From contig CALUWL010000002.1 of NCBI GenBank assembly GCA_944324445.1, forward strand, positions 7,868 to 71,867: DNA of 64,000 nt, written 5' to 3'. This stretch comes from Candidatus Gastranaerophilales bacterium. Its GTDB lineage: Bacteria; Cyanobacteriota; Vampirovibrionia; Gastranaerophilales; Gastranaerophilaceae. This document shows positions 1-64,000 of the stretch, in pieces. A program made the translations under genes and the position numbers. A model generated the notes under the pieces. It made no database searches. It worked only from the letters and a program-made list of their open reading frames with translations, and was not told the origin of the DNA. The first letter of the stretch is position 1. Every line of letters begins with the position of its first letter.

Positions 1-564
1 TTTATATCCCCAAGAAACACTGTAACAAGGTATTTTTGCATTTTTTGCAGTTTGAATATCAACCTCGCTATCACCTATAAAAATTGCTTCATCTAAAGAA
101 ACATCGGAAATTTTTAAAATATTTAAAAGCGCAGCAGGATTAGGTTTTTTAGGAAAATTAACTGATTCACCTAAAGAAATATCAAAAATATCCCCAAAAT
201 ATAATTTAGATAATTTTTTAACCTCATCATCAGGTTTATTTGATAACACTGCAAGTTTAATATTTTCTTTTTTTAACTTTTTAAGAATTTCAACGGCATT
301 ATTATAAGGTTTAGTTTTATTTGTTGAATTTTTTGAATAATGGTCTTTAAAAATTTCAAAACATTCGGCTATTTTTTCTTTATTTTCTCCAACTGCACGC
401 TCAATTAATTTATATACACCATTTCCCACAAATTCCCTTATTTCATCCAAACTTCTTTTTTCTAAATTACATTTACCTAGCGCAAAATTAACGCTATCGG
501 CTAAGTCTTCAAGAGTATATAAAAGAGTGCCGTCTAAATCAAAAATCAACATTTTAATTTTCAT
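1..564 (-). CDS. HAD-superfamily hydrolase, phosphoglycolate phosphatase-like (C-terminus lies beyond the window edge)
   Basis: The reverse strand translates from ATG at 564 as MKIKMLIFDLDGTLLYT..., carrying HAD motif I DxDGT. Later come SNKP and a GDS-x-D motif. The frame stays open to position 1. Confidence 0.7.
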   Translation of the reverse strand, partial: MKIKMLIFDLDGTLLYTLEDLADSVNFALGKCNLEKRSLDEIREFVGNGVYKLIERAVGENKEKIAECFEIFKDHYSKNSTNKTKPYNNAVEILKKLKKENIKLAVLSNKPDDEVKKLSKLYFGDIFDISLGESVNFPKKPNPAALLNILKISDVSLDEAIFIGDSEVDIQTAKNAKIPCYSVSWGYK

Positions 565-605
565 TTTTATTTTTCCTTTTTGCGTATGAAAAATACCTCA
601 AAACA

Positions 606-633
606 TTACATTTATTTACATTTATGATATAAT
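606..633 (+). promoter_or_regulatory. Candidate sigma-70 promoter for fliD (TTACAT-16 nt-TGaTATAAT, extended -10)
   Basis: TTACAT at 606-611, a 16-nt spacer, TG at 625-626 and TATAAT at 628-633. It lies about 75 nt upstream of the fliD start. Confidence 0.45.
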
Positions 634-707
634 TTTACTATATCGTGGAACACAACATATTATAGTATAACTATAAGGATATGATAAGATAAAAGGATTT
701 ATTGGCT

Positions 708-2549
708 ATGACTACAACAATTACAGGCGTTGGTTCAGGGTTTGATATAGACGGTTGGATATCTCAGCTGGTTTCAGCTAAAGAAACTTCGCTTTTGACC
801 CCTCTTCAAACAAAACTTACCACACTGCAAAATAAAAGCACCGCATTAGATGAGCTTAAGGGTAAATATTCAACCCTTCAATCAGCTTTACAAACTTTTA
901 CAAAAACAATCTATGATTCATCATCAGATATGTGGTGCAACACAACAATAAATTCTTCAAATTCCGCTTATGCAACGGCAACCTCATCAGGAAATGTTGC
1001 AAGCGCAAATATCGAGCTTCAAATTGAACAAATTGCAACTGCAACCAGTGCAAAAAGCGTAAATAGCCTTGGTACAATATCCAAAGAAAACATTGAAAAT
1101 GCTAAATTCACAAATCTTGCAAACGGTCAAGCCACAGCAGGCAACTTTACAATGTTTTTAAACGGAAAAGAATACGAAATTGAAATCGAATCCAATGACA
1201 CCGTTAAAGATGTTATGGATAAAATATATAACGCTTCAGAAGGAAAAATCCAAGCAAGTGTTGATGATAGCGGGAATTTTTCAATAAAAGCATACAAAGA
1301 AGAAACAGGTTCAGACGGAACAAATAGCTTTACCGTTGACGAAAGTGCCGTATTATCTCTAGGCTCAAGCTCAGATAAATCTAACTTAGCCGCAGCCCTA
1401 AAACTCCACAACACTGAAGGAACATACAGCTATACAAGTTCATACCCTGTTTCAACAGTTAATACAAAAGCCGCAATGGCAAGTGCTGAATCAGGACTTA
1501 GCGGAATAAAATTCTTTGATGAAAACGGAAATCCTGCAACAAAAGGCACCATTACAATAAACGGGGTTGATTTTGAAATTGATGAAAATACCTCGCTAAA
1601 TACTCTAATTTCAAGAATCAACGGAAACTCAGAAGCAAACGTAAAAGCAAGCTATGATTCTCTTACAAATAAATTAATCTTAACTTCAACTGAAACAGGT
1701 CAAAATAACATCAGTCTTACTGAATCAGGCACAAATTTATTAAATGTTCTCGGTTTTACCACAGGCGAAGGTGAAGACGAAGTGCTTGCTCAAGGTTCTC
1801 AAACACTGGGGCAAAACGCAATAGTCTACATTAACGGAAACAAAGTAATTTCAGCTTCCAATACAATAACTGGTGAATCTTCAGGTATAGCAAACCTTTC
1901 AATCACAGTTAAAAAACCGACAAGCGATTATTCAAACAATAAAGATGACGAAAAAAATATCACACTTGATATTCAACCAGATTACACAAAAGTAAAAGAA
2001 GCATTAACAAAATTTGTCGATGCCTATAATGATGTCGTAACAACAACAAAATCTATGTCAGGTTCAGAAGGCGCAATAGGACATGATTCAACCTTGAATT
2101 CTATATTGAGCTCAGTAAGAGGCTTAACCTCAGATGTAAGCGATAATGAGGGTATGTACACTATGCTTGCTCAAATTGGAATTTCAGCTTCCTCTGCTGA
2201 TACTACAAAACTTTCCATTGACGAAAAAAAATTAGATGAAGCCCTTTCTCAGAATTTTGATTCTGTTAAATTACTTCTATCAGACGGATATACAAGCAAA
2301 ACAGATAACGGCTTATTTGATAAACTTTTAGCCGATATAAACTCTGTTTTAGATGTTGAAAGCGGGTATTTCAGCCAAAAATCAACAAGTTTGCAATCTC
2401 AAATAACAACCGTAAACGATAGAATTGAAAGAGCGAACACAACACTGGCTAATTATGAAGCAAGAATAACAAAACAATTTAACGCAATGGATTCAACTAT
2501 TTCATCCCTTAGCGCTCAGTTATCTGCTTTCCAATCATATTTAGGATAA
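708..2549 (+). CDS. fliD: Flagellar filament capping protein FliD (hook-associated protein 2)
   Basis: The N-terminus ITGVGSGFDIDGWISQLVSAKETSLLTPLQTK and the C-terminal coiled region (RIERANTTLANYEARITKQFNAMDSTISSL) are typical of FliD. The ORF track starts at TTG 702, but ATG 708 has better spacing to AAAAGGA at 691-697. Confidence 0.9.
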   Translation: MTTTITGVGSGFDIDGWISQLVSAKETSLLTPLQTKLTTLQNKSTALDELKGKYSTLQSALQTFTKTIYDSSSDMWCNTTINSSNSAYATATSSGNVASANIELQIEQIATATSAKSVNSLGTISKENIENAKFTNLANGQATAGNFTMFLNGKEYEIEIESNDTVKDVMDKIYNASEGKIQASVDDSGNFSIKAYKEETGSDGTNSFTVDESAVLSLGSSSDKSNLAAALKLHNTEGTYSYTSSYPVSTVNTKAAMASAESGLSGIKFFDENGNPATKGTITINGVDFEIDENTSLNTLISRINGNSEANVKASYDSLTNKLILTSTETGQNNISLTESGTNLLNVLGFTTGEGEDEVLAQGSQTLGQNAIVYINGNKVISASNTITGESSGIANLSITVKKPTSDYSNNKDDEKNITLDIQPDYTKVKEALTKFVDAYNDVVTTTKSMSGSEGAIGHDSTLNSILSSVRGLTSDVSDNEGMYTMLAQIGISASSADTTKLSIDEKKLDEALSQNFDSVKLLLSDGYTSKTDNGLFDKLLADINSVLDVESGYFSQKSTSLQSQITTVNDRIERANTTLANYEARITKQFNAMDSTISSLSAQLSAFQSYLG

Positions 2550-2550
2550 A

Positions 2551-3579
2551 TTATTTAACAATTTTTCCTGCTAATTGACCACAAGCAGCATCTATATCTG
2601 CGCCTCTTTCGAGTCTAATTGTAACCTTTTTGCCGCTTTCTTCAAGAAGGTACTTGAATTTCAACATGTTATTTTTTTCAGGTTTCTTGAATTTATCACC
2701 CTTGACAGGGTTATAGGGAATTAAATTAATATTACATTTTAAATCTTTAAGATAATTAATTAATTCCTTTGCGCACTCAAAGCTGTCATTAAACCCGCCA
2801 ATTAAAATATATTCAATTGTAACCCTGTCTTTAGTTGCTTGATTATACGTTTTAAGAGCATCATGAAGTATAGCTATATCATATTTCTTTTCAATCGGCA
2901 TAACTTTATTTCTTAATATATGATTTGGTGCATGCAATGATATTGCTAGAGTCGGAACTAAATCATTTTTTGATAATTCTATTATTTTTGGAACAACTCC
3001 GCAAGTAGATAAAGTAATTCTTCTTATTGAAATCTGAAGGTTTTTATTAATTAATTTTAGTGCTTCAGCTACATTTTCGTAATTATCTAAAGGTTCTCCC
3101 TGACCCATAAACACAACATTTGTGATTTTTAAGCCTGTATCGATTTGCGCATGTAAAATTTGAGATACTATTTCATAAGCCAAAAGATTTCTCTTAAAAC
3201 CGTTTTTACCTGTCGCGCAAAATTTGCAGCCCATTTTGCATCCTACTTGACTTGAAACACACATAGAAAGATTTGAGCGATTATCAAACCTCATCAATAC
3301 TGTTTCTGCGCAGTTTCCATCTGCAAATTCAATTAAATATTTTATTGTTCCGTCTTTAGAAATTTGCCTTAATTTAATTTTAGAATCCAAAATCGTGCAA
3401 TTTTCATTTAAAAATGCCCTGAATTCTTTTTTTACATCTGTCATTTCATCAAAAGAAGAAGCATTTTTAGCCCAAATCCAAGAAAATATCTGTTCTGCTC
3501 TAAATTTTTTTTCACCTTTAGATACTATAAAATCAATCAATTCTTCTTTTGTTAGCTTAGATAAAACAACTTTTTCCAT
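2551..3579 (-). CDS. rlmN: 23S rRNA/tRNA adenine-C2 methyltransferase RlmN (radical SAM)
   Basis: Radical-SAM cluster motif GCKMGCKFCATG, the C-terminal catalytic Cys context DIDAACGQL, and a length of 342 aa. Confidence 0.9.
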   Translation of the reverse strand: MEKVVLSKLTKEELIDFIVSKGEKKFRAEQIFSWIWAKNASSFDEMTDVKKEFRAFLNENCTILDSKIKLRQISKDGTIKYLIEFADGNCAETVLMRFDNRSNLSMCVSSQVGCKMGCKFCATGKNGFKRNLLAYEIVSQILHAQIDTGLKITNVVFMGQGEPLDNYENVAEALKLINKNLQISIRRITLSTCGVVPKIIELSKNDLVPTLAISLHAPNHILRNKVMPIEKKYDIAILHDALKTYNQATKDRVTIEYILIGGFNDSFECAKELINYLKDLKCNINLIPYNPVKGDKFKKPEKNNMLKFKYLLEESGKKVTIRLERGADIDAACGQLAGKIVK

Positions 3580-3630
3580 ACTGAAATATTAACATAAATT
3601 AAAAATTTTTTAAAAATAATTCATACACCC

Positions 3631-3659
3631 TTGCAAATAAAACATCTTTAAAATAAAAT
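3631..3659 (+). promoter_or_regulatory. Candidate sigma-70 promoter for rpmI-rplT (TTGCAA-17 nt-TAAAAT)
   Basis: TTGCAA at 3631-3636, a 17-nt spacer and TAAAAT at 3654-3659, about 55 nt upstream of the rpmI ATG. Confidence 0.45.
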
Positions 3660-3714
3660 AATCTTACCCGAAGTGGCTTTGGTATGCCACAAGGAAAGAA
3701 AAAGGAGAAAAAAA

Positions 3715-3927
3715 ATGCCTAAAATGAAAACACACAGATCAGCGGCAAAACGCTACAAAATCACAGGAACCGGCAAAATTTTAAGACAAAAAGCCGGAAA
3801 AGGACACTTGTTGGCTCACAAAAGCCCTGCTAGAAAAAACAGACTTTCAGGAACAACTGAAGTGTTTGAAGGAAATTTGAAAATGATTTCCAAGGAATTA
3901 CCGTACAAAAAGAAATTCACTAGATAG
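3715..3927 (+). CDS. rpmI: 50S ribosomal protein L35
   Basis: MPKMKTHRSAAKRYKITGTGKILRQKAGKGHLL is the canonical L35 N-terminus. AAAGGAG lies 7 nt upstream of ATG 3715. The longer ORF starting at 3673 is an upstream extension. Confidence 0.9.
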   Translation: MPKMKTHRSAAKRYKITGTGKILRQKAGKGHLLAHKSPARKNRLSGTTEVFEGNLKMISKELPYKKKFTR

Positions 3928-3936
3928 GAGCCGAAA

Positions 3937-4287
3937 ATGAGAGTCAAACGTGGTAATGTTTTAAGAAAAAGACATAAAAAAATATTAAAATTAGCTAAAG
4001 GTTTCTTGGGTGCAAGAAGCAGAATATTCAAAGTTGCAAATATCGCTGTAATGAAAAAATTAAAATATCAATACAGAGACAGACGCAACCTAAAAAGAAA
4101 TATGCGTGCACTTTGGATAATCAGAATTAATGCAGCAGTTAGAGAACTTGGTTTAACTTATTCAAAATTTATGAATATGCTTAAAAAAGCAAACATCCAA
4201 GTAAACAGAAAAATGTTGGCTGAACTTGCAGCAAACGAACCTGATGCATTTAAAGTGCTTGTTGAAACTGCTCAAAGCGCAAAATAA
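3937..4287 (+). CDS. rplT: 50S ribosomal protein L20
   Basis: [23 protein letters not shown]...YRDRR is the canonical L20 sequence. A GGAG RBS precedes the start. Confidence 0.95.
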
Positions 4288-4306
4288 TTTTTCTTAAAAA
4301 ATACAT

Positions 4307-4337
4307 AAAGACCGCATAGATTATATGCGGTCTTTTC
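4307..4337 (+). terminator. Rho-independent terminator after rplT
   Basis: Stem GACCGCATA (4310-4318) pairs with TATGCGGTC (4324-4332), with a 5-nt loop followed by TTTT. Confidence 0.7.
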
Positions 4338-4346
4338 AAATTTTGG

Positions 4347-4396
4347 ATTTCTCTCTTTTTGTGTGTGTTCTCTTTACTCTCAATTTCTCTCTTTTT
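4347..4396 (+). repeat. Two direct copies of ATTTCTCTCTTTTT inside a pyrimidine/G-only tract
   Basis: Identical 14-mers at 4347-4360 and 4383-4396. The surrounding 4341-4402 has almost no A on the plus strand. Confidence 0.6.
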
Positions 4397-4412
4397 TTCG
4401 TGTTTTATAGCG

Positions 4413-4601
4413 TTAATCCAAAAGTGCTTCTAAAATTGCTGCGTTCTTTGTTGCAAATGTATTTTCTCTCATTTTTGAACGATTAATGTAAGTTCTTAGA
4501 GCTTCTCTAATTAATTCACTTCTTGTTCTGTTTTCACCTTCTGCAACTGAATCGATTTGTGATAAAAACTTTTCGGGCATTGAAATTAGTACTCTAGCCA
4601 T
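4413..4601 (-). CDS. Ribbon-helix-helix (CopG/MetJ-Arc family) DNA-binding protein
   Basis: At 62 aa, MARVLISMPEKFLSQIDSVAEGENRTRSELIREALRTY fits the RHH beta-strand plus two-helix pattern. GGAGA lies upstream of the ATG. Confidence 0.7.
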   Translation of the reverse strand: MARVLISMPEKFLSQIDSVAEGENRTRSELIREALRTYINRSKMRENTFATKNAAILEALLD

Positions 4602-4794
4602 TTGGTATCTCCTTATTACTTATTTATTTTATATTTCGTACTTACATATATATAAAGTATATCTTTTATAATAAATTGCCTTTTTGTTTTTTATTTTTAG
4701 AATTTCCTTAATATTTCTTAACAAATTCCTAACTAAAATACTTAAAACGCCTGACAAAACTGGACAAAATATTTTTTATCATTAATAGAAAATT

Positions 4795-5181
4795 ATGAAA
4801 AATATACTCATAAAATTTTTTAAAAACAAAAATAAATGCACCCATAAAAACGCTCTAATAAACACAAATGAAGGATATTGCCCCGATTGCGGACAATATC
4901 TTGTTAAAAATTATTATATTGTAAGATGTGCATCATGCGACATAAAACGAGAAGCAAAGCTCTATTGGGGCGAAATAGTACCTAAAAATAAATTCTGCTC
5001 AAATTGCGGCGCAAGCGAATACTACATAGAAAAACTCGACAAAATCAATTTTATTGATGCACAATTTGCAATATATATAAAAGAAATAGCAGAAGAAATA
5101 AAAAACCAATCCCCTGAAACACAAATTTGGGTAGAAAAAGAAAATGGAACAATAAAACAAATAGAAGTAAAATCAGCCTAG
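4795..5181 (+). CDS. Hypothetical zinc-ribbon protein (three CxxC pairs)
   Basis: CPDCGQ, CASCD and CSNCG pairs are present. I recognise no other family. The 3' end overlaps the dnaE stop by 9 nt. Confidence 0.5.
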   Translation: MKNILIKFFKNKNKCTHKNALINTNEGYCPDCGQYLVKNYYIVRCASCDIKREAKLYWGEIVPKNKFCSNCGASEYYIEKLDKINFIDAQFAIYIKEIAEEIKNQSPETQIWVEKENGTIKQIEVKSA

Positions 5182-8100
5182 AGCACGAATTTCAACTTCC
5201 AGCTTATCTTTAAATGTAGCAGTTAATTCTTTTTCAATTGAATCATTTATATTAACCCAAAGATGATTATTTGTAAGCATTTCAAACCTTCTTACATTAT
5301 CAAATTCATCAGGCGCCTCAAAATCGATTACGACAGGATTTTCACCCTTATGCTTTACAAGAAGTTCCTTTAATAAAATGTTTTCTTCAGCTGCAAACTC
5401 CTTTAAAAAATGCAAAGTAACAAGATTTACCTGCTCTATAGGCTTAACTTCAATAATAGAAAGATTAATTTCTTCATCTCTAATGTTAACTTTTGCTCTT
5501 AAAATAGCTTTATGCTCTGATTCAATTAACGCTCCATAATTTTCCACTACTTTTGGGAAGGCAACTATTCCAATTCTACCTGTTAAATCTTCGATTTGAC
5601 CTGTTTTTATATATTTTGTCGGGTCTTTTTTAGTTGGTTTTTGAACAATTTGAGATAATAAACCGCAAATTGTAACTGTTTCATCTTGTTTCGGATTTTC
5701 TAAAATATCTTCAATGGTTTGAGTTGTGATATATTTTAAAGTGTCTTTAATTGAAGCTAAAGGATGAGAGGTTACATATATTCCCATTAACTCTTTTTCA
5801 AACATCTGGATTTGAGAATCGCTAAATTCATCCTCGCTGCTGCCTGACATTTTAAATGTAGGTATGTTAAGTTCTTCCTGTGCATCTTCACCAAGAGCAG
5901 AAAATAGACTAACTTGACCTGACATTTTGGTTTTTTCGGAGTTGTGAACAAATTCAACAACATTATCAATATTATTTAAAAGTTGTTTTCTGGATTTTTC
6001 AATTGATGCAAAGGCACCGGCTTTAATCAAGCTTTCCAATGTTCTTTTATTCAAACATTTTGAATCAACTCTTGAACAAAAATCAAAGAAGCTTTCAAAA
6101 GGCTTATCTTTTCTTTCATTTTCAATTTGCTCAATAACCGCTTCTCCAACATTTTTAATTGAAGCTAAACCAAAACGAATATTTTTGCCATCCGGTGTAA
6201 ATTGAGAGTTAGATTTATTAATATCGGGCGCTAAAACCTCTATTCCCTGCGCTTGACATTGAAGAATATATTGTTGAGTTTTTTCTTGCTTATCAGCAAC
6301 CGAAGTTAACATTGCACACATAAATTCAACAGGATAATGAGCCTTCAAGTACGCTGTTTGATAAGCAACAAATGCATAAGCAGAAGAGTGCGCCTTGTTA
6401 AAACAATATTTTGCAAAGCTTTCTATTTGTTCAAACAATTTTGTTGCAGCTTCCGAGCTCATTCCTTTTTTTGCCGTCGCTTCAACAAAAATTGATTTTT
6501 GCTCCGCCATTTGTTGAAGCTTCTTTTTACCCATCATACGACGAACCATATCAGCTCCGCCCAATGAATAATCAGCTAAAGTTTGGAAAATAGCCATAAT
6601 CTGCTCTTGATAAAGGATTGTTCCGTAAGTATCTTTTAAGATACTTTCAAGTAGGGGGTGAGCATATTCAATTTTTTGACGGCCGTGTTTTCTGTCTATA
6701 AAATCTTCAACCATGCCGGCTTCCAACGGCCCAGGACGATACAGAGCAACCATAGCGCCCAAATCCTCAAATACAGTAGGCTTTAGACGTTTAATATATT
6801 TTTTCATTCCGCTTGATTCAAGCTGGAAAACTGCATCCGTTTCGCCTTTAGAGAGCATTTCAAAGGTTTCTTTATCATCAAGAGGAATATTATTTATGTC
6901 AATATCTTCCCCTGTTCTTTCTTTAATTAAATCAAGTGCATCTTGAATAATAGTCAAAGTTTCAAGACCCAGAAAGTCCATTTTAAGAAGACCTAATTTT
7001 TCAATTCCCGCCATAGGATATTGAGTTGTTGTTGCTTTTTCTTTTGATAATGCAACAGGGATAATCTCATCCATAGGTCTTGGTGCAATAATAACACCTG
7101 CTGCATGAGTTCCTACCTGATTTTTTAAGCCCTCCATATGAAGCGCTTCATCTACAAGACTTTGAACCTGAGAATTTTCATCACAAAGTTTTTTTAATTC
7201 CATTCCGTCTAAAAGCGCATCTTTTAATTTTGTTCCCGGATTTGATGGAATCATTCCCGCCCAAGAGTTTGCTTGCGAAAAAGGAATATCATAAACCCTG
7301 CACACTGCTTTTAGGGCAGCTTTTGCAGCCAATGTGCCAAAAGTTATAATCTGACAAACATGATCTGCCCCCCAACGCTCAGAAACATAGTCTATAACTT
7401 CGCCTCTGCGTCTTTGGCAAAAATCGATATCTATATCAGGCATTGATATACGTTCAGGATTTAAGAAACGCTCAAACAACAGATTATGCCTAATTGGATC
7501 AAGTTCTGTTATTCCCAAAGAATAAGCTACAATACTTCCTGCAGCAGATCCACGACCCGGACCGACAGGAATTTTATGTTCTTTTGCCCAATTTATAAAA
7601 TCCCAAGTCAAAAGAAAATAAGCAGGAAAACCCATTTTGCATATTACATCAAACTCATATTCATAACGTTTGATTATATCATCAGGAATAGGATCTCCAT
7701 ATCTTTTTTTCAATCCTTGACGACACAAATGGTCAAAATATTGAACTTCATTGTATCCCTCAGGACAAGGATATTTTGGTAAATATTCCTTTGTTTTGCC
7801 AAATTCCAATTTATCCATTTGGAAATCAACTTTATCGGCAATTTCAACTGTATTTGAAATACAAGTATTAAAATAATCTTCATCCATCCAAGAAAATGCT
7901 TGTCTTAATTCTTCAACGGTTTTAACATAAAACTCATTAACGGAAAATTTAAACCTGTCGGGATTAGATTTTGAAGATTTTGTTTGCTCACATAACAAAG
8001 TATCATGCCAAGCGGCATCTTGAGCTTTAAGATAGTGCGAGTCATTTGTTATTACCGTTTTAATATTTAATTCTTCAGCAATTTCCATTAAAATCGGGTT

Positions 8101-8697
8101 TGATTCTTTTTGTTCTTTTAAACCATGATCTTGCAGCTCTATATAATAATCTTCACCAAATAATTCTTTATAATATTTTGCTTTTTTTATTGCTTCTTCT
8201 TTATTTCCATCCAATATATTTCTTGCAACTTCGCCTTGAATACAAGCAGATAAACATATTAAATCATCTTTATATTTCTCTAAAATTTCGTGGTTTATGC
8301 GAGGTTTATAATAATATCCTTTTGTTGTTGCAATCGAATCCAATTTACACAAATTATGATAACCGTTTTGATTTTTAGCAAGCAAAACAAGGTGATACAT
8401 AGTTTTTTTGGATCTATCTTCCAATACATCACCGTCGCATATATAAAACTCGCAGCCTAATATGGGTTTTATAGCTTCAATTTTCTTTTTCATCTCCTGT
8501 TCTTCTTCAGAGAGCATGTGAGATAACATTTCATTTTTTGCAATAAACATATCAGCGCAGCCATACATAACGCCATGATCTGTTATTGCAATTGCAGGCA
8601 TATCGTTTTCAGCTGCATATTTATAAAAATCAGGAATCCTTATTGCACCATCCAAAAGGGAATATTCCGTGTGTATATGTAGAGGAACATATTTCAT
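5173..8697 (-). CDS. dnaE: DNA polymerase III alpha subunit
   Basis: The N-terminal PHP domain (YVPLHIHTEYSLLDGA) is present, the polymerase core matches (GPGRGSAAGS, MPDIDIDF), and the length is 1174 aa. Confidence 0.95.
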   Translation of the reverse strand: MKYVPLHIHTEYSLLDGAIRIPDFYKYAAENDMPAIAITDHGVMYGCADMFIAKNEMLSHMLSEEEQEMKKKIEAIKPILGCEFYICDGDVLEDRSKKTMYHLVLLAKNQNGYHNLCKLDSIATTKGYYYKPRINHEILEKYKDDLICLSACIQGEVARNILDGNKEEAIKKAKYYKELFGEDYYIELQDHGLKEQKESNPILMEIAEELNIKTVITNDSHYLKAQDAAWHDTLLCEQTKSSKSNPDRFKFSVNEFYVKTVEELRQAFSWMDEDYFNTCISNTVEIADKVDFQMDKLEFGKTKEYLPKYPCPEGYNEVQYFDHLCRQGLKKRYGDPIPDDIIKRYEYEFDVICKMGFPAYFLLTWDFINWAKEHKIPVGPGRGSAAGSIVAYSLGITELDPIRHNLLFERFLNPERISMPDIDIDFCQRRRGEVIDYVSERWGADHVCQIITFGTLAAKAALKAVCRVYDIPFSQANSWAGMIPSNPGTKLKDALLDGMELKKLCDENSQVQSLVDEALHMEGLKNQVGTHAAGVIIAPRPMDEIIPVALSKEKATTTQYPMAGIEKLGLLKMDFLGLETLTIIQDALDLIKERTGEDIDINNIPLDDKETFEMLSKGETDAVFQLESSGMKKYIKRLKPTVFEDLGAMVALYRPGPLEAGMVEDFIDRKHGRQKIEYAHPLLESILKDTYGTILYQEQIMAIFQTLADYSLGGADMVRRMMGKKKLQQMAEQKSIFVEATAKKGMSSEAATKLFEQIESFAKYCFNKAHSSAYAFVAYQTAYLKAHYPVEFMCAMLTSVADKQEKTQQYILQCQAQGIEVLAPDINKSNSQFTPDGKNIRFGLASIKNVGEAVIEQIENERKDKPFESFFDFCSRVDSKCLNKRTLESLIKAGAFASIEKSRKQLLNNIDNVVEFVHNSEKTKMSGQVSLFSALGEDAQEELNIPTFKMSGSSEDEFSDSQIQMFEKELMGIYVTSHPLASIKDTLKYITTQTIEDILENPKQDETVTICGLLSQIVQKPTKKDPTKYIKTGQIEDLTGRIGIVAFPKVVENYGALIESEHKAILRAKVNIRDEEINLSIIEVKPIEQVNLVTLHFLKEFAAEENILLKELLVKHKGENPVVIDFEAPDEFDNVRRFEMLTNNHLWVNINDSIEKELTATFKDKLEVEIRALG

Positions 8698-8735
8698 AAT
8701 TTAAATTTTACCATAGATAAAAAGCATGAATTAAT

Positions 8736-9308
8736 TTATTCTATATTCTTTAAAAGCAGCTTTACATCTTCTGTTATTATCATTTTAGGGTATGTATTTA
8801 TAAATTCATCAAATACTGCTTTGGCTGTTCCTTTTTTTCCTGTTTTATAATAAATTAATCCCGCTATTATCCGATTATAAGGATTTGTTGTGTCGTTTAG
8901 TGCTTTTGTTAATTCTTTATTATAAGTTTTTGTTTTAACACAAGCATCTGCGTATGCTTCATAATATGCCATATTTATGCAGTCTTTGTTTATTGCATCC
9001 CTGAAAGCTTTTTTTGCATGGGTATAATACCCGATTTTCATTAATGTTTTTCCGATATTATACAAGTATACAGCGCTTTCTGACGAATTTGCAGTCAAAT
9101 TATATGCTATTTCATATTCCTTTAGCGCACTTTTATAATTTTTTTCCTCAAAATAAATATTACCCATGTTAGAGTGCAGTCTTGCGTTTTTTCTTGCGTC
9201 AATTTTTTGCCACTCATATCCGTCTAAGCCTCTATTTGAGTTCATTGAATAAACAGGCAGTGATAAAAATATAAGCGCTGCAGCCAATATTTTATAATTC
9301 GACTTCAT
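8736..9308 (-). CDS. Secreted tetratricopeptide-repeat protein
   Basis: Signal-peptide-like MKSNYKILAAALIFLSLPVYS from the internal ATG at 9308. TPR-like repeats follow (GNIYFEEKNYKSALKEYEIAY...). The ORF track start at 9338 would overlap the upstream gene by 47 nt. Confidence 0.7.
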   Translation of the reverse strand: MKSNYKILAAALIFLSLPVYSMNSNRGLDGYEWQKIDARKNARLHSNMGNIYFEEKNYKSALKEYEIAYNLTANSSESAVYLYNIGKTLMKIGYYTHAKKAFRDAINKDCINMAYYEAYADACVKTKTYNKELTKALNDTTNPYNRIIAGLIYYKTGKKGTAKAVFDEFINTYPKMIITEDVKLLLKNIE

Positions 9309-10218
9309 AATTTTCTTTTGCAAAGAATATGCCTTCATCTATATTGGAAAATTCTTTTTCTAAGACAGACAATTTTTCATCATCATACTCAGGGTCATAA
9401 TGAAAAAAGAAAAGCCTTTTTGCTTTTGACAATTTATAGTTTTCAATTGCCATTTCAAAAGTTGAATGCCCAAAACCTTGCTTAGGCTGAATTGGATTAA
9501 TGTAATCCTGATAAGTATATTGAGCATCATGAATTAGGCAATCAGCTTGATGAGCAAATTGAATAAATTTCTTATCAGCCCCAATATAGCTTTCTTTATC
9601 TGTTGCATAAATAAGTATTTTAGATTTATATTGTATTTTAACACACAAGCAGCCGTTTTTAGGGTGTGCCTGAGTTTTGTAAGCCGTAATTACAATATCA
9701 TCATCTTTAACTTTTAAATCTGTATTTAAGTTATCATAAACTTTTGTTGTACCATCTTGAGAAATAACTATTACATCATTTTCTGTAAAATTATTAATTT
9801 CAAACTTGCTTCTTATTTCTTCCAAACCAAGAGGAAAAACTTTATCAAATAATATTGTTTTTAATGTATCTTTTAAGTTTTCATCTGTCGTATTTAAACC
9901 AAAAAGATTAATAACTGAAGAGCTATCAAACAACGGTTTATAAAATTGCAGCCCTTGGATATGATCCTGATGAATATGACTTAATATAATCGTTGCTCTA
10001 TGAGGACTTTTCTTATCTTGAATTATAGAATTTCGAACTTCATCCAATCCAACATCAATAATTCCTGTTCCGGCATCAAGAATTATTAATTGATTACCAC
10101 AGCGCACCTCAACGCAAGCCGTATTTCCTCCAAACTTTAAAAAATTACTCTTTGGACTGGGATATGACCCGCGAGTTCCTCTAAATTTAACCGTAAATTT
10201 TTCATTTTCTTTTGTCAT
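9292..10218 (-). CDS. MBL-fold metallo-hydrolase (PhnP/YycJ-like)
   Basis: FRGTRGSYPSP...FGGNTACVEV plus the metallo-beta-lactamase motif HIHQDH. Confidence 0.75.
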   Translation of the reverse strand: MTKENEKFTVKFRGTRGSYPSPKSNFLKFGGNTACVEVRCGNQLIILDAGTGIIDVGLDEVRNSIIQDKKSPHRATIILSHIHQDHIQGLQFYKPLFDSSSVINLFGLNTTDENLKDTLKTILFDKVFPLGLEEIRSKFEINNFTENDVIVISQDGTTKVYDNLNTDLKVKDDDIVITAYKTQAHPKNGCLCVKIQYKSKILIYATDKESYIGADKKFIQFAHQADCLIHDAQYTYQDYINPIQPKQGFGHSTFEMAIENYKLSKAKRLFFFHYDPEYDDEKLSVLEKEFSNIDEGIFFAKENYEVEL

Positions 10219-10224
10219 GGCAAT

Positions 10225-11403
10225 TTAATTCTCTTGTTCTACAGTTTCAGGATTTGTTATCTCATTATTTATTTGATTTTCTTCGAATTCTTGTTCTTTA
10301 ATTTTAGTTTTTTTGCTTCTTTTGAAAAAACCTGATTTCTTTTTTTCAGATTTTATTTTCTTTGGCTCGGTTAATTTTTTTATTTCACTTTTTTTAGTTT
10401 TTGTTACTTTTTGCGCTTTTTTAATTTGATTTCTTTTGTATCTTACGGATTTATGACTTTTCTTTCTGTATGTAAAACTTAAATCTCTATCTTTTTCATA
10501 ACCTGCAAGTGTTGCATAGGATATTACACTTTGTCTATTTAATTCTTTTATATCATCCAATCTTGTTGAAATAAAATCAAACTTAAAAGTAACTCTATCT
10601 TTATAATTCACAATTTTTATATGACGAAATGCCATAGGATAGGTAACTAAAGACGGAGTTGAAACAAAAACTATGTTGCCAACTCTTCTTATTTTAGCTG
10701 CATGGTAGTGCCCTGATACAACTATAATAGGGTTTTTATATTTAATTAATATTTCATTAAATTCATTAGCATTTAACAGTGCATGCTCCTGCGCCATAAA
10801 AGGCTGCAAAGATGGAATATGCATAGCAATTAAAACAATTTTATCCTGATTTTGGGATAGTTCATTATCTAAAAATTGCAGCTGCTCTTCCGTTAATTCA
10901 CCATTTGAAGTGTTTCTATCGGTAATTACAGGGTCTAAAACTATAATTCTATAATCTGTTTTTGGACTAAAAGCATAGTATGTGTCAGAAAAAACATAAT
11001 TTGGATTACATTTTTTAACAATTTCCAATACTTCATCTCGACTTAAATCGCCATAAGATAAATCATGATTTCCAAAAGTATTCAAAGTGGGATATCTTAA
11101 TTTTGTTAACAGGCTATAGTATTCTCTATAATTATCAACCGTGGCGCTATCTACCATATCTCCGGTAAATAATACAAAATCAAGCCCTTTTATATCATTT
11201 ATCTGCTCAATTGCATCCTTTAAAAGGACCGATGAATCTCCTAGTGCCTTGTATGACGTATTTTCCCTATCAACCGAAATATGAGTATCTGAAATTTGGA
11301 CAAAGTCCAATGTCATATTTCTAAAAGAAAATGCAAAACAGCCCAATGTGCCTACCACAAGCAGGCACATTAAAACTATAATTTTAGATAATTTATTTTT
11401 CAT
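10225..11403 (-). CDS. Calcineurin-like metallophosphoesterase with N-terminal signal/anchor and lysine-rich C-terminal tail
   Basis: Motifs ISDTH, GDMVD, GNHD and GHYH. The hydrophobic N-terminus is IIVLMCLLVVGTLGCFAF. The last ~80 aa are K-rich. Confidence 0.75.
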   Translation of the reverse strand: MKNKLSKIIVLMCLLVVGTLGCFAFSFRNMTLDFVQISDTHISVDRENTSYKALGDSSVLLKDAIEQINDIKGLDFVLFTGDMVDSATVDNYREYYSLLTKLRYPTLNTFGNHDLSYGDLSRDEVLEIVKKCNPNYVFSDTYYAFSPKTDYRIIVLDPVITDRNTSNGELTEEQLQFLDNELSQNQDKIVLIAMHIPSLQPFMAQEHALLNANEFNEILIKYKNPIIVVSGHYHAAKIRRVGNIVFVSTPSLVTYPMAFRHIKIVNYKDRVTFKFDFISTRLDDIKELNRQSVISYATLAGYEKDRDLSFTYRKKSHKSVRYKRNQIKKAQKVTKTKKSEIKKLTEPKKIKSEKKKSGFFKRSKKTKIKEQEFEENQINNEITNPETVEQEN

Positions 11404-13309
11404 TTACCAACTGTTCTAATTTTTCCAATAATTCCTGATGGTTCTTATAAAATTCCCATCCTCTAGCTTTCATAGCATAAATCATAGCTAAAGGCAAGTT
11501 TAGCGCTTCATCGGTTCTTAATTTTTCTTTGTAAAATTCTTCAAAATTACAAGGCAATCTTAATGTCCAGTTAGGATCTCCTGATGTACCGGGGACATTA
11601 TAGACTTCATTTATTCCAAAGAAATCAGTAAAGAAAATTTGAACATTTTCAGCTTTTGATGCAAAACATTCAACAAGCTTCATAAATGCAAAGAATTTTT
11701 CATCCGTATACATCCTATGCCAGATTTCATCTTTATTTCCAAATTCAGAACATAAATCTTCAATCAAATTTTTAATATATGGATTAGCTTCTTCTGTATT
11801 AACCAATTTAGATGCCCACATTCTAATAGGTTCGTTATCGTGAGTTCCTACCATAACCCAAGAATTTGGAGTTATGTTTTTACATCTATAAGGGTGATTT
11901 TCTTCTTGAGTTACAACAAATTGAACAAGTTTCATGCCTTGAAGACCGTATTTTTTCATAACTTGAACAACAGGATAAGTCAAAGTTCCCAAATCCTCAG
12001 CTATGATTGAATCTTTATCCAATCCTGCTTCTTTTGCTGAAGCTATGACAATCTTTTCAATCATTCTGCCGTATAATGTTACCTGATTATCGTCTAAATT
12101 ATCAATCCATTTTTCGTCATCAGGAGTTACAAATTTACCTTCAATCGGTGTTTTATTGATGTTTTCCTCACGAGCTATTGCATATTTTTTCAACTCAGGA
12201 TGAGTCGGAGAAGAATACAATCTTCCTGCGCCTTCTTCAACTTTTGGAAGACATCCTTTTTTATAAACCCAAGGGTCGATTAAACCTACGGTATGATCAA
12301 TTCTAACTCCACCCGGGTTTTCTTTAAACATTTTTGTATATAATTTTTTAAGCAATAAACCTGCTTCACCAAGCGAACCATCCTTATTAAAAAGCTTTTC
12401 AGGATTTACAACGCTGAACCCCCAAGCTTGTCCGTCTTTTGAAAAATAATCCGGAGGACAACCCAAGCACCAACCATCTAAAAATAAAGATTGATAAGCC
12501 CAGTTATCTCTGTCTGAAAAGGCTACTTGTCTATCCGCAATTAATTTAAGGCCAAGCTTTTTAGTATATTCAAGAGTTTCTTCACTTTGCTTTTGGACAA
12601 TAAATTGTTCTAATTTATATTTTTCAATAGTATCAAAATATTTCTTCTGAATTTCTTTTATTCTTTTTTCAGCGTGCTTTTTATCTGCTTTTCCAAATAA
12701 AGTTCTATCTAATTCACTTTTCCATTGAGGCCAATAATCAGAATTATTTTCAATTGATAAAGCTTCATACAAAGAATCCTTATCAAGCCAGAAAGCATTT
12801 TGCTCCTTGAAAGCTTCAAATTCTTTTTTTAATTCCTTTGGAGCATTCTTTTTAAAATTTTTATAAAATTCATTAGCACATAGCTCAATGCTCTCAATAG
12901 CATATACATAAGCAGCTTTATTTGTATTCTTATTCGGATTCATTTCAATAATTTTATCTAAAGTTTTTTGAGATAAAATCTTGCCCCATTTATCTGTCGT
13001 AAGTTCTTTTAAATTAATAAATAAAGGATTTTTTGAAAAAACAGTTCCTGTATAAGGAGAAGAATCTGAAAGTTTAGTTTTACCGCTTGGTCCAAGCTGA
13101 ACAGCGCTAAATACACCTTTCAAGTAATCGAACAAGGATTTTGCACAGGTTGAATTATACGTTCCAAAACCAATATTTTCATTATTTTTTGAAGGAAAAC
13201 TAACTCCATGCAAAATAAGAGCTAAATTTTTCTTACCTAAAGCTTTAAGTGCTTCTTGAATTGTAGCCTTATATTCTTTAGTAAACAATTTTGATTCTTG
13301 TAATAACAT
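11393..13309 (-). CDS. malQ: 4-alpha-glucanotransferase (amylomaltase, GH77)
   Basis: GH77-type catalytic context GGVRIDHTVGLIDPW, 638 aa, and a strong AAGGAGAGG RBS. Confidence 0.85.
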   Translation of the reverse strand: MLLQESKLFTKEYKATIQEALKALGKKNLALILHGVSFPSKNNENIGFGTYNSTCAKSLFDYLKGVFSAVQLGPSGKTKLSDSSPYTGTVFSKNPLFINLKELTTDKWGKILSQKTLDKIIEMNPNKNTNKAAYVYAIESIELCANEFYKNFKKNAPKELKKEFEAFKEQNAFWLDKDSLYEALSIENNSDYWPQWKSELDRTLFGKADKKHAEKRIKEIQKKYFDTIEKYKLEQFIVQKQSEETLEYTKKLGLKLIADRQVAFSDRDNWAYQSLFLDGWCLGCPPDYFSKDGQAWGFSVVNPEKLFNKDGSLGEAGLLLKKLYTKMFKENPGGVRIDHTVGLIDPWVYKKGCLPKVEEGAGRLYSSPTHPELKKYAIAREENINKTPIEGKFVTPDDEKWIDNLDDNQVTLYGRMIEKIVIASAKEAGLDKDSIIAEDLGTLTYPVVQVMKKYGLQGMKLVQFVVTQEENHPYRCKNITPNSWVMVGTHDNEPIRMWASKLVNTEEANPYIKNLIEDLCSEFGNKDEIWHRMYTDEKFFAFMKLVECFASKAENVQIFFTDFFGINEVYNVPGTSGDPNWTLRLPCNFEEFYKEKLRTDEALNLPLAMIYAMKARGWEFYKNHQELLEKLEQLVNEK

Positions 13310-13332
13310 TATCCTCTCCTTAAAATAAAAAA

Positions 13333-13998
13333 TTAATAGTTGTTAAGACCTCGCTTTTGCAAATACTCACGCACATGATTTAAAGATGCCTGAACTATTC
13401 TTGTAATACGGGAACTTGAAAGCCCGACCATAGTTGCAATTTGTTTTACCTGCATATTTCGATAAAACCTGTATTCTACAATGGTTCTATCTTTTTGAGG
13501 CAATTTTGAAATTGCTTCTTTTATTAATTTACTTAATTCCGATATTTCAGCTTTTTCATCAGGGGTAGCAGATGTATCTTTTATAAAATCAAAAGGAGAT
13601 TCATTATCAGAACTAGCCGCCATAATTGAATCAATTGATAAAATTGTTTCATAGACAGCTTCTCTAACTTTTGTAGGAGAAACATCCAGTGCAGACTGGT
13701 TATCTGAATACTCTTCCCCTGTTTCTTCTTCACCGTCTTCTTTTTTATGTTTTAGAGTATACCATTTATAGCGATTTCTAAGTTCGTTTCTTATTGCCCA
13801 ACGAACGGCAGTTGCAATATATGAAGAGTTATAATTTTTAAGGTCTTCTTCGGATTTATTTTTAAACAACGCTTGAAGCGCAATAATACCAATTGAAACA
13901 AGTTCATCACAATCAAGCATATGACTTGGAATTCTTTTGTATTCTACCCTTGCAACTTTTTGTATAATATCGATATAGTCTTTTAATTTAGCTTGCAA
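13333..13998 (-). CDS. Sigma-70 family sigma factor, group 3 (possible FliA/sigma-28-type)
   Basis: A region-2-like segment (DELVSIGIIALQALF, YIATAVRWAIRNELRNRYKW) and a region-4 HTH (MQVKQIATMVGLSSSRITRIVQASL). The only in-frame start that keeps region 2 is TTG at 13998. The FliA assignment is tentative. Confidence 0.7.
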   Translation of the reverse strand: MQAKLKDYIDIIQKVARVEYKRIPSHMLDCDELVSIGIIALQALFKNKSEEDLKNYNSSYIATAVRWAIRNELRNRYKWYTLKHKKEDGEEETGEEYSDNQSALDVSPTKVREAVYETILSIDSIMAASSDNESPFDFIKDTSATPDEKAEISELSKLIKEAISKLPQKDRTIVEYRFYRNMQVKQIATMVGLSSSRITRIVQASLNHVREYLQKRGLNNY

Positions 13999-14071
13999 CT
14001 TTTGCTACCGTCTATACTATCTCTATAATTAAATTTTACTATCATAAATTAAATAATGCAAATAGGTAAAT

Positions 14072-15544
14072 TTAATGAACTTTTTCATCTTTATATGCTT
14101 TGTGAGATAAATAAGATAAAATAGTGCAAACAATACCAAAAAATATAGCCCAATATATAGCGCAATGGTATCCTTTAACAAATGCTAAAGTTTCATTTAA
14201 TCCATTATTTAGCGCACTATTTTTTGCAAAATCAAAAATACTGATTGAAATTGTTATACCTAAAAGCATGCCAACATTTCTAAACATAGCCAAAATTCCG
14301 GATGCAATGCCCATTTTTCCCATTGGCGCAACCGATACAATTAAAGCATTAACACTCGGCTGATAGCACCCGGAACCCGCTCCAATTAAAGCCTGAGCAA
14401 TTATAATATTCCAATATGTAAGCTTATCACTAACTGTCGTAAAGAAAATATAGCCCAAAACAATTAAAATCGTTCCTGTTGTCATAAGTATTGAGCTGTG
14501 AAGTTTTTTGGTTAATTTTCCGTTTAAAAGCGCAAGCAGCATAAACATAATTGAAAAAGGCAATATTAAAACAGCAGTCATCACAGGGCTTTGTCCTAAA
14601 ACTTGTTGAGTATAAAAAGGAAACAATAAAGCATTTGTAAAAAGTGCAAAATATGCAATTAAAAGAGCGAAATTGCCATATGTAAAAACTTTTGACTTGA
14701 AAAGTTCAAAATTCACAACAGGATAAGGTATCTTTTTTTCTTGAAAATAAAATATAATAGAAAAAATAAAAAATAAAATTCCAAAAATTATTATCCTATT
14801 TGATAACCAGCCCCAATCATGCCCTTTTGAAATAACCATAAGCATTGATAAAATTGCAATAAGCATATATACCATTCCAAAATAATCAAATTTAAACTCT
14901 GATTTATGAACAATCTCAGGAATATATTTCTTTGAATAATATGCACCCGCAAGCCCAATTATAATACTTGGGATAAAAATAGATCGCCAAGAAAAATAAT
15001 GCATCAAAAAGCCGCCTAATATTGGGCCCGACATGCCGGCTAATGCCATAAGGGCAGTTGAAAAACCAAGGGCCTTGGCTCTTTCATTTCCTTTAAAAAT
15101 CGATGAAATAATTGCATAATTATTTGATAGCAAAATGCTGGCACCCAACGCTTGAACAATTCTTGATAAAATTAAAACAGGTAAATTAAAAGAAAAAGTA
15201 TTTAAAAATGCCCCAAGCGCAAAGATTAAATACCCAAGAGCATAAAGATTACTTCTTGAAACAAGGTCATTCAACTTTCCAAATAAAGTTAAAAAAGTAG
15301 AAAGTATTAATATATAAGCAGTTACTGCCCATTGAGCTGCATTAATATTTATATTGAAATCATCTGCAATTTCATACAATGCAACATTTACGGTATTAGA
15401 ATCCATCATGGCAAGAAAACCACCAATGGCACTAACTGTGAATATAATCCATTTTAATTTTGTTGTTTGCTCACTATACATATTTGTTATTAATGCGCTC
15501 CGATTTAAAATATTAGCACTATTATTTTTTTGAGGCAATAACAA
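14072..15544 (-). CDS. MFS transporter, DHA2 (EmrB/QacA-like, about 14 TM)
   Basis: Hydrophobic throughout with MFS signature-like segments. An alternative ATG at 15481 (MYSEQTTKLKW) would remove the overlap with the upstream gene. Confidence 0.8.
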   Translation of the reverse strand: MLLPQKNNSANILNRSALITNMYSEQTTKLKWIIFTVSAIGGFLAMMDSNTVNVALYEIADDFNININAAQWAVTAYILILSTFLTLFGKLNDLVSRSNLYALGYLIFALGAFLNTFSFNLPVLILSRIVQALGASILLSNNYAIISSIFKGNERAKALGFSTALMALAGMSGPILGGFLMHYFSWRSIFIPSIIIGLAGAYYSKKYIPEIVHKSEFKFDYFGMVYMLIAILSMLMVISKGHDWGWLSNRIIIFGILFFIFSIIFYFQEKKIPYPVVNFELFKSKVFTYGNFALLIAYFALFTNALLFPFYTQQVLGQSPVMTAVLILPFSIMFMLLALLNGKLTKKLHSSILMTTGTILIVLGYIFFTTVSDKLTYWNIIIAQALIGAGSGCYQPSVNALIVSVAPMGKMGIASGILAMFRNVGMLLGITISISIFDFAKNSALNNGLNETLAFVKGYHCAIYWAIFFGIVCTILSYLSHKAYKDEKVH

Positions 15545-16214
15545 ACAAATTTTTTCCTACGAAAGGGGAGAAAAATATATCTAAAAACTTGCAGAAAAAA
15601 AATATTTTATCATACAATTCAACTTGAAACTTACTAATATTTCCGTTATTTGTTTTAATTTTATCTTTTAAAATATAGATTAAAGTTATAAATACACCCA
15701 AAAAATCAGAATATTTTATTTTTTCAATCTTAAAACCCGATTGATTAAGTTTTTTTTCAATTGATTTTTTGTTATACCTTCTAAAATGTCCTGTTTTTAC
15801 ATCCATTGAAGAAAATAACCAATTAAAAGCAGGCAAATACAAAAATATTTTCCCGTCATCTTTTAATTTTGAATTTATTTTTTTTAAAATTTCAACATCA
15901 TCAAAAATATGTTCCAAGGTATTCAGGGAATAAATTAAATCAAATTCGCCATTTAAACTATCCAAATTCACGTAAAAATCATTTTTATTTTCTTTATCTT
16001 TAAAATAATTTTCGTCGCTATCTACTCCAAAAAGTTCAATTTCTGGCATTTTATTTTTAATTAAATCCATAAAATAACCATCTGAACAACCAAAATCAAC
16101 AATTTTTTTACAAGAATTTTTCTTTATTACTTTTAAAATCAAACTCACAATAAAATTATTATAATTTTTTGCAAATTTCATAACCTCAAGATTGTCTTTT
16201 GCTTGATATTCCAT
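15522..16214 (-). CDS. Class I SAM-dependent methyltransferase
   Basis: SAM-binding motif I IVDFGCSDGYF and acidic loop LFGVDSD. 230 aa. Confidence 0.7.
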   Translation of the reverse strand: MEYQAKDNLEVMKFAKNYNNFIVSLILKVIKKNSCKKIVDFGCSDGYFMDLIKNKMPEIELFGVDSDENYFKDKENKNDFYVNLDSLNGEFDLIYSLNTLEHIFDDVEILKKINSKLKDDGKIFLYLPAFNWLFSSMDVKTGHFRRYNKKSIEKKLNQSGFKIEKIKYSDFLGVFITLIYILKDKIKTNNGNISKFQVELYDKIFFFCKFLDIFFSPFVGKNLFVIASKK

Positions 16215-16235
16215 ATTTTAATTATATGTTAGCTG

Positions 16236-16244
16236 TGTTATAAT
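16236..16244 (+). promoter_or_regulatory. Extended -10 element TGtTATAAT immediately upstream of the GT2 gene
   Basis: TG at 16236-16237 and TATAAT at 16239-16244. The A of ATG 16251 is the 7th nt downstream, and there is no SD. Confidence 0.35.
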
Positions 16245-16250
16245 TTGCAA

Positions 16251-16961
16251 ATGGAATATGAAATTGCGGTTTTAATACCCTGTTTTAACGAGGAAAAAAC
16301 AATCCAAAAAGTAATAAATGACTTTTTGGACACTCTTAAAAATTATAATTTTAAAATTTATGCATACGATAACGCCTCAAACGACAATTCAGCCAACATA
16401 ATCAAAAACTTCAATAACGAAAAAGTAAAATATAAATTCATTCAAAAAAAAGGTAAAGGCTTTGTCATAAAGCAAATGCTTAGTGAAATTCAGGCAGATT
16501 GCTACATTCTTGTAGACGGTGATGACACATATCCTGCTAAAGAATGCCTTAAAATGATTGAACTAATTAAAAATAATGATTGCGATATGGTAGTTGGCGA
16601 CAGATTATCAGGAAATTTTAAAGAAAAAAATAAAAGACTTTTCCACTCAAGCGGAAATAAATTTATAACAAAATTAGTTAATACTTTTTTCAATGCCGAT
16701 TTAAAAGACGTTATGAGCGGATATAGAGCTTTCAATAAAGAATTTGTCAAAAATTTAAACATACTCACAAAAGGTTTTGAGATAGAAACAGAAATTTCAA
16801 TATATGCTCTTAAAAATGACTATAAAATAATTGAAATTCCTATTAATATAAAGCAAAGACCAAAAGGCAGCAAATCAAAACTAAACACATTTGTTGACGG
16901 TTTTAAAGTTTTAAAAACAATTTTTTATTTTAAAGGTCAAAAAAATGAAAAGAATACTTAG
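16251..16961 (+). CDS. Family 2 glycosyltransferase (polyprenyl-phosphate sugar transferase, GtrB/DPM1-like)
   Basis: The N-terminus (IAVLIPCFNEEKTI) resembles GT2, and the YAYDNASNDNS and VDGDD (DxD) motifs are present. The ORF track starts at TTG 16245. I prefer ATG 16251. Confidence 0.8.
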   Translation: MEYEIAVLIPCFNEEKTIQKVINDFLDTLKNYNFKIYAYDNASNDNSANIIKNFNNEKVKYKFIQKKGKGFVIKQMLSEIQADCYILVDGDDTYPAKECLKMIELIKNNDCDMVVGDRLSGNFKEKNKRLFHSSGNKFITKLVNTFFNADLKDVMSGYRAFNKEFVKNLNILTKGFEIETEISIYALKNDYKIIEIPINIKQRPKGSKSKLNTFVDGFKVLKTIFYFKGQKNEKNT

Positions 16962-18552
16962 TTTTTCAAGCATTTATTCGCTATTTTTCGCATTTTGCAC
17001 TGCAAGCGGATTTTGTCTTGATAAATATTCCGATATTTTCAAATTTGATTTTAAAATATTTTTAATAAGTTTTTCTATGGCCTTTATTTTGAGTTTTCTT
17101 TTTCTAAAATTTTTGCCTGACATTAAAAATAAAATCAACATTGAAATTCCAAAAAAATTAGAAAATTATCTTTTTCTACCTCAAAAAAAATGTTTTATAA
17201 GAAACTGGTTAATTATTTTAATCTGCTATATCCCTGCATTTTTAGCTTATTTTCCCGGATTATTCACATACGACACTTTATATCAAGCAAATTTTTTTAT
17301 AAATCACGATTATATTGAAATAAATCCGATTTTTCACAGCTTTTTAGTTTTACTGGTTTTGATATTCGGATTGTTTTTAAATTCCGCAACAATTCCGATT
17401 TTTATTTTAACCCTAGCTCAAACCCTTATTATGACAGCAATTTTTGCATATTGTATTTTTATAATGTCAAAATTAAAAATGAATAGATTAATCATTTTAC
17501 TTTCATTTTTATTTTTTGCGCTTCATCCGATTAATCAAATGTTTTCATTAATTTCAACAAAAGACACTCTCTTTTCAGGTCTGACTTTGCTTTATATTCT
17601 TCTTTTAGTTGAACTTTTTTATGATAAAGAAAAATTCTTCAAAAAAAATATCAACATATTAAAATTAATTCTTATTATTTGTTTTATGTTTCTATTCAGG
17701 CACAACGGTTTTATAGCCTATATTTTAACTTTACCGTTTGTTTTATTTGCACTTAAAAACTATAAAAAATCATTTATTTGCTTTCTTATTCCTATAGTAT
17801 TTTATTTTTCATTCGGAATAATTAAAAAATCTTTCAATATTCAACCGCCCCCGATAGCTTCTTCTATTGCCATTCCGCTGCAGCAAATGGGAAGGGTTCG
17901 AAAATATGAAGATAAAAACCTCTCCGAACTTGATAAAAAAGCGTTCAGATTAATTGTATCCAAAGATAAAGAACTTAAATATTTTCCCTATAACGTTGAT
18001 ACCATTAAAATAGATAGCGAAATGCTCCATAGTGATTTCATTCAAAATTCAATCAAAAACAATCCCAAGCTTTTTATTTGTTTATATTTAAAATGGATGA
18101 TTTTATATCCTAAGCATTATATTAATGCGTTTTTTCTTCAAACATATTCATACTATTACCCCATAGCAAAATATAAAACCATAGCGGAGCATTTCTTTAT
18201 TTTAACATATAACCGCTGGGATAACCTTTTTGGAGTTCCCATATATTCCTATTGTTTCAATCCGATTTTAAGAAAATTTTATGATTCAATTTTTCTCTTT
18301 AATTCGTTTGAAAAAAACCCGATAAGTTTTATCTTATTTGCAATGGGAGTTAATTTTTGGATTATAGTAAGCGGATTTTTTATATTATTTTTCAAAAAAC
18401 AATATAATTTCATTCTTCCTTTGATAATCATACCATTTCTATTTTTAACAGTGCTTTTCGGTCCGATTGCGCTTTTAAGATATATTTATCAAAATTATCT
18501 TATCATTCCTTTAATGCTTGGGTTTTGTCTTTCAAAATTTGAAAAAAATTAA
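16945..18552 (+). CDS. Polytopic membrane protein, putative GT-C-type glycosyltransferase partner of the GT2
   Basis: More than 10 predicted hydrophobic helices. The start overlaps the GT2 stop (translational coupling). The gene order matches GtrB/GtrC and CsbB/YfhO-type systems. I did not recognise a catalytic motif with certainty. Confidence 0.5.
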   Translation: MKRILSFSSIYSLFFAFCTASGFCLDKYSDIFKFDFKIFLISFSMAFILSFLFLKFLPDIKNKINIEIPKKLENYLFLPQKKCFIRNWLIILICYIPAFLAYFPGLFTYDTLYQANFFINHDYIEINPIFHSFLVLLVLIFGLFLNSATIPIFILTLAQTLIMTAIFAYCIFIMSKLKMNRLIILLSFLFFALHPINQMFSLISTKDTLFSGLTLLYILLLVELFYDKEKFFKKNINILKLILIICFMFLFRHNGFIAYILTLPFVLFALKNYKKSFICFLIPIVFYFSFGIIKKSFNIQPPPIASSIAIPLQQMGRVRKYEDKNLSELDKKAFRLIVSKDKELKYFPYNVDTIKIDSEMLHSDFIQNSIKNNPKLFICLYLKWMILYPKHYINAFFLQTYSYYYPIAKYKTIAEHFFILTYNRWDNLFGVPIYSYCFNPILRKFYDSIFLFNSFEKNPISFILFAMGVNFWIIVSGFFILFFKKQYNFILPLIIIPFLFLTVLFGPIALLRYIYQNYLIIPLMLGFCLSKFEKN

Positions 18553-18616
18553 CATTTTAAGACAAACAAGGGTTTTTGGTATATTATTAATAAGCCGAAG
18601 TAAATAAAAAGGAAGT

Positions 18617-19807
18617 ATGACTATGTTTGAAAAATATTTTTCCAAAAGAATCAAAGCAACGCCTTCATCATTCATCAGAGAAATTTTAAAAGTAACACAA
18701 AGACCCGAAATAATTTCTTTTGCAGGCGGACTTCCAAACCCTATTTCTTTTCCTCAAGAAGAACTTAAGATTTCAATGAACAGAATTGCAGAAAAATTCG
18801 GCGCAAAAATTTATCAATATTCTACAACGCTGGGGCTTGATTCTCTAAGAGAATATATAGTCCAAAGATACAAAAAAATCTGGAATATGGATATAACAGT
18901 AGATAACGTTATAATCACAACAGGTTCGCAACAAGCACTTGATCTTATCGGAAAAGTTTTTATAAATGAAGGCGACAAAGTAATGGTTGAAAGCCCTTCG
19001 TATTTAGGACTTTTGCAAGCTTTTCATTTATATGAAGCTGATTTTATTCAAACAAAATTAAATGATGACGGATTAGATATTGAAGAACTTGAAAAAACAA
19101 TTAAAGTTCATAAACCTAAACTTGCATATTTAATCCCAAACTTCCAAAACCCAACAGGTTTAACATATACTTCAGAAAACAGAAAAAAAGTCTTTGAAGT
19201 AATAAAAGACGAAGATATGATTTTAATTCAAGATGACCCTTACGGAGAATTAAGATTTACCGATGAAGATAGAATTCCATATATCGGCTTAAATCAAACC
19301 GAAAAAAATATTTATCTGGGTTCATTTTCAAAAATCGTAACCCCCGGAATGCGTCTTGGATATGTAATTGCAAACAAAGAAATAATCAAAATGCTTGAAA
19401 CTGCAAAACAAGCTTCTGATTTGCATTCAAACATATTCGGTCAATATTTAATTTCCGATTATTTATATAATAATGACCTTGATAAACACATTGAAAAAAT
19501 CAAAAAATTATATAAAACCCAAGCAAATGCTATGATTGAGGCAATGAAAAAATATTTCCCAAAAAATGTTAAGTTCACAATCCCGAAAGGCGGAATGTTT
19601 AGCTGGGTTACTTTAGAAGAAGGAAAATCCTCAGCAGAACTTTTTAATAAAGCAATCAAAAAAAATGTTGCTTTTGTTCCGGGAAACCCTTTCTATGTTG
19701 ATGCTACAAAGGATGTTAACACTCTAAGATTAAACTACACAAATGCCGATGAAAAAACAATAGAAGAAGGTATTAAACGCTTAAGCGAAGCTCTTTTAGA
19801 AATATAA
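18617..19807 (+). CDS. PLP-dependent aminotransferase, class I/II (ARO8/LysN-like)
   Basis: TPSSFIREILKV...ISFAGGLPNP and the PLP-lysine context GSFSKIVTPGMRLGY. Confidence 0.8.
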   Translation: MTMFEKYFSKRIKATPSSFIREILKVTQRPEIISFAGGLPNPISFPQEELKISMNRIAEKFGAKIYQYSTTLGLDSLREYIVQRYKKIWNMDITVDNVIITTGSQQALDLIGKVFINEGDKVMVESPSYLGLLQAFHLYEADFIQTKLNDDGLDIEELEKTIKVHKPKLAYLIPNFQNPTGLTYTSENRKKVFEVIKDEDMILIQDDPYGELRFTDEDRIPYIGLNQTEKNIYLGSFSKIVTPGMRLGYVIANKEIIKMLETAKQASDLHSNIFGQYLISDYLYNNDLDKHIEKIKKLYKTQANAMIEAMKKYFPKNVKFTIPKGGMFSWVTLEEGKSSAELFNKAIKKNVAFVPGNPFYVDATKDVNTLRLNYTNADEKTIEEGIKRLSEALLEI

Positions 19808-19902
19808 ATTGTAAATTTTTGTTAAAATAAATCTGCAATATACCAAATATTCCTTAAATAAATACTTTATATATACATCAAGAGATTTTAAGGAGTAAAA
19901 AT

Positions 19903-19977
19903 ATGAAAATTATCAGATTTATTACAGACGTTATTTCAATTGTTAATGAATATGACAAAAAATATCGCACAATTTAA
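19903..19977 (+). CDS. Candidate 24-aa microprotein (MKIIRFITDVISIVNEYDKKYRTI)
   Basis: Not in the ORF track because it is too short. TAAGGAG lies 7 nt upstream of the ATG, and the stop TAA is at 19975-19977. It ends 41 nt before the SD-less start of the 643-aa gene. Confidence 0.35.
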   Translation: MKIIRFITDVISIVNEYDKKYRTI

Positions 19978-20018
19978 AAATTTAGCAACTTTTATTTCGA
20001 TAATGTTTTTTTATTAGT

Positions 20019-21950
20019 ATGAATACCATTAATTTTACAAATAATATACAGTCAAATTCTCTTTCAAGCGAGGTCAACAAAAGACTCGAAAATAAAGAGA
20101 ATTTTACTGCTATTAATAAAGAACAATTAAAACAAGATGTGGCAGAGTTTCAAGAAAAAGCTCAAGACCACGCTAAAGAAAATTTTATTTCGCAAACTTT
20201 AAAAAATATTGCTCCAAAAGATGTTAAAAAGTTTGCTATTTCACTGACTGCAACTCTTGCAACTGTTGTAGGGCTTGCTATTCTCGGAAACAAATCGTCA
20301 AATAAAATGGCGCAATTAGGGCTTCAACTTGATGATTTTCTTCTAAATCAAAAATGGTATCAATCTATATCCGGTTTCTTTAAAAAAGGAAAAGACGGCA
20401 TTGTAAAAACTTTAAGAAAATCAAAAACAATTGATAATATAATGGACACCTTTAAAAATCGTCCCGCAAAAGCAAAATGCGACTTTTCAAGAGGCTATGG
20501 ACGCGGTTTTGTAAGCATTTTCAGTTTAACTCCCGTTGATATTCTAAAAAAAGCATTTGCCAATATGGATGAAAGTAAACAACTTGAATCTTTAAAAAAA
20601 CTTGTAGGTGATAAAAAAGCAAGCATTTTTTCAGAATTCCTTCAAGGTAAATCAAAAACTATTTTAGATAACAAAGATTTTTGTACAAAACTAACAGAAG
20701 CAATTAAAGAAAATTTTAACTTAAAAAGTAATGCTGACCTTTTAAATTTCTTTAAAGCGCTTCAAAACGGCAAATATCAAAATACAGATTTTAGTGAACT
20801 AATAAATGTCAATATGACAGAAAAAGGGCTTGGAAGCCTTGCGGGCGCTTGGTGGCCTGTTAATATAATTGATTCTATCGGAAGCAAGATATCTAAAGGA
20901 AAATGGAAAAATATCGGCAGAGGCAACCTCGGCGATTCAATGATTAAATTTAATGTTGTAAACGGTTCACTTGCAAAAACCGCTCCTGCTAAATTATTAC
21001 AACAAGCAATCACTATTCCAACCGAATCAATTTCAAACTTTGTAAACGATAAATCAGGCATGGGTGCATTTTTATGTATACCTATAATGTCTTTATATAA
21101 CAACGTTCAAGATGCCCCAAAAGAAAAAAGAGCAGCAACAATTGCAGATGATTACGTAGGCACAATGGGAAATATTGCAATCTCAACTCCTCTAGCTTAT
21201 GGTGCCACTTATGCTCTTGCAAGTTTAAAAAATCTCAACAACAAACAAGGATTCCTTGCTAAACCATTAAAGCTAATAGGCGAATTTTTTGGTATGGGTC
21301 TTGATAGATATAAAGACGGTGTTCTCAAAACAGTCGAAAAAAGTTGGCGTAATGTCATTCCAAGATACTTAGGCGGCGCTTTAAGATTTGGTCTTATTAT
21401 GTTTGCTTTTTCACCATTTTTCTCTAAGCCCATTAAAAGTGCTATAAATAAAATCTTTGGAAAACCTTATGATGCAAATGAAGCAGCAAAAGAAAAACAA
21501 CTTCAAGAGCAAAGAAATACAGTTATACCTGAACTTGGAATAACACAGGGGGAACTTAATGATAAAATTGAAGCAAACCCTGATGCAGTAGCCAAACTTC
21601 AAAAAGATCCAATGCTATTAAGAGAAATTCAAAAAGATCCTAAGAAAATCTTAGATATATTAGACGGAAAAGAAATTCAAACCAAACCAAAGGATAAACT
21701 TTTAAGCCCTGCTAATTTAAATCTAACAAAAAACACAAACAATAAAAGGGAACTCTTTAACGATAAGCAACAAGTACAACAAGAACAACAAGTACAATCA
21801 GAAGAATACAAAATAAAAGATACTGCAACATATATTCCATCAAGCGAATTTACGGTTAAACCGACATTAAATGATATTCAAATTCAAGAATACCAAAGAC
21901 TAATGAATGATTCCGATAAAATTCTAAAAAAAGCTGAAAAATATATTTAA
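20019..21950 (+). CDS. Hypothetical lysine-rich membrane protein, distant paralog of 39525..40698
   Basis: 643 aa with several hydrophobic segments. It shares the motif IP[IV]...D..EK[KR].A....[DE][FY] and the C-terminal helix ...P...SKPIKSAINKIF with the two ORFs at 39.5-40.7 kb. Confidence 0.55.
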   Translation: MNTINFTNNIQSNSLSSEVNKRLENKENFTAINKEQLKQDVAEFQEKAQDHAKENFISQTLKNIAPKDVKKFAISLTATLATVVGLAILGNKSSNKMAQLGLQLDDFLLNQKWYQSISGFFKKGKDGIVKTLRKSKTIDNIMDTFKNRPAKAKCDFSRGYGRGFVSIFSLTPVDILKKAFANMDESKQLESLKKLVGDKKASIFSEFLQGKSKTILDNKDFCTKLTEAIKENFNLKSNADLLNFFKALQNGKYQNTDFSELINVNMTEKGLGSLAGAWWPVNIIDSIGSKISKGKWKNIGRGNLGDSMIKFNVVNGSLAKTAPAKLLQQAITIPTESISNFVNDKSGMGAFLCIPIMSLYNNVQDAPKEKRAATIADDYVGTMGNIAISTPLAYGATYALASLKNLNNKQGFLAKPLKLIGEFFGMGLDRYKDGVLKTVEKSWRNVIPRYLGGALRFGLIMFAFSPFFSKPIKSAINKIFGKPYDANEAAKEKQLQEQRNTVIPELGITQGELNDKIEANPDAVAKLQKDPMLLREIQKDPKKILDILDGKEIQTKPKDKLLSPANLNLTKNTNNKRELFNDKQQVQQEQQVQSEEYKIKDTATYIPSSEFTVKPTLNDIQIQEYQRLMNDSDKILKKAEKYI

Positions 21951-22510
21951 AAACCGTATATCTTTTTTACCGTTTCAATGTCTTTTTTAGATACGGTGCT
22001 TAATCTTGGGGTAGCTGTTGAATAATACATTATGTCATTAACATTATCGCTATGCCCTAATATTCCGATTGCATGCCCTATTTCATGTAAGGTTATTTTA
22101 TTTAACTGAACATCAGTATATTTAAATCCAATCGGACTGCTTTTTGAAATTGAGATTTCTGCTTTAGCTAGATAAATCTTTCCTTGGATTTTTGTATGTG
22201 CTGTTTTTGTAATACCTGCTTCACTGCCATTTAATTTATCAACATATTTTATAACTATATCAGCTTCATCAGCTGAATTTACATATTTAAAATTCAAATT
22301 GCTTCCAAGAGCATCATCCCAAATTTTAAAACTTCTTGTAAAAATATAACCTTTTAGTTCATCAGGTGTTATATACACCTTAATATTCTTTGGATTTATC
22401 CAAACAGCAGGAATTTTAACATCATCATAATAAGTCCTAAAATCTTCTCTTGCAATAGCACAAGAAAATAAAGAAAAATAAATTAAAGCTATGCTAATTA
22501 AATACTTCAT
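21947..22510 (-). CDS. Secreted matrixin-like zinc metalloprotease (metzincin)
   Basis: HEIGHAIGILGH (HExxHxxGxxH) followed by a Met-turn candidate DIMY. An N-terminal signal/lipobox-like sequence LFSCAIA. Confidence 0.75.
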   Translation of the reverse strand: MKYLISIALIYFSLFSCAIAREDFRTYYDDVKIPAVWINPKNIKVYITPDELKGYIFTRSFKIWDDALGSNLNFKYVNSADEADIVIKYVDKLNGSEAGITKTAHTKIQGKIYLAKAEISISKSSPIGFKYTDVQLNKITLHEIGHAIGILGHSDNVNDIMYYSTATPRLSTVSKKDIETVKKIYGF

Positions 22511-22516
22511 AAAAAA

Positions 22517-23872
22517 TTATATTTTAGCACCCGTTGTTTTATAAAGACTTATTTTATCAATATAGCAATCTGTTTTAGATTTAGCAAGTAATTTCTGCAT
22601 ATAAAGCAGGTTTTCTCTTTGCTGCAACAATTCAAGCTTTGAAATTACCCCTGTTTTATATTTTGATTGAGCATAGTTATAATCACGATTTTGAATGTCA
22701 TAAGCTTTAATATTGTTTAATAATTTTTCATTATCGGATTTTAAATTATACAAAGAATCATTTACCTCTTGAATTGCAGTTAAATTCGTTTTTTCATAAC
22801 TTTGAAGCAGTTGTTCGTATTTATTTTTATTTAATTTTAAATTAGCAACTCTGACAAACCCTGTAAATAAAGGCAAATCAGCGCTTGCCCCCAATAAAGA
22901 CAAGCTGTTTTTCCAACTCATAGACCCCATTGAAGATGAAGCTATAAAAGTTAAAAGCCCCAAAATATTTATCGTAGGTAAAAACTCTTTCTTTGCAACT
23001 CGAATGTCAATTCCTGCAGCTTCAAGCTGCTTTTCAAGTGCTTTATAGTCGGGTCTGTTTATTATAATTTCAGATGATATTTCATCAGGAATTTCGAAAT
23101 CAATTCCCAGTTCATCCAACGAACTTCTTTGATATTCTTTAGTATTATTTGGACTGTCGCCAATCAAAACAGCTAAAGCGTTAAGTGCATTTTGTCTTGT
23201 TTTTTTGTAATCCAATAAATCATTTTGTGCAAGCACAAAAGCTTTTTCAGCCAAAATAAGGTCAGAAGTCGAAACTATACCTTCTTCATTGGATAATTTC
23301 ATTAGTTTATATATTTCTTCTCTATCTTTAACAAGCTTTTCCTGAATTTCAATCGTTTTATCAAGATTAACAATATTATAATAGGTTGTAGCAACCATTG
23401 AAACAATTGCTATATCAGAGCTTTGCGCCTGATAAATTGTTCCTTCAAGAGCTTTTTTAGAAGATTTTGTTTTATCCCAATTTTTTCCGAATAAATCAAG
23501 CTCATAACTTGCCATAATTGGAAGTGCTACAGAGCCATCTGTTTTAGTTGTATTTGGCATTTTTAATAACAAAGGAGAAACACCGGCGCTCAATGTGGGC
23601 AATTGTCCTGCTCTTGTTGCCATAACGTTTAATTTTGCCTGTTCAATTTTAAGAGCTGCAGTTTTTATGTCGTTATTATTATTTATTGCAGTTACAATAT
23701 ATTTTTCTAAATGCGGATCATCAAGCTTTTTCCACCAATCAAAATTAATGTAATCTAATATAGTGGTTGCCGGCATTTTTTTAGATTTAGTTTCCAAAAT
23801 TGCATAACTTGGATTTATAACAAAACAAAAAACAAATGTTGTTAATAAAACTAGTGCTGATAGCTTTTTCAT
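22517..23872 (-). CDS. TolC/NodT-family outer-membrane efflux protein
   Basis: Signal peptide, 451 aa and a two-repeat coiled alpha-helical pattern. It sits divergent from the MarR-EmrA-EmrB genes. GAGGAAAG RBS. Confidence 0.8.
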   Translation of the reverse strand: MKKLSALVLLTTFVFCFVINPSYAILETKSKKMPATTILDYINFDWWKKLDDPHLEKYIVTAINNNNDIKTAALKIEQAKLNVMATRAGQLPTLSAGVSPLLLKMPNTTKTDGSVALPIMASYELDLFGKNWDKTKSSKKALEGTIYQAQSSDIAIVSMVATTYYNIVNLDKTIEIQEKLVKDREEIYKLMKLSNEEGIVSTSDLILAEKAFVLAQNDLLDYKKTRQNALNALAVLIGDSPNNTKEYQRSSLDELGIDFEIPDEISSEIIINRPDYKALEKQLEAAGIDIRVAKKEFLPTINILGLLTFIASSSMGSMSWKNSLSLLGASADLPLFTGFVRVANLKLNKNKYEQLLQSYEKTNLTAIQEVNDSLYNLKSDNEKLLNNIKAYDIQNRDYNYAQSKYKTGVISKLELLQQRENLLYMQKLLAKSKTDCYIDKISLYKTTGAKI

Positions 23873-23923
23873 ACTTTCCTCAAAATTTTATTGCATTTTT
23901 TACAATGAAATGTTAGCATATTA

Positions 23924-23941
23924 ATGTTGCAAAAGCAACAT
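23924..23941. promoter_or_regulatory. Inverted repeat ATGTTGC-AAAA-GCAACAT, candidate MarR operator
   Basis: Perfect 7-bp arms in the 128-bp divergent region between tolC-like and marR. Additional ATGTT half-sites flank it. Confidence 0.4.
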
Positions 23942-24000
23942 GTTATTTATACAACATATTTAGGATTTACAAAAATTCTTTAACACCTATAAAGGAAGCT

Positions 24001-24456
24001 ATGAAAGTAAAGTACGAAGATTCAATTTTTTATCATATAAATTCATGCGCAAGATATTTCCATGTTGCTTTTGAACAATTCTTTAAAGAATTGGACTTAG
24101 GAGTTAACTCAATGGAACATCTGGCGTTATCTATAATTGCCGAAACAAAAAATTGCTGCCAAAGAGATTTAGCAAGAATTATTTTAAAAGATAGAGCAGG
24201 CACAGGCAAACTTGTTAATATTCTTGAAAACAAAGGCCTTATAACAATAGAACTTACTACGAAAAACAACAGACCCGCAAAAATCCTAACTCCAACCAAA
24301 AAAGGAATAGAAATAAACAACGAAGTAAGAAAAATATTAGAACCTTTATCAAAACAAATAAGAATTGATTTAAATGAAGAAACTTTAGATAAAACTTCTG
24401 AAACACTCAAACAATTAAAAAAAATTGTAGAAAAAATTATAAAAACAAACATATAG
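24001..24456 (+). CDS. MarR-family transcriptional regulator
   Basis: 151 aa with a winged-HTH pattern (QRDLARIILKDRAGTGKLVNILENKGLI). AAGGAAG RBS. Confidence 0.85.
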   Translation: MKVKYEDSIFYHINSCARYFHVAFEQFFKELDLGVNSMEHLALSIIAETKNCCQRDLARIILKDRAGTGKLVNILENKGLITIELTTKNNRPAKILTPTKKGIEINNEVRKILEPLSKQIRIDLNEETLDKTSETLKQLKKIVEKIIKTNI

Positions 24457-24466
24457 GAGATTTTTT

Positions 24467-25450
24467 ATGACTGAAGCAGAACAAACACAAGAAACAGAAC
24501 ATAAAAGAATTAAAAAAAGAAAATTTCTTGTACCGATTGCAATTGTTGCAGCGCTTTTAACAGGTATATACTTATTCCATGAAAGCCATTTTCAATCAAC
24601 AGATGATGCTTATGTTGAAGCAGATATAATTCAAGTTACACCTAAAGTTTCCGGTCATATAGTAGAAAGCTATATAACAGATAACATGCATGTAAAAGAA
24701 GGTGATCTTGTAGCAAAAATTGATGATGAAATTTATAAAGCAAAGTATGAACAGGCAAAAGCAAACTATGAAAGAGCGCTTTTAAATCAAAAAAACGCTA
24801 AAGCAACTTTAAAATCAGTTGACTCTCAAATTAAACTTGCAAAAACAGATTTAGAAAGATACAAAGCACTATACAAGGAAGGTGCTGTATCAAAACAAAC
24901 ACTGGACAAAGCCCAAACTAACTACGATAACGTGCTTGCAAGTCAAACAAGAGCAAAAGAAGACATTTTTTCAAAAGGCGAAAATGTTGCAGATGCAGAT
25001 TTAAAGGCGCTAAAAGCAATTTTAGATCAGGCAAGATTAAATCTTGAATATACAAACGTAATTGCACCAAATACAGGTGTTGTTACAAACAGAAGAATTG
25101 AAAAAGGAAGTTTTGTTTCAGCAGGCGGGCCATTATTCGCGCTTGTTCCCGATAAAATCTGGATTGTAGCAAATTTTAAAGAAAATCAAGTCGGTCAAAT
25201 GCGCCCAGGACAAGAAGTTTCGATTAAAATTGATGCTTATCCTCATATAAAATTCAAAGGAAAAATTGACTCAATTCAAAGAGCATCAGGTGCTAAATCA
25301 AGCCTATTCCCACCTGAAAATGCTGTTGGTTCATTTGTTAAAATTGTCCAAAGAATACCTGTTAAAATCGTATTCGATGAGCCCATTGATTCAACTAAAT
25401 ATAACATAGTTTCAGGTATGAGCGTTGTTCCAAAGGTGAAAGTAAAATAA
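24467..25450 (+). CDS. HlyD/EmrA-family periplasmic adaptor
   Basis: An N-terminal anchor, a coiled-coil region and a beta-barrel segment (VIAPNTGVVTNRRIEKGSFV). It lies immediately upstream of the EmrB-like MFS gene. Confidence 0.85.
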   Translation: MTEAEQTQETEHKRIKKRKFLVPIAIVAALLTGIYLFHESHFQSTDDAYVEADIIQVTPKVSGHIVESYITDNMHVKEGDLVAKIDDEIYKAKYEQAKANYERALLNQKNAKATLKSVDSQIKLAKTDLERYKALYKEGAVSKQTLDKAQTNYDNVLASQTRAKEDIFSKGENVADADLKALKAILDQARLNLEYTNVIAPNTGVVTNRRIEKGSFVSAGGPLFALVPDKIWIVANFKENQVGQMRPGQEVSIKIDAYPHIKFKGKIDSIQRASGAKSSLFPPENAVGSFVKIVQRIPVKIVFDEPIDSTKYNIVSGMSVVPKVKVK

Positions 25451-25451
25451 A

Positions 25452-27011
25452 ATGACAAACGAAGCAAATGAAAATAACTGGAAACCTACAAAAAATCCTT
25501 GGATAACCTGTATTCCTTTAATGGTAGCAGCTTTTATGTTTGTATTGGACGAAACCATTGCAAACGTAGCTCTGCCATATATGGCAGGAAGCTTCAGCGT
25601 GTCAAGACAAGAAAGTACTTGGATTTTGACGAGTTATTTAATTGCTTCAGGTATCGTTATTCCTTCTGTTGATTTTTTCAGTAAATTACTCGGCAGAAAA
25701 AACTTTTTTATTTTAAGTATAATAATTTTTACCGTTTCATCTTTCTTATGCGGAATTGCAACCTCGCTTCCTATGATGGTAATTACAAGAATATTGCAAG
25801 GTTTTGGAGGCGGAGCGCTCTTACCTTTAGCTCAAGCAATGAACTTGGAATTATTCCCTCTTGAAAAAAGAGCTCAATCTATGGCAATGTTTGGTCTTGT
25901 TGTAGTAATAGCACCAATTATAGGGCCTGTTCTAGGAGGATGGATTACTACAAACTGGTCTTGGCCTTTTATTTATTTTATCAACATACCTGTCGGAATT
26001 CTAGCCGTTTATCTTGCAAAAGAATGCATAGAAGACCCGCCATACGCAAGAAAACAAGACAACGTTTCAATAGACGGACTCGGTTTTTTTATGTTAATAG
26101 GCTGGCTCACTTGCATGCAAATTGTACTAGATAAAGGTAACGACGCAGATTGGTTCGGCTCAACTTGGGTATGCTGGATGACATTTTTTGCAGTTGTATT
26201 TGCAATTTGGTTTTTCTATATTCAAGCAACCAAAAAAAATTCTCTTATAGATTTAAGAGTATTTAAAGACGGTAATTTTTTCTTTGGAACTTTAATGCAA
26301 ATAGTAATGCAAGGGGTGCTTTTAGCTTCACTTGCTATATTACCGCAATTTTTACAAGGACTGATGGGTTATGATGCTTATCTATCAGGACTTGCTATGA
26401 TGCCAAGAGGTATAGGAGCGCTATCTACAGTAATTTTCATTGGTACAATAGGAAGCAAAATCAACAATAAACTGCTTGTTACCATAGGTATGAGTCTTTT
26501 AAGTTTATCAGGTTTTATGTTATGCGAACTTAATCTGCAAATTTCAACCCTAAGTATTGCAATTCCTAACTTTATTATGGGTGTAGGTATGGCAATGTGT
26601 ATGATACCGATTATAACACTATCAACTATGACACTTACAAACGAACAAATGACAAATGCTTCAGGTGTTCAAAACCTCTTAAAAAATCTTGGCGGCGCTA
26701 TAGGTACTTCAATTGTTACAACGCTTATTTCAAGAAAAGCACAAGCTCATCAAAGTTTTCTTGTAGATAATCTTACTATGTTAAATGATAATTTTATAGA
26801 AAGATTAAATGCCTATAGTGGAACTTTTCAATCTATGACAGACCCAATTAGCGCAAACTATATGGCAAATACAATGCTATATAAACAAATGCTTCAACAA
26901 GCAAACATGGGAGCATTCAGAGATACTTTTGAAGTATGCGCTATAGCTTGTCTTGCAATAATTCCTCTAATTTTATTTATCAAAGGAATTAAAAAAGCTA
27001 AAAAAACTTAA
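25452..27011 (+). CDS. DHA2-family MFS efflux pump (EmrB-like)
   Basis: 14-TM-type hydrophobicity, VALPYMAGSF...SRQESTWILTSYL and RILQGFGGGAL motifs. Confidence 0.85.
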   Translation: MTNEANENNWKPTKNPWITCIPLMVAAFMFVLDETIANVALPYMAGSFSVSRQESTWILTSYLIASGIVIPSVDFFSKLLGRKNFFILSIIIFTVSSFLCGIATSLPMMVITRILQGFGGGALLPLAQAMNLELFPLEKRAQSMAMFGLVVVIAPIIGPVLGGWITTNWSWPFIYFINIPVGILAVYLAKECIEDPPYARKQDNVSIDGLGFFMLIGWLTCMQIVLDKGNDADWFGSTWVCWMTFFAVVFAIWFFYIQATKKNSLIDLRVFKDGNFFFGTLMQIVMQGVLLASLAILPQFLQGLMGYDAYLSGLAMMPRGIGALSTVIFIGTIGSKINNKLLVTIGMSLLSLSGFMLCELNLQISTLSIAIPNFIMGVGMAMCMIPIITLSTMTLTNEQMTNASGVQNLLKNLGGAIGTSIVTTLISRKAQAHQSFLVDNLTMLNDNFIERLNAYSGTFQSMTDPISANYMANTMLYKQMLQQANMGAFRDTFEVCAIACLAIIPLILFIKGIKKAKKT

Positions 27012-27016
27012 AAAGA

Positions 27017-27040
27017 AAGGCTATTTAATAAAATAGCCTT
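27017..27040. terminator. Hairpin between convergent emrB-like and methyltransferase genes
   Basis: AAGGCTATTT (27017-27026) pairs with AAATAGCCTT (27031-27040), with a 4-nt loop. Confidence 0.6.
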
Positions 27041-27060
27041 ATAATATTCTCATTTATTGC

Positions 27061-27954
27061 CTAAACTTTTTGCTTAACTTTTTTTAGTTTTGTTTTTTGA
27101 AAAATCATTATATACTCATGTTCAAAAATATTAAAGCCGCCCGATAATGCCCTATATCTCCATAGATTTGCAGTTTTACCTTTTGCTTTTTCGTTTCCTG
27201 TTATATTTTTTACAATAACAGCTTTAGTAACAAAACCAAGTTCTTCCATTCTTTTTTGACATTCAAAAGCAAGAGAAACATATCTGCTGTTTGCATATTT
27301 ATCGCCTATTATCAAAGCTGCAAAACGATTTTGTTCCAATAAATCATATCCGTTTTTTGCAACTTTTTTAAATAAATCGTAAAATTCTTCAGTAGTGGCA
27401 CAATTCGATAAGTCTTCTTTTTTATCCGAAAACTTAATTATATCATCATAAGGCGGATGCAAAATTAAAAATTGTGCGCTTTTTTCGCCCATAATTTCTA
27501 ATCTTGCTTTAATTTTTTCTTTTGCATCTAAAGAAGCACTATCACCTTGAATTATATTGACATCTACAACAAGTTCTTTTTTAGTAAATTTAGATGAAAC
27601 ATAATCCACCATATCTTGCTTTAATTCCACGCCGATACAGCGCCTTTGCATGTTTTTAGCTTCAATTCCGGTTGTTCCCGAACCGAAAAACAAGTCAAGA
27701 ACTATATCATTTTTCTTTGTATATCTTGTTAAAAGCTGCGTTGCAATCTGGGGAATATAGTTTCCATGGTAGTCATAACTATGTCCGCCGCTTTTTTCAC
27801 GAGAAGAAAACTCCCACCAAGTACCTGTTTTAACATTTTCATATAATTTCCAATTATTCAAATCAATATCGTTATAAGGTTTGGTTTTAATTGGTTTTAC
27901 AACCTCAAGGGCTGCTTTTTTTTCATTTAACTTCTTTTTTGAACTGATTGGCAT
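27061..27954 (-). CDS. Orphan (D/N/S/H)PPY-type nucleic-acid methyltransferase (N6-adenine/N4-cytosine class)
   Basis: SAM motif VLDLFFGSGTTGIEA comes first, followed about 75 aa later by LILHPPYDDII. The preferred start is ATG 27954 (MPISSKKK), which has a GGGGGA upstream. The ORF track start at 28005 adds 17 hydrophobic residues. Confidence 0.65.
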   Translation of the reverse strand: MPISSKKKLNEKKAALEVVKPIKTKPYNDIDLNNWKLYENVKTGTWWEFSSREKSGGHSYDYHGNYIPQIATQLLTRYTKKNDIVLDLFFGSGTTGIEAKNMQRRCIGVELKQDMVDYVSSKFTKKELVVDVNIIQGDSASLDAKEKIKARLEIMGEKSAQFLILHPPYDDIIKFSDKKEDLSNCATTEEFYDLFKKVAKNGYDLLEQNRFAALIIGDKYANSRYVSLAFECQKRMEELGFVTKAVIVKNITGNEKAKGKTANLWRYRALSGGFNIFEHEYIMIFQKTKLKKVKQKV

Positions 27955-28075
27955 AAATTCCCCCACAAGAGTCTTTGAATAAAGTATAATTAAAGTCAAA
28001 GACAATTAAATCAACCTTATACACTAAATATTTTTAATAAACGCAATTTTTTTTATTGAGCGGTTTTAACGAAGT

Positions 28076-29668
28076 ATGATTAATATGAATTCATATAGTT
28101 TCGATAATTTTAGATTAGCAACTAAGCCGATTAATCCTGCAAAGTTAAGTATTTACTACTATAACGATACCCACGGAAACTCTGATCAAATTGCAGGAGT
28201 AGTTCATGGTGCAAGAGAATTTAAAAAGCAAAGTCTTGAAAAAGATTCCGTAAATTTCGTACTTTCAGCAGGAGATAATTATTCAGGAGCAGATGTCAAC
28301 AAAAACAACTTCATTGTTAATTTAATGCAAAACATTATGGGAGTTGATTTATCTGCCGTTGGAAATCATGAGATTGACGCCGGAAGTAAGGGTTTATATG
28401 AAGTTGCAAAAAACAAAAAAGTTGGTTTCGTTGCAACAAATGCCATAATGACACCTGATAATCCAATGCAAAAAGTCATCAAAAAATCCGTTATAAAAGA
28501 ACAAAAAGGCGTTAAATATGGTTTTATAGGCACAATGCCGGTTGATTTTTCAACTTGTACCAAAAAAGATGTACAAAAAGATATATCTGTTATGGATTTT
28601 GACCAATCAGTACAAGCACTTCAAAAAGAAATCGACAACCTTAAAGCTCAAGGAATAAATAAAATCATAATGCTTTCACACAGCGGATATGAAACCGATA
28701 AAAAATATGCCGAAAACCTTGACGGAGTTGATATAATTGTTGGCGGACACACTCATAGCGTAGTTGAAGGCGCTAAGGAAGGTGAAAACATAGTTAAATC
28801 AAAATCAGGTGAACCTGTATTAATTGTTCAAGCCGGTGAAAACGGTAAATATTACGGCGTTATCGATGCAGAATTCAACGAAAAAGGCGTTTTAAAAACA
28901 GTTGCAAATGAGCTATCAGAAAGCACAAATAAAAACAAAAGCCCAATTATAGAACACATCAAAGAACAATATCTTGGAAAAAGTCCTAAAGTAGGCACAA
29001 TATCAAAAGCTGAACCTTTGCCAAAAAACAGAAGAATTGCTCCATGCGCTTGGACAAATGCTGTTGCTGATTCAATGAGAAGCGAACTTGGAGTTCAAAT
29101 AGCACTAATTAACGCTGCAAACATAAGAAAAGTTCCTCAAGCAGGTATTTTAACCGAAAGAGATATATCAGAATCTGCTCCGATGAAAAATAAACTTCTA
29201 AAAACAAAAATAACCCAAAAGCAACTAGTAGCAGCAATTAAATCCTCGCTTCAAAGAACATTCAATCACAAAGAAGGAGTTCCGGGACTGCTTATTGCAA
29301 GCGGAATAAGCTACAAGGCAGATGACAAAGGTAATCTTTTAGAAATGAATTTTATAAATCAAGACGGAACAAAAACCCCGATTGATATTAATAACCCATC
29401 AGAAAATACAGTGTATTCAATAGCATACGATAGTTTTGCCGCACAAAAAGAAGGAGAATACCCTGAACTTTATCCTCAATTTGAAACGGAAAACTTTGAA
29501 TTTGATAAAGACACAACAATGATAAATTATCTAAGAAAATTACCAAATAAAGACAAGTTAGAATTTATTGATGATAAAAGAATTGAAATACAAAAAACAT
29601 CACAACCGATATTCCAAGGCAATAATAGCCAAAGCTTCTTAAGCTTAACTTGCCCAAAAGTTTCATAA
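28076..29668 (+). CDS. Bifunctional metallophosphatase / 5'-nucleotidase (UshA family)
   Basis: Motifs NDTHGN, GDNYSG, GNHEID and GGHTHS, then a 5'-nucleotidase C-terminal domain. Confidence 0.8.
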   Translation: MINMNSYSFDNFRLATKPINPAKLSIYYYNDTHGNSDQIAGVVHGAREFKKQSLEKDSVNFVLSAGDNYSGADVNKNNFIVNLMQNIMGVDLSAVGNHEIDAGSKGLYEVAKNKKVGFVATNAIMTPDNPMQKVIKKSVIKEQKGVKYGFIGTMPVDFSTCTKKDVQKDISVMDFDQSVQALQKEIDNLKAQGINKIIMLSHSGYETDKKYAENLDGVDIIVGGHTHSVVEGAKEGENIVKSKSGEPVLIVQAGENGKYYGVIDAEFNEKGVLKTVANELSESTNKNKSPIIEHIKEQYLGKSPKVGTISKAEPLPKNRRIAPCAWTNAVADSMRSELGVQIALINAANIRKVPQAGILTERDISESAPMKNKLLKTKITQKQLVAAIKSSLQRTFNHKEGVPGLLIASGISYKADDKGNLLEMNFINQDGTKTPIDINNPSENTVYSIAYDSFAAQKEGEYPELYPQFETENFEFDKDTTMINYLRKLPNKDKLEFIDDKRIEIQKTSQPIFQGNNSQSFLSLTCPKVS

Positions 29669-30407
29669 AATATTTAATACATAAATAACCGACAATAAAA
29701 GCAGTAATTGAACCAAATAAAATAGCTTTAAGATTAAATGTCATTATTTGTTTAAAATCGAGCTCCATTAAAGGATATATAAGACTTGCAAGAAAAATAA
29801 CCGGAATGCTCATCAAAAACGAAAATCTTGCAGCATCAACTCTTTTCATACCGCACATAAGTGCCGTTGAAATAGTTAAACCGCTCCTTGAAAACCCCGG
29901 AAAAACTGCAAGTCCTTGAGCAATTGAAACCAATATCGCAGTTTTTAGCGATATATCTTTATTTCCTTTGTATAATTTTTCACTGAACAAAAGTATAAAA
30001 CCTGTTCCCATAAGAAGAAAGCAGACTATTTGAGGATTGGCAGTCAAAAATTCTACTCTTTCTTTTAACAAAAGCCCTATAACCCCTGTAATTATAACGG
30101 ATAGCGCTATATAGCCAACCAACTTAACATTTTCATTTTTATAATCTTTTTTCTTAATCGAAACAAAAAAATCAGAAAAAATATTTTTTAAATCTTTGAA
30201 AAAATATATCAAAACAGCAAACAAGGTGGCTAAATGAACCAAAATGTCAAAGAAAATTTCTTCTTGATTGACTTCGCTACTAATCGGCGCTCCTGATAAT
30301 AATCCGTATATTTCATGCGAAAAAACTATATGAGCAGAACTCGACACAGGTAAAAACTCGCTCAAACCTTGGATAGCACCGGTTATTACGGCTTGGATAG
30401 TTTGCAT
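29565..30407 (-). CDS. uppP: Undecaprenyl-diphosphate phosphatase
   Basis: LPVSSSAHI and PGFSRSG signature motifs, 280 aa, 8 TM-like segments. Confidence 0.9.
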   Translation of the reverse strand: MQTIQAVITGAIQGLSEFLPVSSSAHIVFSHEIYGLLSGAPISSEVNQEEIFFDILVHLATLFAVLIYFFKDLKNIFSDFFVSIKKKDYKNENVKLVGYIALSVIITGVIGLLLKERVEFLTANPQIVCFLLMGTGFILLFSEKLYKGNKDISLKTAILVSIAQGLAVFPGFSRSGLTISTALMCGMKRVDAARFSFLMSIPVIFLASLIYPLMELDFKQIMTFNLKAILFGSITAFIVGYLCIKYFMKLLGKLSLRSFGYYCLGISVVMFFVFQFFYHQ

Positions 30408-30420
30408 TTATAAACCCCTT

Positions 30421-30783
30421 TTAATTTTCCTCAAAATAACTTGCTCTCGATGTCGCTGTTTCCCAAACATCAACTCTACTTATCAAATTAAAGCGCTCTT
30501 TTGCTTTTTTATAGATTAATCTTGCAATAAACTCCGAACTAGGGCTTTGCCCTTTAAATTCAGGTAACTCATTTAAATCCTTATGGTCAAGATAATCTAT
30601 TATTTCATTTATTTCTTTTTTTAATACTTTAAAATCAATTAGAATATTTGATTTATCAAGATTTTCGCCTCTTGCATAAACCTCAACTTTCCAATTGTGT
30701 CCATGCGGATTTTCACATTTACCTTTATAATTCAGCAAATGATGAGCGGATGAAAAACTTGTTTCAATTTTAACTTCAAACAT
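30421..30783 (-). CDS. queD: 6-carboxy-5,6,7,8-tetrahydropterin synthase
   Basis: FSSAHHL...CENPHGHNW zinc/catalytic motifs, 120 aa. Confidence 0.85.
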   Translation of the reverse strand: MFEVKIETSFSSAHHLLNYKGKCENPHGHNWKVEVYARGENLDKSNILIDFKVLKKEINEIIDYLDHKDLNELPEFKGQSPSSEFIARLIYKKAKERFNLISRVDVWETATSRASYFEEN

Positions 30784-30845
30784 ATATTAATGATAACAAA
30801 AAAAGAAAACAAGCGCAAAAACTTTATTTATGATAAAATGGCTCT

Positions 30846-31253
30846 ATGAGTCATGCTTTTAAACAAAAAGTATTTTACGCAGACACAGATGCCTATGGTG
30901 TTGTATGGCACGGAAGTTATTTAAGATGGCTTGAAATGGGACGCATCTATTTATGCGAAAAAGCCGGTTTTAAACTATCAGAACTTGTTAAACAAGATAT
31001 AACGCTTCCTGTTGTCGATTTAAACATGAAATACAAATGCAGCGCAAAGCTTGACGATGAAATAGTGATACACACTGAAATATCAGATTATGGTAAATTT
31101 TATTTAACTTTTCAACAGAAAATAACTGACGAAAAGGAAGAAAAGACGTATATCAATGCAACCGTTAAAGTTGTTGCGATACACAACGATGGAAAACTAT
31201 ATAGGAGTTTACCCGAGCCTGTTTTAAAAATATTACAAACAAATGCTCGGTAA
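30846..31253 (+). CDS. YbgC/4HBT-family acyl-CoA thioesterase
   Basis: The hot-dog fold N-terminus VFYADTDAYGVVWHGSYLRWLEMGR. Confidence 0.8.
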   Translation: MSHAFKQKVFYADTDAYGVVWHGSYLRWLEMGRIYLCEKAGFKLSELVKQDITLPVVDLNMKYKCSAKLDDEIVIHTEISDYGKFYLTFQQKITDEKEEKTYINATVKVVAIHNDGKLYRSLPEPVLKILQTNAR

Positions 31254-31298
31254 AATTACGAGCTTACCTGCAAAATTAAAAGGCAAGCTCGTAATTTT
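31252..31298. terminator. Long hairpin between convergent thioesterase and umuC-like genes
   Basis: AAAATTACGAGCTTACC (31252-31268) pairs with GGCAAGCTCGTAATTTT (31282-31298), with one mismatch and a 13-nt loop. A and T runs lie on both sides. Confidence 0.65.
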
Positions 31299-31301
31299 AA
31301 A

Positions 31302-32489
31302 CTATTTAATCCCCATTTTTATGATGCCTTTACCGAATTTTTCTTCAAGCTTATCCCAAGATTTTGATAAGTTCTCTTTTTTAACCGATTCCTCACCATC
31401 AAAAATGGAAACCTGTCTTGCGCTTGCAGGGGTTAATTTCATAGCGCAAAACCCTACAGAACGATAAACAATTCCTTTTGAAAACATTTTATCCAAAATT
31501 TGCCTTGAATGCTCGACAAGCTCAAATTCAATATTTGTAGGATTAATAAGATTTATTTTGATATCCGAAACTTGAAAATCTTTTGTTCTTAACATAACTG
31601 AAATGCAGCCTGTTAAAAGGTTTTGACTTCTTAATTTTTTGCAAACCTTATGAATGTGAGAATTCAATTCTTTTTGGATATAGTTTTTATCGGTTTGAAA
31701 TTCCTTAAAGCTTTCACTTCTTGAAACCGACTTAGGGGCTTCTTGGACTGATTTAACAGGATTAATTGAATTTCCCAAAAGCTCTTGTTTTAAATCCAAT
31801 CCGACTTTTCCTAAGTTTTTCTTTATCCAAATATCCTCTTGAGAAGTAAAATCCCAAGCAGTTTGAATTAAATATTTTTTCAATAAAGCGGTTGTATTTT
31901 TGCCAACCCCCCAAATCTCACTTATTAAAGTTGATTTAAGCTCTTTTTCAATTTCCCTGTAGCCTATTTTATAGGTTTTTATATCTATCAATTCATCTTT
32001 CAGAGTTTTTTGAAGATTTTTTGTTTTCTCGCAAGCAAGTTTTGCTAAAACCTTAGAATAAGAAAGCCCGACCGAAACATCGATTCCTACTTCATCTTTA
32101 ATATCTTTTACGATTTTTTTAATTATATCTTCATAAGAACATTTAAAAGTCTTTCTTAAGCCCGTCAAATCCAAAAAAGCTTCATCAATTGAATATATTT
32201 CAACATCAGGAGTAAAATCATAGAGTTTATCCATAACTCTTTTTGAAATTTCACAGTAAAAAGGTAAGTTGCCTGATAAAAACACAACTTTTTTAAATTG
32301 ATTTTTAATCATAAAATAAGGCGCGCCCATATTAACACCCATTTTTTTAGCTTCATTAGAACGGGACACAACGCAGCCGTCATTATTAGATAATACACAA
32401 ACAGGTTTTCCGATAAGTTCAGGCTTTAAAAGCCTCTCACAGGATACAAAAAAATTATTACAGTCAACAAGCGCTATAACTCTTTTCAT
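31302..32489 (-). CDS. umuC: Y-family translesion DNA polymerase, UmuC-like
   Basis: IALVDCNNFFVSCERLLKPELIGKPVCVLSNNDGCVVSRSNEAKKMGV closely follows the UmuC N-terminus. The start overlaps the lexA stop (TAATG). Confidence 0.8.
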   Translation of the reverse strand: MKRVIALVDCNNFFVSCERLLKPELIGKPVCVLSNNDGCVVSRSNEAKKMGVNMGAPYFMIKNQFKKVVFLSGNLPFYCEISKRVMDKLYDFTPDVEIYSIDEAFLDLTGLRKTFKCSYEDIIKKIVKDIKDEVGIDVSVGLSYSKVLAKLACEKTKNLQKTLKDELIDIKTYKIGYREIEKELKSTLISEIWGVGKNTTALLKKYLIQTAWDFTSQEDIWIKKNLGKVGLDLKQELLGNSINPVKSVQEAPKSVSRSESFKEFQTDKNYIQKELNSHIHKVCKKLRSQNLLTGCISVMLRTKDFQVSDIKINLINPTNIEFELVEHSRQILDKMFSKGIVYRSVGFCAMKLTPASARQVSIFDGEESVKKENLSKSWDKLEEKFGKGIIKMGIK

Positions 32490-33076
32490 TAGCCGATTTT
32501 CCTTGTTATACCAATTGCAACACCAAAAATTGATAAAGAATTTTTAGGACGAATAATAGGATAATTACTATTTTCAGGTTTTAAATACGGACCTTTTTCA
32601 TCTTCTTTATAAGTTTTTAAAGTAAATTCTCTATCTACAATTGCAAGTACAATATCGCCGATACTAGCATTTGGTGTCTTTTTTATTATGACATAATCAC
32701 CGTCAAATATTCCGACATCAAGCATTGAATCCCCTGAAACCTTAAAAACATAAGTTGAAGGACTATTGATATTTAAAAGCGAATCAAAAGAAATTCTTTT
32801 TTCGATTTTATCATCCATAATCGAAGCAAAACCTGCTTTAACATAACTTGAAACAAGCTTCGCACCAAGATATTCAGGGTTTATATATAAATTTTCATCC
32901 TTAAATAGTAAAAAGCCCTTATTTTTCAAAACTTCTATATATTGTTTAATAGAATTTTTTGATTTATAGCCAAAAATATTTTTAATTGTTTCATAACTGG
33001 GCAGGGCTCTTTGATTAAATACCCCGCTTAATTTTTCAAAAAAAGTTTTTTGTCTTTCGGTTAATTCATTTTTCAT
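32489..33076 (-). CDS. lexA: LexA-family repressor / S24 self-cleaving peptidase
   Basis: An N-terminal winged HTH (LTERQKTFFEKL...IEVLKNKGFL). An Ala-Gly cleavage context VKAGFAS. The catalytic Ser in VSGDSM and Lys in FTLKTY. Confidence 0.8.
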   Translation of the reverse strand: MKNELTERQKTFFEKLSGVFNQRALPSYETIKNIFGYKSKNSIKQYIEVLKNKGFLLFKDENLYINPEYLGAKLVSSYVKAGFASIMDDKIEKRISFDSLLNINSPSTYVFKVSGDSMLDVGIFDGDYVIIKKTPNASIGDIVLAIVDREFTLKTYKEDEKGPYLKPENSNYPIIRPKNSLSIFGVAIGITRKIG

Positions 33077-33081
33077 AATAA

Positions 33082-33105
33082 TATTATGTACACATGTACA
33101 TAATA
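33082..33105. promoter_or_regulatory. Candidate LexA operator: TATTATGTAC-ACAT-GTACATAATA
   Basis: Perfect 10-bp inverted arms (33082-33091 and 33096-33105) around a 4-nt spacer, with a GTAC-N4-GTAC core. It occupies the -35/-10 spacer of the lexA promoter. Confidence 0.6.
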
Positions 33106-33111
33106 AGTCAA
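33083..33111 (-). promoter_or_regulatory. lexA promoter TTGACT-17 nt-CATAAT, start codon 7 nt after the -10
   Basis: The minus strand reads TTGACT TATTATGTACATGTGTA CATAAT ATTATT ATG. There is no SD between the -10 and the ATG. Confidence 0.55.
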
Positions 33112-33273
33112 ATAGTTCGTAAAATGTAATTATATCAAGATAAATTTGAATTAATATTAACTTTTGTAAATTTATTTGACATGAAACTAAAAAAATAGCA
33201 AACAGAAAAATTCACAGACTTTAAATAGCATGTAAACTCCTCTATAAACTCCGTAATACTAATTCTATCCATC

Positions 33274-33309
33274 ACGGCTTAATTTGTTCACAAATTAGCC
33301 GTTTTTTTT
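33274..33309 (+). terminator. Strong intrinsic terminator oriented on the plus strand, with no upstream plus-strand CDS
   Basis: A 12-bp stem (33274-33286 with 33291-33302, one bulged T), a TTCA loop, then T8 (33302-33309). On the minus strand no U-run follows the hairpin. Confidence 0.6.
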
Positions 33310-33318
33310 ATGAATTTA

Positions 33319-34134
33319 CTATAGATCATCAACAAGTTTAGAATCAGATTCCATATTGGATTTCAGAGTTTGTCTTACGATATCTGCTTGAGTATCCAGC
33401 ATTTTACAGACTGTTTCAATATTTCTTACTTTATCCTCTAAAATAACATCAGCGTTATTTGTAATATTGCCTGTTATATTTTGATAAGCGGATAAAGCAG
33501 CAGAACCCGTACCTTGCATTAAATTACCCGCAAGAATAGCACCGAGTCCAAATTCACCTGCATAAGGCGCCAACGCTTGCAAAATGCCGCCCCATCCTGA
33601 AATTAAACCTGCAATCGGAAGCACAAAATTTTGTCCAAAGCCAAATCCGCTTGTAGCTCCGGCCGCATAAGATGCTGTGTTCATAGCTGCCAAACCTGCA
33701 GCAGAAACAGCATATCCTGTTGCCATACCCGCAGCACCGCCTGTCGGAACTCCATCTGTTCCAAAGCCAAGAGTTATACCTGCAGCTCCTGAAGGAAAAC
33801 CCGAATAACTTGATAAACCCGAAACACCAAAAGAATTAGTGCCGGAATCAAGATAAGAGTTTGTAGAATAATTAGGCGACCAATAAGATGTACCGGGGAT
33901 ATTCATCATCTGCGCACCGCCCAATGTCGGCATAAAGCTTGAAGGCGAAAATAAATTAGCTAATTGCCACAAAAATCCGCCTGCAGAACCAAACCCGGAA
34001 CCTGTAGCAGTTGAACCTGAAACAGTTAAATCTCTTAACCTATCATAAGTTTCATATAATTCTGCCTTAGCTGCGGAGCTTGCCGCTCCATATCTATTCG
34101 CAATAGTTAACTCATGGTCATTTTTATAGGACAT
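33319..34134 (-). CDS. Hypothetical glycine/alanine/serine-rich protein with glycine-zipper-like hydrophobic core and helical termini
   Basis: 271 aa. GAGG RBS. No signal peptide. The central region reads GSGFGSAGGF...AGLISGWGGILQALAPYAGEFGLGAILAGNLMQGTG. The C-terminus is a charged helix. I recognise no family. Confidence 0.6.
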   Translation of the reverse strand: MSYKNDHELTIANRYGAASSAAKAELYETYDRLRDLTVSGSTATGSGFGSAGGFLWQLANLFSPSSFMPTLGGAQMMNIPGTSYWSPNYSTNSYLDSGTNSFGVSGLSSYSGFPSGAAGITLGFGTDGVPTGGAAGMATGYAVSAAGLAAMNTASYAAGATSGFGFGQNFVLPIAGLISGWGGILQALAPYAGEFGLGAILAGNLMQGTGSAALSAYQNITGNITNNADVILEDKVRNIETVCKMLDTQADIVRQTLKSNMESDSKLVDDL

Positions 34135-34196
34135 AATATACCTCGATATACAGTTTACAAGACAAAAAAGATATTGCCATCATTTATCCTTTTTAT

Positions 34197-34223
34197 TTTT
34201 CGACATAAGTTTCTAAAACTTTA
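34197..34223 (-). promoter_or_regulatory. Sigma-28 (FliA)-type promoter TAAAGTTT-N11-GTCGAAAA
   Basis: The minus strand has an 8/8 match to the -35 TAAAGTTT, an exact 11-nt spacer and a 6/8 match to GCCGATAA. It is 63 nt upstream of ATG 34134 and downstream of the preceding terminator. Confidence 0.55.
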
Positions 34224-34270
34224 ATGTTTTTTTAAAAAAAGTCAAAATTTTCTTTAAAAAACTTAAAATT

Positions 34271-34298
34271 TAAAAAAAAGCCCTTAATTTTAAGGGCT
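34271..34298 (-). terminator. Rho-independent terminator of the Cys-rich pilin-like gene
   Basis: The minus strand reads AGCCCTTAA..TTAAGGGCT followed by T8. It lies 32 nt after the stop at 34330. Confidence 0.65.
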
Positions 34299-34329
34299 AA
34301 CCAAAACACAAAAAAATAATATGAAATTT

Positions 34330-35892
34330 TTATTCCATTTCAGTAACACAGCGAACAGACCCGCTTACACTATTTACTACCGAACCTTCGCTCCATAGCC
34401 CTTGTCCAATAGAATAAGCTCTTGCTATCAACTCGTTAGACTCGCCTGCATACCAGACATATCTTGCTAAACAAATATCTTTATTTGCCCCTTTGCAATA
34501 TATAGGGTCATTACACAATGTTACATAATCTGCATTGTCAGAACTACACAACATAAGTCCATTATTTCCTAAACTGAAAGTTAAATATGCCCAATTTTCA
34601 GCTTCAATTTTTGTTGCTAATCTCCAAGCTTTTCCTGCATAATTAAATTTAGCGCAAATTTCCTCTGCTGCGCTATAATTACACACTGTTCTTGTGCAAC
34701 CATCGTAACTTCCGTTATTTGAATTACAATTAGAGCTTGTAGTCCCCTTCCAACAACATTTGGCGGATTGAGAGTAACAATATTCGCCGCCTGCTTTAAC
34801 AACAGTTACAGTCGAAGGAATAGTTAAAGTATTGCTATCACCCATATTCAATCTTGTTACACAAAGATTGCCTATTTTCATAAAATTACTGTCAGAACAA
34901 TTGAATTTATTATCATCACCTATACAACTATTTTTGTCTTCAGATAAATGGTATCCTTGATTACAACTCAAGCACGAACCGTCTGCGCCACATTGAGCAC
35001 AATTATTGATGGAGCAAATAGAACAACCTTTTGAGCTATTTACATAATATCCTTTTTTACAATATAAACAAGTTGTTTTATCGGAACAATTTGTGCAATT
35101 AGGAATTTCCGAACAAGGAGAGCATTTGTTTGACGAATTTATATAAAAACCACTGTAGCACCTTGTACAAGTATTAGCATCAGAACAATAATAGCAATTT
35201 TCTATAGCACTATAACAATAGCGAGTACATGAATGAGTAGTTGTATCCATAATCATATATGAACTACATGTAAGGCAATATGAACTATCCTGACACTTCC
35301 TGCAATGCGCTGCACAAGGTTTACAATCCTTATTAGAAATATAATAACCGCTTTGGCAGCTTATACAACCAGAAGAATTACATGTTGAACAATAACTTGA
35401 GTATTTATCACTACATTTTCTTATGTTATTTCCATCGCAAAAATACCCATTGGGGGGATTAGTGCAATAGCTTTCATCATAGGCATTTATTCCATCACAG
35501 ATTTTATTAGTAGGACAATTTTCACATTTGCCGTTATTAATGTAGTAGTTATTATCTTTGCACTTTGTACATTTAGTGCTATCACATTCTGAACAGTTAG
35601 AATGTAGAGTTGAACAATCCTTACAAGAACAGTTTTTATTTTCTGCATATTGTCCTATAGGACATGTAGATAGTTCACATTGAATACAATATGATTTAGT
35701 ACATAGTTTACAATTTGATGAAAATTTATCTGTGCATTCTGTTGTTATATCTGATACATTATTTCCCCCTATTGTAACGTTAGAATTTTTCATTTTTTTA
35801 GTTATAACAGGAGTAAATGCTGCAACAATGCATGATATTGTAATTAAACTAATCATTAGTTCGATTAGAGAAAAGGCTAAAATCTTTTTCAT
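34330..35892 (-). CDS. Type IV prepilin-like N-terminus fused to furin/VSP-like CXXC cysteine-rich repeats and a DUF1566-like C-terminal domain
   Basis: MKKILA/FSLIELMISLITIS has Glu at +5 and a hydrophobic helix. Repeats of the type C-x2-C-x(5-8)-C-x2-C-x2-G[YF]Y[IV]N-x(4-5)-C-x2-C follow. By hand I counted 63 Cys in 520 aa. The C-terminus (GKAWRLATKIEAENW ... SVRCV) resembles DUF1566/Fib_succ-type domains. Confidence 0.7.
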   Translation of the reverse strand: MKKILAFSLIELMISLITISCIVAAFTPVITKKMKNSNVTIGGNNVSDITTECTDKFSSNCKLCTKSYCIQCELSTCPIGQYAENKNCSCKDCSTLHSNCSECDSTKCTKCKDNNYYINNGKCENCPTNKICDGINAYDESYCTNPPNGYFCDGNNIRKCSDKYSSYCSTCNSSGCISCQSGYYISNKDCKPCAAHCRKCQDSSYCLTCSSYMIMDTTTHSCTRYCYSAIENCYYCSDANTCTRCYSGFYINSSNKCSPCSEIPNCTNCSDKTTCLYCKKGYYVNSSKGCSICSINNCAQCGADGSCLSCNQGYHLSEDKNSCIGDDNKFNCSDSNFMKIGNLCVTRLNMGDSNTLTIPSTVTVVKAGGEYCYSQSAKCCWKGTTSSNCNSNNGSYDGCTRTVCNYSAAEEICAKFNYAGKAWRLATKIEAENWAYLTFSLGNNGLMLCSSDNADYVTLCNDPIYCKGANKDICLARYVWYAGESNELIARAYSIGQGLWSEGSVVNSVSGSVRCVTEME

Positions 35893-35933
35893 GTTTATTT
35901 CCGAAATATTAAACTATTCATTAATTTTTAATA

Positions 35934-35993
35934 TAAATTTATTATCTATAATAAATATTATTATTACTAATAATAAATTTAAAGATAAATTTA
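35934..35993. promoter_or_regulatory. Three copies of the palindromic octamer TAAATTTA in the XRE / pilin-like divergent region
   Basis: TAAATTTA at 35934-35941, 35974-35981 and 35986-35993. Each copy is preceded by A, giving the 9-mer ATAAATTTA. Confidence 0.3.
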
Positions 35994-36005
35994 GTCAACA
36001 AGTTA

Positions 36006-36034
36006 TTATAAAATTCGCGCAAAGTTTCTAAAAT
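36006..36034 (+). promoter_or_regulatory. Candidate promoter of the XRE gene (TTATAA-17 nt-TAAAAT)
   Basis: TTATAA at 36006-36011 and TAAAAT at 36029-36034. GAGG at 36041-36044 precedes ATG 36049. Confidence 0.35.
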
Positions 36035-36048
36035 GTAGATGAGGTTAT

Positions 36049-36369
36049 ATGAAAAACATAAAAACTTTGCTCGGTCTAAGAATAAGAGAAATAAGAAAAC
36101 AAAATAAACTAACTCAAGAACAACTGGCAGAAAAAATAGGAATTGAAATCCCCAGTTTAAGCAATATAGAAAATGGGAAAAACTATCCAAATTCAGAAAC
36201 CATAGAAAAAATAGCAAACGGTCTGAATATTCCTATTTTTAAGCTTTTTATCTTTGAGCACCTTAAAGAACCGGACAGCAAAAAAATGCTGCAAGAAATT
36301 AATTTGGTTCTTGAAAAAAATCCAAAACTGCTAAAAACAATCTATACAATTACAATGAATTTAAAATAA
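36049..36369 (+). CDS. XRE-family helix-turn-helix transcriptional regulator
   Basis: LGLRIREIRKQNKLTQEQLAEKIGIEIPSLSNIENGKNYP is a canonical Cro/C1-type HTH. Confidence 0.85.
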   Translation: MKNIKTLLGLRIREIRKQNKLTQEQLAEKIGIEIPSLSNIENGKNYPNSETIEKIANGLNIPIFKLFIFEHLKEPDSKKMLQEINLVLEKNPKLLKTIYTITMNLK

Positions 36370-37824
36370 TTATTCTCTTATAACTTCAATTTTTTCGTAA
36401 CTGAAAAGATATGGCAAATGTTCTTTTTTAATTATTTCCCCGGGAAGCAACACAGAAATCCCCGGAGGACAAAGAGCAACAACTTCAGATGAAATTCTTC
36501 CTATTGCATCGTTTTTATTGATATATTCTTTCGGAGCAAAATACGCCTCTCTTAAATTCATAACAATTTCAGGGTCAATCAATGGCATGATTTTATTATT
36601 CATTTGTTTTTTAGAATATTCATTTTTTGAAATTTCCTTAAAACAATTAATCAAATATTCAAATTCTTCTCTGGTATTTCCGATGTTTGAAAGAATTAAA
36701 ATCCCTTCATCTGACGCGGATTCAACCTCTATTTTATAATCATGTTCAAGTATATATTCAAGTTCAACCCCGCTTAATCCGTCAACCTTAAGAAAAATCT
36801 TTGTTATATCCAAATTATTTTCACTAAAAACATGTAATTTGTCTATTGATTTTGCTTCGGACCTAAAATATAAAGCATTTTCAATTGCACTATCCAACAT
36901 CTTTCTACCGCTTGATGATTGAAGATTGGCTCTTGCTGCATCTAAACTTGCAAGTAATAAAAGACTGGGGCTCGTTGTATGGAGCAATTTGAGAGCATGT
37001 GTTATTTTTTCATCTTCAAATTTAGAATGTTTTGAAATATGAAGCATGGATGATTGCGTCATAGCGCCGCCGGTTTTATGAAGAGAATGGACAACAGCAT
37101 CAGCTCCAAGTTCAAGAGCTGTTTTAGGAAGTTTCGAATTAAAATTCCACAAGCAGCCATGAGCCTCATCAACAATAAGAGCTGCTTTATAGTATTTACA
37201 TATTTCAGCTATTTTTTTAATATCAGATACAACGCCTTCATAAGTAGGATTTGTAATCCATACAAGCTTAATATTTCTGTTATTTTTTAATTTTTGTTCA
37301 ACATCAGCCGCTTCAATATTTCCAAAAAGCGCCCAATCTTTAAGCTTTTTAGGTATTACCCAATTAACCTTAGCACCTGAAATAATTAACCCTGTTAAAA
37401 CCGACCTATGGCAATTTCTGCCTATTAAAACCTCATCAAAAGGGCTTGTATATGCAAAAGCCAATGCTAAATTAGCAATAGTAGAACCACCAGTTACAAA
37501 ATAAGTTCTTCTTGCTCCAAAAGCCTGAGCAGCAAGTACTTGAGCTTTTTCAATCGCTCCTGTTGCAGGATGCAATGTACCCAAATTATCAAACTCATCT
37601 GTTGTATCAATTGCTAAAACGTCTTGTCCAACCAAATTACAAAAATCAGGCAAAACACCGCTGCCTCTATTATGCCCCGGTATGTGAAAACCAGTCATAG
37701 GAGCTTTTTTATAATTCGACATAGCTTCAACCAATGGAGCAGAAGGAGTTTTTTCGAATTTCTCCAAAATATTTTCCTTAATTGAAGCAAATGAAATTTT
37801 ATTATTTTCAACAATATCTGTCAT
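36370..37824 (-). CDS. PLP-dependent Orn/Lys/Arg decarboxylase (fold type I)
   Basis: PLP-lysine motif VVHSLHKTGGAMTQSS and the N-terminal GFHIPGHNRG motif. Confidence 0.8.
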   Translation of the reverse strand: MTDIVENNKISFASIKENILEKFEKTPSAPLVEAMSNYKKAPMTGFHIPGHNRGSGVLPDFCNLVGQDVLAIDTTDEFDNLGTLHPATGAIEKAQVLAAQAFGARRTYFVTGGSTIANLALAFAYTSPFDEVLIGRNCHRSVLTGLIISGAKVNWVIPKKLKDWALFGNIEAADVEQKLKNNRNIKLVWITNPTYEGVVSDIKKIAEICKYYKAALIVDEAHGCLWNFNSKLPKTALELGADAVVHSLHKTGGAMTQSSMLHISKHSKFEDEKITHALKLLHTTSPSLLLLASLDAARANLQSSSGRKMLDSAIENALYFRSEAKSIDKLHVFSENNLDITKIFLKVDGLSGVELEYILEHDYKIEVESASDEGILILSNIGNTREEFEYLINCFKEISKNEYSKKQMNNKIMPLIDPEIVMNLREAYFAPKEYINKNDAIGRISSEVVALCPPGISVLLPGEIIKKEHLPYLFSYEKIEVIRE

Positions 37825-37853
37825 AAGAAATATTATTACACATAAATAAATTC

Positions 37854-38528
37854 TTACAAAAGATTTAAAAATTTATGTACCTGAGGAATTAAACGAATGT
37901 TTTTATAATTTTTATAAAATTTATCAAATATTTCTTCAATATTCAATTTTTCCGACATAGGCATTTTAGGCTGCAAAATAATTAAATTATTGTTTTTTTT
38001 AGCAAGTTTAATGCAAGAAATTATTTCATCATCAGCAATATTATTATCAAAAACAACCTTGATAAAAGCTTCTTTTTTATTTGCAATTTCTAAAAATTTT
38101 TCATTGTCATCAAACCTGTTTTTTTCATCTGTAGCACTTTTTAATTTTATATCCATAGATACAACATCAACAAAATCAATTATTTTCGATAATTCACAAG
38201 GCAAAGTGCCATTTGTTTCAAGATAAATTTTTTTGTTTAATTTATCTTTATATTTTTCTAAAAAACTCAAAAGGAAATCAACCTCAACAAGAGGTTCTCC
38301 GCCTGTAAAACTTATAGTATCAGCTTTTTTATTTAAAAGCAGATTAAAAAGTTCTATTTCATCATATTCATTGGCATTTTCAAAAGAAAAATCAGTATCG
38401 CAAAATTTGCAAGCTAAATTACACTTGCAAAACCTGACAAATATTTGCTTCTCGCCAACATAAGGGCCTTCTCCTTGGATTGATGTAAAAATTTCTTTAA
38501 TTTTAACTTTTTTAACAGTATTTTGCAT
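37854..38528 (-). CDS. queE: 7-carboxy-7-deazaguanine synthase (radical SAM)
   Basis: IFTSIQGEGPYVGEKQIFVRFCKCNLACKFCDT matches the QueE N-terminus and cluster motif. Confidence 0.8.
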   Translation of the reverse strand: MQNTVKKVKIKEIFTSIQGEGPYVGEKQIFVRFCKCNLACKFCDTDFSFENANEYDEIELFNLLLNKKADTISFTGGEPLVEVDFLLSFLEKYKDKLNKKIYLETNGTLPCELSKIIDFVDVVSMDIKLKSATDEKNRFDDNEKFLEIANKKEAFIKVVFDNNIADDEIISCIKLAKKNNNLIILQPKMPMSEKLNIEEIFDKFYKNYKNIRLIPQVHKFLNLL

Positions 38529-39432
38529 CTTTTTTCAAATTTAGTTCATTTAATTTTTTATATAATTCCATTTCCTCATCGGTTATCTTTGTTGGTATCT
38601 GAATTAAAATTTTAACTATTTCATCACCTTTTTTATTTGTTTTTTCATTTAACACACCGACATCAACAAGTTTAAAACTTTGGTTTGCTTTTGTCAAAGG
38701 CGGAATTTTAATAACCGCTTCGCCCCATAGGGTAGGAACGGATATATTTCCACCCAAAATTGCGGTATAAGGCGTAATTTCAGCTGTATATTTTACAATA
38801 CCATCTTCAATTTTTAATTCATCATTTTTTTCTACATGAACAATTACATACAAATTACCGTTTTTCCCGCCATTTAAACCAAATTGTCCTTCGCCTTTAA
38901 TTCTCAAACGTGTTTTATCCTTAATAGAAGGCGGGATTTTCACTGTAATTTTTCTTTTTAAAACCTTTTCTCCGGCTCCATCGCAATATGAACATTTATT
39001 TCCGTTAACAAATTTATGCCCCGAACACTTAGGGCACACCATAGAGCGAGCAATGTTAACCACTCTATATGTGCCTAGGTATGCTTCACTAAAATCAATA
39101 TCAACATTTACTGTAATATCATCACCGTCTTTTGCTATAGGAGTTTTTGGCTTTTCCTTTTTTGTCTTAAATAAATCCGAAAAAGTATAGTTGCTTGAAT
39201 TATTACAATAATTTGTTTTATTTACAGAACGTAATTTATCATAGTTTTTTCTTTTTTCATCATCAAGTAATATTTCTGCAGCTTTATTTATCTCTTTAAA
39301 AATTTTTTCAGCTTCCTGCGATGAATTTACATCAGGATGATAAATTCTAACCAATTTTCTAAATTGTATTTTAATTTCAGCCTTTGTAGCACTAGGATTA
39401 ACGTTTAAAATATCATAATAACTTTTTAGCAT
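38512..39432 (-). CDS. DnaJ-family co-chaperone lacking a G/F region, with a single CxxCxG...CxxCxGxG zinc centre
   Basis: J-domain YYDILNVNPSATKAEIKIQFRKLVRIYHPDVN. The zinc-centre segment is CPKCSGHKFVNGNKCSYCDGAG. A DnaJ C-terminal beta domain follows. Confidence 0.75.
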   Translation of the reverse strand: MLKSYYDILNVNPSATKAEIKIQFRKLVRIYHPDVNSSQEAEKIFKEINKAAEILLDDEKRKNYDKLRSVNKTNYCNNSSNYTFSDLFKTKKEKPKTPIAKDGDDITVNVDIDFSEAYLGTYRVVNIARSMVCPKCSGHKFVNGNKCSYCDGAGEKVLKRKITVKIPPSIKDKTRLRIKGEGQFGLNGGKNGNLYVIVHVEKNDELKIEDGIVKYTAEITPYTAILGGNISVPTLWGEAVIKIPPLTKANQSFKLVDVGVLNEKTNKKGDEIVKILIQIPTKITDEEMELYKKLNELNLKKDAKYC

Positions 39433-39524
39433 ATATACAAATTAATGATTTTTTCAAAAAAATCCAATCTCATATTTTATTAAACAAATAAGCAATATTT
39501 TTTATTTAGAAGTATTATTTTAAT

Positions 39525-40220
39525 GTGATAGAAAATTCAAAAAAACTTATAGATAAAATACTTCTTAAGCTCGGTAAATCAAACGACTCAGAAATTGTTA
39601 CCGCAAGTCTTGCAGCGTTCAAATTAATTTTTATACCGATTGCAACTATGATGGATAAAAAAACATCCGAAAAACAAAAGAAATACGCACTGAAACGTGA
39701 TTTCATAACAGAAAGCGTTGCTCTTGCAGGATACATAGGAATAACCGGAACCATTAAAAATAACTTAACCGCTCCTGTTTGTTCAAAATATTACAAAGAA
39801 AAAGCAAAAGAACTGACAAAAAATTGCAAACTGGATATAAACAGCGACGATTATAAATTTCTAACAAATATAAATCCAAAAACCATTAAAAAAAGCATAA
39901 AAGAAACAACTCTCAACACAGATGAAAAGAACTATATAAAACAACTTGAAAATTTAGCCAAAAAATTATCACTGCAAAATCCGAAAGATTTATATTTGGG
40001 CACTAAAAAAACAATATCTCATATTTGCGTGTGCGCACTTGCCTTAACAATTATACCAATGATAACAAACAAAATAATAGAAATATATTCAAATAGAGAC
40101 AATAAAGAAGAAACAGATATTAACTCTCAACAAAAACAATATACAATGATAAAACCCACAAATATTACAAACTTTGCAAAGAGCGCTAGAATTGGAGGCT
40201 TAAATGTCCTTAATTATTAA
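39525..40220 (+). CDS. Hypothetical membrane protein (family member A). Start codon uncertain (GTG)
   Basis: Shares the IPIATMMDKKTSEKQKKYALKRDFITESVALAGYIG and LTIIPMITNKIIEIY segments with the next ORF. Confidence 0.55.
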   Translation: MIENSKKLIDKILLKLGKSNDSEIVTASLAAFKLIFIPIATMMDKKTSEKQKKYALKRDFITESVALAGYIGITGTIKNNLTAPVCSKYYKEKAKELTKNCKLDINSDDYKFLTNINPKTIKKSIKETTLNTDEKNYIKQLENLAKKLSLQNPKDLYLGTKKTISHICVCALALTIIPMITNKIIEIYSNRDNKEETDINSQQKQYTMIKPTNITNFAKSARIGGLNVLNY

Positions 40221-40698
40221 TGCTCTTACTAGTACAAATGCTGCTAATTTTGTACAAAATTCAACCGCACAAGTCTTGTCTGAAGGATGCTTAAAAGCAA
40301 TCGGCAGACCGGTTTTTACTTTAGCAGATAAAACAGCAGAAGAAAACGAAAAAAAATACAGCGCAACAAAAGAATTTTTATATCAATCGCTTTCTATGAT
40401 GGCATATTTCGGACTGATTTTTCCCTTCAAAAACATTGATTACAAATTTTTAAAATTTTTCAAACCACTTAAAGATACAGATATCGCAAAAGCAAAATCA
40501 AAAACAGAATTTAATGAAATATTTAAAAATTTACCCGAAGGCGAATTAAAAACAAAAGTAAAAGGTGCAAGAGAACTAACCGCAATTATTGCATCGGGCG
40601 TAATTTTAACAATAATAACTCCGCAAATAGTTAATAAAATAATTCATCCTCTGATGAATAAAGATAAAAACGAAAATAAATTAGATAAAAAAATATAA
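40204..40698 (+). CDS. Hypothetical membrane protein (family member B), tandem paralog of 39525..40220
   Basis: GGAGG lies 5 nt upstream of the ATG, inside the end of the previous ORF. RPVFTLADKTAEENEKKYSATKEFLYQSLSMMAYFG and LTIITPQIVNKIIHPL align with member A. Confidence 0.6.
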   Translation: MSLIINALTSTNAANFVQNSTAQVLSEGCLKAIGRPVFTLADKTAEENEKKYSATKEFLYQSLSMMAYFGLIFPFKNIDYKFLKFFKPLKDTDIAKAKSKTEFNEIFKNLPEGELKTKVKGARELTAIIASGVILTIITPQIVNKIIHPLMNKDKNENKLDKKI

Positions 40699-40702
40699 AA
40701 TC

Positions 40703-40711
40703 TGATAAAAT
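40703..40711 (+). promoter_or_regulatory. Extended -10 element TGaTAAAAT upstream of the tRNA
   Basis: TG at 40703-40704 and TAAAAT at 40706-40711. The predicted TSS is about 10 nt before the mature tRNA 5' end. Confidence 0.35.
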
Positions 40712-40727
40712 AAAGTTATTACTATAT

Positions 40728-40801
40728 GCGCCCATAGCTTAATTGAATAAAGCATTGGTCTCCGAAGCCAAAGAGTGTGGGTTTGAATCCCATTGGGCGC
40801 A
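40728..40801 (+). tRNA. tRNA-Arg (anticodon CCG)
   Basis: Hand-folded cloverleaf. The acceptor stem is GCGCCCA/TGGGCGC and the D stem is GCTT/AAGC. The anticodon stem is TTGGT/GCCAA with loop CTCCGAA (CCG at 40762-40764). The T arm is GTGGG-TTTGAAT-CCCAT. The discriminator is A, and CCA is not encoded. Confidence 0.85.
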
Positions 40802-40810
40802 AATAAAATT

Positions 40811-40838
40811 AAAAGCACCTTTTAAAAAGGTGCTTTTT
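40811..40838. terminator. Bidirectional rho-independent terminator between the tRNA and flgE
   Basis: AAAA-GCACCTTT-TAA-AAAGGTGC-TTTTT. Confidence 0.7.
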
Positions 40839-40872
40839 GATATCAAGACAATAAAGAGAATATTTAAAAATA

Positions 40873-42270
40873 CTATTGACCGAGGTAAACAAGCGTTTCA
40901 AGCATACTGTTTGCACTAGAGAATACTTGAGAATTAGCCTGAACCAATCTTTGAGCTAAAATCATATTTGAAAATTGCTGAGCAAGGTCAACATTAGAAG
41001 ATTCTAAAGCTCCTGTTACAACACCGCCGACACCATTTACATTTGCCGCAGTATATAAAACATCACCGCAATTTACGCCAATTTCATATTGGTTATTGCC
41101 GGCAGCAACAAGCCCGCCATTATTGGTTACCTTCGCCATTTGTAACTGCATGTTGGCCTTTTCTAATACATTTGGATCAACATACAATGAAGCATTTCCT
41201 GAATTTTGGATATCATCATTGATTATAATTCCATTTGCATCTGTATATGAAAAATATGTTGAACCGTCATCATTTGATTTAATCGAAAGCTGTGAACCAT
41301 CTTCATAAGTAACAGTCATAAGCCCGTCTTTACCAACAGAAAAACTTTCATAATTTTTTGTTGACTCAGAAGTAATATCATCAACTTGACCAATTGTAGC
41401 AGATACATTCATTAATTTTGTAGTATAAGCTCCATCTACCAGAGGCATGGAAGCTAAATTCGTTGCTGCAACAAAATTTGAACCGCCATCTTTTTCATCT
41501 ATAGTTTCAAATTTTAAAGAAGTAACTGCACCCTGTGGTTCAAAAGATATAGCACCATCCACTACACTTGCAGTATATTTTCCATTTGCAACAGCATTTA
41601 TAGCAGCAACTATATCATTTACGGTTTTATTTGAAGTGTCGCCAAGATCAACTTCAATCTCACTATCTACACCGCCTTCATTAGCAATAATTTTAAATTT
41701 TCCGCCAGTAATTCCATTAAATGTACTTCCAAGTCCATTTAAATCAGAAGAAAACATTTGACCGAACATAGCAGCAGGAGTACCGTTTTCAGTTACTTTT
41801 ATTGAAGTTGGAATTTTAATCGGAGTAGTAGAACGATTCAAAGAAACATTTTGATCCATACCCAAAACTTTAGAACCATTGGCAGTACACAAATATCCGT
41901 TTTCATCTAAAGTAAAAGATCCGTCTCTTGTTAACAATACTTTTCCATCTGAATCTAAAACAGTGAACCAGCCGTCGCCGGTGATTGCCATATCCTCTGC
42001 TCTACCTGTTGTATTGGTACTTGCTGCACCGAAATCTTTAGTAATTGCAGCACATTGAACACCTACACCAATCTGATAAGGATTTGTTCCGCCGGAATTT
42101 CTTGTTGAACTTGTTCCGGTTGAATTTGTTTGATACCAAATATCCTGAAAATCAACACGTGAAGTTTTATATGCAGTTGTGTTCATATTTGCAACGTTAT
42201 CTGAAACGACAGTTAATTGTTGCGTGCCTGCATTAAGACCTGTCATGGACGTAAATAATGCTTGTGTCAT
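40873..42270 (-). CDS. flgE: Flagellar hook protein FlgE
   Basis: The N-terminus ALFTSMTGLNAGTQQLTVVSDNVANMNTTAYK and the C-terminus LESSNVDLAQQFSNMILAQRLVQANSQV are conserved rod/hook signatures. Confidence 0.9.
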   Translation of the reverse strand: MTQALFTSMTGLNAGTQQLTVVSDNVANMNTTAYKTSRVDFQDIWYQTNSTGTSSTRNSGGTNPYQIGVGVQCAAITKDFGAASTNTTGRAEDMAITGDGWFTVLDSDGKVLLTRDGSFTLDENGYLCTANGSKVLGMDQNVSLNRSTTPIKIPTSIKVTENGTPAAMFGQMFSSDLNGLGSTFNGITGGKFKIIANEGGVDSEIEVDLGDTSNKTVNDIVAAINAVANGKYTASVVDGAISFEPQGAVTSLKFETIDEKDGGSNFVAATNLASMPLVDGAYTTKLMNVSATIGQVDDITSESTKNYESFSVGKDGLMTVTYEDGSQLSIKSNDDGSTYFSYTDANGIIINDDIQNSGNASLYVDPNVLEKANMQLQMAKVTNNGGLVAAGNNQYEIGVNCGDVLYTAANVNGVGGVVTGALESSNVDLAQQFSNMILAQRLVQANSQVFSSANSMLETLVYLGQ

Positions 42271-42289
42271 TTAATTTGTTTTCCTTTCT

Positions 42290-42952
42290 TTATTGTCCTT
42301 TGATGTCATCAATTGTTTGTTTTGCATATTCGTAAGCTTTTTTTGCAAGATTACCTTCGCTTAAAGTATTTAGTGCGGCAGCAGATTTAGCCGCTTGTAC
42401 GGCATCATCCACCACATTCGAAGCTCCATCACTTTCACTTTCACCGCTTCCTTCGGTTTCACCGCTTCCTTCGGTGTCTCCGCCTTCTCCATCTCCTTCA
42501 CCTTCTGAACCACCCGAAGCTTCAGTTAAATAATAGACATTTGTAATAGATGAAAGTGGGAAATATCTATCACCAACAAAAACACTTGCCCCGTTTGCAT
42601 CAGAAAAATCCACACCTTCGACTATTCCAATAGCAGCTTGACCATCTACTTCAACTCTAACACATTGACCAAGCAGAGAATTAGCCTGATAAATGTTTGA
42701 AAAAGATGAAAACGTACTTGTTAAAGCTTCCATCTGCTCTAATGTTGCAAATTGAGCTTCTTGCGCTAACATTTCGGAGTTATCCATAGGATTCATAGGA
42801 TCCTGATATTTCAACTGTTCTGTTAACAATCTCAAAAAAGCCTGAGAATTTATAGAAGTTGAAGATTTGGTTTCTGCTGTACTTTTAGAAGCTGCCGCAG
42901 CCATTTGTGAATAATTAGTATTCGCAATTATTTGTTCTGAAACTGTAGCCAT
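42290..42952 (-). CDS. flgD: Flagellar hook assembly/capping protein FlgD with acidic Gly/Glu/Ser C-terminal extension
   Basis: FLRLLTEQLKYQDPMNPMDNSEMLAQEAQFATLEQM is the FlgD N-terminal signature. The tail reads GGSEGEGDGEGGDTEGSGETEGSGESESDG. Confidence 0.85.
   Translation of the reverse strand: MATVSEQIIANTNYSQMAAAASKSTAETKSSTSINSQAFLRLLTEQLKYQDPMNPMDNSEMLAQEAQFATLEQMEALTSTFSSFSNIYQANSLLGQCVRVEVDGQAAIGIVEGVDFSDANGASVFVGDRYFPLSSITNVYYLTEASGGSEGEGDGEGGDTEGSGETEGSGESESDGASNVVDDAVQAAKSAAALNTLSEGNLAKKAYEYAKQTIDDIKGQ
42440..42475 (-). repeat. Perfect 2 x 18-nt tandem repeat inside flgD (encodes TEGSGE TEGSGE)
   Basis: TTCACCGCTTCCTTCGGT at 42440-42457 is repeated exactly at 42458-42475. Confidence 0.85.
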
Positions 42953-42968
42953 ATAACTTTTCCTTTTT

Positions 42969-45623
42969 TTAATTTAGCCCGTAATTTATTGTCTTATTAA
43001 GTACACCTGAAAAATCCTTGGCAAAATGGTAATCATAATTAGACATTGCCATAAGAGTTTCCTGCTTATCTTTTTGATTTTGCTCGCCTTCATGATTTTG
43101 ATTATTGAAATTATTGCGTCCTTCTTGGCTATTTTGCCCCAAATTGTCTTGATTTCCTTGATAATTAGAACTTCCATCTTGACCTGCGGTTTTTATTTGG
43201 ATATTGTTTACATTTATACCTGCATCAGTCAATTGCTGCCTTAAAGTTTGAATATTTTTCTCAATATATTGTCTTACGTCTTCATTTTGCGCCAAAATAT
43301 TGGTCGTTAATCCAAGATTATCCGAAACTAATTCAATAGAAAGTCTTCCAAGATCATTGGGTCTTAAAACAAGAGTAAGTTTTTGCGCTGAAGCATCTTT
43401 CATTTGAGTTAATTTATCACCAATTTGATTCATTAAATCGCTGTTTTCAAGCTGATTTAATATTGGATTTTGCAGTGTTTGCGCTCCTTTTATCATTTGA
43501 GCTGCATTTTTTATAACTGCAACATTACCGGATGCGCTATCATATAAAACACTTCCTTTAAAAGTAGTGTCTGTTTTTAAAACCCCAACATCATCCATAG
43601 CAAGTCTTACAACTTCGTCGCTAACTGATAAAGTACCGGAATTTTCGGGTATTGTAGAAAAATCTATATCAAGAAGAATATCCTCTTTGATTTCTGTTAT
43701 AAAACTATCTTTTTTTACAGACACAGTTTTTTCTTGGATATCATAATCATCAGTTGTTTCAATGTCTTCTTTTAATTCAACTTTTCCTTCCAATAAATCA
43801 TCTTGTGTTTGATTTTGAAAATCATTTTGATTATTTAAAAACTCATTTGAAGAATTATTATTTTCACCTTGTTTTTCAAAAACATCCGAAATATCTATAG
43901 TATTTGATTCATTTTTTATATTTTGAACATTTGATGTCTTGTCTGAAGCTATAACATCAACATCTGCATCACTAGAATTTACATCTATGGTTTTTATTTC
44001 ATGATTTATTTGCGTCTGAACAGCAGCAATTTGTTCACCCAATTTTTGAAAATCGAAATCCGCTTGCTGAACTACATCATCTTTTTGAACATTATCCAAC
44101 TGCTCTAAAATATCTTTTATGTTATCTTTTAAAGATTGTGAAATATTTAAATCATCCTCTGAATTTTGAAATTCGTTAAATATATCCAAAACATCTTTAA
44201 TTAAAGTTTCATCAACTGAATTTATATCAATATCAGATAAATCAATATCTTTTAATACCTCATTTAATTTATTATTTAATTGACTCAACTTTTCAGTTTC
44301 AAAAGAATTATTTTGAAAATCAGTTTTAACCGTATTTTCATCATTTTGTACATCTTTTAAAATATCAGAAATTGCCGAAAGATTTTCTTTTAAAGATTTA
44401 ACATCAACATCTTTTGATAAATTTATATCAACTTCAATATCATCCAGCGTAGTTTTTAATTCATCAATTGCTATATTTAAATCTTCAAGACTATATGTGC
44501 TATTCTCATCAGCATTTGAAGGTAATTTTTCAATCACATTATCAAGCGCTTGAGAAATTTTTTCCGAATTATCAATTTTATCAGTTTTCAAAATTTCTTT
44601 AAATTTATCCAAAACTTTATTTATTTCAGAAAAATCCTTTAATTCTATATCTTGAGATGAAATTTCAACAGATTCAATAGATGCGTCATCTGATACTTCG
44701 CTATTTGAATCCGCAATTTTTGAAACCAAGTCGTTAAATTCAGTAATTAAATTATCAAAATCACTTTTTACAACATCAGTTTCTATTAAATCTTTCGCTT
44801 TATCAAGCAGCAAGGATAAATTTTCCTTATTTTGCTCAGATAAATTTGATTCATCTAAAATATTTGAAATATCTTCAACAATTTCAACAGCATCATTCGG
44901 GCTTTCAATTTTAGAGATGATATCTTCAGTCTTTTGTATCAAGTCTTCAATCTGTGCTTGATTTTGTCCAACACCGGTTAGCGGCAATACAGTGGTCGAA
45001 GCGATTTTATCAGTATCGATATCTTCACTTAATTCAATATCTTCTTCTGTAGTTTCTTCGTAAAGAAAAACCGGTGATGACTCTACTTGCGAGCTATTAT
45101 TTATGTCCGTTTGATTATCAACGTCTTTTTCAATTTCAACTTCATTAACTGTTTTATTTGAATCAGTTATTTTATCTGAATTATTTACTGATGTATCATC
45201 TGTTACGGTTTCTTTATTTTCACTTGTATCAACAACATTTTTTTTGCTATTAGAATTTTTTATAACCCCATCAACGTTGTTTGCTTTAGACGAATCCTTA
45301 ACATCAGTCAGGGATTTATCTTTTGTTTTAACATTTTGCAACTGAGAGCCTTTAGAATCAACTTCAATTTTTGAAATTGTGCTATCTTTTGAATTATCTT
45401 TGGATAATGCTTTTTTATTAATTGAACTTGTATTTGTTTTGATTGCTTTTTCAACAAAATTTGTCTGTACTTTTTGGGTACGCGCACTTAAATTATTCAA
45501 TAAATTTGAAAAATTAGATTTCTCTGCTTTATCAGAATAATTTGAAACATTATTACCGTTTAACATTGTATTTATAATAATGTCATTTGGATTTTCATTA
45601 TTCTGCACAACTGCGTTTGTCAT
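42969..45623 (-). CDS. fliK: Flagellar hook-length control protein FliK (unusually long, 884 aa)
   Basis: The C-terminal Flg_hook-type domain reads LTLVLRPNDLGRLSIELVSDNLGLTTNILAQNEDVRQYIEKNIQTLRQQL. It sits between fliJ and flgD. A long acidic D/E/N/S-rich spacer is present. Confidence 0.75.
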   Translation of the reverse strand: MTNAVVQNNENPNDIIINTMLNGNNVSNYSDKAEKSNFSNLLNNLSARTQKVQTNFVEKAIKTNTSSINKKALSKDNSKDSTISKIEVDSKGSQLQNVKTKDKSLTDVKDSSKANNVDGVIKNSNSKKNVVDTSENKETVTDDTSVNNSDKITDSNKTVNEVEIEKDVDNQTDINNSSQVESSPVFLYEETTEEDIELSEDIDTDKIASTTVLPLTGVGQNQAQIEDLIQKTEDIISKIESPNDAVEIVEDISNILDESNLSEQNKENLSLLLDKAKDLIETDVVKSDFDNLITEFNDLVSKIADSNSEVSDDASIESVEISSQDIELKDFSEINKVLDKFKEILKTDKIDNSEKISQALDNVIEKLPSNADENSTYSLEDLNIAIDELKTTLDDIEVDINLSKDVDVKSLKENLSAISDILKDVQNDENTVKTDFQNNSFETEKLSQLNNKLNEVLKDIDLSDIDINSVDETLIKDVLDIFNEFQNSEDDLNISQSLKDNIKDILEQLDNVQKDDVVQQADFDFQKLGEQIAAVQTQINHEIKTIDVNSSDADVDVIASDKTSNVQNIKNESNTIDISDVFEKQGENNNSSNEFLNNQNDFQNQTQDDLLEGKVELKEDIETTDDYDIQEKTVSVKKDSFITEIKEDILLDIDFSTIPENSGTLSVSDEVVRLAMDDVGVLKTDTTFKGSVLYDSASGNVAVIKNAAQMIKGAQTLQNPILNQLENSDLMNQIGDKLTQMKDASAQKLTLVLRPNDLGRLSIELVSDNLGLTTNILAQNEDVRQYIEKNIQTLRQQLTDAGINVNNIQIKTAGQDGSSNYQGNQDNLGQNSQEGRNNFNNQNHEGEQNQKDKQETLMAMSNYDYHFAKDFSGVLNKTINYGLN

Positions 45624-45641
45624 TTTTCCCCTTAAAAGTTT

Positions 45642-46085
45642 TTAAACTGCTTTTCTTCTTGAATTTACGATATCATCGATTTCTTTTACTTCCTGTTGTA
45701 AAAATTCTCTATCGTAATCCTCTTTTTGTTTTTGCTTCAAGTTTTCCAAGGATTTTACCTTTATATATGCCAGACGTGCAGCTTCTTGTGCCTTTAATAA
45801 ATCTTTATAAGTTTCAGCCATTATTTTTTCTTGTGATTTAATATCCTGAGTTAACTTATACGAAAAAGAATTAAAATTCGAAATCATTTCGGGATTAAAT
45901 TCCCCTTCATTAAGATACTTTTCCGACTCCTTCTGAATGCAAACCAATTCAAAATTCATCTCATCAAGAACATCTTTTTGTCTGTTGTATATATTCATTA
46001 CGGAAGCAAGCTGTATCCTTGCATCATCAAGTGCCTTTTTCCTTACGACAAGGACACTTTCAAGGTTAAACTTAAACCTCCTCAA
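45642..46085 (-). CDS. fliJ: Flagellar export chaperone/stalk protein FliJ
   Basis: 147-aa all-helical protein. MRRFKFNLESVLVVRKKALDDARIQL resembles the FliJ N-terminus of Bacillus-type proteins. It lies immediately upstream of fliK. Confidence 0.7.
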   Translation of the reverse strand: MRRFKFNLESVLVVRKKALDDARIQLASVMNIYNRQKDVLDEMNFELVCIQKESEKYLNEGEFNPEMISNFNSFSYKLTQDIKSQEKIMAETYKDLLKAQEAARLAYIKVKSLENLKQKQKEDYDREFLQQEVKEIDDIVNSRRKAV

Positions 46086-46210
46086 CTAATTTCTATCCCC
46101 ATAAAACTTATTAACACATGTAAGGATACTTAAATTGGGGTTTTTAATCATCATCTAATTTATTGAAAAACTTTAGCAATTTTTTAAAAAAATAGTCTGT
46201 TTGGTTGAAT

Positions 46211-46239
46211 AAAAAATAACCCCTTATTAAAGGGGTTAT
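46211..46239 (-). terminator. Rho-independent terminator after atpC
   Basis: ATAACCCCT (46216-46224) pairs with AGGGGTTAT (46231-46239), with a 6-nt loop. A T-run follows on the minus strand (complement of 46211-46215). Confidence 0.7.
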
Positions 46240-46241
46240 TT

Positions 46242-46661
46242 TTAAAATTTCTTTTCTTTGGCTGAAATTCTTGCTATAGCTTTAGCAAGAGCTATTTGAA
46301 CACGAACAATATCTAAATTTTCATCTTTAGCCTTTAATCTTGCCTCAGCTCTTTGTTTTGCTTGTATTGCTCTTGCAATATCTATATCACAGTCAAGCTC
46401 TGCTATATCCGTTAAAATTGTCGCTTTATTATTTGCAAATTGTAAAATTCCGCCCATTGTAGCAATGCATTGGGCAACTTTATCTTTTACAACTTTTGTA
46501 ACTCCAACGTTTAAAGCACAAATCACCGGTATGTGATTTTTTAATATTCCAAGTCTGCCATCTGTAGCTTGAACATATAACTCATCAATATCATCTTCAT
46601 AGACAATTTTTTCATGAGTTATTACTTTAAAATGAATTTTTTCATTTAATAATTCGCTCAT
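46242..46661 (-). CDS. atpC: F0F1 ATP synthase epsilon subunit
   Basis: 139 aa with a beta-sandwich N-terminus and a helical-hairpin C-terminus (RAEARLKAKDENLDIVRVQIALAKAIARI). It lies 2 nt after atpD. Confidence 0.85.
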   Translation of the reverse strand: MSELLNEKIHFKVITHEKIVYEDDIDELYVQATDGRLGILKNHIPVICALNVGVTKVVKDKVAQCIATMGGILQFANNKATILTDIAELDCDIDIARAIQAKQRAEARLKAKDENLDIVRVQIALAKAIARISAKEKKF

Positions 46662-46663
46662 TT

Positions 46664-48085
<1,422 letters not shown>

Positions 48086-48171
48086 TTAACACAGTATCAG
48101 ATACTAAAAATTATAACCAAATTAATTCTCTATGAATTTTTTTTTAAACAATTTCAACTGTTTGTATGAAA

Positions 48172-48909
48172 TCATCCACCCATATAAAAAAGAACACCTA
48201 TTATTAAATCGGCGCAAAGAATATAAATTGTACATAATATCGCTGATTTTGTGGTTGATTCACCAACGTTTTTAGCCCCTCCTCTTGTATTATAGCCGAC
48301 TGTAGCACATACAAGAGCAATTAAAGCACCAAAAATCAAACCTTTCAAAAGACTAACGTACACATCTTTCATAACAAGCATAAGCCAAACAGAATTAAAA
48401 TATCTTATAGGATGAAGCCCGATTGAAAAATATGAAACTATAGCGCCACCCAAAACACCTATTAATTCAGCAAGCAAAACTATACAAAAACAACTTAGAG
48501 CACCTGCCAGTATTCTCGGTGCAAAATAGTAGCCTATGGAATCAACCTTTAAAACCTCAATAGCATCAATTTGATTAGTTACCTGCATATTTGCAACTTG
48601 AGCAGTTATTGCAGTTCCTGCCCTAGCAGCAAGAGCCAACGCCGCAAAACCCGGAGCAATTTCTCTAATTAAAGCAACAGTTAAAAATCCGCCGATATAG
48701 CTATCTCCGCCTGACATCAAAAACTGTTTGGCAACTTGAAGTGCAATAACGCAAGCTGAAATAAAAACAATAGAAAGACAAATTCCCAAAGAATCAAAAC
48801 CAATTGCTGCCGCTTGCGAAACTACACCCGAAAGGCGAACATTTCCCTTAAGAGTGTATTTGGTTGCTTGAATAAAATTCTGTACACATTGACCTAAAAA
48901 ACTTATCAC
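48172..48909 (-). CDS. mlaE: MlaE/Ttg2B-family ABC transporter permease (lipid asymmetry maintenance)
   Basis: LTVALIREIAPGFAALALAARAGTAITAQVANMQVTNQIDAIEVLKVD is the conserved MlaE core. A GTG start is inferred. Confidence 0.8.
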   Translation of the reverse strand: MISFLGQCVQNFIQATKYTLKGNVRLSGVVSQAAAIGFDSLGICLSIVFISACVIALQVAKQFLMSGGDSYIGGFLTVALIREIAPGFAALALAARAGTAITAQVANMQVTNQIDAIEVLKVDSIGYYFAPRILAGALSCFCIVLLAELIGVLGGAIVSYFSIGLHPIRYFNSVWLMLVMKDVYVSLLKGLIFGALIALVCATVGYNTRGGAKNVGESTTKSAILCTIYILCADLIIGVLFYMGG

Positions 48910-48978
48910 AACTCGTATTATATCTGCTTGAAATAAAAAAAGCTAGATTTTTAACTTTATTTTTAATAAAATACAACT

Positions 48979-50508
48979 ATGATAGTATTTGATACATTAT
49001 TTTCATTATTAATAATTTACCTTTTTATTTATTGTATTTATCAATTGTTTTTCTTTATTAAAGCAAACGACATTGAGAAATACTTTGAAATTCATGAAAA
49101 AACAAGAAGCATTGTAATTGAAAAGAACAGACTTTGCGTAGTTATTTATGCTACCCATAAAAATAAAAATCTTGATAAATTATTAAATGTTTTAAATAAT
49201 CAAAGCTACCCAAAAGAAAACTACGAAGTCCATGTTGCCTATAAAAAAGAAGAAAACGACACAACTTTAAACAGAGATTTTGCACTGGGTGCAAGAATAC
49301 ACAATATTCAAAATCCTGACTACTTTTCAAAAGATAGAGCTATAAATTTACTAATTAATAAAATACTTCCGGAAAATAAATTTGATGCTTTTATATTTTT
49401 GGGAGCAGACAGGATGGTTGGAGAAAAATATCTGGAAAATATTAATAAATCTTTAACCAAAAATTGTGTTCTAGTGGGTTCAAAAGTATCAGTAAATGAA
49501 AAAAATCAACTTGCAAAAAGAATCAAAAACTCAATAATCTCTGCTTATTTAAAATACATAAACAGAACAAACAGCATCGCAAGATCAATGTTCAATCTCC
49601 CGTTTTTTATAGACGGCGACAACCTTGTTATAACATCTGACGTACTTGAAAAAATCGGATATGTTACCCTTGAAGACAAGGATTCTGAGCTCGAATATTC
49701 TCTTGAACTTGCTTCAAATGAAATAAAATCAATATATTGCCCCTATATCATAACCGCAGTCGATGTTAAAAATTATGATTTTTCATCACCTTCAATAAAA
49801 AACAAAATTTCATTATTTTCTCATTATTTCCCCTTGTTGGCGTTTAAAAGTAATTCATTTAAGGAATTTATGGTTTTCCTTTTAAAACCAAACTCTCTTT
49901 TTGTATTGTTTAGCTTTATATTTTTAATGTGGTTAAGCATATTTCATCCAAATCACGTTGCAGAAAGGCTTGTGTGTTTGCTTGGAGTATTTTTGATTAT
50001 TAATTTTATAATCTCAATTAATGTATCAAAAATGCAAATAAAAGAAATATTTTGGCTAATGTTATATCCTTTCTGTTTAACTTGGCAAAAAACAAAAATT
50101 TTAATTAACAATCTTACGATGCGCTCAATTATAGATAGCCGCTATGAAGAAGAAAACATAAACTCAGCAACAATAAATGCCGTAGTTAATAACGGTAAAA
50201 AAGATTTCATCTGCAAACTGGATTTGGTTTCAGAAGACGGTATGAGAAAAGTTGTCTTTAGAGAAGGAAATCGTTTTATTGTTACAGATTCATATTTAAG
50301 AATGCACGATGCACTTGAAGATATGACTTATAAATTAAAATCAAAAGGAATGACATTAAAAACCTGCCAAAACTGCCAACATTTTACTCTCTGTCCCGAT
50401 GGCACTCTAGATTGCTTAAACGGAAAATGTCAAATATCCCAAAATGAAATTTTAATTTGGAACGGTTGCCAATATTTTCATCTACACCCTAATAAAAAAG
50501 ATTTTTAA
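48979..50508 (+). CDS. Membrane-embedded GT2-like glycosyltransferase with Cys-rich C-terminal domain
   Basis: An N-terminal TM helix, then a GT2-like segment CVVIYATHKNKNLDKLLNVLNNQSYPKENYEVHV, then several TM helices. The C-terminus reads CQNCQHFTLCPDGTLDCLNGKCQ...WNGCQYF. Confidence 0.55.
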   Translation: MIVFDTLFSLLIIYLFIYCIYQLFFFIKANDIEKYFEIHEKTRSIVIEKNRLCVVIYATHKNKNLDKLLNVLNNQSYPKENYEVHVAYKKEENDTTLNRDFALGARIHNIQNPDYFSKDRAINLLINKILPENKFDAFIFLGADRMVGEKYLENINKSLTKNCVLVGSKVSVNEKNQLAKRIKNSIISAYLKYINRTNSIARSMFNLPFFIDGDNLVITSDVLEKIGYVTLEDKDSELEYSLELASNEIKSIYCPYIITAVDVKNYDFSSPSIKNKISLFSHYFPLLAFKSNSFKEFMVFLLKPNSLFVLFSFIFLMWLSIFHPNHVAERLVCLLGVFLIINFIISINVSKMQIKEIFWLMLYPFCLTWQKTKILINNLTMRSIIDSRYEEENINSATINAVVNNGKKDFICKLDLVSEDGMRKVVFREGNRFIVTDSYLRMHDALEDMTYKLKSKGMTLKTCQNCQHFTLCPDGTLDCLNGKCQISQNEILIWNGCQYFHLHPNKKDF

Positions 50509-51668
50509 TGAATTGTTTTTTCATTAGGATTACCAGCATTTAACAAATAGTACAATTTATATAAACTACTTGTAAAAAATCTTTTTTGATTTTCATCTTG
50601 TACATATTTATCCGTTTCACCAATAGGTATATATTTTTCTTCGCTGCTAACTCCGTTTTTTATATCTAACCCCAAATATATATTTTCATTCAAATACTGC
50701 AAAGGGGTTTGAGAATATTTATACCAGTCATTAAAGTTTTTTATTGCATTTTCTGCACTAAAACCATTAGCTGCATTTTCTTCTCTTTCGATTGAAACCT
50801 GTAATATTTTATAAATCAATCCTTTAAAAAATAAAAACGTATTATAATTAATACTAAAATCATCTATTTCTTCTTGTACAACAGAAAAAAGTTCCTTCAT
50901 AACTCCACAAACAAATCTATATTTATCATCATCAATTACTGAATCTTTATTTGAAATTAGGCCTGCTATAAAAGCTGTATCAGCTTGAGAATCAGCATGT
51001 GCAATATTTAATATATTTGCCAGTTTTATTATATTACTTGCATTTAATGATTGCTTATCTTCGTTTAAACAATACTTAACAACATCAAAATATGCTTCAT
51101 CCGGAGAAACTTTTTCACTGCGAGAAATCATATATGTGCCAACAAAAGATGCTATTGAAATATTCATCTCGCCGTCATCATTTGAAATATCGTATAATCT
51201 TTTAATATCTCGTTTATCCAAGCCTTTTGTTAACAATATAAAAGTAACATCAACAAAAGAATCCATTTCATCTTGTGTAACTGAAATGTTATCTTGGTTA
51301 TCTTTTAAATATTTCAAAACCTCTAACGTAGAATCAGCTATAATAGAAGAATAATTATCACCTGCATAATCTTTAACATCGCCCAATTTACTTTCTGCAG
51401 AAGCTAAAGTCCTAACGAACAATCGTTCCATTTTGGTATCATAATTACCTTTATCATCCAACAAAAGCTCACGAATGATTTTTTCTTGCTGGTTTTTATC
51501 TTCAACCACACTTAAAAAAGCCTTGCTTGGTTTAACATCTTTTAGAGAAGATTGAAAACTGTCTTCAATTCCTTTAAAATTAATAAAAGTCGGTCTTATA
51601 TTGTTTTTATTAGAACTTACACTATAGTTTTTTAAAATATTAATTTGCGATATCCTCATATTTTGCAC
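50505..51668 (-). CDS. Hypothetical protein, no recognised domain
   Basis: 387-aa ORF with no TM or signal sequence. Mostly helical, acidic composition. Confidence 0.5.
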   Translation of the reverse strand: MQNMRISQINILKNYSVSSNKNNIRPTFINFKGIEDSFQSSLKDVKPSKAFLSVVEDKNQQEKIIRELLLDDKGNYDTKMERLFVRTLASAESKLGDVKDYAGDNYSSIIADSTLEVLKYLKDNQDNISVTQDEMDSFVDVTFILLTKGLDKRDIKRLYDISNDDGEMNISIASFVGTYMISRSEKVSPDEAYFDVVKYCLNEDKQSLNASNIIKLANILNIAHADSQADTAFIAGLISNKDSVIDDDKYRFVCGVMKELFSVVQEEIDDFSINYNTFLFFKGLIYKILQVSIEREENAANGFSAENAIKNFNDWYKYSQTPLQYLNENIYLGLDIKNGVSSEEKYIPIGETDKYVQDENQKRFFTSSLYKLYYLLNAGNPNEKTIH

Positions 51669-51721
51669 CTTTTTTTAGAGTATTTTATACAATTTTAAAA
51701 CCTCTAAAAAAAATAATTTTG

Positions 51722-52951
51722 CTATTTTAATTTTATTTTGCTGAATACTTGCCCCAGCATATATAAAGATCCGCAAAATACTTTTAATTCACTTTGTTTA
51801 TTAATGATTTCTTCAATTTCAGCAATATTATCTAATTTTATAGCTTTCTTTTGATATTTTTCTTCAAGCTCTTTAAATTTTAGTGCATTTGGATAGTTGA
51901 ATTCATAAAAATAAAATTCATCGTCTTGTTTTATTAATATATCAAGCATAGACTTATAATCTTTATTATTCAAACATCCAAAAATAAATATTTTTTTATC
52001 ATTTTTAAACTTTAAATCTAAAAAATGCCTCAAAGTTCTAATGCCTGAAGGATTATGAGCCCCGTCAATTAAAATGTTTTTATCGTTGTGATATTCAAGC
52101 CTAAAGCGCCATTGAACATTTTTTAAAGCTTGTTTTAAAATATCAGATGAAATCTCAACTCCAATTGCATTGACTCCAGCAAGTGCAAGAGCTAAATTAT
52201 CAGCTTGATGAGCCCCTAAAAGATTAAATTCATATTTTTTTGAATTAATGATTGCATAGTTTAAACCATTTTCAAAAACAACTTTAACATCAGGAACCTT
52301 AATGATTTCAGCGTTTTTTTCAAGAGCAGTATTTTTTAAAATATTGTAACCCTTATTTGATTTTAAAAATGCAACCTTAGAATTTTGCTTAATTATTCCT
52401 GCTTTTTGTTGTGCAATTTCATCTATAGTTGACCCCAGTCTTTGAGTATGATCAAAATCAAGCTCTGTTATAATTTCCACCAAGGGTTTTTTAACAACAT
52501 TTGTTGCATCATACAAACCGCCAAGACCAACTTCCAATATAACATATTCAACTTTTTCCAAATAAAAATACTGAAAAGCAACAGCACATAATAATTCAAA
52601 TTCGGTCAATTCAATATCATGTTCTCTTGCGTAATTATCAATTTCATTTATCAATAAATCAAATTGATTATCGGATATGTTTTCATTATTTATTTTAATT
52701 CTCTCTGTATAAGAAAACAGATGAGGACTCGTAAAAAGCCCGATTTTTACATCTGTATCTTTAAATTTTTGAATTAAAATTTCATTTATAATCTTGCTTG
52801 TAGAACCTTTGCCGTTTGTTCCGGCTACATGGATTATCTTGAATTTATCCTGCGGATTATTTAAAAGATTTAAAATTTTACTTATCCTATCAAGTCCCAG
52901 ACTAATATGAAATTTTTTATGAGAAGTTAAAATCTCAGAAGCAATTGTCAT
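51722..52951 (-). CDS. folC: Folylpolyglutamate synthase / dihydrofolate synthase
   Basis: Mur-ligase P-loop HVAGTNGKGST and the FolC-type N-terminus LGLDRISKILNLLNNP. Confidence 0.85.
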   Translation of the reverse strand: MTIASEILTSHKKFHISLGLDRISKILNLLNNPQDKFKIIHVAGTNGKGSTSKIINEILIQKFKDTDVKIGLFTSPHLFSYTERIKINNENISDNQFDLLINEIDNYAREHDIELTEFELLCAVAFQYFYLEKVEYVILEVGLGGLYDATNVVKKPLVEIITELDFDHTQRLGSTIDEIAQQKAGIIKQNSKVAFLKSNKGYNILKNTALEKNAEIIKVPDVKVVFENGLNYAIINSKKYEFNLLGAHQADNLALALAGVNAIGVEISSDILKQALKNVQWRFRLEYHNDKNILIDGAHNPSGIRTLRHFLDLKFKNDKKIFIFGCLNNKDYKSMLDILIKQDDEFYFYEFNYPNALKFKELEEKYQKKAIKLDNIAEIEEIINKQSELKVFCGSLYMLGQVFSKIKLK

Positions 52952-54072
52952 TATTTTATTGCCTTATTAATTTGTTCAACAATCTGTTCTGCTGAATTAA
53001 GTTTTGCTTGTTTATAAGCATTATAGGATAAATCCGATAAAAGCGCCTTATCGTTAATTAATTTATTGACTTCTTCATATAATGTTTCATTATTGCAATC
53101 TTTATCTTCAATCAATAACGCGGCTTTATTTTCTACAAGATTCTTCGCATTTTTATATTGATGATTTTGGCTGGCATATGGATATGGAATTAAAACAGAA
53201 GGCAAGGAACATGCGCATATTTCAGATAAACTTAAAGATCCGGAACGCGAAACAACCAAATCTGAAGCTAAAAGCGCAAGATACATCTTATCAAAATATG
53301 GTTGAAGCACCAAATTATCAGGTAAACTTTGAAATTCATCAAGAATTTTTTTAGTTACTTCATCAAAATTTTTCCTTCCGGTTTGCCAAAGAATTTCATA
53401 ACCTTCTTTATTAGCGTATTCCTTTAAAATCTTAAAAGAGGAATTATTTATTGTTCTAGCTCCCAAAGAACCGCCCATAATAAGTATTGTGAAATCATCC
53501 TTAAGAGAAAGTTCTTCTCTTGCCTGTTTTTTTGAAATTGTCTTAAATTCTTGACGAATAGGATTTCCGTTAACAAATATGTTTTTAGAATTTATATATT
53601 TTTTAGCATCTTCAAAAGCTAAAGAAACAGAAAAAGCATAAGGTGCAAAAAACCTTGTTACAATCCCCGGCTGAATATCGCAATCATGCAAAACATAAGG
53701 CACTCTAAAAAACAAAGCGCAAAACAAGGCAGGAGCACAAACATATCCACCCGTTGCAAAAACAACATTAGGTTTATGTTTTAAAAAATAAAAAAACGTT
53801 TTAAATGTTGAAGCTAATAACCCGAACAACCAAAAAATAAACTTCATACTAAATTTTCTGGGCATACCTTTTGCACCATGACTTAAAAAGTTGTACCCGT
53901 TTTTTTTAGCAATTTCAAATTCCATATTTTTTCTGTTGCCAAGATAAAATATGTTTTTATTTTCAATTTTATTATCAAGCAATGTATTAATAACTGATAC
54001 TGCAGGATAAATATGCCCTCCTGTACCGCCGCCTGTAATAAAATATATTTTTTCTTTATTTCTATTGAACAT
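52951..54072 (-). CDS. murG: UDP-N-acetylglucosamine--N-acetylmuramyl-(pentapeptide) pyrophosphoryl-undecaprenol N-acetylglucosamine transferase
   Basis: ITGGGTGGHIYPA N-terminal motif, 373 aa, in dcw context. Confidence 0.9.
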   Translation of the reverse strand: MFNRNKEKIYFITGGGTGGHIYPAVSVINTLLDNKIENKNIFYLGNRKNMEFEIAKKNGYNFLSHGAKGMPRKFSMKFIFWLFGLLASTFKTFFYFLKHKPNVVFATGGYVCAPALFCALFFRVPYVLHDCDIQPGIVTRFFAPYAFSVSLAFEDAKKYINSKNIFVNGNPIRQEFKTISKKQAREELSLKDDFTILIMGGSLGARTINNSSFKILKEYANKEGYEILWQTGRKNFDEVTKKILDEFQSLPDNLVLQPYFDKMYLALLASDLVVSRSGSLSLSEICACSLPSVLIPYPYASQNHQYKNAKNLVENKAALLIEDKDCNNETLYEEVNKLINDKALLSDLSYNAYKQAKLNSAEQIVEQINKAIK

Positions 54073-55207
54073 AATGAACTATCCTTTGAACTCTTTTTTT
54101 GGATATATTAATTAAAACTCCAATCATACATAATGAAACAAATAAACTTGAACCGCCGTAGCTGACAAAAGGCAGTGGAATACCTGTTGCAGGAACAAAA
54201 GATGAGGCTACGGACATATTTGTAAACGCTTGAAAGCATATTGAAAAAGTAATTCCTACAGCTAATAATTTTCCAAACATATCAGGACATCTTTTAGCAA
54301 TTACAAAGCCTCTGTGCAAAAATACCCCAAAAAGACACACAAGAAAAAAACAACCCAAAAAGCCAAATTCTTCGCCTATTATTGCAAATATAAAATCTGT
54401 ATGTCCTTCAGGAAGCCAAGATAATTTTTGTTTTGAATTACCAAAACCAACCCCAAAAAAACCGCCCGAAGAAAAAGCAACCATAGATTGAATTATATTA
54501 TATCCGGCGCCTAAGGCATCTGAAAAAGGGTTCCACCAAACTTTTATACGCTGTAATTGATAACCTCTTATTGTAGTTGCAACAGCCAAAGCGCCAAGTC
54601 CGAAAGCACTTGTTATAATTTTAGTTGACCCGCCTGCAACATAATACATACCAAAAGACGTCATCAAAAGTAAAATTATCATTGATAAATTAGGCTGCAT
54701 ATAAATTAAAAGCAACATAGCTGCAAATATAAAATAAAAAGGATACTTTTTGGAATCGATTATTCTGCAATCTTTGGAAAATAATGTTGCAAAATATAAA
54801 ACCAAGGCAGGTTTTGCCATTTCAGAAGGTTGAAATTGCAAAGGACCTATAACAAGCCAGCGTTTTGCCTCGTTAACAGTAACCCCCAAAGGAGAAAATT
54901 TAACAAGCGCAAGCGCTACAAGCACAAACACAGCAAGCATGCCCGCAAATGATTTCAATCTTCTATAATCAAAGCCGGAAAAAAACCAAGCACCTAAAAC
55001 CCCGCCTATAAGCCAAATTAACTGTTTTAAAGTAAAACTGAAAGGATTTTCGCCCAACCCTATAGCTTTAGGAGCAGAAGCTGAAAACACTGCCATAATC
55101 CCAAAAACAACTATAAAAGCAACCACTACTACAAGTAAGTTATCCGCAGGAGCTTTCGTATATGTTTTTGTTCTTGTTGTATATGCTCTATTTTTTTGAT
55201 AATACAT
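54062..55207 (-). CDS. ftsW: SEDS-family peptidoglycan polymerase FtsW/RodA
   Basis: About 10 TM helices and the conserved WLPEGHTDFIF motif. The preferred start is ATG 55207 (MYYQKNRAY). The ORF track start at 55309 would overlap murD by 122 nt. Confidence 0.85.
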   Translation of the reverse strand: MYYQKNRAYTTRTKTYTKAPADNLLVVVVAFIVVFGIMAVFSASAPKAIGLGENPFSFTLKQLIWLIGGVLGAWFFSGFDYRRLKSFAGMLAVFVLVALALVKFSPLGVTVNEAKRWLVIGPLQFQPSEMAKPALVLYFATLFSKDCRIIDSKKYPFYFIFAAMLLLIYMQPNLSMIILLLMTSFGMYYVAGGSTKIITSAFGLGALAVATTIRGYQLQRIKVWWNPFSDALGAGYNIIQSMVAFSSGGFFGVGFGNSKQKLSWLPEGHTDFIFAIIGEEFGFLGCFFLVCLFGVFLHRGFVIAKRCPDMFGKLLAVGITFSICFQAFTNMSVASSFVPATGIPLPFVSYGGSSLFVSLCMIGVLINISKKRVQRIVHYVQ

Positions 55208-56537
55208 AATTTTTAAACGCTTCTCCTCTTTTTTCGTAGCTTTCAAACATATCAAAGCTTGCACATGCAGGAGATAACAATACAACTTCGGGTTTATCAA
55301 GACTTGCAATATCTATTGCTTCTTCAAGAGTCTTTGAATTAACAATGCTCATATATCCGCTTTTTGCAAGTTCTGTTTTGAAACGATTAGTTGCTTCCCC
55401 GATTAAAACAACTTTTGAAATTCTTTCTTTAACAGCAGCAATAAAATCCTTCAGAGAAGTTTTCTTATCCCTTCCGCCTGCAATTAAAACAACTTTTTTA
55501 TCTTTAAATGAATTAATTGCAACTATACTTGCTTCAGGATTTGTTGCTTTTGAATCATTATAATAATCGGTTCCATCTATTGTTCTTATATATTCAAGTC
55601 TGTGTTCTATTGCTTTAAATGTTTTTAGGGCATTTTTTATTGTCTTATTATCCAGTCCCAATATTTTAGCAACAATTACAGCACTCATAACATTTTGCAT
55701 ATTATGAGGACCAACAATTTGAAGATCTTTATTATCTATAATTTTTTCATCATGGTAATATATTTTTCCGCTTTCAAAATATGTGCAATTTTTCATATTT
55801 CTATCTTGCATAGAAAAATAATATTTTTTTGCTTTTATCTTATCTGCTAATTTGCGAACGTTTTCGTCATCATAGTTTAAAACTGCATATGAATTTTCAT
55901 CCATATTTTTAAACATTTTTGCTTTTGCTTCAAAATAATTTTCAAAAGTCTTATGCCACAATATATGATCCGGAGTAATATTGCAAAAAACACCGATTTT
56001 AGGCTTGCAAGAGGGCGAATAATGAAGCTGGAAAGAGCTTGCCTCTATCACAAAATAATCTACATCCTTATCTAAATATTCAAGCGGGCTTATACCAATA
56101 TTTCCACAATATGGGGCATTATATTTTTGACATAAAATATGAGAAATCAAAGCTGTTGTTGTTGTTTTTCCGTTTGTACCGGTTACAACAATCATTTTTT
56201 TATTTTCAAGCTTTGAAACATATTCAATATCTGAAAAATATTCAATATTTTTCTCATTCAATCTTTTTAAAATTTCAGCATCATCAGGTATCGAAGGGCT
56301 TAATATACAAAATTGGGCACCTTCAATAAATTCATCACTATGACCATTGAATTCGATTTTTACACCCAATTTTTCAAGTTCATCAATTTTTGCTTTATTT
56401 TTTTCTTGTTTTTCAGAACTTTCCGAAACAAAAACCTCAGCACCGCATCTTTTAAAATACTTAGCTGCAGCATATCCTGTGGTTGAAAAACCTAAAATTA
56501 AAACTTTTTTATTTTCTAAATCACTATATTTGTTCAT
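55188..56537 (-). CDS. murD: UDP-N-acetylmuramoylalanine--D-glutamate ligase
   Basis: A Rossmann-type N-terminus (KKVLILGFSTTGYA) resembles MurD, and the P-loop GTNGKTTTTALISHIL is present. Confidence 0.9.
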   Translation of the reverse strand: MNKYSDLENKKVLILGFSTTGYAAAKYFKRCGAEVFVSESSEKQEKNKAKIDELEKLGVKIEFNGHSDEFIEGAQFCILSPSIPDDAEILKRLNEKNIEYFSDIEYVSKLENKKMIVVTGTNGKTTTTALISHILCQKYNAPYCGNIGISPLEYLDKDVDYFVIEASSFQLHYSPSCKPKIGVFCNITPDHILWHKTFENYFEAKAKMFKNMDENSYAVLNYDDENVRKLADKIKAKKYYFSMQDRNMKNCTYFESGKIYYHDEKIIDNKDLQIVGPHNMQNVMSAVIVAKILGLDNKTIKNALKTFKAIEHRLEYIRTIDGTDYYNDSKATNPEASIVAINSFKDKKVVLIAGGRDKKTSLKDFIAAVKERISKVVLIGEATNRFKTELAKSGYMSIVNSKTLEEAIDIASLDKPEVVLLSPACASFDMFESYEKRGEAFKNYVLSKK

Positions 56538-56542
56538 AATTA

Positions 56543-57508
56543 TTAAGCCTTATATAAAAAATAAACCAAAACACTCAAAGTGCAAGATAAAAACGTAATA
56601 AATGTAAAAACTTTTACAATTTTGTTTTCAGACCAGCCTGAAAGTTCAAAATGATGATGAATAGGACTCATTTTAAAAACCCTTTTTCCGGTCAACTTAA
56701 AACTTGTAACCTGAATCATCACAGATAATGTTTCGCATATAAAAACAAGTGCAATCGGCATAAGCCATAATTCAAATTTACCCATAATGGCAATCGTTGC
56801 AAGCAACCCGCCCAATGCAAGGCTTCCGGTATCACCCATAAAAATTTTAGCAGGCTTTTTGTTGTAATATAAAAATCCTAAACAAGATGCGCAAGCTGCA
56901 ATAGAAATAATCGCTAAATCAATATTATTGTTAAAATAACAAATAATTGCGCACGCTAAAAAAGCAACCACAGATGATGAAGCTGCAAGCCCATCTAATC
57001 CGTCAGTTAAATTAAGAGCATTAGAAGCCCCCACCATCATAAAAACAACAAAAACAGGGTAAAAATAACCCAAATCAAAACTAAAATTTAAAAAGCTGAC
57101 CTCGGTTTTACCTGAAAAAATAATATAAAACGCAGGCAGCATAGCAACTGCAATCTGCAACAAAAGTTTTGCTCTTGCAGATAAACCAAGATTGTGCTGA
57201 GCTTTTATTTTTTTAATATCATCTTCAAAACCCGTAAAGGTATAAAAAATCAAAGTCATTAAAACAATCATAGCCGAGGTCGTTGTTTTTTGCGCCATAA
57301 AAAGAGCAATCAAAGAAGCTATAACTATAGATACAACAATAAAAACGCCGCCTGTTGTCGGAGTTTTTTCTTTATATGCATGCATTTTAGCAACTTCTTG
57401 CCTTATATACTGAGAATATGCCTTTTTTTTCATAAAATCTATGTAAGGTATTCCAAAAAGCAAACATAAAATCAGGGCAATGAGTCCTGCTACACTAATC
57501 ATTATCAT
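56543..57508 (-). CDS. mraY: Phospho-N-acetylmuramoyl-pentapeptide transferase
   Basis: NLTDGLDGLA, FMGDTGSLALGG and SPIHHHFE motifs. Confidence 0.95.
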   Translation of the reverse strand: MIMISVAGLIALILCLLFGIPYIDFMKKKAYSQYIRQEVAKMHAYKEKTPTTGGVFIVVSIVIASLIALFMAQKTTTSAMIVLMTLIFYTFTGFEDDIKKIKAQHNLGLSARAKLLLQIAVAMLPAFYIIFSGKTEVSFLNFSFDLGYFYPVFVVFMMVGASNALNLTDGLDGLAASSSVVAFLACAIICYFNNNIDLAIISIAACASCLGFLYYNKKPAKIFMGDTGSLALGGLLATIAIMGKFELWLMPIALVFICETLSVMIQVTSFKLTGKRVFKMSPIHHHFELSGWSENKIVKVFTFITFLSCTLSVLVYFLYKA

Positions 57509-58854
57509 AATTTAACCGCCATTTCGCTAACTTTTTCAATAATTTGTTCAAATTTCATTGAACGAGATGCCTTAAGAAGAATAGTTGAACCTTTTTTAAT
57601 ATTTTTAACTATATAGTTTGCGCACTCGTCATTATTTTCAAATTCGACACTTTCAAGAGTCGTGTTTCTTGAAATGTGTCTAGCAAGATTACCAACCGTA
57701 AGCAAAATTACATCACTATAAGCCGACAAAAATTCGCCAACTTGTTTATGATACATAATTTCATCTTTTCCAAGTTCGCCCATATCCCCCAAAACAAGGA
57801 CAATCGGACGAGGGTATATCGACAAAAACGTTTTTAAAACAGCATTCATAGATTCAGGGTTAGCATTATAGCTGTCGTTTACAAAAGTAAAACCGCCTAT
57901 AACCGTCTTTTCCCAACGTTTTTCTATGGGTTTATAGTTTAATAGACCTTTTTTAATATTTTCACAAGATATATTCTTTGCTAATGCAGCCTCTATAACT
58001 AACAAAGCATTTAAAATATTATATTCACCCGATTGAGTAATTTCATAATTTACGCCCTTATATGTAAACTTTGTCAAATCAAGTGCTATATCAATATTTT
58101 GAACATCATCTAATGAGGTAAATATTTTGTCTCCGTCATAGTTAAGATTTTCCAATATTTGCGGACATTTTGTACCTATGAAAAGTCCGCCTTGCTCTTT
58201 TGTTTTTAGATTTTTTGCTATTTCACATTTTGCTATTGCGATATTTTTTAGCGTGCCAAGACGCTCCACATGAGCTGAACCTATGTTTGAAATAATACCT
58301 ATATCAGGATTTGAATATTTAGATAAAAGTTCAATTTCACCTAAATTTCGCATACCCATCTCCACAATAACAACTTCGCTATCTATCGGCATATTAAACA
58401 TGGTTTCACAAAAACCGATTTCATTATTATGATTTAGCATGGTCTTGTGAGTTTTGTATGTGGTTGAAAATACACTATAGAGCATTTCTTTTGTGGTAGT
58501 TTTGCCGCAAGAGCCTGTTATTGCTATAACTATCGGATTAATTTTTTTTCTTATATAACTTGCAAGCTCTAAATAAGCAACAAGCGAATTTTTAACGTAT
58601 ATTACAAATTCAGCCTCTTTATTTATTTTAAATTTGTCTTGAGTAAAATATCCCAAAGCACCATTTTCAAGCGCTTTATCTATAAAATTATGACCGTCAA
58701 AATTCTCCCCTCTTAAAGGAAGATAGCAATCTCCTTTTTGAAGTTTTCTTGTGTCTGTTGAAATATTAAAAAGTTTTTTTGTATCACAAGTATCTTTTTT
58801 ATACAGTATTTCACAATCTAAACAGCTTACAATCTCATCTAAACTAAATTTCAA
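57505..58854 (-). CDS. murF: UDP-N-acetylmuramoyl-tripeptide--D-alanyl-D-alanine ligase
   Basis: P-loop ITGSCGKTTTKEML and NDSYNANPESM. TTG start. Confidence 0.9.
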   Translation of the reverse strand: MKFSLDEIVSCLDCEILYKKDTCDTKKLFNISTDTRKLQKGDCYLPLRGENFDGHNFIDKALENGALGYFTQDKFKINKEAEFVIYVKNSLVAYLELASYIRKKINPIVIAITGSCGKTTTKEMLYSVFSTTYKTHKTMLNHNNEIGFCETMFNMPIDSEVVIVEMGMRNLGEIELLSKYSNPDIGIISNIGSAHVERLGTLKNIAIAKCEIAKNLKTKEQGGLFIGTKCPQILENLNYDGDKIFTSLDDVQNIDIALDLTKFTYKGVNYEITQSGEYNILNALLVIEAALAKNISCENIKKGLLNYKPIEKRWEKTVIGGFTFVNDSYNANPESMNAVLKTFLSIYPRPIVLVLGDMGELGKDEIMYHKQVGEFLSAYSDVILLTVGNLARHISRNTTLESVEFENNDECANYIVKNIKKGSTILLKASRSMKFEQIIEKVSEMAVKL

Positions 58855-58966
58855 AAAAATTCTCCTGAAAAAATAATTCCTTCTTACTTAAATAATTTTA
58901 TCTTGAAAAAACACATCTAACAAGTGAAGTTTTATAAATAATATTTAATTATTAAGAAAAATGTTG

Positions 58967-58972
58967 TAAAAT
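58967..58972 (+). promoter_or_regulatory. -10-like TAAAAT placed 7 nt before the DUF4127 start codon
   Basis: TAAAAT at 58967-58972, then CAAACT, then ATG at 58979. No SD and a weak -35. Confidence 0.3.
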
Positions 58973-58978
58973 CAAACT

Positions 58979-60382
58979 ATGATAAAAATTGCAGTTATTC
59001 CAATCGACAATCGACCGATATGCTACGATTTAATCGAGGATGTTTTATCAATAGATAAATCAATAAAGCTTTTTATGCCTGAAATAAAATATTTAGGCGG
59101 GCTCAATAAGCAATCTGACACAAATAAAATTTTTGAATTTTTAGAAAATCTTGATAACGTTGATTTTTTAATAGTTTCACTGGATACAATTGCATACGGC
59201 GGACTCATTCCTTCAAGGAGAATTGAAGATAATTACGATACAATTAAACAAAGAATTGAAAAATTTAAAAATATTGCTCAAAAAAAAGCAAAAAGTATCC
59301 TTGCTTTTTCTTCAATAATGAGAATTTCAAACAATAATATAAATGAAGAAGAAAAATTTTACTGGGCACAATGGGGAAAAAGGATTTTTGATTGGTCATA
59401 TTATCTTCATAAGTCAGAAGTTGAAAAAAGCTATAACTGCGTAATAAACAAAATACCGGAAGATATTTTACAAGACTATATCAACACAAGAAAAAGAAAT
59501 TTTGAAATTAATAAAATATACCTCAACTGGGCAAAAGAAGGCTTTTTTGATACTTTAATTTTCTCTAAAGACGATTGCGCTGAATTTGGATTAAACGTAA
59601 AAGAAGCAAACGAACTGCAAGAAATAATTAATAAAAATAATATACCTGAAGCTTTCATTAAAACAGGTGCGGATGAAATCCCCCTCGGACTAATTTCAAG
59701 AGCATTAGCCAAAAATCAAAACATAAAAATAAACCCTGTATTTTTAGAAAAAAATTCAACAAGTCTTATTTCAAAATACGAAGATATATCAATTGAAAAA
59801 TGTACGGAAGGTCAAATCAAGCTTGCAGGATGCGCAATTGATAAAAATGATTTTGATTTAGAAATGATTATAAATAATTTTAAATTAGAACAAGGCGACC
59901 TTGTTTTAGGAGATATTATAAATTCAAACGATAATGAAATAATTTTACCTTCAAATAATTATTTTATAGCAGATGTTAATAATGCAAACGGCAGCGACAA
60001 CAGCTTTGTTAAAAATTTATTTAAAAAGAAAAACGATAACTTTTTTGGCTACTGCGCTTATAACACAAGCGCAAACACAATAGGCTGCAGCTTATTTTGC
60101 GCCATAGTTAAATTTTTAGCTGTTAAAAATAATTCATTCAACGAAATAGCATTTAAAAAAATACAATTTATAAGATTTCTTGATGACTGGGTATATCAAG
60201 CTCTAATAAGAAAATTTGTACGTAAAAATGAACCTGATTTTATCCAAGCGCTAAAAGAAAAAGAAAACGATTTAAATGAATATGCAAAAGAAATTTCAAA
60301 ATTTTTAGATTTTCCCCCTGATAAAATAAAATATAGTCTGCCTTGGAATCGTTCTTTTGAAATAAGAATAAAGCTTAATTAA
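58979..60382 (+). CDS. DUF4127-like protein of unknown function
   Basis: From memory, the N-terminus MIKIAVIPIDNRPICYD and the ~470 aa length resemble DUF4127. This has not been verified by a search. Confidence 0.55.
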   Translation: MIKIAVIPIDNRPICYDLIEDVLSIDKSIKLFMPEIKYLGGLNKQSDTNKIFEFLENLDNVDFLIVSLDTIAYGGLIPSRRIEDNYDTIKQRIEKFKNIAQKKAKSILAFSSIMRISNNNINEEEKFYWAQWGKRIFDWSYYLHKSEVEKSYNCVINKIPEDILQDYINTRKRNFEINKIYLNWAKEGFFDTLIFSKDDCAEFGLNVKEANELQEIINKNNIPEAFIKTGADEIPLGLISRALAKNQNIKINPVFLEKNSTSLISKYEDISIEKCTEGQIKLAGCAIDKNDFDLEMIINNFKLEQGDLVLGDIINSNDNEIILPSNNYFIADVNNANGSDNSFVKNLFKKKNDNFFGYCAYNTSANTIGCSLFCAIVKFLAVKNNSFNEIAFKKIQFIRFLDDWVYQALIRKFVRKNEPDFIQALKEKENDLNEYAKEISKFLDFPPDKIKYSLPWNRSFEIRIKLN

Positions 60383-61977
60383 TATTTTATATAATATGAA
60401 TCACTTATTGTACAATCTGTTTTGATTTTCTTAAAATCGCTGCCTAACCTATCCGATAGTTCATAATCAACCCCGTATTCCTTTAATCTGAATAATACGG
60501 TTGAATCATCCTCATCATTAGGGGTTTTATCCATATACACATATATTTTTTTACTTTTTGATTTTTCATATAAATCATTATAAAAACTATTCATTACATA
60601 AGTTTTATAAGCATTAGTTAAAATATTTTCTTTTGCTACAAAGTAACCGTTTAAAATTATAAGAAAACATAAAATATAAAAAATAAAATTATTTTTCCTT
60701 AAAAAATAAGCACTTATAATGGGTAAAAGATGTAATTGCGGCACAAACCTTGCCCACCAGCAGATAGGATTTAATAGAACCGTAAGATAAATTAAAGCTA
60801 AAGGAAAAAGTTTTTTTCGTTTTTTAATAAAATACATAGTTAAAATTAAACTTATTAAAAATATTCCTGAAAACAAATGCCCAAAACCCGATATCCTAAC
60901 ATCTTCCGCTCCAAAAGGCATATCAAAATGCGATGTAAAAGGAACTTTCCAATATAATTTCGGGGTTTCGGGGTTGTTCATTCTGGCATCAGAAACCGAA
61001 GAAAACATACTCCTTGTAAATTTATAAATATAAGGTTTTTTATAAAATTCTTTAGGATTTTGTTTTGTCATAAAATCAAGCTTATTATAGCCAATTGAAG
61101 GATAAAAAGGATTTTTATATTTTATTAAATTTAAAATATAAGGTTGAGCGCATAAAATTAAACTTGAAAATACAACAATTGCAAAAGAAGCTAATTTTTT
61201 CTTTTCAAATTTATAAATTAAAAAAAGCGCAAAAATAATAAATGTATTAAATAAACCCGTATATTTTACCCCAATAGATAAAATAGATGTCATTATTAAA
61301 ACAATATAATTAATTTCTATATCTTTTTTTTCTTCAATCAAAAGAATAGAGAAAAACTGAAAACAAAAAAGACAATATAATATAAAATCAACCATTTTAG
61401 TATTTATTTGACAAATTAAAACAGAACACAGTAAATTACATAAAGTTAAAATAGCTGATTTTAATTTAGCTGATTTTCTTGAAAAAAAATAAAAAGAATA
61501 AAATAAAAGCGAAAAAACAAAGAAATAATTAACAATTTTGCTTGATTCCATATTATTAAAAATCAAATAAAAATTTGCTCTCAATAATTCAGATGCATTG
61601 GGATAAGTTTTTACAAAAAGATGATTAAAATATAAATTATTATTGTTCAGCCAAAGCTCAGTGTCTTTTACCCAAAAGGGATTAAACCCCAGTTTAAACA
61701 TATTTTCAATCGTAAAATGATAGCACCTGCCATCGAATGATGTATCTATAAAAAAATTTGAAAAAATAAAAGAAAGCAAAATTAACAATAATGCAACGGC
61801 GACTTTTTTAACAAAATCACCGCTTTTAAAAAGATAAATTAATGCTCCAACAAAAGAAATTACAATATAACAAGCATTTAGCGGTAAATTAGCTAAAAAA
61901 CCGATATTTGAAACACTAAACAATAAAAATAAAAATATAAGAAAAAACAAAGATATATCTAAAGAAAAATTTTTCAT
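60379..61977 (-). CDS. Polytopic membrane protein, possible GT-C-type glycosyltransferase/polymerase
   Basis: 532 aa, more than 10 hydrophobic helices, AAGGAGAG RBS. No confidently recognised motif. Confidence 0.5.
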   Translation of the reverse strand: MKNFSLDISLFFLIFLFLLFSVSNIGFLANLPLNACYIVISFVGALIYLFKSGDFVKKVAVALLLILLSFIFSNFFIDTSFDGRCYHFTIENMFKLGFNPFWVKDTELWLNNNNLYFNHLFVKTYPNASELLRANFYLIFNNMESSKIVNYFFVFSLLFYSFYFFSRKSAKLKSAILTLCNLLCSVLICQINTKMVDFILYCLFCFQFFSILLIEEKKDIEINYIVLIMTSILSIGVKYTGLFNTFIIFALFLIYKFEKKKLASFAIVVFSSLILCAQPYILNLIKYKNPFYPSIGYNKLDFMTKQNPKEFYKKPYIYKFTRSMFSSVSDARMNNPETPKLYWKVPFTSHFDMPFGAEDVRISGFGHLFSGIFLISLILTMYFIKKRKKLFPLALIYLTVLLNPICWWARFVPQLHLLPIISAYFLRKNNFIFYILCFLIILNGYFVAKENILTNAYKTYVMNSFYNDLYEKSKSKKIYVYMDKTPNDEDDSTVLFRLKEYGVDYELSDRLGSDFKKIKTDCTISDSYYIKY

Positions 61978-62000
61978 TAAACTCTCCTTATGCTATTTTA

Positions 62001-62009
62001 TGCTAAAAT
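62001..62009 (+). promoter_or_regulatory. Extended -10 element TGcTAAAAT upstream of nadE
   Basis: TG at 62001-62002 and TAAAAT at 62004-62009. The A of ATG 62017 is the 8th nt downstream. No SD. Confidence 0.35.
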
Positions 62010-62016
62010 TAATTTT

Positions 62017-63831
62017 ATGAAAAACAAAAATTCAAATATCGTAGTATTGGCTCAATTAAATCCTATATCAGGAGATGTCGAATACAACAAAAATAAAGCC
62101 ATTGAAAACATCAAAAAAGCAAATGAAATAAATGCTGATTTAATAATATTTCCGGAGTTATTTTTAATAGGCTATCCCATAGGAGATATTTTAACAAGAT
62201 ATCCTTATCTGGCAGAACAATCAAAAAAAGCACTTGAAGAAATTAAAAATATAACTTCAAACACTGCAGTTTTAATTGGTTTTGCGGAAGAAAATAAAGA
62301 AAAATTCGGAAAACCTTTTTATAATTCTGTGGCACTCATTCAAAATAGAGAAATTAAAAGAATAATAAGAAAATCTCTCCTTGCAAATTATGCAGAACAC
62401 AACGACTACAGATATTTTGAACCAGCCAAAATCAATAAAGAAGATAGATTAATAAATATAAACGGAATAAATTACGGTATTGCAATTTGCGAAGATAGCT
62501 GGAATGATTTTGATTTCTTTGAAAAAAATCTATATTCAATAGATCCGATTAAAGAAATCGCACCATCGGCTGATATTATAATTTGTCCTTCTTCTTCTTG
62601 CACAAGAGCTAAAAAAGAACAGCTAAAACATAATATGATGAAACATTTAGCTAAAAAATACAATGTTAAATATATTTATGTAAATCAAACAGGCGCAAAT
62701 GATGAACTCGTATATGACGGCTATTCAAGAATGTATGATGAAAAAGGCGAACTTTGCGCCATGGCAAAAGGTTTTGAAGAAGATTTCTTTATAATTGACC
62801 TAAATTCAAACGAAAATACTATAAATCCTCTTCCAAAAGGATTAGAACTTACCTTAAATTCTCAAAAAGAATTTTCTCTTGATCACACACCTGATTTAGA
62901 AAGAACTTATAGAGCAATAACCCTTGCAATTAAAGATTATTTTAAGAAAAATAATTTTAAACGTGCCGTCCTTGGGCTTTCAGGCGGTTTAGACAGCACC
63001 ATATGCGCGGTTTTATTAGCTGACGCTCTCGGAAAAGAAAACGTCTTAGGAATTTCAATGCCATCTAAATTAACTTCATCGGATAGCAAAAATGATGCTA
63101 AAGAGCTTGCGCAAAATTTAGGCATTAATTTTATGGAAATCCCTATAAAAGATATGCACGATAATATTTCAGATAAATTTGAAAACATATTTAGCAAAGC
63201 TCAAGACCTATTTAAAGAAAGATATAGCCAATCTTTTACGCAAGATAACATCCAAGCAAGAAGCAGAGCACTTATTTTATGGGGAATAGCAAATGAATTT
63301 GCTTCAACCATACCGATTGCAACTTCCGATAAATCAGAGCTTTACATGGGTTATGCAACAATAAACGGCGATATGTCCGGAGGATATGCACCTATTTCAG
63401 ATGTTGTAAAAACAAAACTTTTTGCTCTTGCTCGCTGGATGAATGAAAACAGACCTCAAAAAAATACAATTCCCGAATCAATTATAAATAAACCCCCTCA
63501 AGCAGAGCTTGCAATTGACCCTAAAACAGGTAAAACTCTCCTTGCAGAGGACGCTCTTATGCCTTATGAATTTTTAGATGAAGTCATTTGGAGAATAGAA
63601 AATTTTAATCAATCAATCGATAATATGATGAAATCTAAGTTTTTATATGAGAAAAAGAATATATTAGATGAAAAAACAAAACTTCAATGGTTAAATAAAT
63701 TCTTTAGAAGATTAAATACGGCAATCTATAAATGGTACATTATCCCTCCGGGGCCTGTTATCGACGGCCGTTCGATTAATAAAATTGAATTTAGACAACC
63801 AATAATATCTAATATAAACTACTCAAAATAA
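62017..63831 (+). CDS. nadE: Glutamine-dependent NAD+ synthetase (CN-hydrolase + NAD synthase domains)
   Basis: The N-terminal nitrilase-like domain (IFPELFLIGYP, AICEDSW) and the PP-loop GLSGGLDSTICAV are both present. ATG 62017 (MKNKNSNIVVLAQ) is preferred over the ORF track start at 61990. Confidence 0.9.
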   Translation: MKNKNSNIVVLAQLNPISGDVEYNKNKAIENIKKANEINADLIIFPELFLIGYPIGDILTRYPYLAEQSKKALEEIKNITSNTAVLIGFAEENKEKFGKPFYNSVALIQNREIKRIIRKSLLANYAEHNDYRYFEPAKINKEDRLININGINYGIAICEDSWNDFDFFEKNLYSIDPIKEIAPSADIIICPSSSCTRAKKEQLKHNMMKHLAKKYNVKYIYVNQTGANDELVYDGYSRMYDEKGELCAMAKGFEEDFFIIDLNSNENTINPLPKGLELTLNSQKEFSLDHTPDLERTYRAITLAIKDYFKKNNFKRAVLGLSGGLDSTICAVLLADALGKENVLGISMPSKLTSSDSKNDAKELAQNLGINFMEIPIKDMHDNISDKFENIFSKAQDLFKERYSQSFTQDNIQARSRALILWGIANEFASTIPIATSDKSELYMGYATINGDMSGGYAPISDVVKTKLFALARWMNENRPQKNTIPESIINKPPQAELAIDPKTGKTLLAEDALMPYEFLDEVIWRIENFNQSIDNMMKSKFLYEKKNILDEKTKLQWLNKFFRRLNTAIYKWYIIPPGPVIDGRSINKIEFRQPIISNINYSK

Positions 63832-63841
63832 GGAGAATTTT

Positions 63842-64000
63842 ATGAAAAAAAGTTTGTTGACATTAGCTCTATGCTCGTTTGCATTTGGCTTAGGTTTTGG
63901 TTTAAACAATATCGCATTCAGCGATGTTCAAGCTTCAAAAGTTGCTTATGTTAATGTAGGAAAATTACTTGGCGCTTCAAAAGTTCTAAAATCAGCAGAA
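63842..64000 (+). CDS. OmpH/Skp-like periplasmic chaperone (N-terminal fragment, continues beyond the window)
   Basis: AAGGAG RBS. The signal peptide is MKKSLLTLALCSFAFGLGFG, followed by KVAYVNVGKLLGASKVLKSAE, which is typical of the Skp N-terminus. Confidence 0.5.
   Translation, partial: MKKSLLTLALCSFAFGLGFGLNNIAFSDVQASKVAYVNVGKLLGASKVLKSAE

Follow-up and report, generated by a model that had tools for sequence, protein, structure and literature searches.

An established class of pilins is modular in build and bears adhesive domains; the adhesive module is unrelated to pilus biology, and the subunit is predicted to sit at the filament tip (PMC8179133). Lcl of Legionella pneumophila is a trimer secreted by the type II secretion system (T2SS) on a collagen-like stalk, and its C-terminal domain (Lcl-CTD) has a C-type-lectin-like fold, lacks disulfides and binds sulphated glycosaminoglycans (PMC11162425). 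In Bdellovibrio bacteriovorus, Bd2740 provides the C-type-lectin-fold tip, devoid of a Ca-binding motif, of a long MAT fibre, and the MAT adhesins form a large paralogous repertoire with diversified tips (PMC10769870). The sugar-binding proteins of Sulfolobus place a non-pilin cargo on a class III signal and use a dedicated type IV-like assembly (PMC3047682). We found no described example in the literature of a filament subunit that is loaded without a globular pilin domain.

Here we analyzed a gene from a 64,000-nucleotide stretch of a Candidatus Gastranaerophilales contig (hereafter the window) whose product joins a prepilin-type leader to a Cys-rich stalk and a lectin-like head. We estimate a probability of roughly 0.5 that its product is a modular adhesin of the type IV pilin-like kind from gut Gastranaerophilales (Melainabacteria). 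The features of the locus, in window coordinates, are as follows.

34279 to 34298, minus strand: intrinsic-terminator-like hairpin AGCCCTTAAAATTAAGGGCT with a T-run behind it, 31 nt past the stop codon.
34330 to 35892, minus strand: gene for the prepilin-leader, Cys-rich-stalk, lectin-like-head protein, from ORF and translation, stop codon included.
34333 to 34917, minus strand: Lcl_C/DUF1566-type C-type-lectin-like domain, residues 326-520, predicted; ends in the conserved SVRCVTEME.
34366 to 34572, minus strand: hypervariable segment of the head, residues 441-509, with the highest column entropy.
34918 to 35742, minus strand: predicted furin-like/ephrin-receptor-like CxxC repeat beta-hairpin stalk, residues 51-325, with an invariant Cys scaffold in alignments.
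35743 to 35793, minus strand: predicted flexible linker, residues 34-50, with pLDDT below 50 at residues 31-46.
35794 to 35874, minus strand: alpha1N-like hydrophobic helix, residues 7-33, with Phe+1, Glu+5 and Pro+22, then KKMK.
35875 to 35892, minus strand: leader MKKILA, residues 1-6, short and basic, with a predicted prepilin-peptidase cut after Ala6.
35893 to 36048, no strand: divergent AT-rich intergenic region of 156 nt, with both promoters and imperfect inverted repeats.
35970 to 35998, minus strand: promoter-like site TTGACT-17-TATTAT upstream of the gene, 10 of 12 consensus matches, by pattern match only.
36049 to 36369, plus strand: XRE-family HTH regulator of 106 aa (HTH_3 at 2.8e-17), divergent from the prepilin-leader gene.

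The original prediction, made from the letters of this DNA, had described the gene as a prepilin-type leader fused to Cys-rich repeats and a DUF1566-like domain, and as an observation of the gene it was confirmed overall. The ORF starts with ATG and encodes 520 aa; the count of 63 Cys (12.1%) was reproduced from the translation, which also contains every repeat unit that had been quoted and 19 CxxC motifs. By comparison, Cys averages 1.2% (maximum 3.3%) in the window's 50 other genes. The GC content of the gene, 33.2%, is close to that of the same 50 genes (31.0 +/- 3.7%), which indicates a native base composition. An identical protein is encoded on ENA contig ERZ28614114 scaffold_1421, and bacterial housekeeping genes flank the gene in both of these independent assemblies. 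The terminator-like hairpin suggests a transcription unit that holds this gene alone. We considered a downstream 271-aa ORF as an operon partner and rejected it, as the hairpin lies between the two genes; this ORF also had no homolog in the 18 other loci compared.

The protein begins with MKKILA, then FSLIELMISLITISCIVAAFTPVITKKMK, which is the sole prepilin-like motif in a six-frame translation of the window, and its predicted mature N-terminus is FSLIELMISLITISCIVAAFTP. Gly is the canonical residue at position -1 of prepilins, and Ala there is tolerated by some prepilin peptidases. The query carries Ala, as do 76 of 110 family members, with Gly in the other 34; Phe+1 is found in 109 of the 110 and Pro+22 in all of them. 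These members were chosen by a pattern containing Glu+5, which fixes the frequency of that residue among them, and in alignments A1 and A2 Glu+5 is nearly invariant. No module of the protein is better conserved than alpha1N, with 82% identity across the 18 closest relatives. Against the Pfam N_methyl model (PF07963) the query scores 15.6 bits, below the 21.2 cutoff, and an NCBIfam scan yielded no match to TIGR02532 and just sub-threshold N-terminal matches to ComGE, ComGC and PilV. N_methyl nevertheless matches 44 of 64 aligned relatives at E<=0.01, the top ones at 25-26 bits and above the cutoff, so the prediction of a prepilin-type N-terminus was not refuted. Judged from the alignments, the prepilin features are conserved in the family far beyond chance. 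The assignment to class III (type IV pilin) signals is thus upheld by the conserved Phe+1, Glu+5 and Pro+22 and by the relatives' N_methyl matches, and is weakened by the query's own score and by Ala at -1.

The AlphaFold model of the whole protein (pLDDT 87) shows one N-terminal helix (residues 9-35), then a disordered stretch (31-46), then directly the Cys-rich rod. Of the pilin alpha1 helix and disulfide-laminated repeats that had been anticipated, the model shows an alpha1N helix and a rod of serial beta-hairpins, but a globular pilin domain (alpha1C on an antiparallel beta-sheet) is absent from the model, which argues that the protein is not a canonical pilin. Consistent with this, the family profile aligned with solved pilins at the N-terminus alone (E 0.04-0.14). 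The linker varies in length and sequence among family members. The same leader occurs in every top HMMER match of up to 1400 aa with an intact N-terminus (1.84 billion representatives searched), and it is also found joined to many unrelated cargos. A protein search with the 43-aa N-terminus for a major pilin sharing this alpha1N returned just four short fragments. When an alignment of alpha1N only (A4) was run against metagenomes, generic prepilin motifs dominated, and at least three relatives were among the matches listed. One of these relatives is a frameshifted family member.

The stalk had been likened to furin-like and Giardia variant-specific surface protein (VSP) repeats. The query alone has no furin or Ephrin Pfam match at E<=1, and the likeness was borne out instead by the family profile, by the Pfam matches of relatives and by Foldseek. 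In a search of PDB sequences, the family profile matched the Chlamydomonas mastigoneme protein Mst1 (8tx1, 1.2e-22), Tetrahymena 7w5z (8e-7) and the furin repeats of R-spondin (about 1e-6), while Foldseek on the predicted stalk retrieved R-spondin Fu1-Fu2 and the EGFR/HER Cys-rich domains with probabilities up to 0.99. Relatives match Ephrin_rec_like PF07699 (11 of 64, up to 9e-36), PF23091 (10 of 64) and the Pfam families TNFR_ELAPOR1 and NCD3G, none of which the query itself matches. Six of 64 match Giardia VSP PF03302 at E<=0.01, the best at 31.2 bits against a cutoff of 31.4; the query has no match to this family, and its C-terminus is lectin-like and devoid of a transmembrane helix. The stalk is modeled as serial beta-hairpins at pLDDT 80-96, and the number of extracytoplasmic Cys is even in 71 of 93 intact family members. 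By family profile and predicted fold, the stalk is of the furin-like/Ephrin_rec_like repeat type (PF07699, PF15913, SM00261). The stalk profile also retrieves giant Cys-rich proteins by the thousand, 1.6-7.9 thousand aa long and equipped with Sec-type signal peptides.

The C-terminal head, modeled as a separate domain, reached pLDDT 94.1 and pTM 0.91. Foldseek related this model to Legionella Lcl-CTD (8q4e, probability 0.99, TM 0.49), to the CTD of Bdellovibrio Bd2740 (8oks, probability 1.00, TM 0.54), after these to snake-venom C-type lectin-like proteins, and to phage DUF1566 proteins (probability 0.98-0.99, TM up to 0.66), with modest E-values of about 2e-3 and higher. The query has no match to Lcl_C (PF07603, gathering cutoff 34.9 bits) at E<=1, and 45 of 64 relatives match it at E<=0.01 with 34.8-85.3 bits. 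A profile of the C-terminal domain (A3) gave no meaningful match to PDB sequences, Lcl included, so the link between head and Lcl is carried by the relatives' Pfam matches and by Foldseek. As modeled, the head is a C-type-lectin-like fold that resembles Lcl-CTD. The DUF1566-like C-terminus of the original prediction is in this way supported by the relatives and the fold, but its size of about 130 aa was too small, as the domain spans about residues 326-520, and the proposed resemblance to the Fibrobacter paralogous domain was not seen, as the NCBIfam scan gave no query match to TIGR02145 at E<=1. Residues 441-509 share 33% identity in the 18 closest relatives, compared to 65-82% in all other modules. 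The relatives differ within this segment by insertions and deletions as well as by substitutions.

Domain assignments are thus weak on the query alone and solid at the family level and in the predicted structures, and it is relatives and structure prediction, rather than HMM matches of the query, that support a three-part architecture of class III signal, Cys-rich repeats and DUF1566 (Lcl_C) domain. We found 174 homologs at E<=1e-3, with several paralogs of the family per genome, and all 17 of 17 reference-genome loci belong to Melainabacteria/Gastranaerophilales or to unclassified gut MAGs. None of the clusters of ten NCBI/ENA relatives that we looked up is named, and the sole source name on relatives is 'hypothetical protein', so this is not an already annotated bacterial family. 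We take IPR011460 to be DUF1566 and IPR011871 to be the Fibrobacter paralogous domain. A catalogue of prepilin-motif fusions lists IPR012902-IPR011460 (7 + 2 proteins) and IPR012902-IPR011871 (40 proteins) and contains none of the Cys-rich-repeat entries IPR009030, IPR011641 and IPR006212 (PMC8179133, Dataset S1). The idea that the fusion was undescribed is therefore only partly right: within this catalogue it holds for the three Cys-rich-repeat entries and fails for the prepilin fusions to IPR011460 and IPR011871; as prepilin-plus-domain fusions were already catalogued, the protein is not of a wholly new kind.

An XRE homolog occupies the same divergent upstream position in 19 of 22 family loci, at a distance of 75-374 nt and below 235 nt in all but one locus (L011). 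No operator motif common to the intergenic regions between HTH and prepilin-type genes was visible. Several loci have palindromes of their own between the two genes, perhaps by chance in such AT-rich DNA. Co-divergence of the XRE and its partner protein found no support (Spearman rho 0.13, p 0.16). From the conserved pairing, each paralog is probably controlled individually by its own divergent XRE protein, whose role as a regulator we infer. This rule of one XRE to each prepilin-type gene hints at a way of regulating pilin-like genes of which we found no description in the literature. Neither the XRE pairing nor the hypervariable head segment was part of the original prediction.

Type IV pilus (T4P) and T2SS machinery families were absent among the window ORFs of at least 187 aa that were examined, in agreement with the earlier statement that no pilB/C/D/Q genes lie in the window. 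The PilD signature G.GD[VFIALM]K[LFYMIV] is absent from six-frame translations of 23 loci and the window, a search of loci and not of whole genomes. In the loci examined, no pilus machinery lies beside family genes save a T2SSE/MshEN ATPase gene 8 kb from the family member in locus L021. The genes pilA, pilB, pilC, pilT and pilD are reported for the Ca. Gastranaerophilus termiticola genome (PMC5877343), so a prepilin peptidase is on record for a Gastranaerophilus genome and the prepilin-leader claim was not refuted on this point. The window contains genes for a TolC-like OEP and for OmpH, indicating that the organism has an outer membrane and that surface display would need an outer-membrane conduit. 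We found no secretin documented for Gastranaerophilales in the literature.

These observations suggest the following model. In a flagellated, outer-membrane-bearing gut Gastranaerophilales bacterium, the class III signal would insert the precursor into the inner membrane, where a prepilin peptidase would cut after Ala6 and methylate Phe+1. The alpha1N segment, with Glu+5 and Pro+22, could then allow the subunit to enter a pilus or pseudopilus core by way of type IV filament machinery, while a flexible linker of roughly 15 residues would keep the cargo at a distance. This cargo is predicted to be a rigid furin-like rod with disulfide lamination (up to 31 potential bonds from 62 extracytoplasmic Cys), capped by the C-type-lectin-like Lcl_C head, of which residues 441-509 may bind a ligand, either a glycan or a surface molecule, on host mucus or other cells. 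Each genome would encode several such paralogs with different heads, each with its own divergent XRE regulator. The concentration of variation in one head segment argues for an adhesin, as does the structural match of the modeled head to two experimentally characterized adhesin tips. Against a pilin-like adhesin stand the sub-cutoff N_methyl score, Ala at -1, the missing globular pilin domain, the lack of adjacent pilus machinery, the need for an outer-membrane conduit, the modest Foldseek E-values and the large number of disulfides that an anaerobe would have to form. The original suggestion of a tip or minor pilin, or of a pilus-displayed adhesin, remains the best reading, with the amendment that the absence of a globular pilin domain sets the protein apart from canonical pilins.

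The same missing domain, and the separation of the family gene from pilus genes, would also be expected of a membrane-anchored periplasmic or envelope protein that never polymerizes. Here the prepilin-like segment would act as a signal-anchor, cleaved or not, and the rod and head would work in the periplasm or in a bindosome-like layer, for example in binding envelope or imported glycans. One leader on many unrelated cargos suits such a general targeting signal, and the archaeal sugar-binding proteins are a precedent in which class III signals carry something other than a pilin (PMC3047682). However, the invariant Glu+5 and Pro+22 fit filament assembly and would be superfluous in a plain anchor, the modeled head has its closest structural counterparts in adhesin tips exposed at the surface, and a hypervariable lectin head better suits an external, changing ligand than one in the envelope. 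We regard a purely envelope-bound role as possible but doubtful. In type IV pilins, Glu+5 and Pro+22 are both tied to filament assembly, and a simple anchor needs neither.

Another reading is that a diversity-generating retroelement (DGR) acts on the variable head, its reverse transcriptase rewriting the C-type-lectin-like C-terminus from a template repeat. Typical targets of DGRs include DUF1566 and C-type-lectin folds, and here the variable segment lies near the C-terminus with a hairpin past the stop codon. Yet the 3' 571 nt of the gene have no second copy in the 64-kb window, where BLASTN gave nothing longer than chance matches of 14 nt, neither Pfam scans of the window nor the gene lists of five related loci revealed a reverse transcriptase, and the variable segment differs by insertions and deletions. 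With no template repeat in the window and no RT domain there or in those gene lists, we rejected a DGR variable protein as highly improbable. Equally improbable is that the sequence is eukaryotic, whether a contaminant or a protist surface-protein gene transferred very recently, and no working gene of a bacterium. The thousands of giant Sec-signal proteins retrieved by the stalk profile and the best solved-structure matches, from Chlamydomonas and Tetrahymena, point that way, but the gene has bacterial housekeeping neighbors in two independent assemblies, the GC content of the window, a bacterial-type promoter-like site, terminator-like hairpin and class III signal, and more than 170 relatives, with all 17 reference loci from Melainabacteria or unclassified gut MAGs. 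The stalk repeat module alone may stem from an ancient transfer from eukaryotes.

Taking the pilin-like adhesin reading further, we tentatively propose, as an unlikely possibility, that the alpha1N segment, lacking a pilin head domain, is the universal handle of an unrecognized display system of gut Melainabacteria. Swappable cargos, among them protist-like disulfide stalks with hypervariable lectin heads, would be mounted on a type IV filament, each cargo gene would have a private XRE switch, and the stalk would perhaps derive from eukaryotes. If true, this would amount to a regulated adhesin repertoire comparable to the surface-antigen families of eukaryotic parasites. Gastranaerophilales are widespread, uncultured gut relatives of cyanobacteria, and the family offers candidate adhesins whose lectin head can be tested. 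It also shows bacterial use of a eukaryote-type Cys-rich stalk and would extend the range of modular pilins to a subunit apparently without a pilin domain, raising the question of the minimum requirement for loading into a type IV filament.

Set against known systems, the predicted stalk would share its CxxC-based beta-hairpin laminated rod with the repeats of R-spondin, EGFR/HER, Mst1, ELAPOR1 and Giardia VSPs, but every solved furin-like or ephrin-receptor-like example is a eukaryotic protein, secreted or in the membrane, with a Sec signal, unlike the protein here. At the C-terminus of Giardia VSPs stand a transmembrane helix and a CRGKA tail, both absent here. For the head, Lcl-CTD (8q4e) is the best structural match listed, at a TM of only about 0.5; the head is larger (about 195 aa with about 14 Cys, compared to 131 aa) and has no sequence-level match to 8q4e. 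MAT fibres are coiled trimers that are not prepilin-led, with stalks unrelated to the Cys-rich stalk of this family. The archaeal bindosome differs in domain of life and in cargo, and no dedicated assembly genes are seen beside the family here. Modular type IV pilins keep a small globular pilin module before the cargo, whereas the model here passes from alpha1N to a disordered linker, and the present family further differs in its multiple copies, its lack of linkage to pilus genes and its XRE partners. Like these proteins, which include Streptococcus sanguinis PilB (vWA) and PilC (lectin) and CofB of ETEC, it combines a class III signal with a large adhesive module, here a predicted one (PMC8179133).

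The proposed adhesin gene at window positions 34330..35892 (-) is an intact ORF with an ATG start and 520 codons, and its GC content of 33.2% lies inside the local range of 31.0 +/- 3.7%. We confirmed the original prediction that it encodes a Cys-rich repeat protein: all quoted repeat units are present, and the product carries 63 cysteines (12.1%) and 19 CxxC motifs, compared to a mean of 1.2% and a maximum of 3.3% cysteine in 50 other window genes. A six-frame scan located the sole prepilin-like motif of the window at the N-terminus of this protein, MKKILA followed by FSLIELMISLITISCIVAAFTPVITKKMK. The gene is flanked by the following features:

36049..36369 (+), divergent XRE-family HTH gene upstream
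35998..35970 (-), promoter-like TTGACT-17-TATTAT site (sequence pattern)
34298..34279 (-), terminator-like hairpin and T-run directly 3' of the stop codon (sequence pattern)

Based on the promoter-like site and the hairpin, the gene looks monocistronic. The hairpin stands between it and a 271-aa Gly/Ser/Ala-rich ORF directly downstream (33319-34134, -), for which we found no Pfam match and no homolog in 18 other loci.

Pfam scans of the query returned N_methyl alone, at 15.6 bits and under the 21.2 cutoff, with no furin, Ephrin_rec_like, VSP or Lcl_C match to E<=1. NCBIfam gave N-terminal ComGE, ComGC and PilV matches, all sub-threshold, and none to TIGR02145, a model suggested for checking in the original prediction. 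With such weak matches from the query alone, the domain names first proposed would fail a standard annotation pipeline. Searching 5.8 billion proteins with a threshold of E<=1e-3 retrieved 174 relatives; each originates from a metagenome or MAG, and 'hypothetical protein' is the sole name that a source gives to any of them. Among 64 aligned relatives scanned individually, Lcl_C/DUF1566 was matched by 45 (best 85 bits), N_methyl by 44 (best 26 bits) and Ephrin_rec_like by 11 (best 122 bits), each best score well over cutoff, with TNFR_ELAPOR1 in 10, Giardia VSP in 6 and NCD3G in 3. Against solved structures, the family profile matched the Chlamydomonas mastigoneme protein Mst1 (1.2e-22), a Tetrahymena protein (8e-7), R-spondin furin repeats (~1e-6) and ELAPOR1 (4e-3); solved pilins reached E values of 0.04-0.14 at best.

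In a confident AlphaFold2 model built with a 64-sequence alignment (pLDDT 87.4, pTM 0.71), residues 9-35 form a single helix, residues 31-46 a disordered linker whose pLDDT is under 50, residues 50-330 (approximately) an unbroken run of beta-hairpins, and residues 337-520 an alpha/beta domain. No globular-pilin-like fold follows the helix. In Foldseek searches of the PDB, the rod matched R-spondin Fu1-Fu2 and EGFR/HER Cys-rich domains (probability up to 0.99, E ~2e-3). The C-terminal 195 residues, modelled alone (pLDDT 94.1, pTM 0.91), matched Legionella Lcl-CTD (8q4e, probability 0.99), a C-type-lectin-like domain with glycosaminoglycans as ligands (PMC11162425), and the Bdellovibrio Bd2740 tip (8oks, probability 1.00, TM 0.54), a C-type-lectin tip on a prey-recognition fibre (PMC10769870), followed by snake-venom C-type lectin-like proteins, CD72 CTLD and invasin InvE; in a viral library, phage 'DUF1566 domain-containing' proteins matched at 0.98-0.99. 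The lectin-like domain spans about residues 326-520, more than the ~130 aa first assigned. Together, the family matches and predicted structures support a protein of prepilin-type signal, Cys-rich repeats and lectin-like domain, an architecture that HMM scans of the query alone did not recover.

Among the 18 closest relatives, identity is 65% in the stalk and 69% in the head core, and falls to 33% in residues 441-509, a confinement of variability expected of a diversifying binding surface. Diversity-generating retroelements (DGRs) classically act on C-type-lectin and DUF1566 domains, so we examined whether the head is a DGR target and rejected this reading: neither a template repeat nor, in Pfam scans, a reverse transcriptase was found in the window, and residues 441-509 differ between relatives by insertions and deletions too. 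What looks like an SOS mutagenesis cassette (31302-33076, -) follows the gene at a distance of about 1.3 kb on its downstream side; in it, a LexA-like repressor gene (Peptidase_S24 and LexA DNA-binding domain) overlaps a Y-family ImpB/UmuC-type polymerase gene by one base.

A wider HMMER search of 1.84 billion representatives retrieved 20,361 proteins at a threshold of E<=1e-3, and 1,674 when this was tightened to E<=1e-30. Among the best 150 matches, the same leader is present in all proteins up to 1400 aa long whose N-terminus is intact, and some contain up to six lectin-like domain copies; P0127-P0130, P0138 and P0150 (810-1332 aa) have 4-6 of these in tandem behind the leader. The rest are very large (1.6-7.9 thousand aa), have Sec-type signal peptides and mostly contain 9-15% Cys, resembling protist surface proteins. 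As the search library is without taxonomy, 'eukaryote-like' refers to these features and to the eukaryotic matches among solved structures.

Glu5 and Pro22 are hallmark residues of the alpha1N helix in type IVa pilins and T2SS pseudopilins. Across 110 family members with a locatable motif, +22 is Pro in 110 and +1 is Phe in 109, while -1 is Ala in 76 and Gly in 34; Glu at +5, fixed here by the locating pattern, is almost invariant across family alignments. No other segment is as well conserved as alpha1N, in which the 18 closest relatives share 82% identity. Other cargos follow the same leader and helix at five loci:

L018 9992-11446
L011 9989-12640
L007 9959-11680
L016 9995-11590
L017 7879-9645

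Among these, a protein of 484 aa contains 81 Cys and lacks the lectin-like C-terminus; further examples are 531-883 aa long and contain 16-47 Cys. As the same module precedes differing cargos, it behaves as a portable handle.

The first account had missed, besides the hypervariable head segment, a divergent XRE-family HTH gene (~100-115 aa) upstream of the prepilin-leader gene, found at 19 of 22 informative loci (pairing in the window, L001-L007, L009-L015, L017, L018 and L021-L023). The two genes stand 75-374 nt apart, L011 being the only locus where the distance is not below 235 nt. The pairing is kept at loci with other cargo, and extends to an unrelated 255-aa prepilin-type protein:

L015 6863-7186 (XRE gene) with 7309-8076 (255-aa protein)
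L023 5693-6016 (XRE gene) with 4788-5546 (homolog)

Throughout the clade, it seems to be the rule that each prepilin-type gene has a regulator of its own. Comparing intergenic regions between loci revealed no common motif; several hold palindromes, each locus its own, and regulator divergence showed no correspondence with partner protein divergence. Mobile-element-type genes (phage-type integrase, Y1 transposase, zeta toxin with HTH partner) lie beside several family members:

L021 12345-13238
L022 9009-9518
L023 12155-12989

Regulator and adhesin genes may be mobilised together, as one cassette.

All 17 loci from GTDB species-representative genomes come from gut MAGs, labelled Melainabacteria or Gastranaerophilales (15), 'Cyanobacteria bacterium' (1) and 'uncultured bacterium' (1), with up to five loci per MAG. 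The window is ordinary chromosome (DnaE, cell-wall synthesis, ATP synthase, flagellar genes, TolC-like OEP, OmpH), and the ornithine/lysine decarboxylase encoded there shares 76% identity with its counterpart in one family-bearing MAG. Its flagellar genes, at two positions, together with the TolC-like OEP and OmpH, indicate an organism with an outer membrane and flagella, one of the flagellated Gastranaerophilales:

702-2549 (+) and 40873-46085 (-), FliD, rod/hook protein, FliK-like Flg_hook protein (884 aa) and FliJ

Elsewhere in the window, a 643-aa ORF (+) without Pfam match converges with a 187-aa Matrixin-type (Peptidase_M10) metalloprotease gene (-) with a 4-nt overlap (20019-22510), and an N6/N4 DNA methylase gene (27061-28005, -) lies between MFS transporter and 5'-nucleotidase-like protein genes, neither of which matched a restriction-enzyme family.

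We propose, with a probability of about 0.5, that the query is a modular type IV pilin-like adhesin. Prepilin peptidase would process the precursor and alpha1N would insert into a type IV filament, with a flexible linker leading into a rigid disulfide-laminated stalk that carries the lectin head at its end and its variable segment for binding, each paralog under its own XRE regulator. In support, the query has 62 extracytoplasmic cysteines, and of 93 intact members 71 have an even number of them. Given the lack of a globular pilin domain and the non-canonical Ala at -1, we treat the query as functioning like a pilin-type subunit rather than as an established pilin.

The main rival, which we hold less likely, is an envelope or periplasmic protein whose prepilin-like segment serves only as an anchor; this reading would account for the missing pilin domain and for a gene that is not linked to pilus genes. 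As originally noted, no homolog of pilB, pilC, pilD or pilQ was found in the window, and the neighbourhoods of five relatives are unrelated chromosomal contexts, in which one member has a T2SSE/MshEN ATPase gene at a distance of 8 kb, the sole machinery gene nearby; a Gastranaerophilus single-cell genome is reported to encode pilA, pilB, pilC, pilT and pilD (PMC5877343). The invariant Glu5 and Pro22 and the hypervariable, adhesin-type head fit less well with such an anchor.

Full-text literature on Melainabacteria/Gastranaerophilales pilins, adhesins and Cys-rich proteins held no description of the family that we could find. The original claim that the fusion is undescribed holds in part. IPR011460 corresponds to DUF1566, and IPR011871 to the Fibrobacter paralogous domain. 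Prepilin-motif fusions to both are already catalogued in Dataset S1 of Raynaud et al. 2021 (PMC8179133); the three Cys-rich-repeat InterPro entries that we looked up there are absent. Four features seem to be new: a stalk of furin-like repeats, a pilin domain that is apparently missing, a repertoire of multiple copies specific to the clade, and the pairing with XRE regulators.
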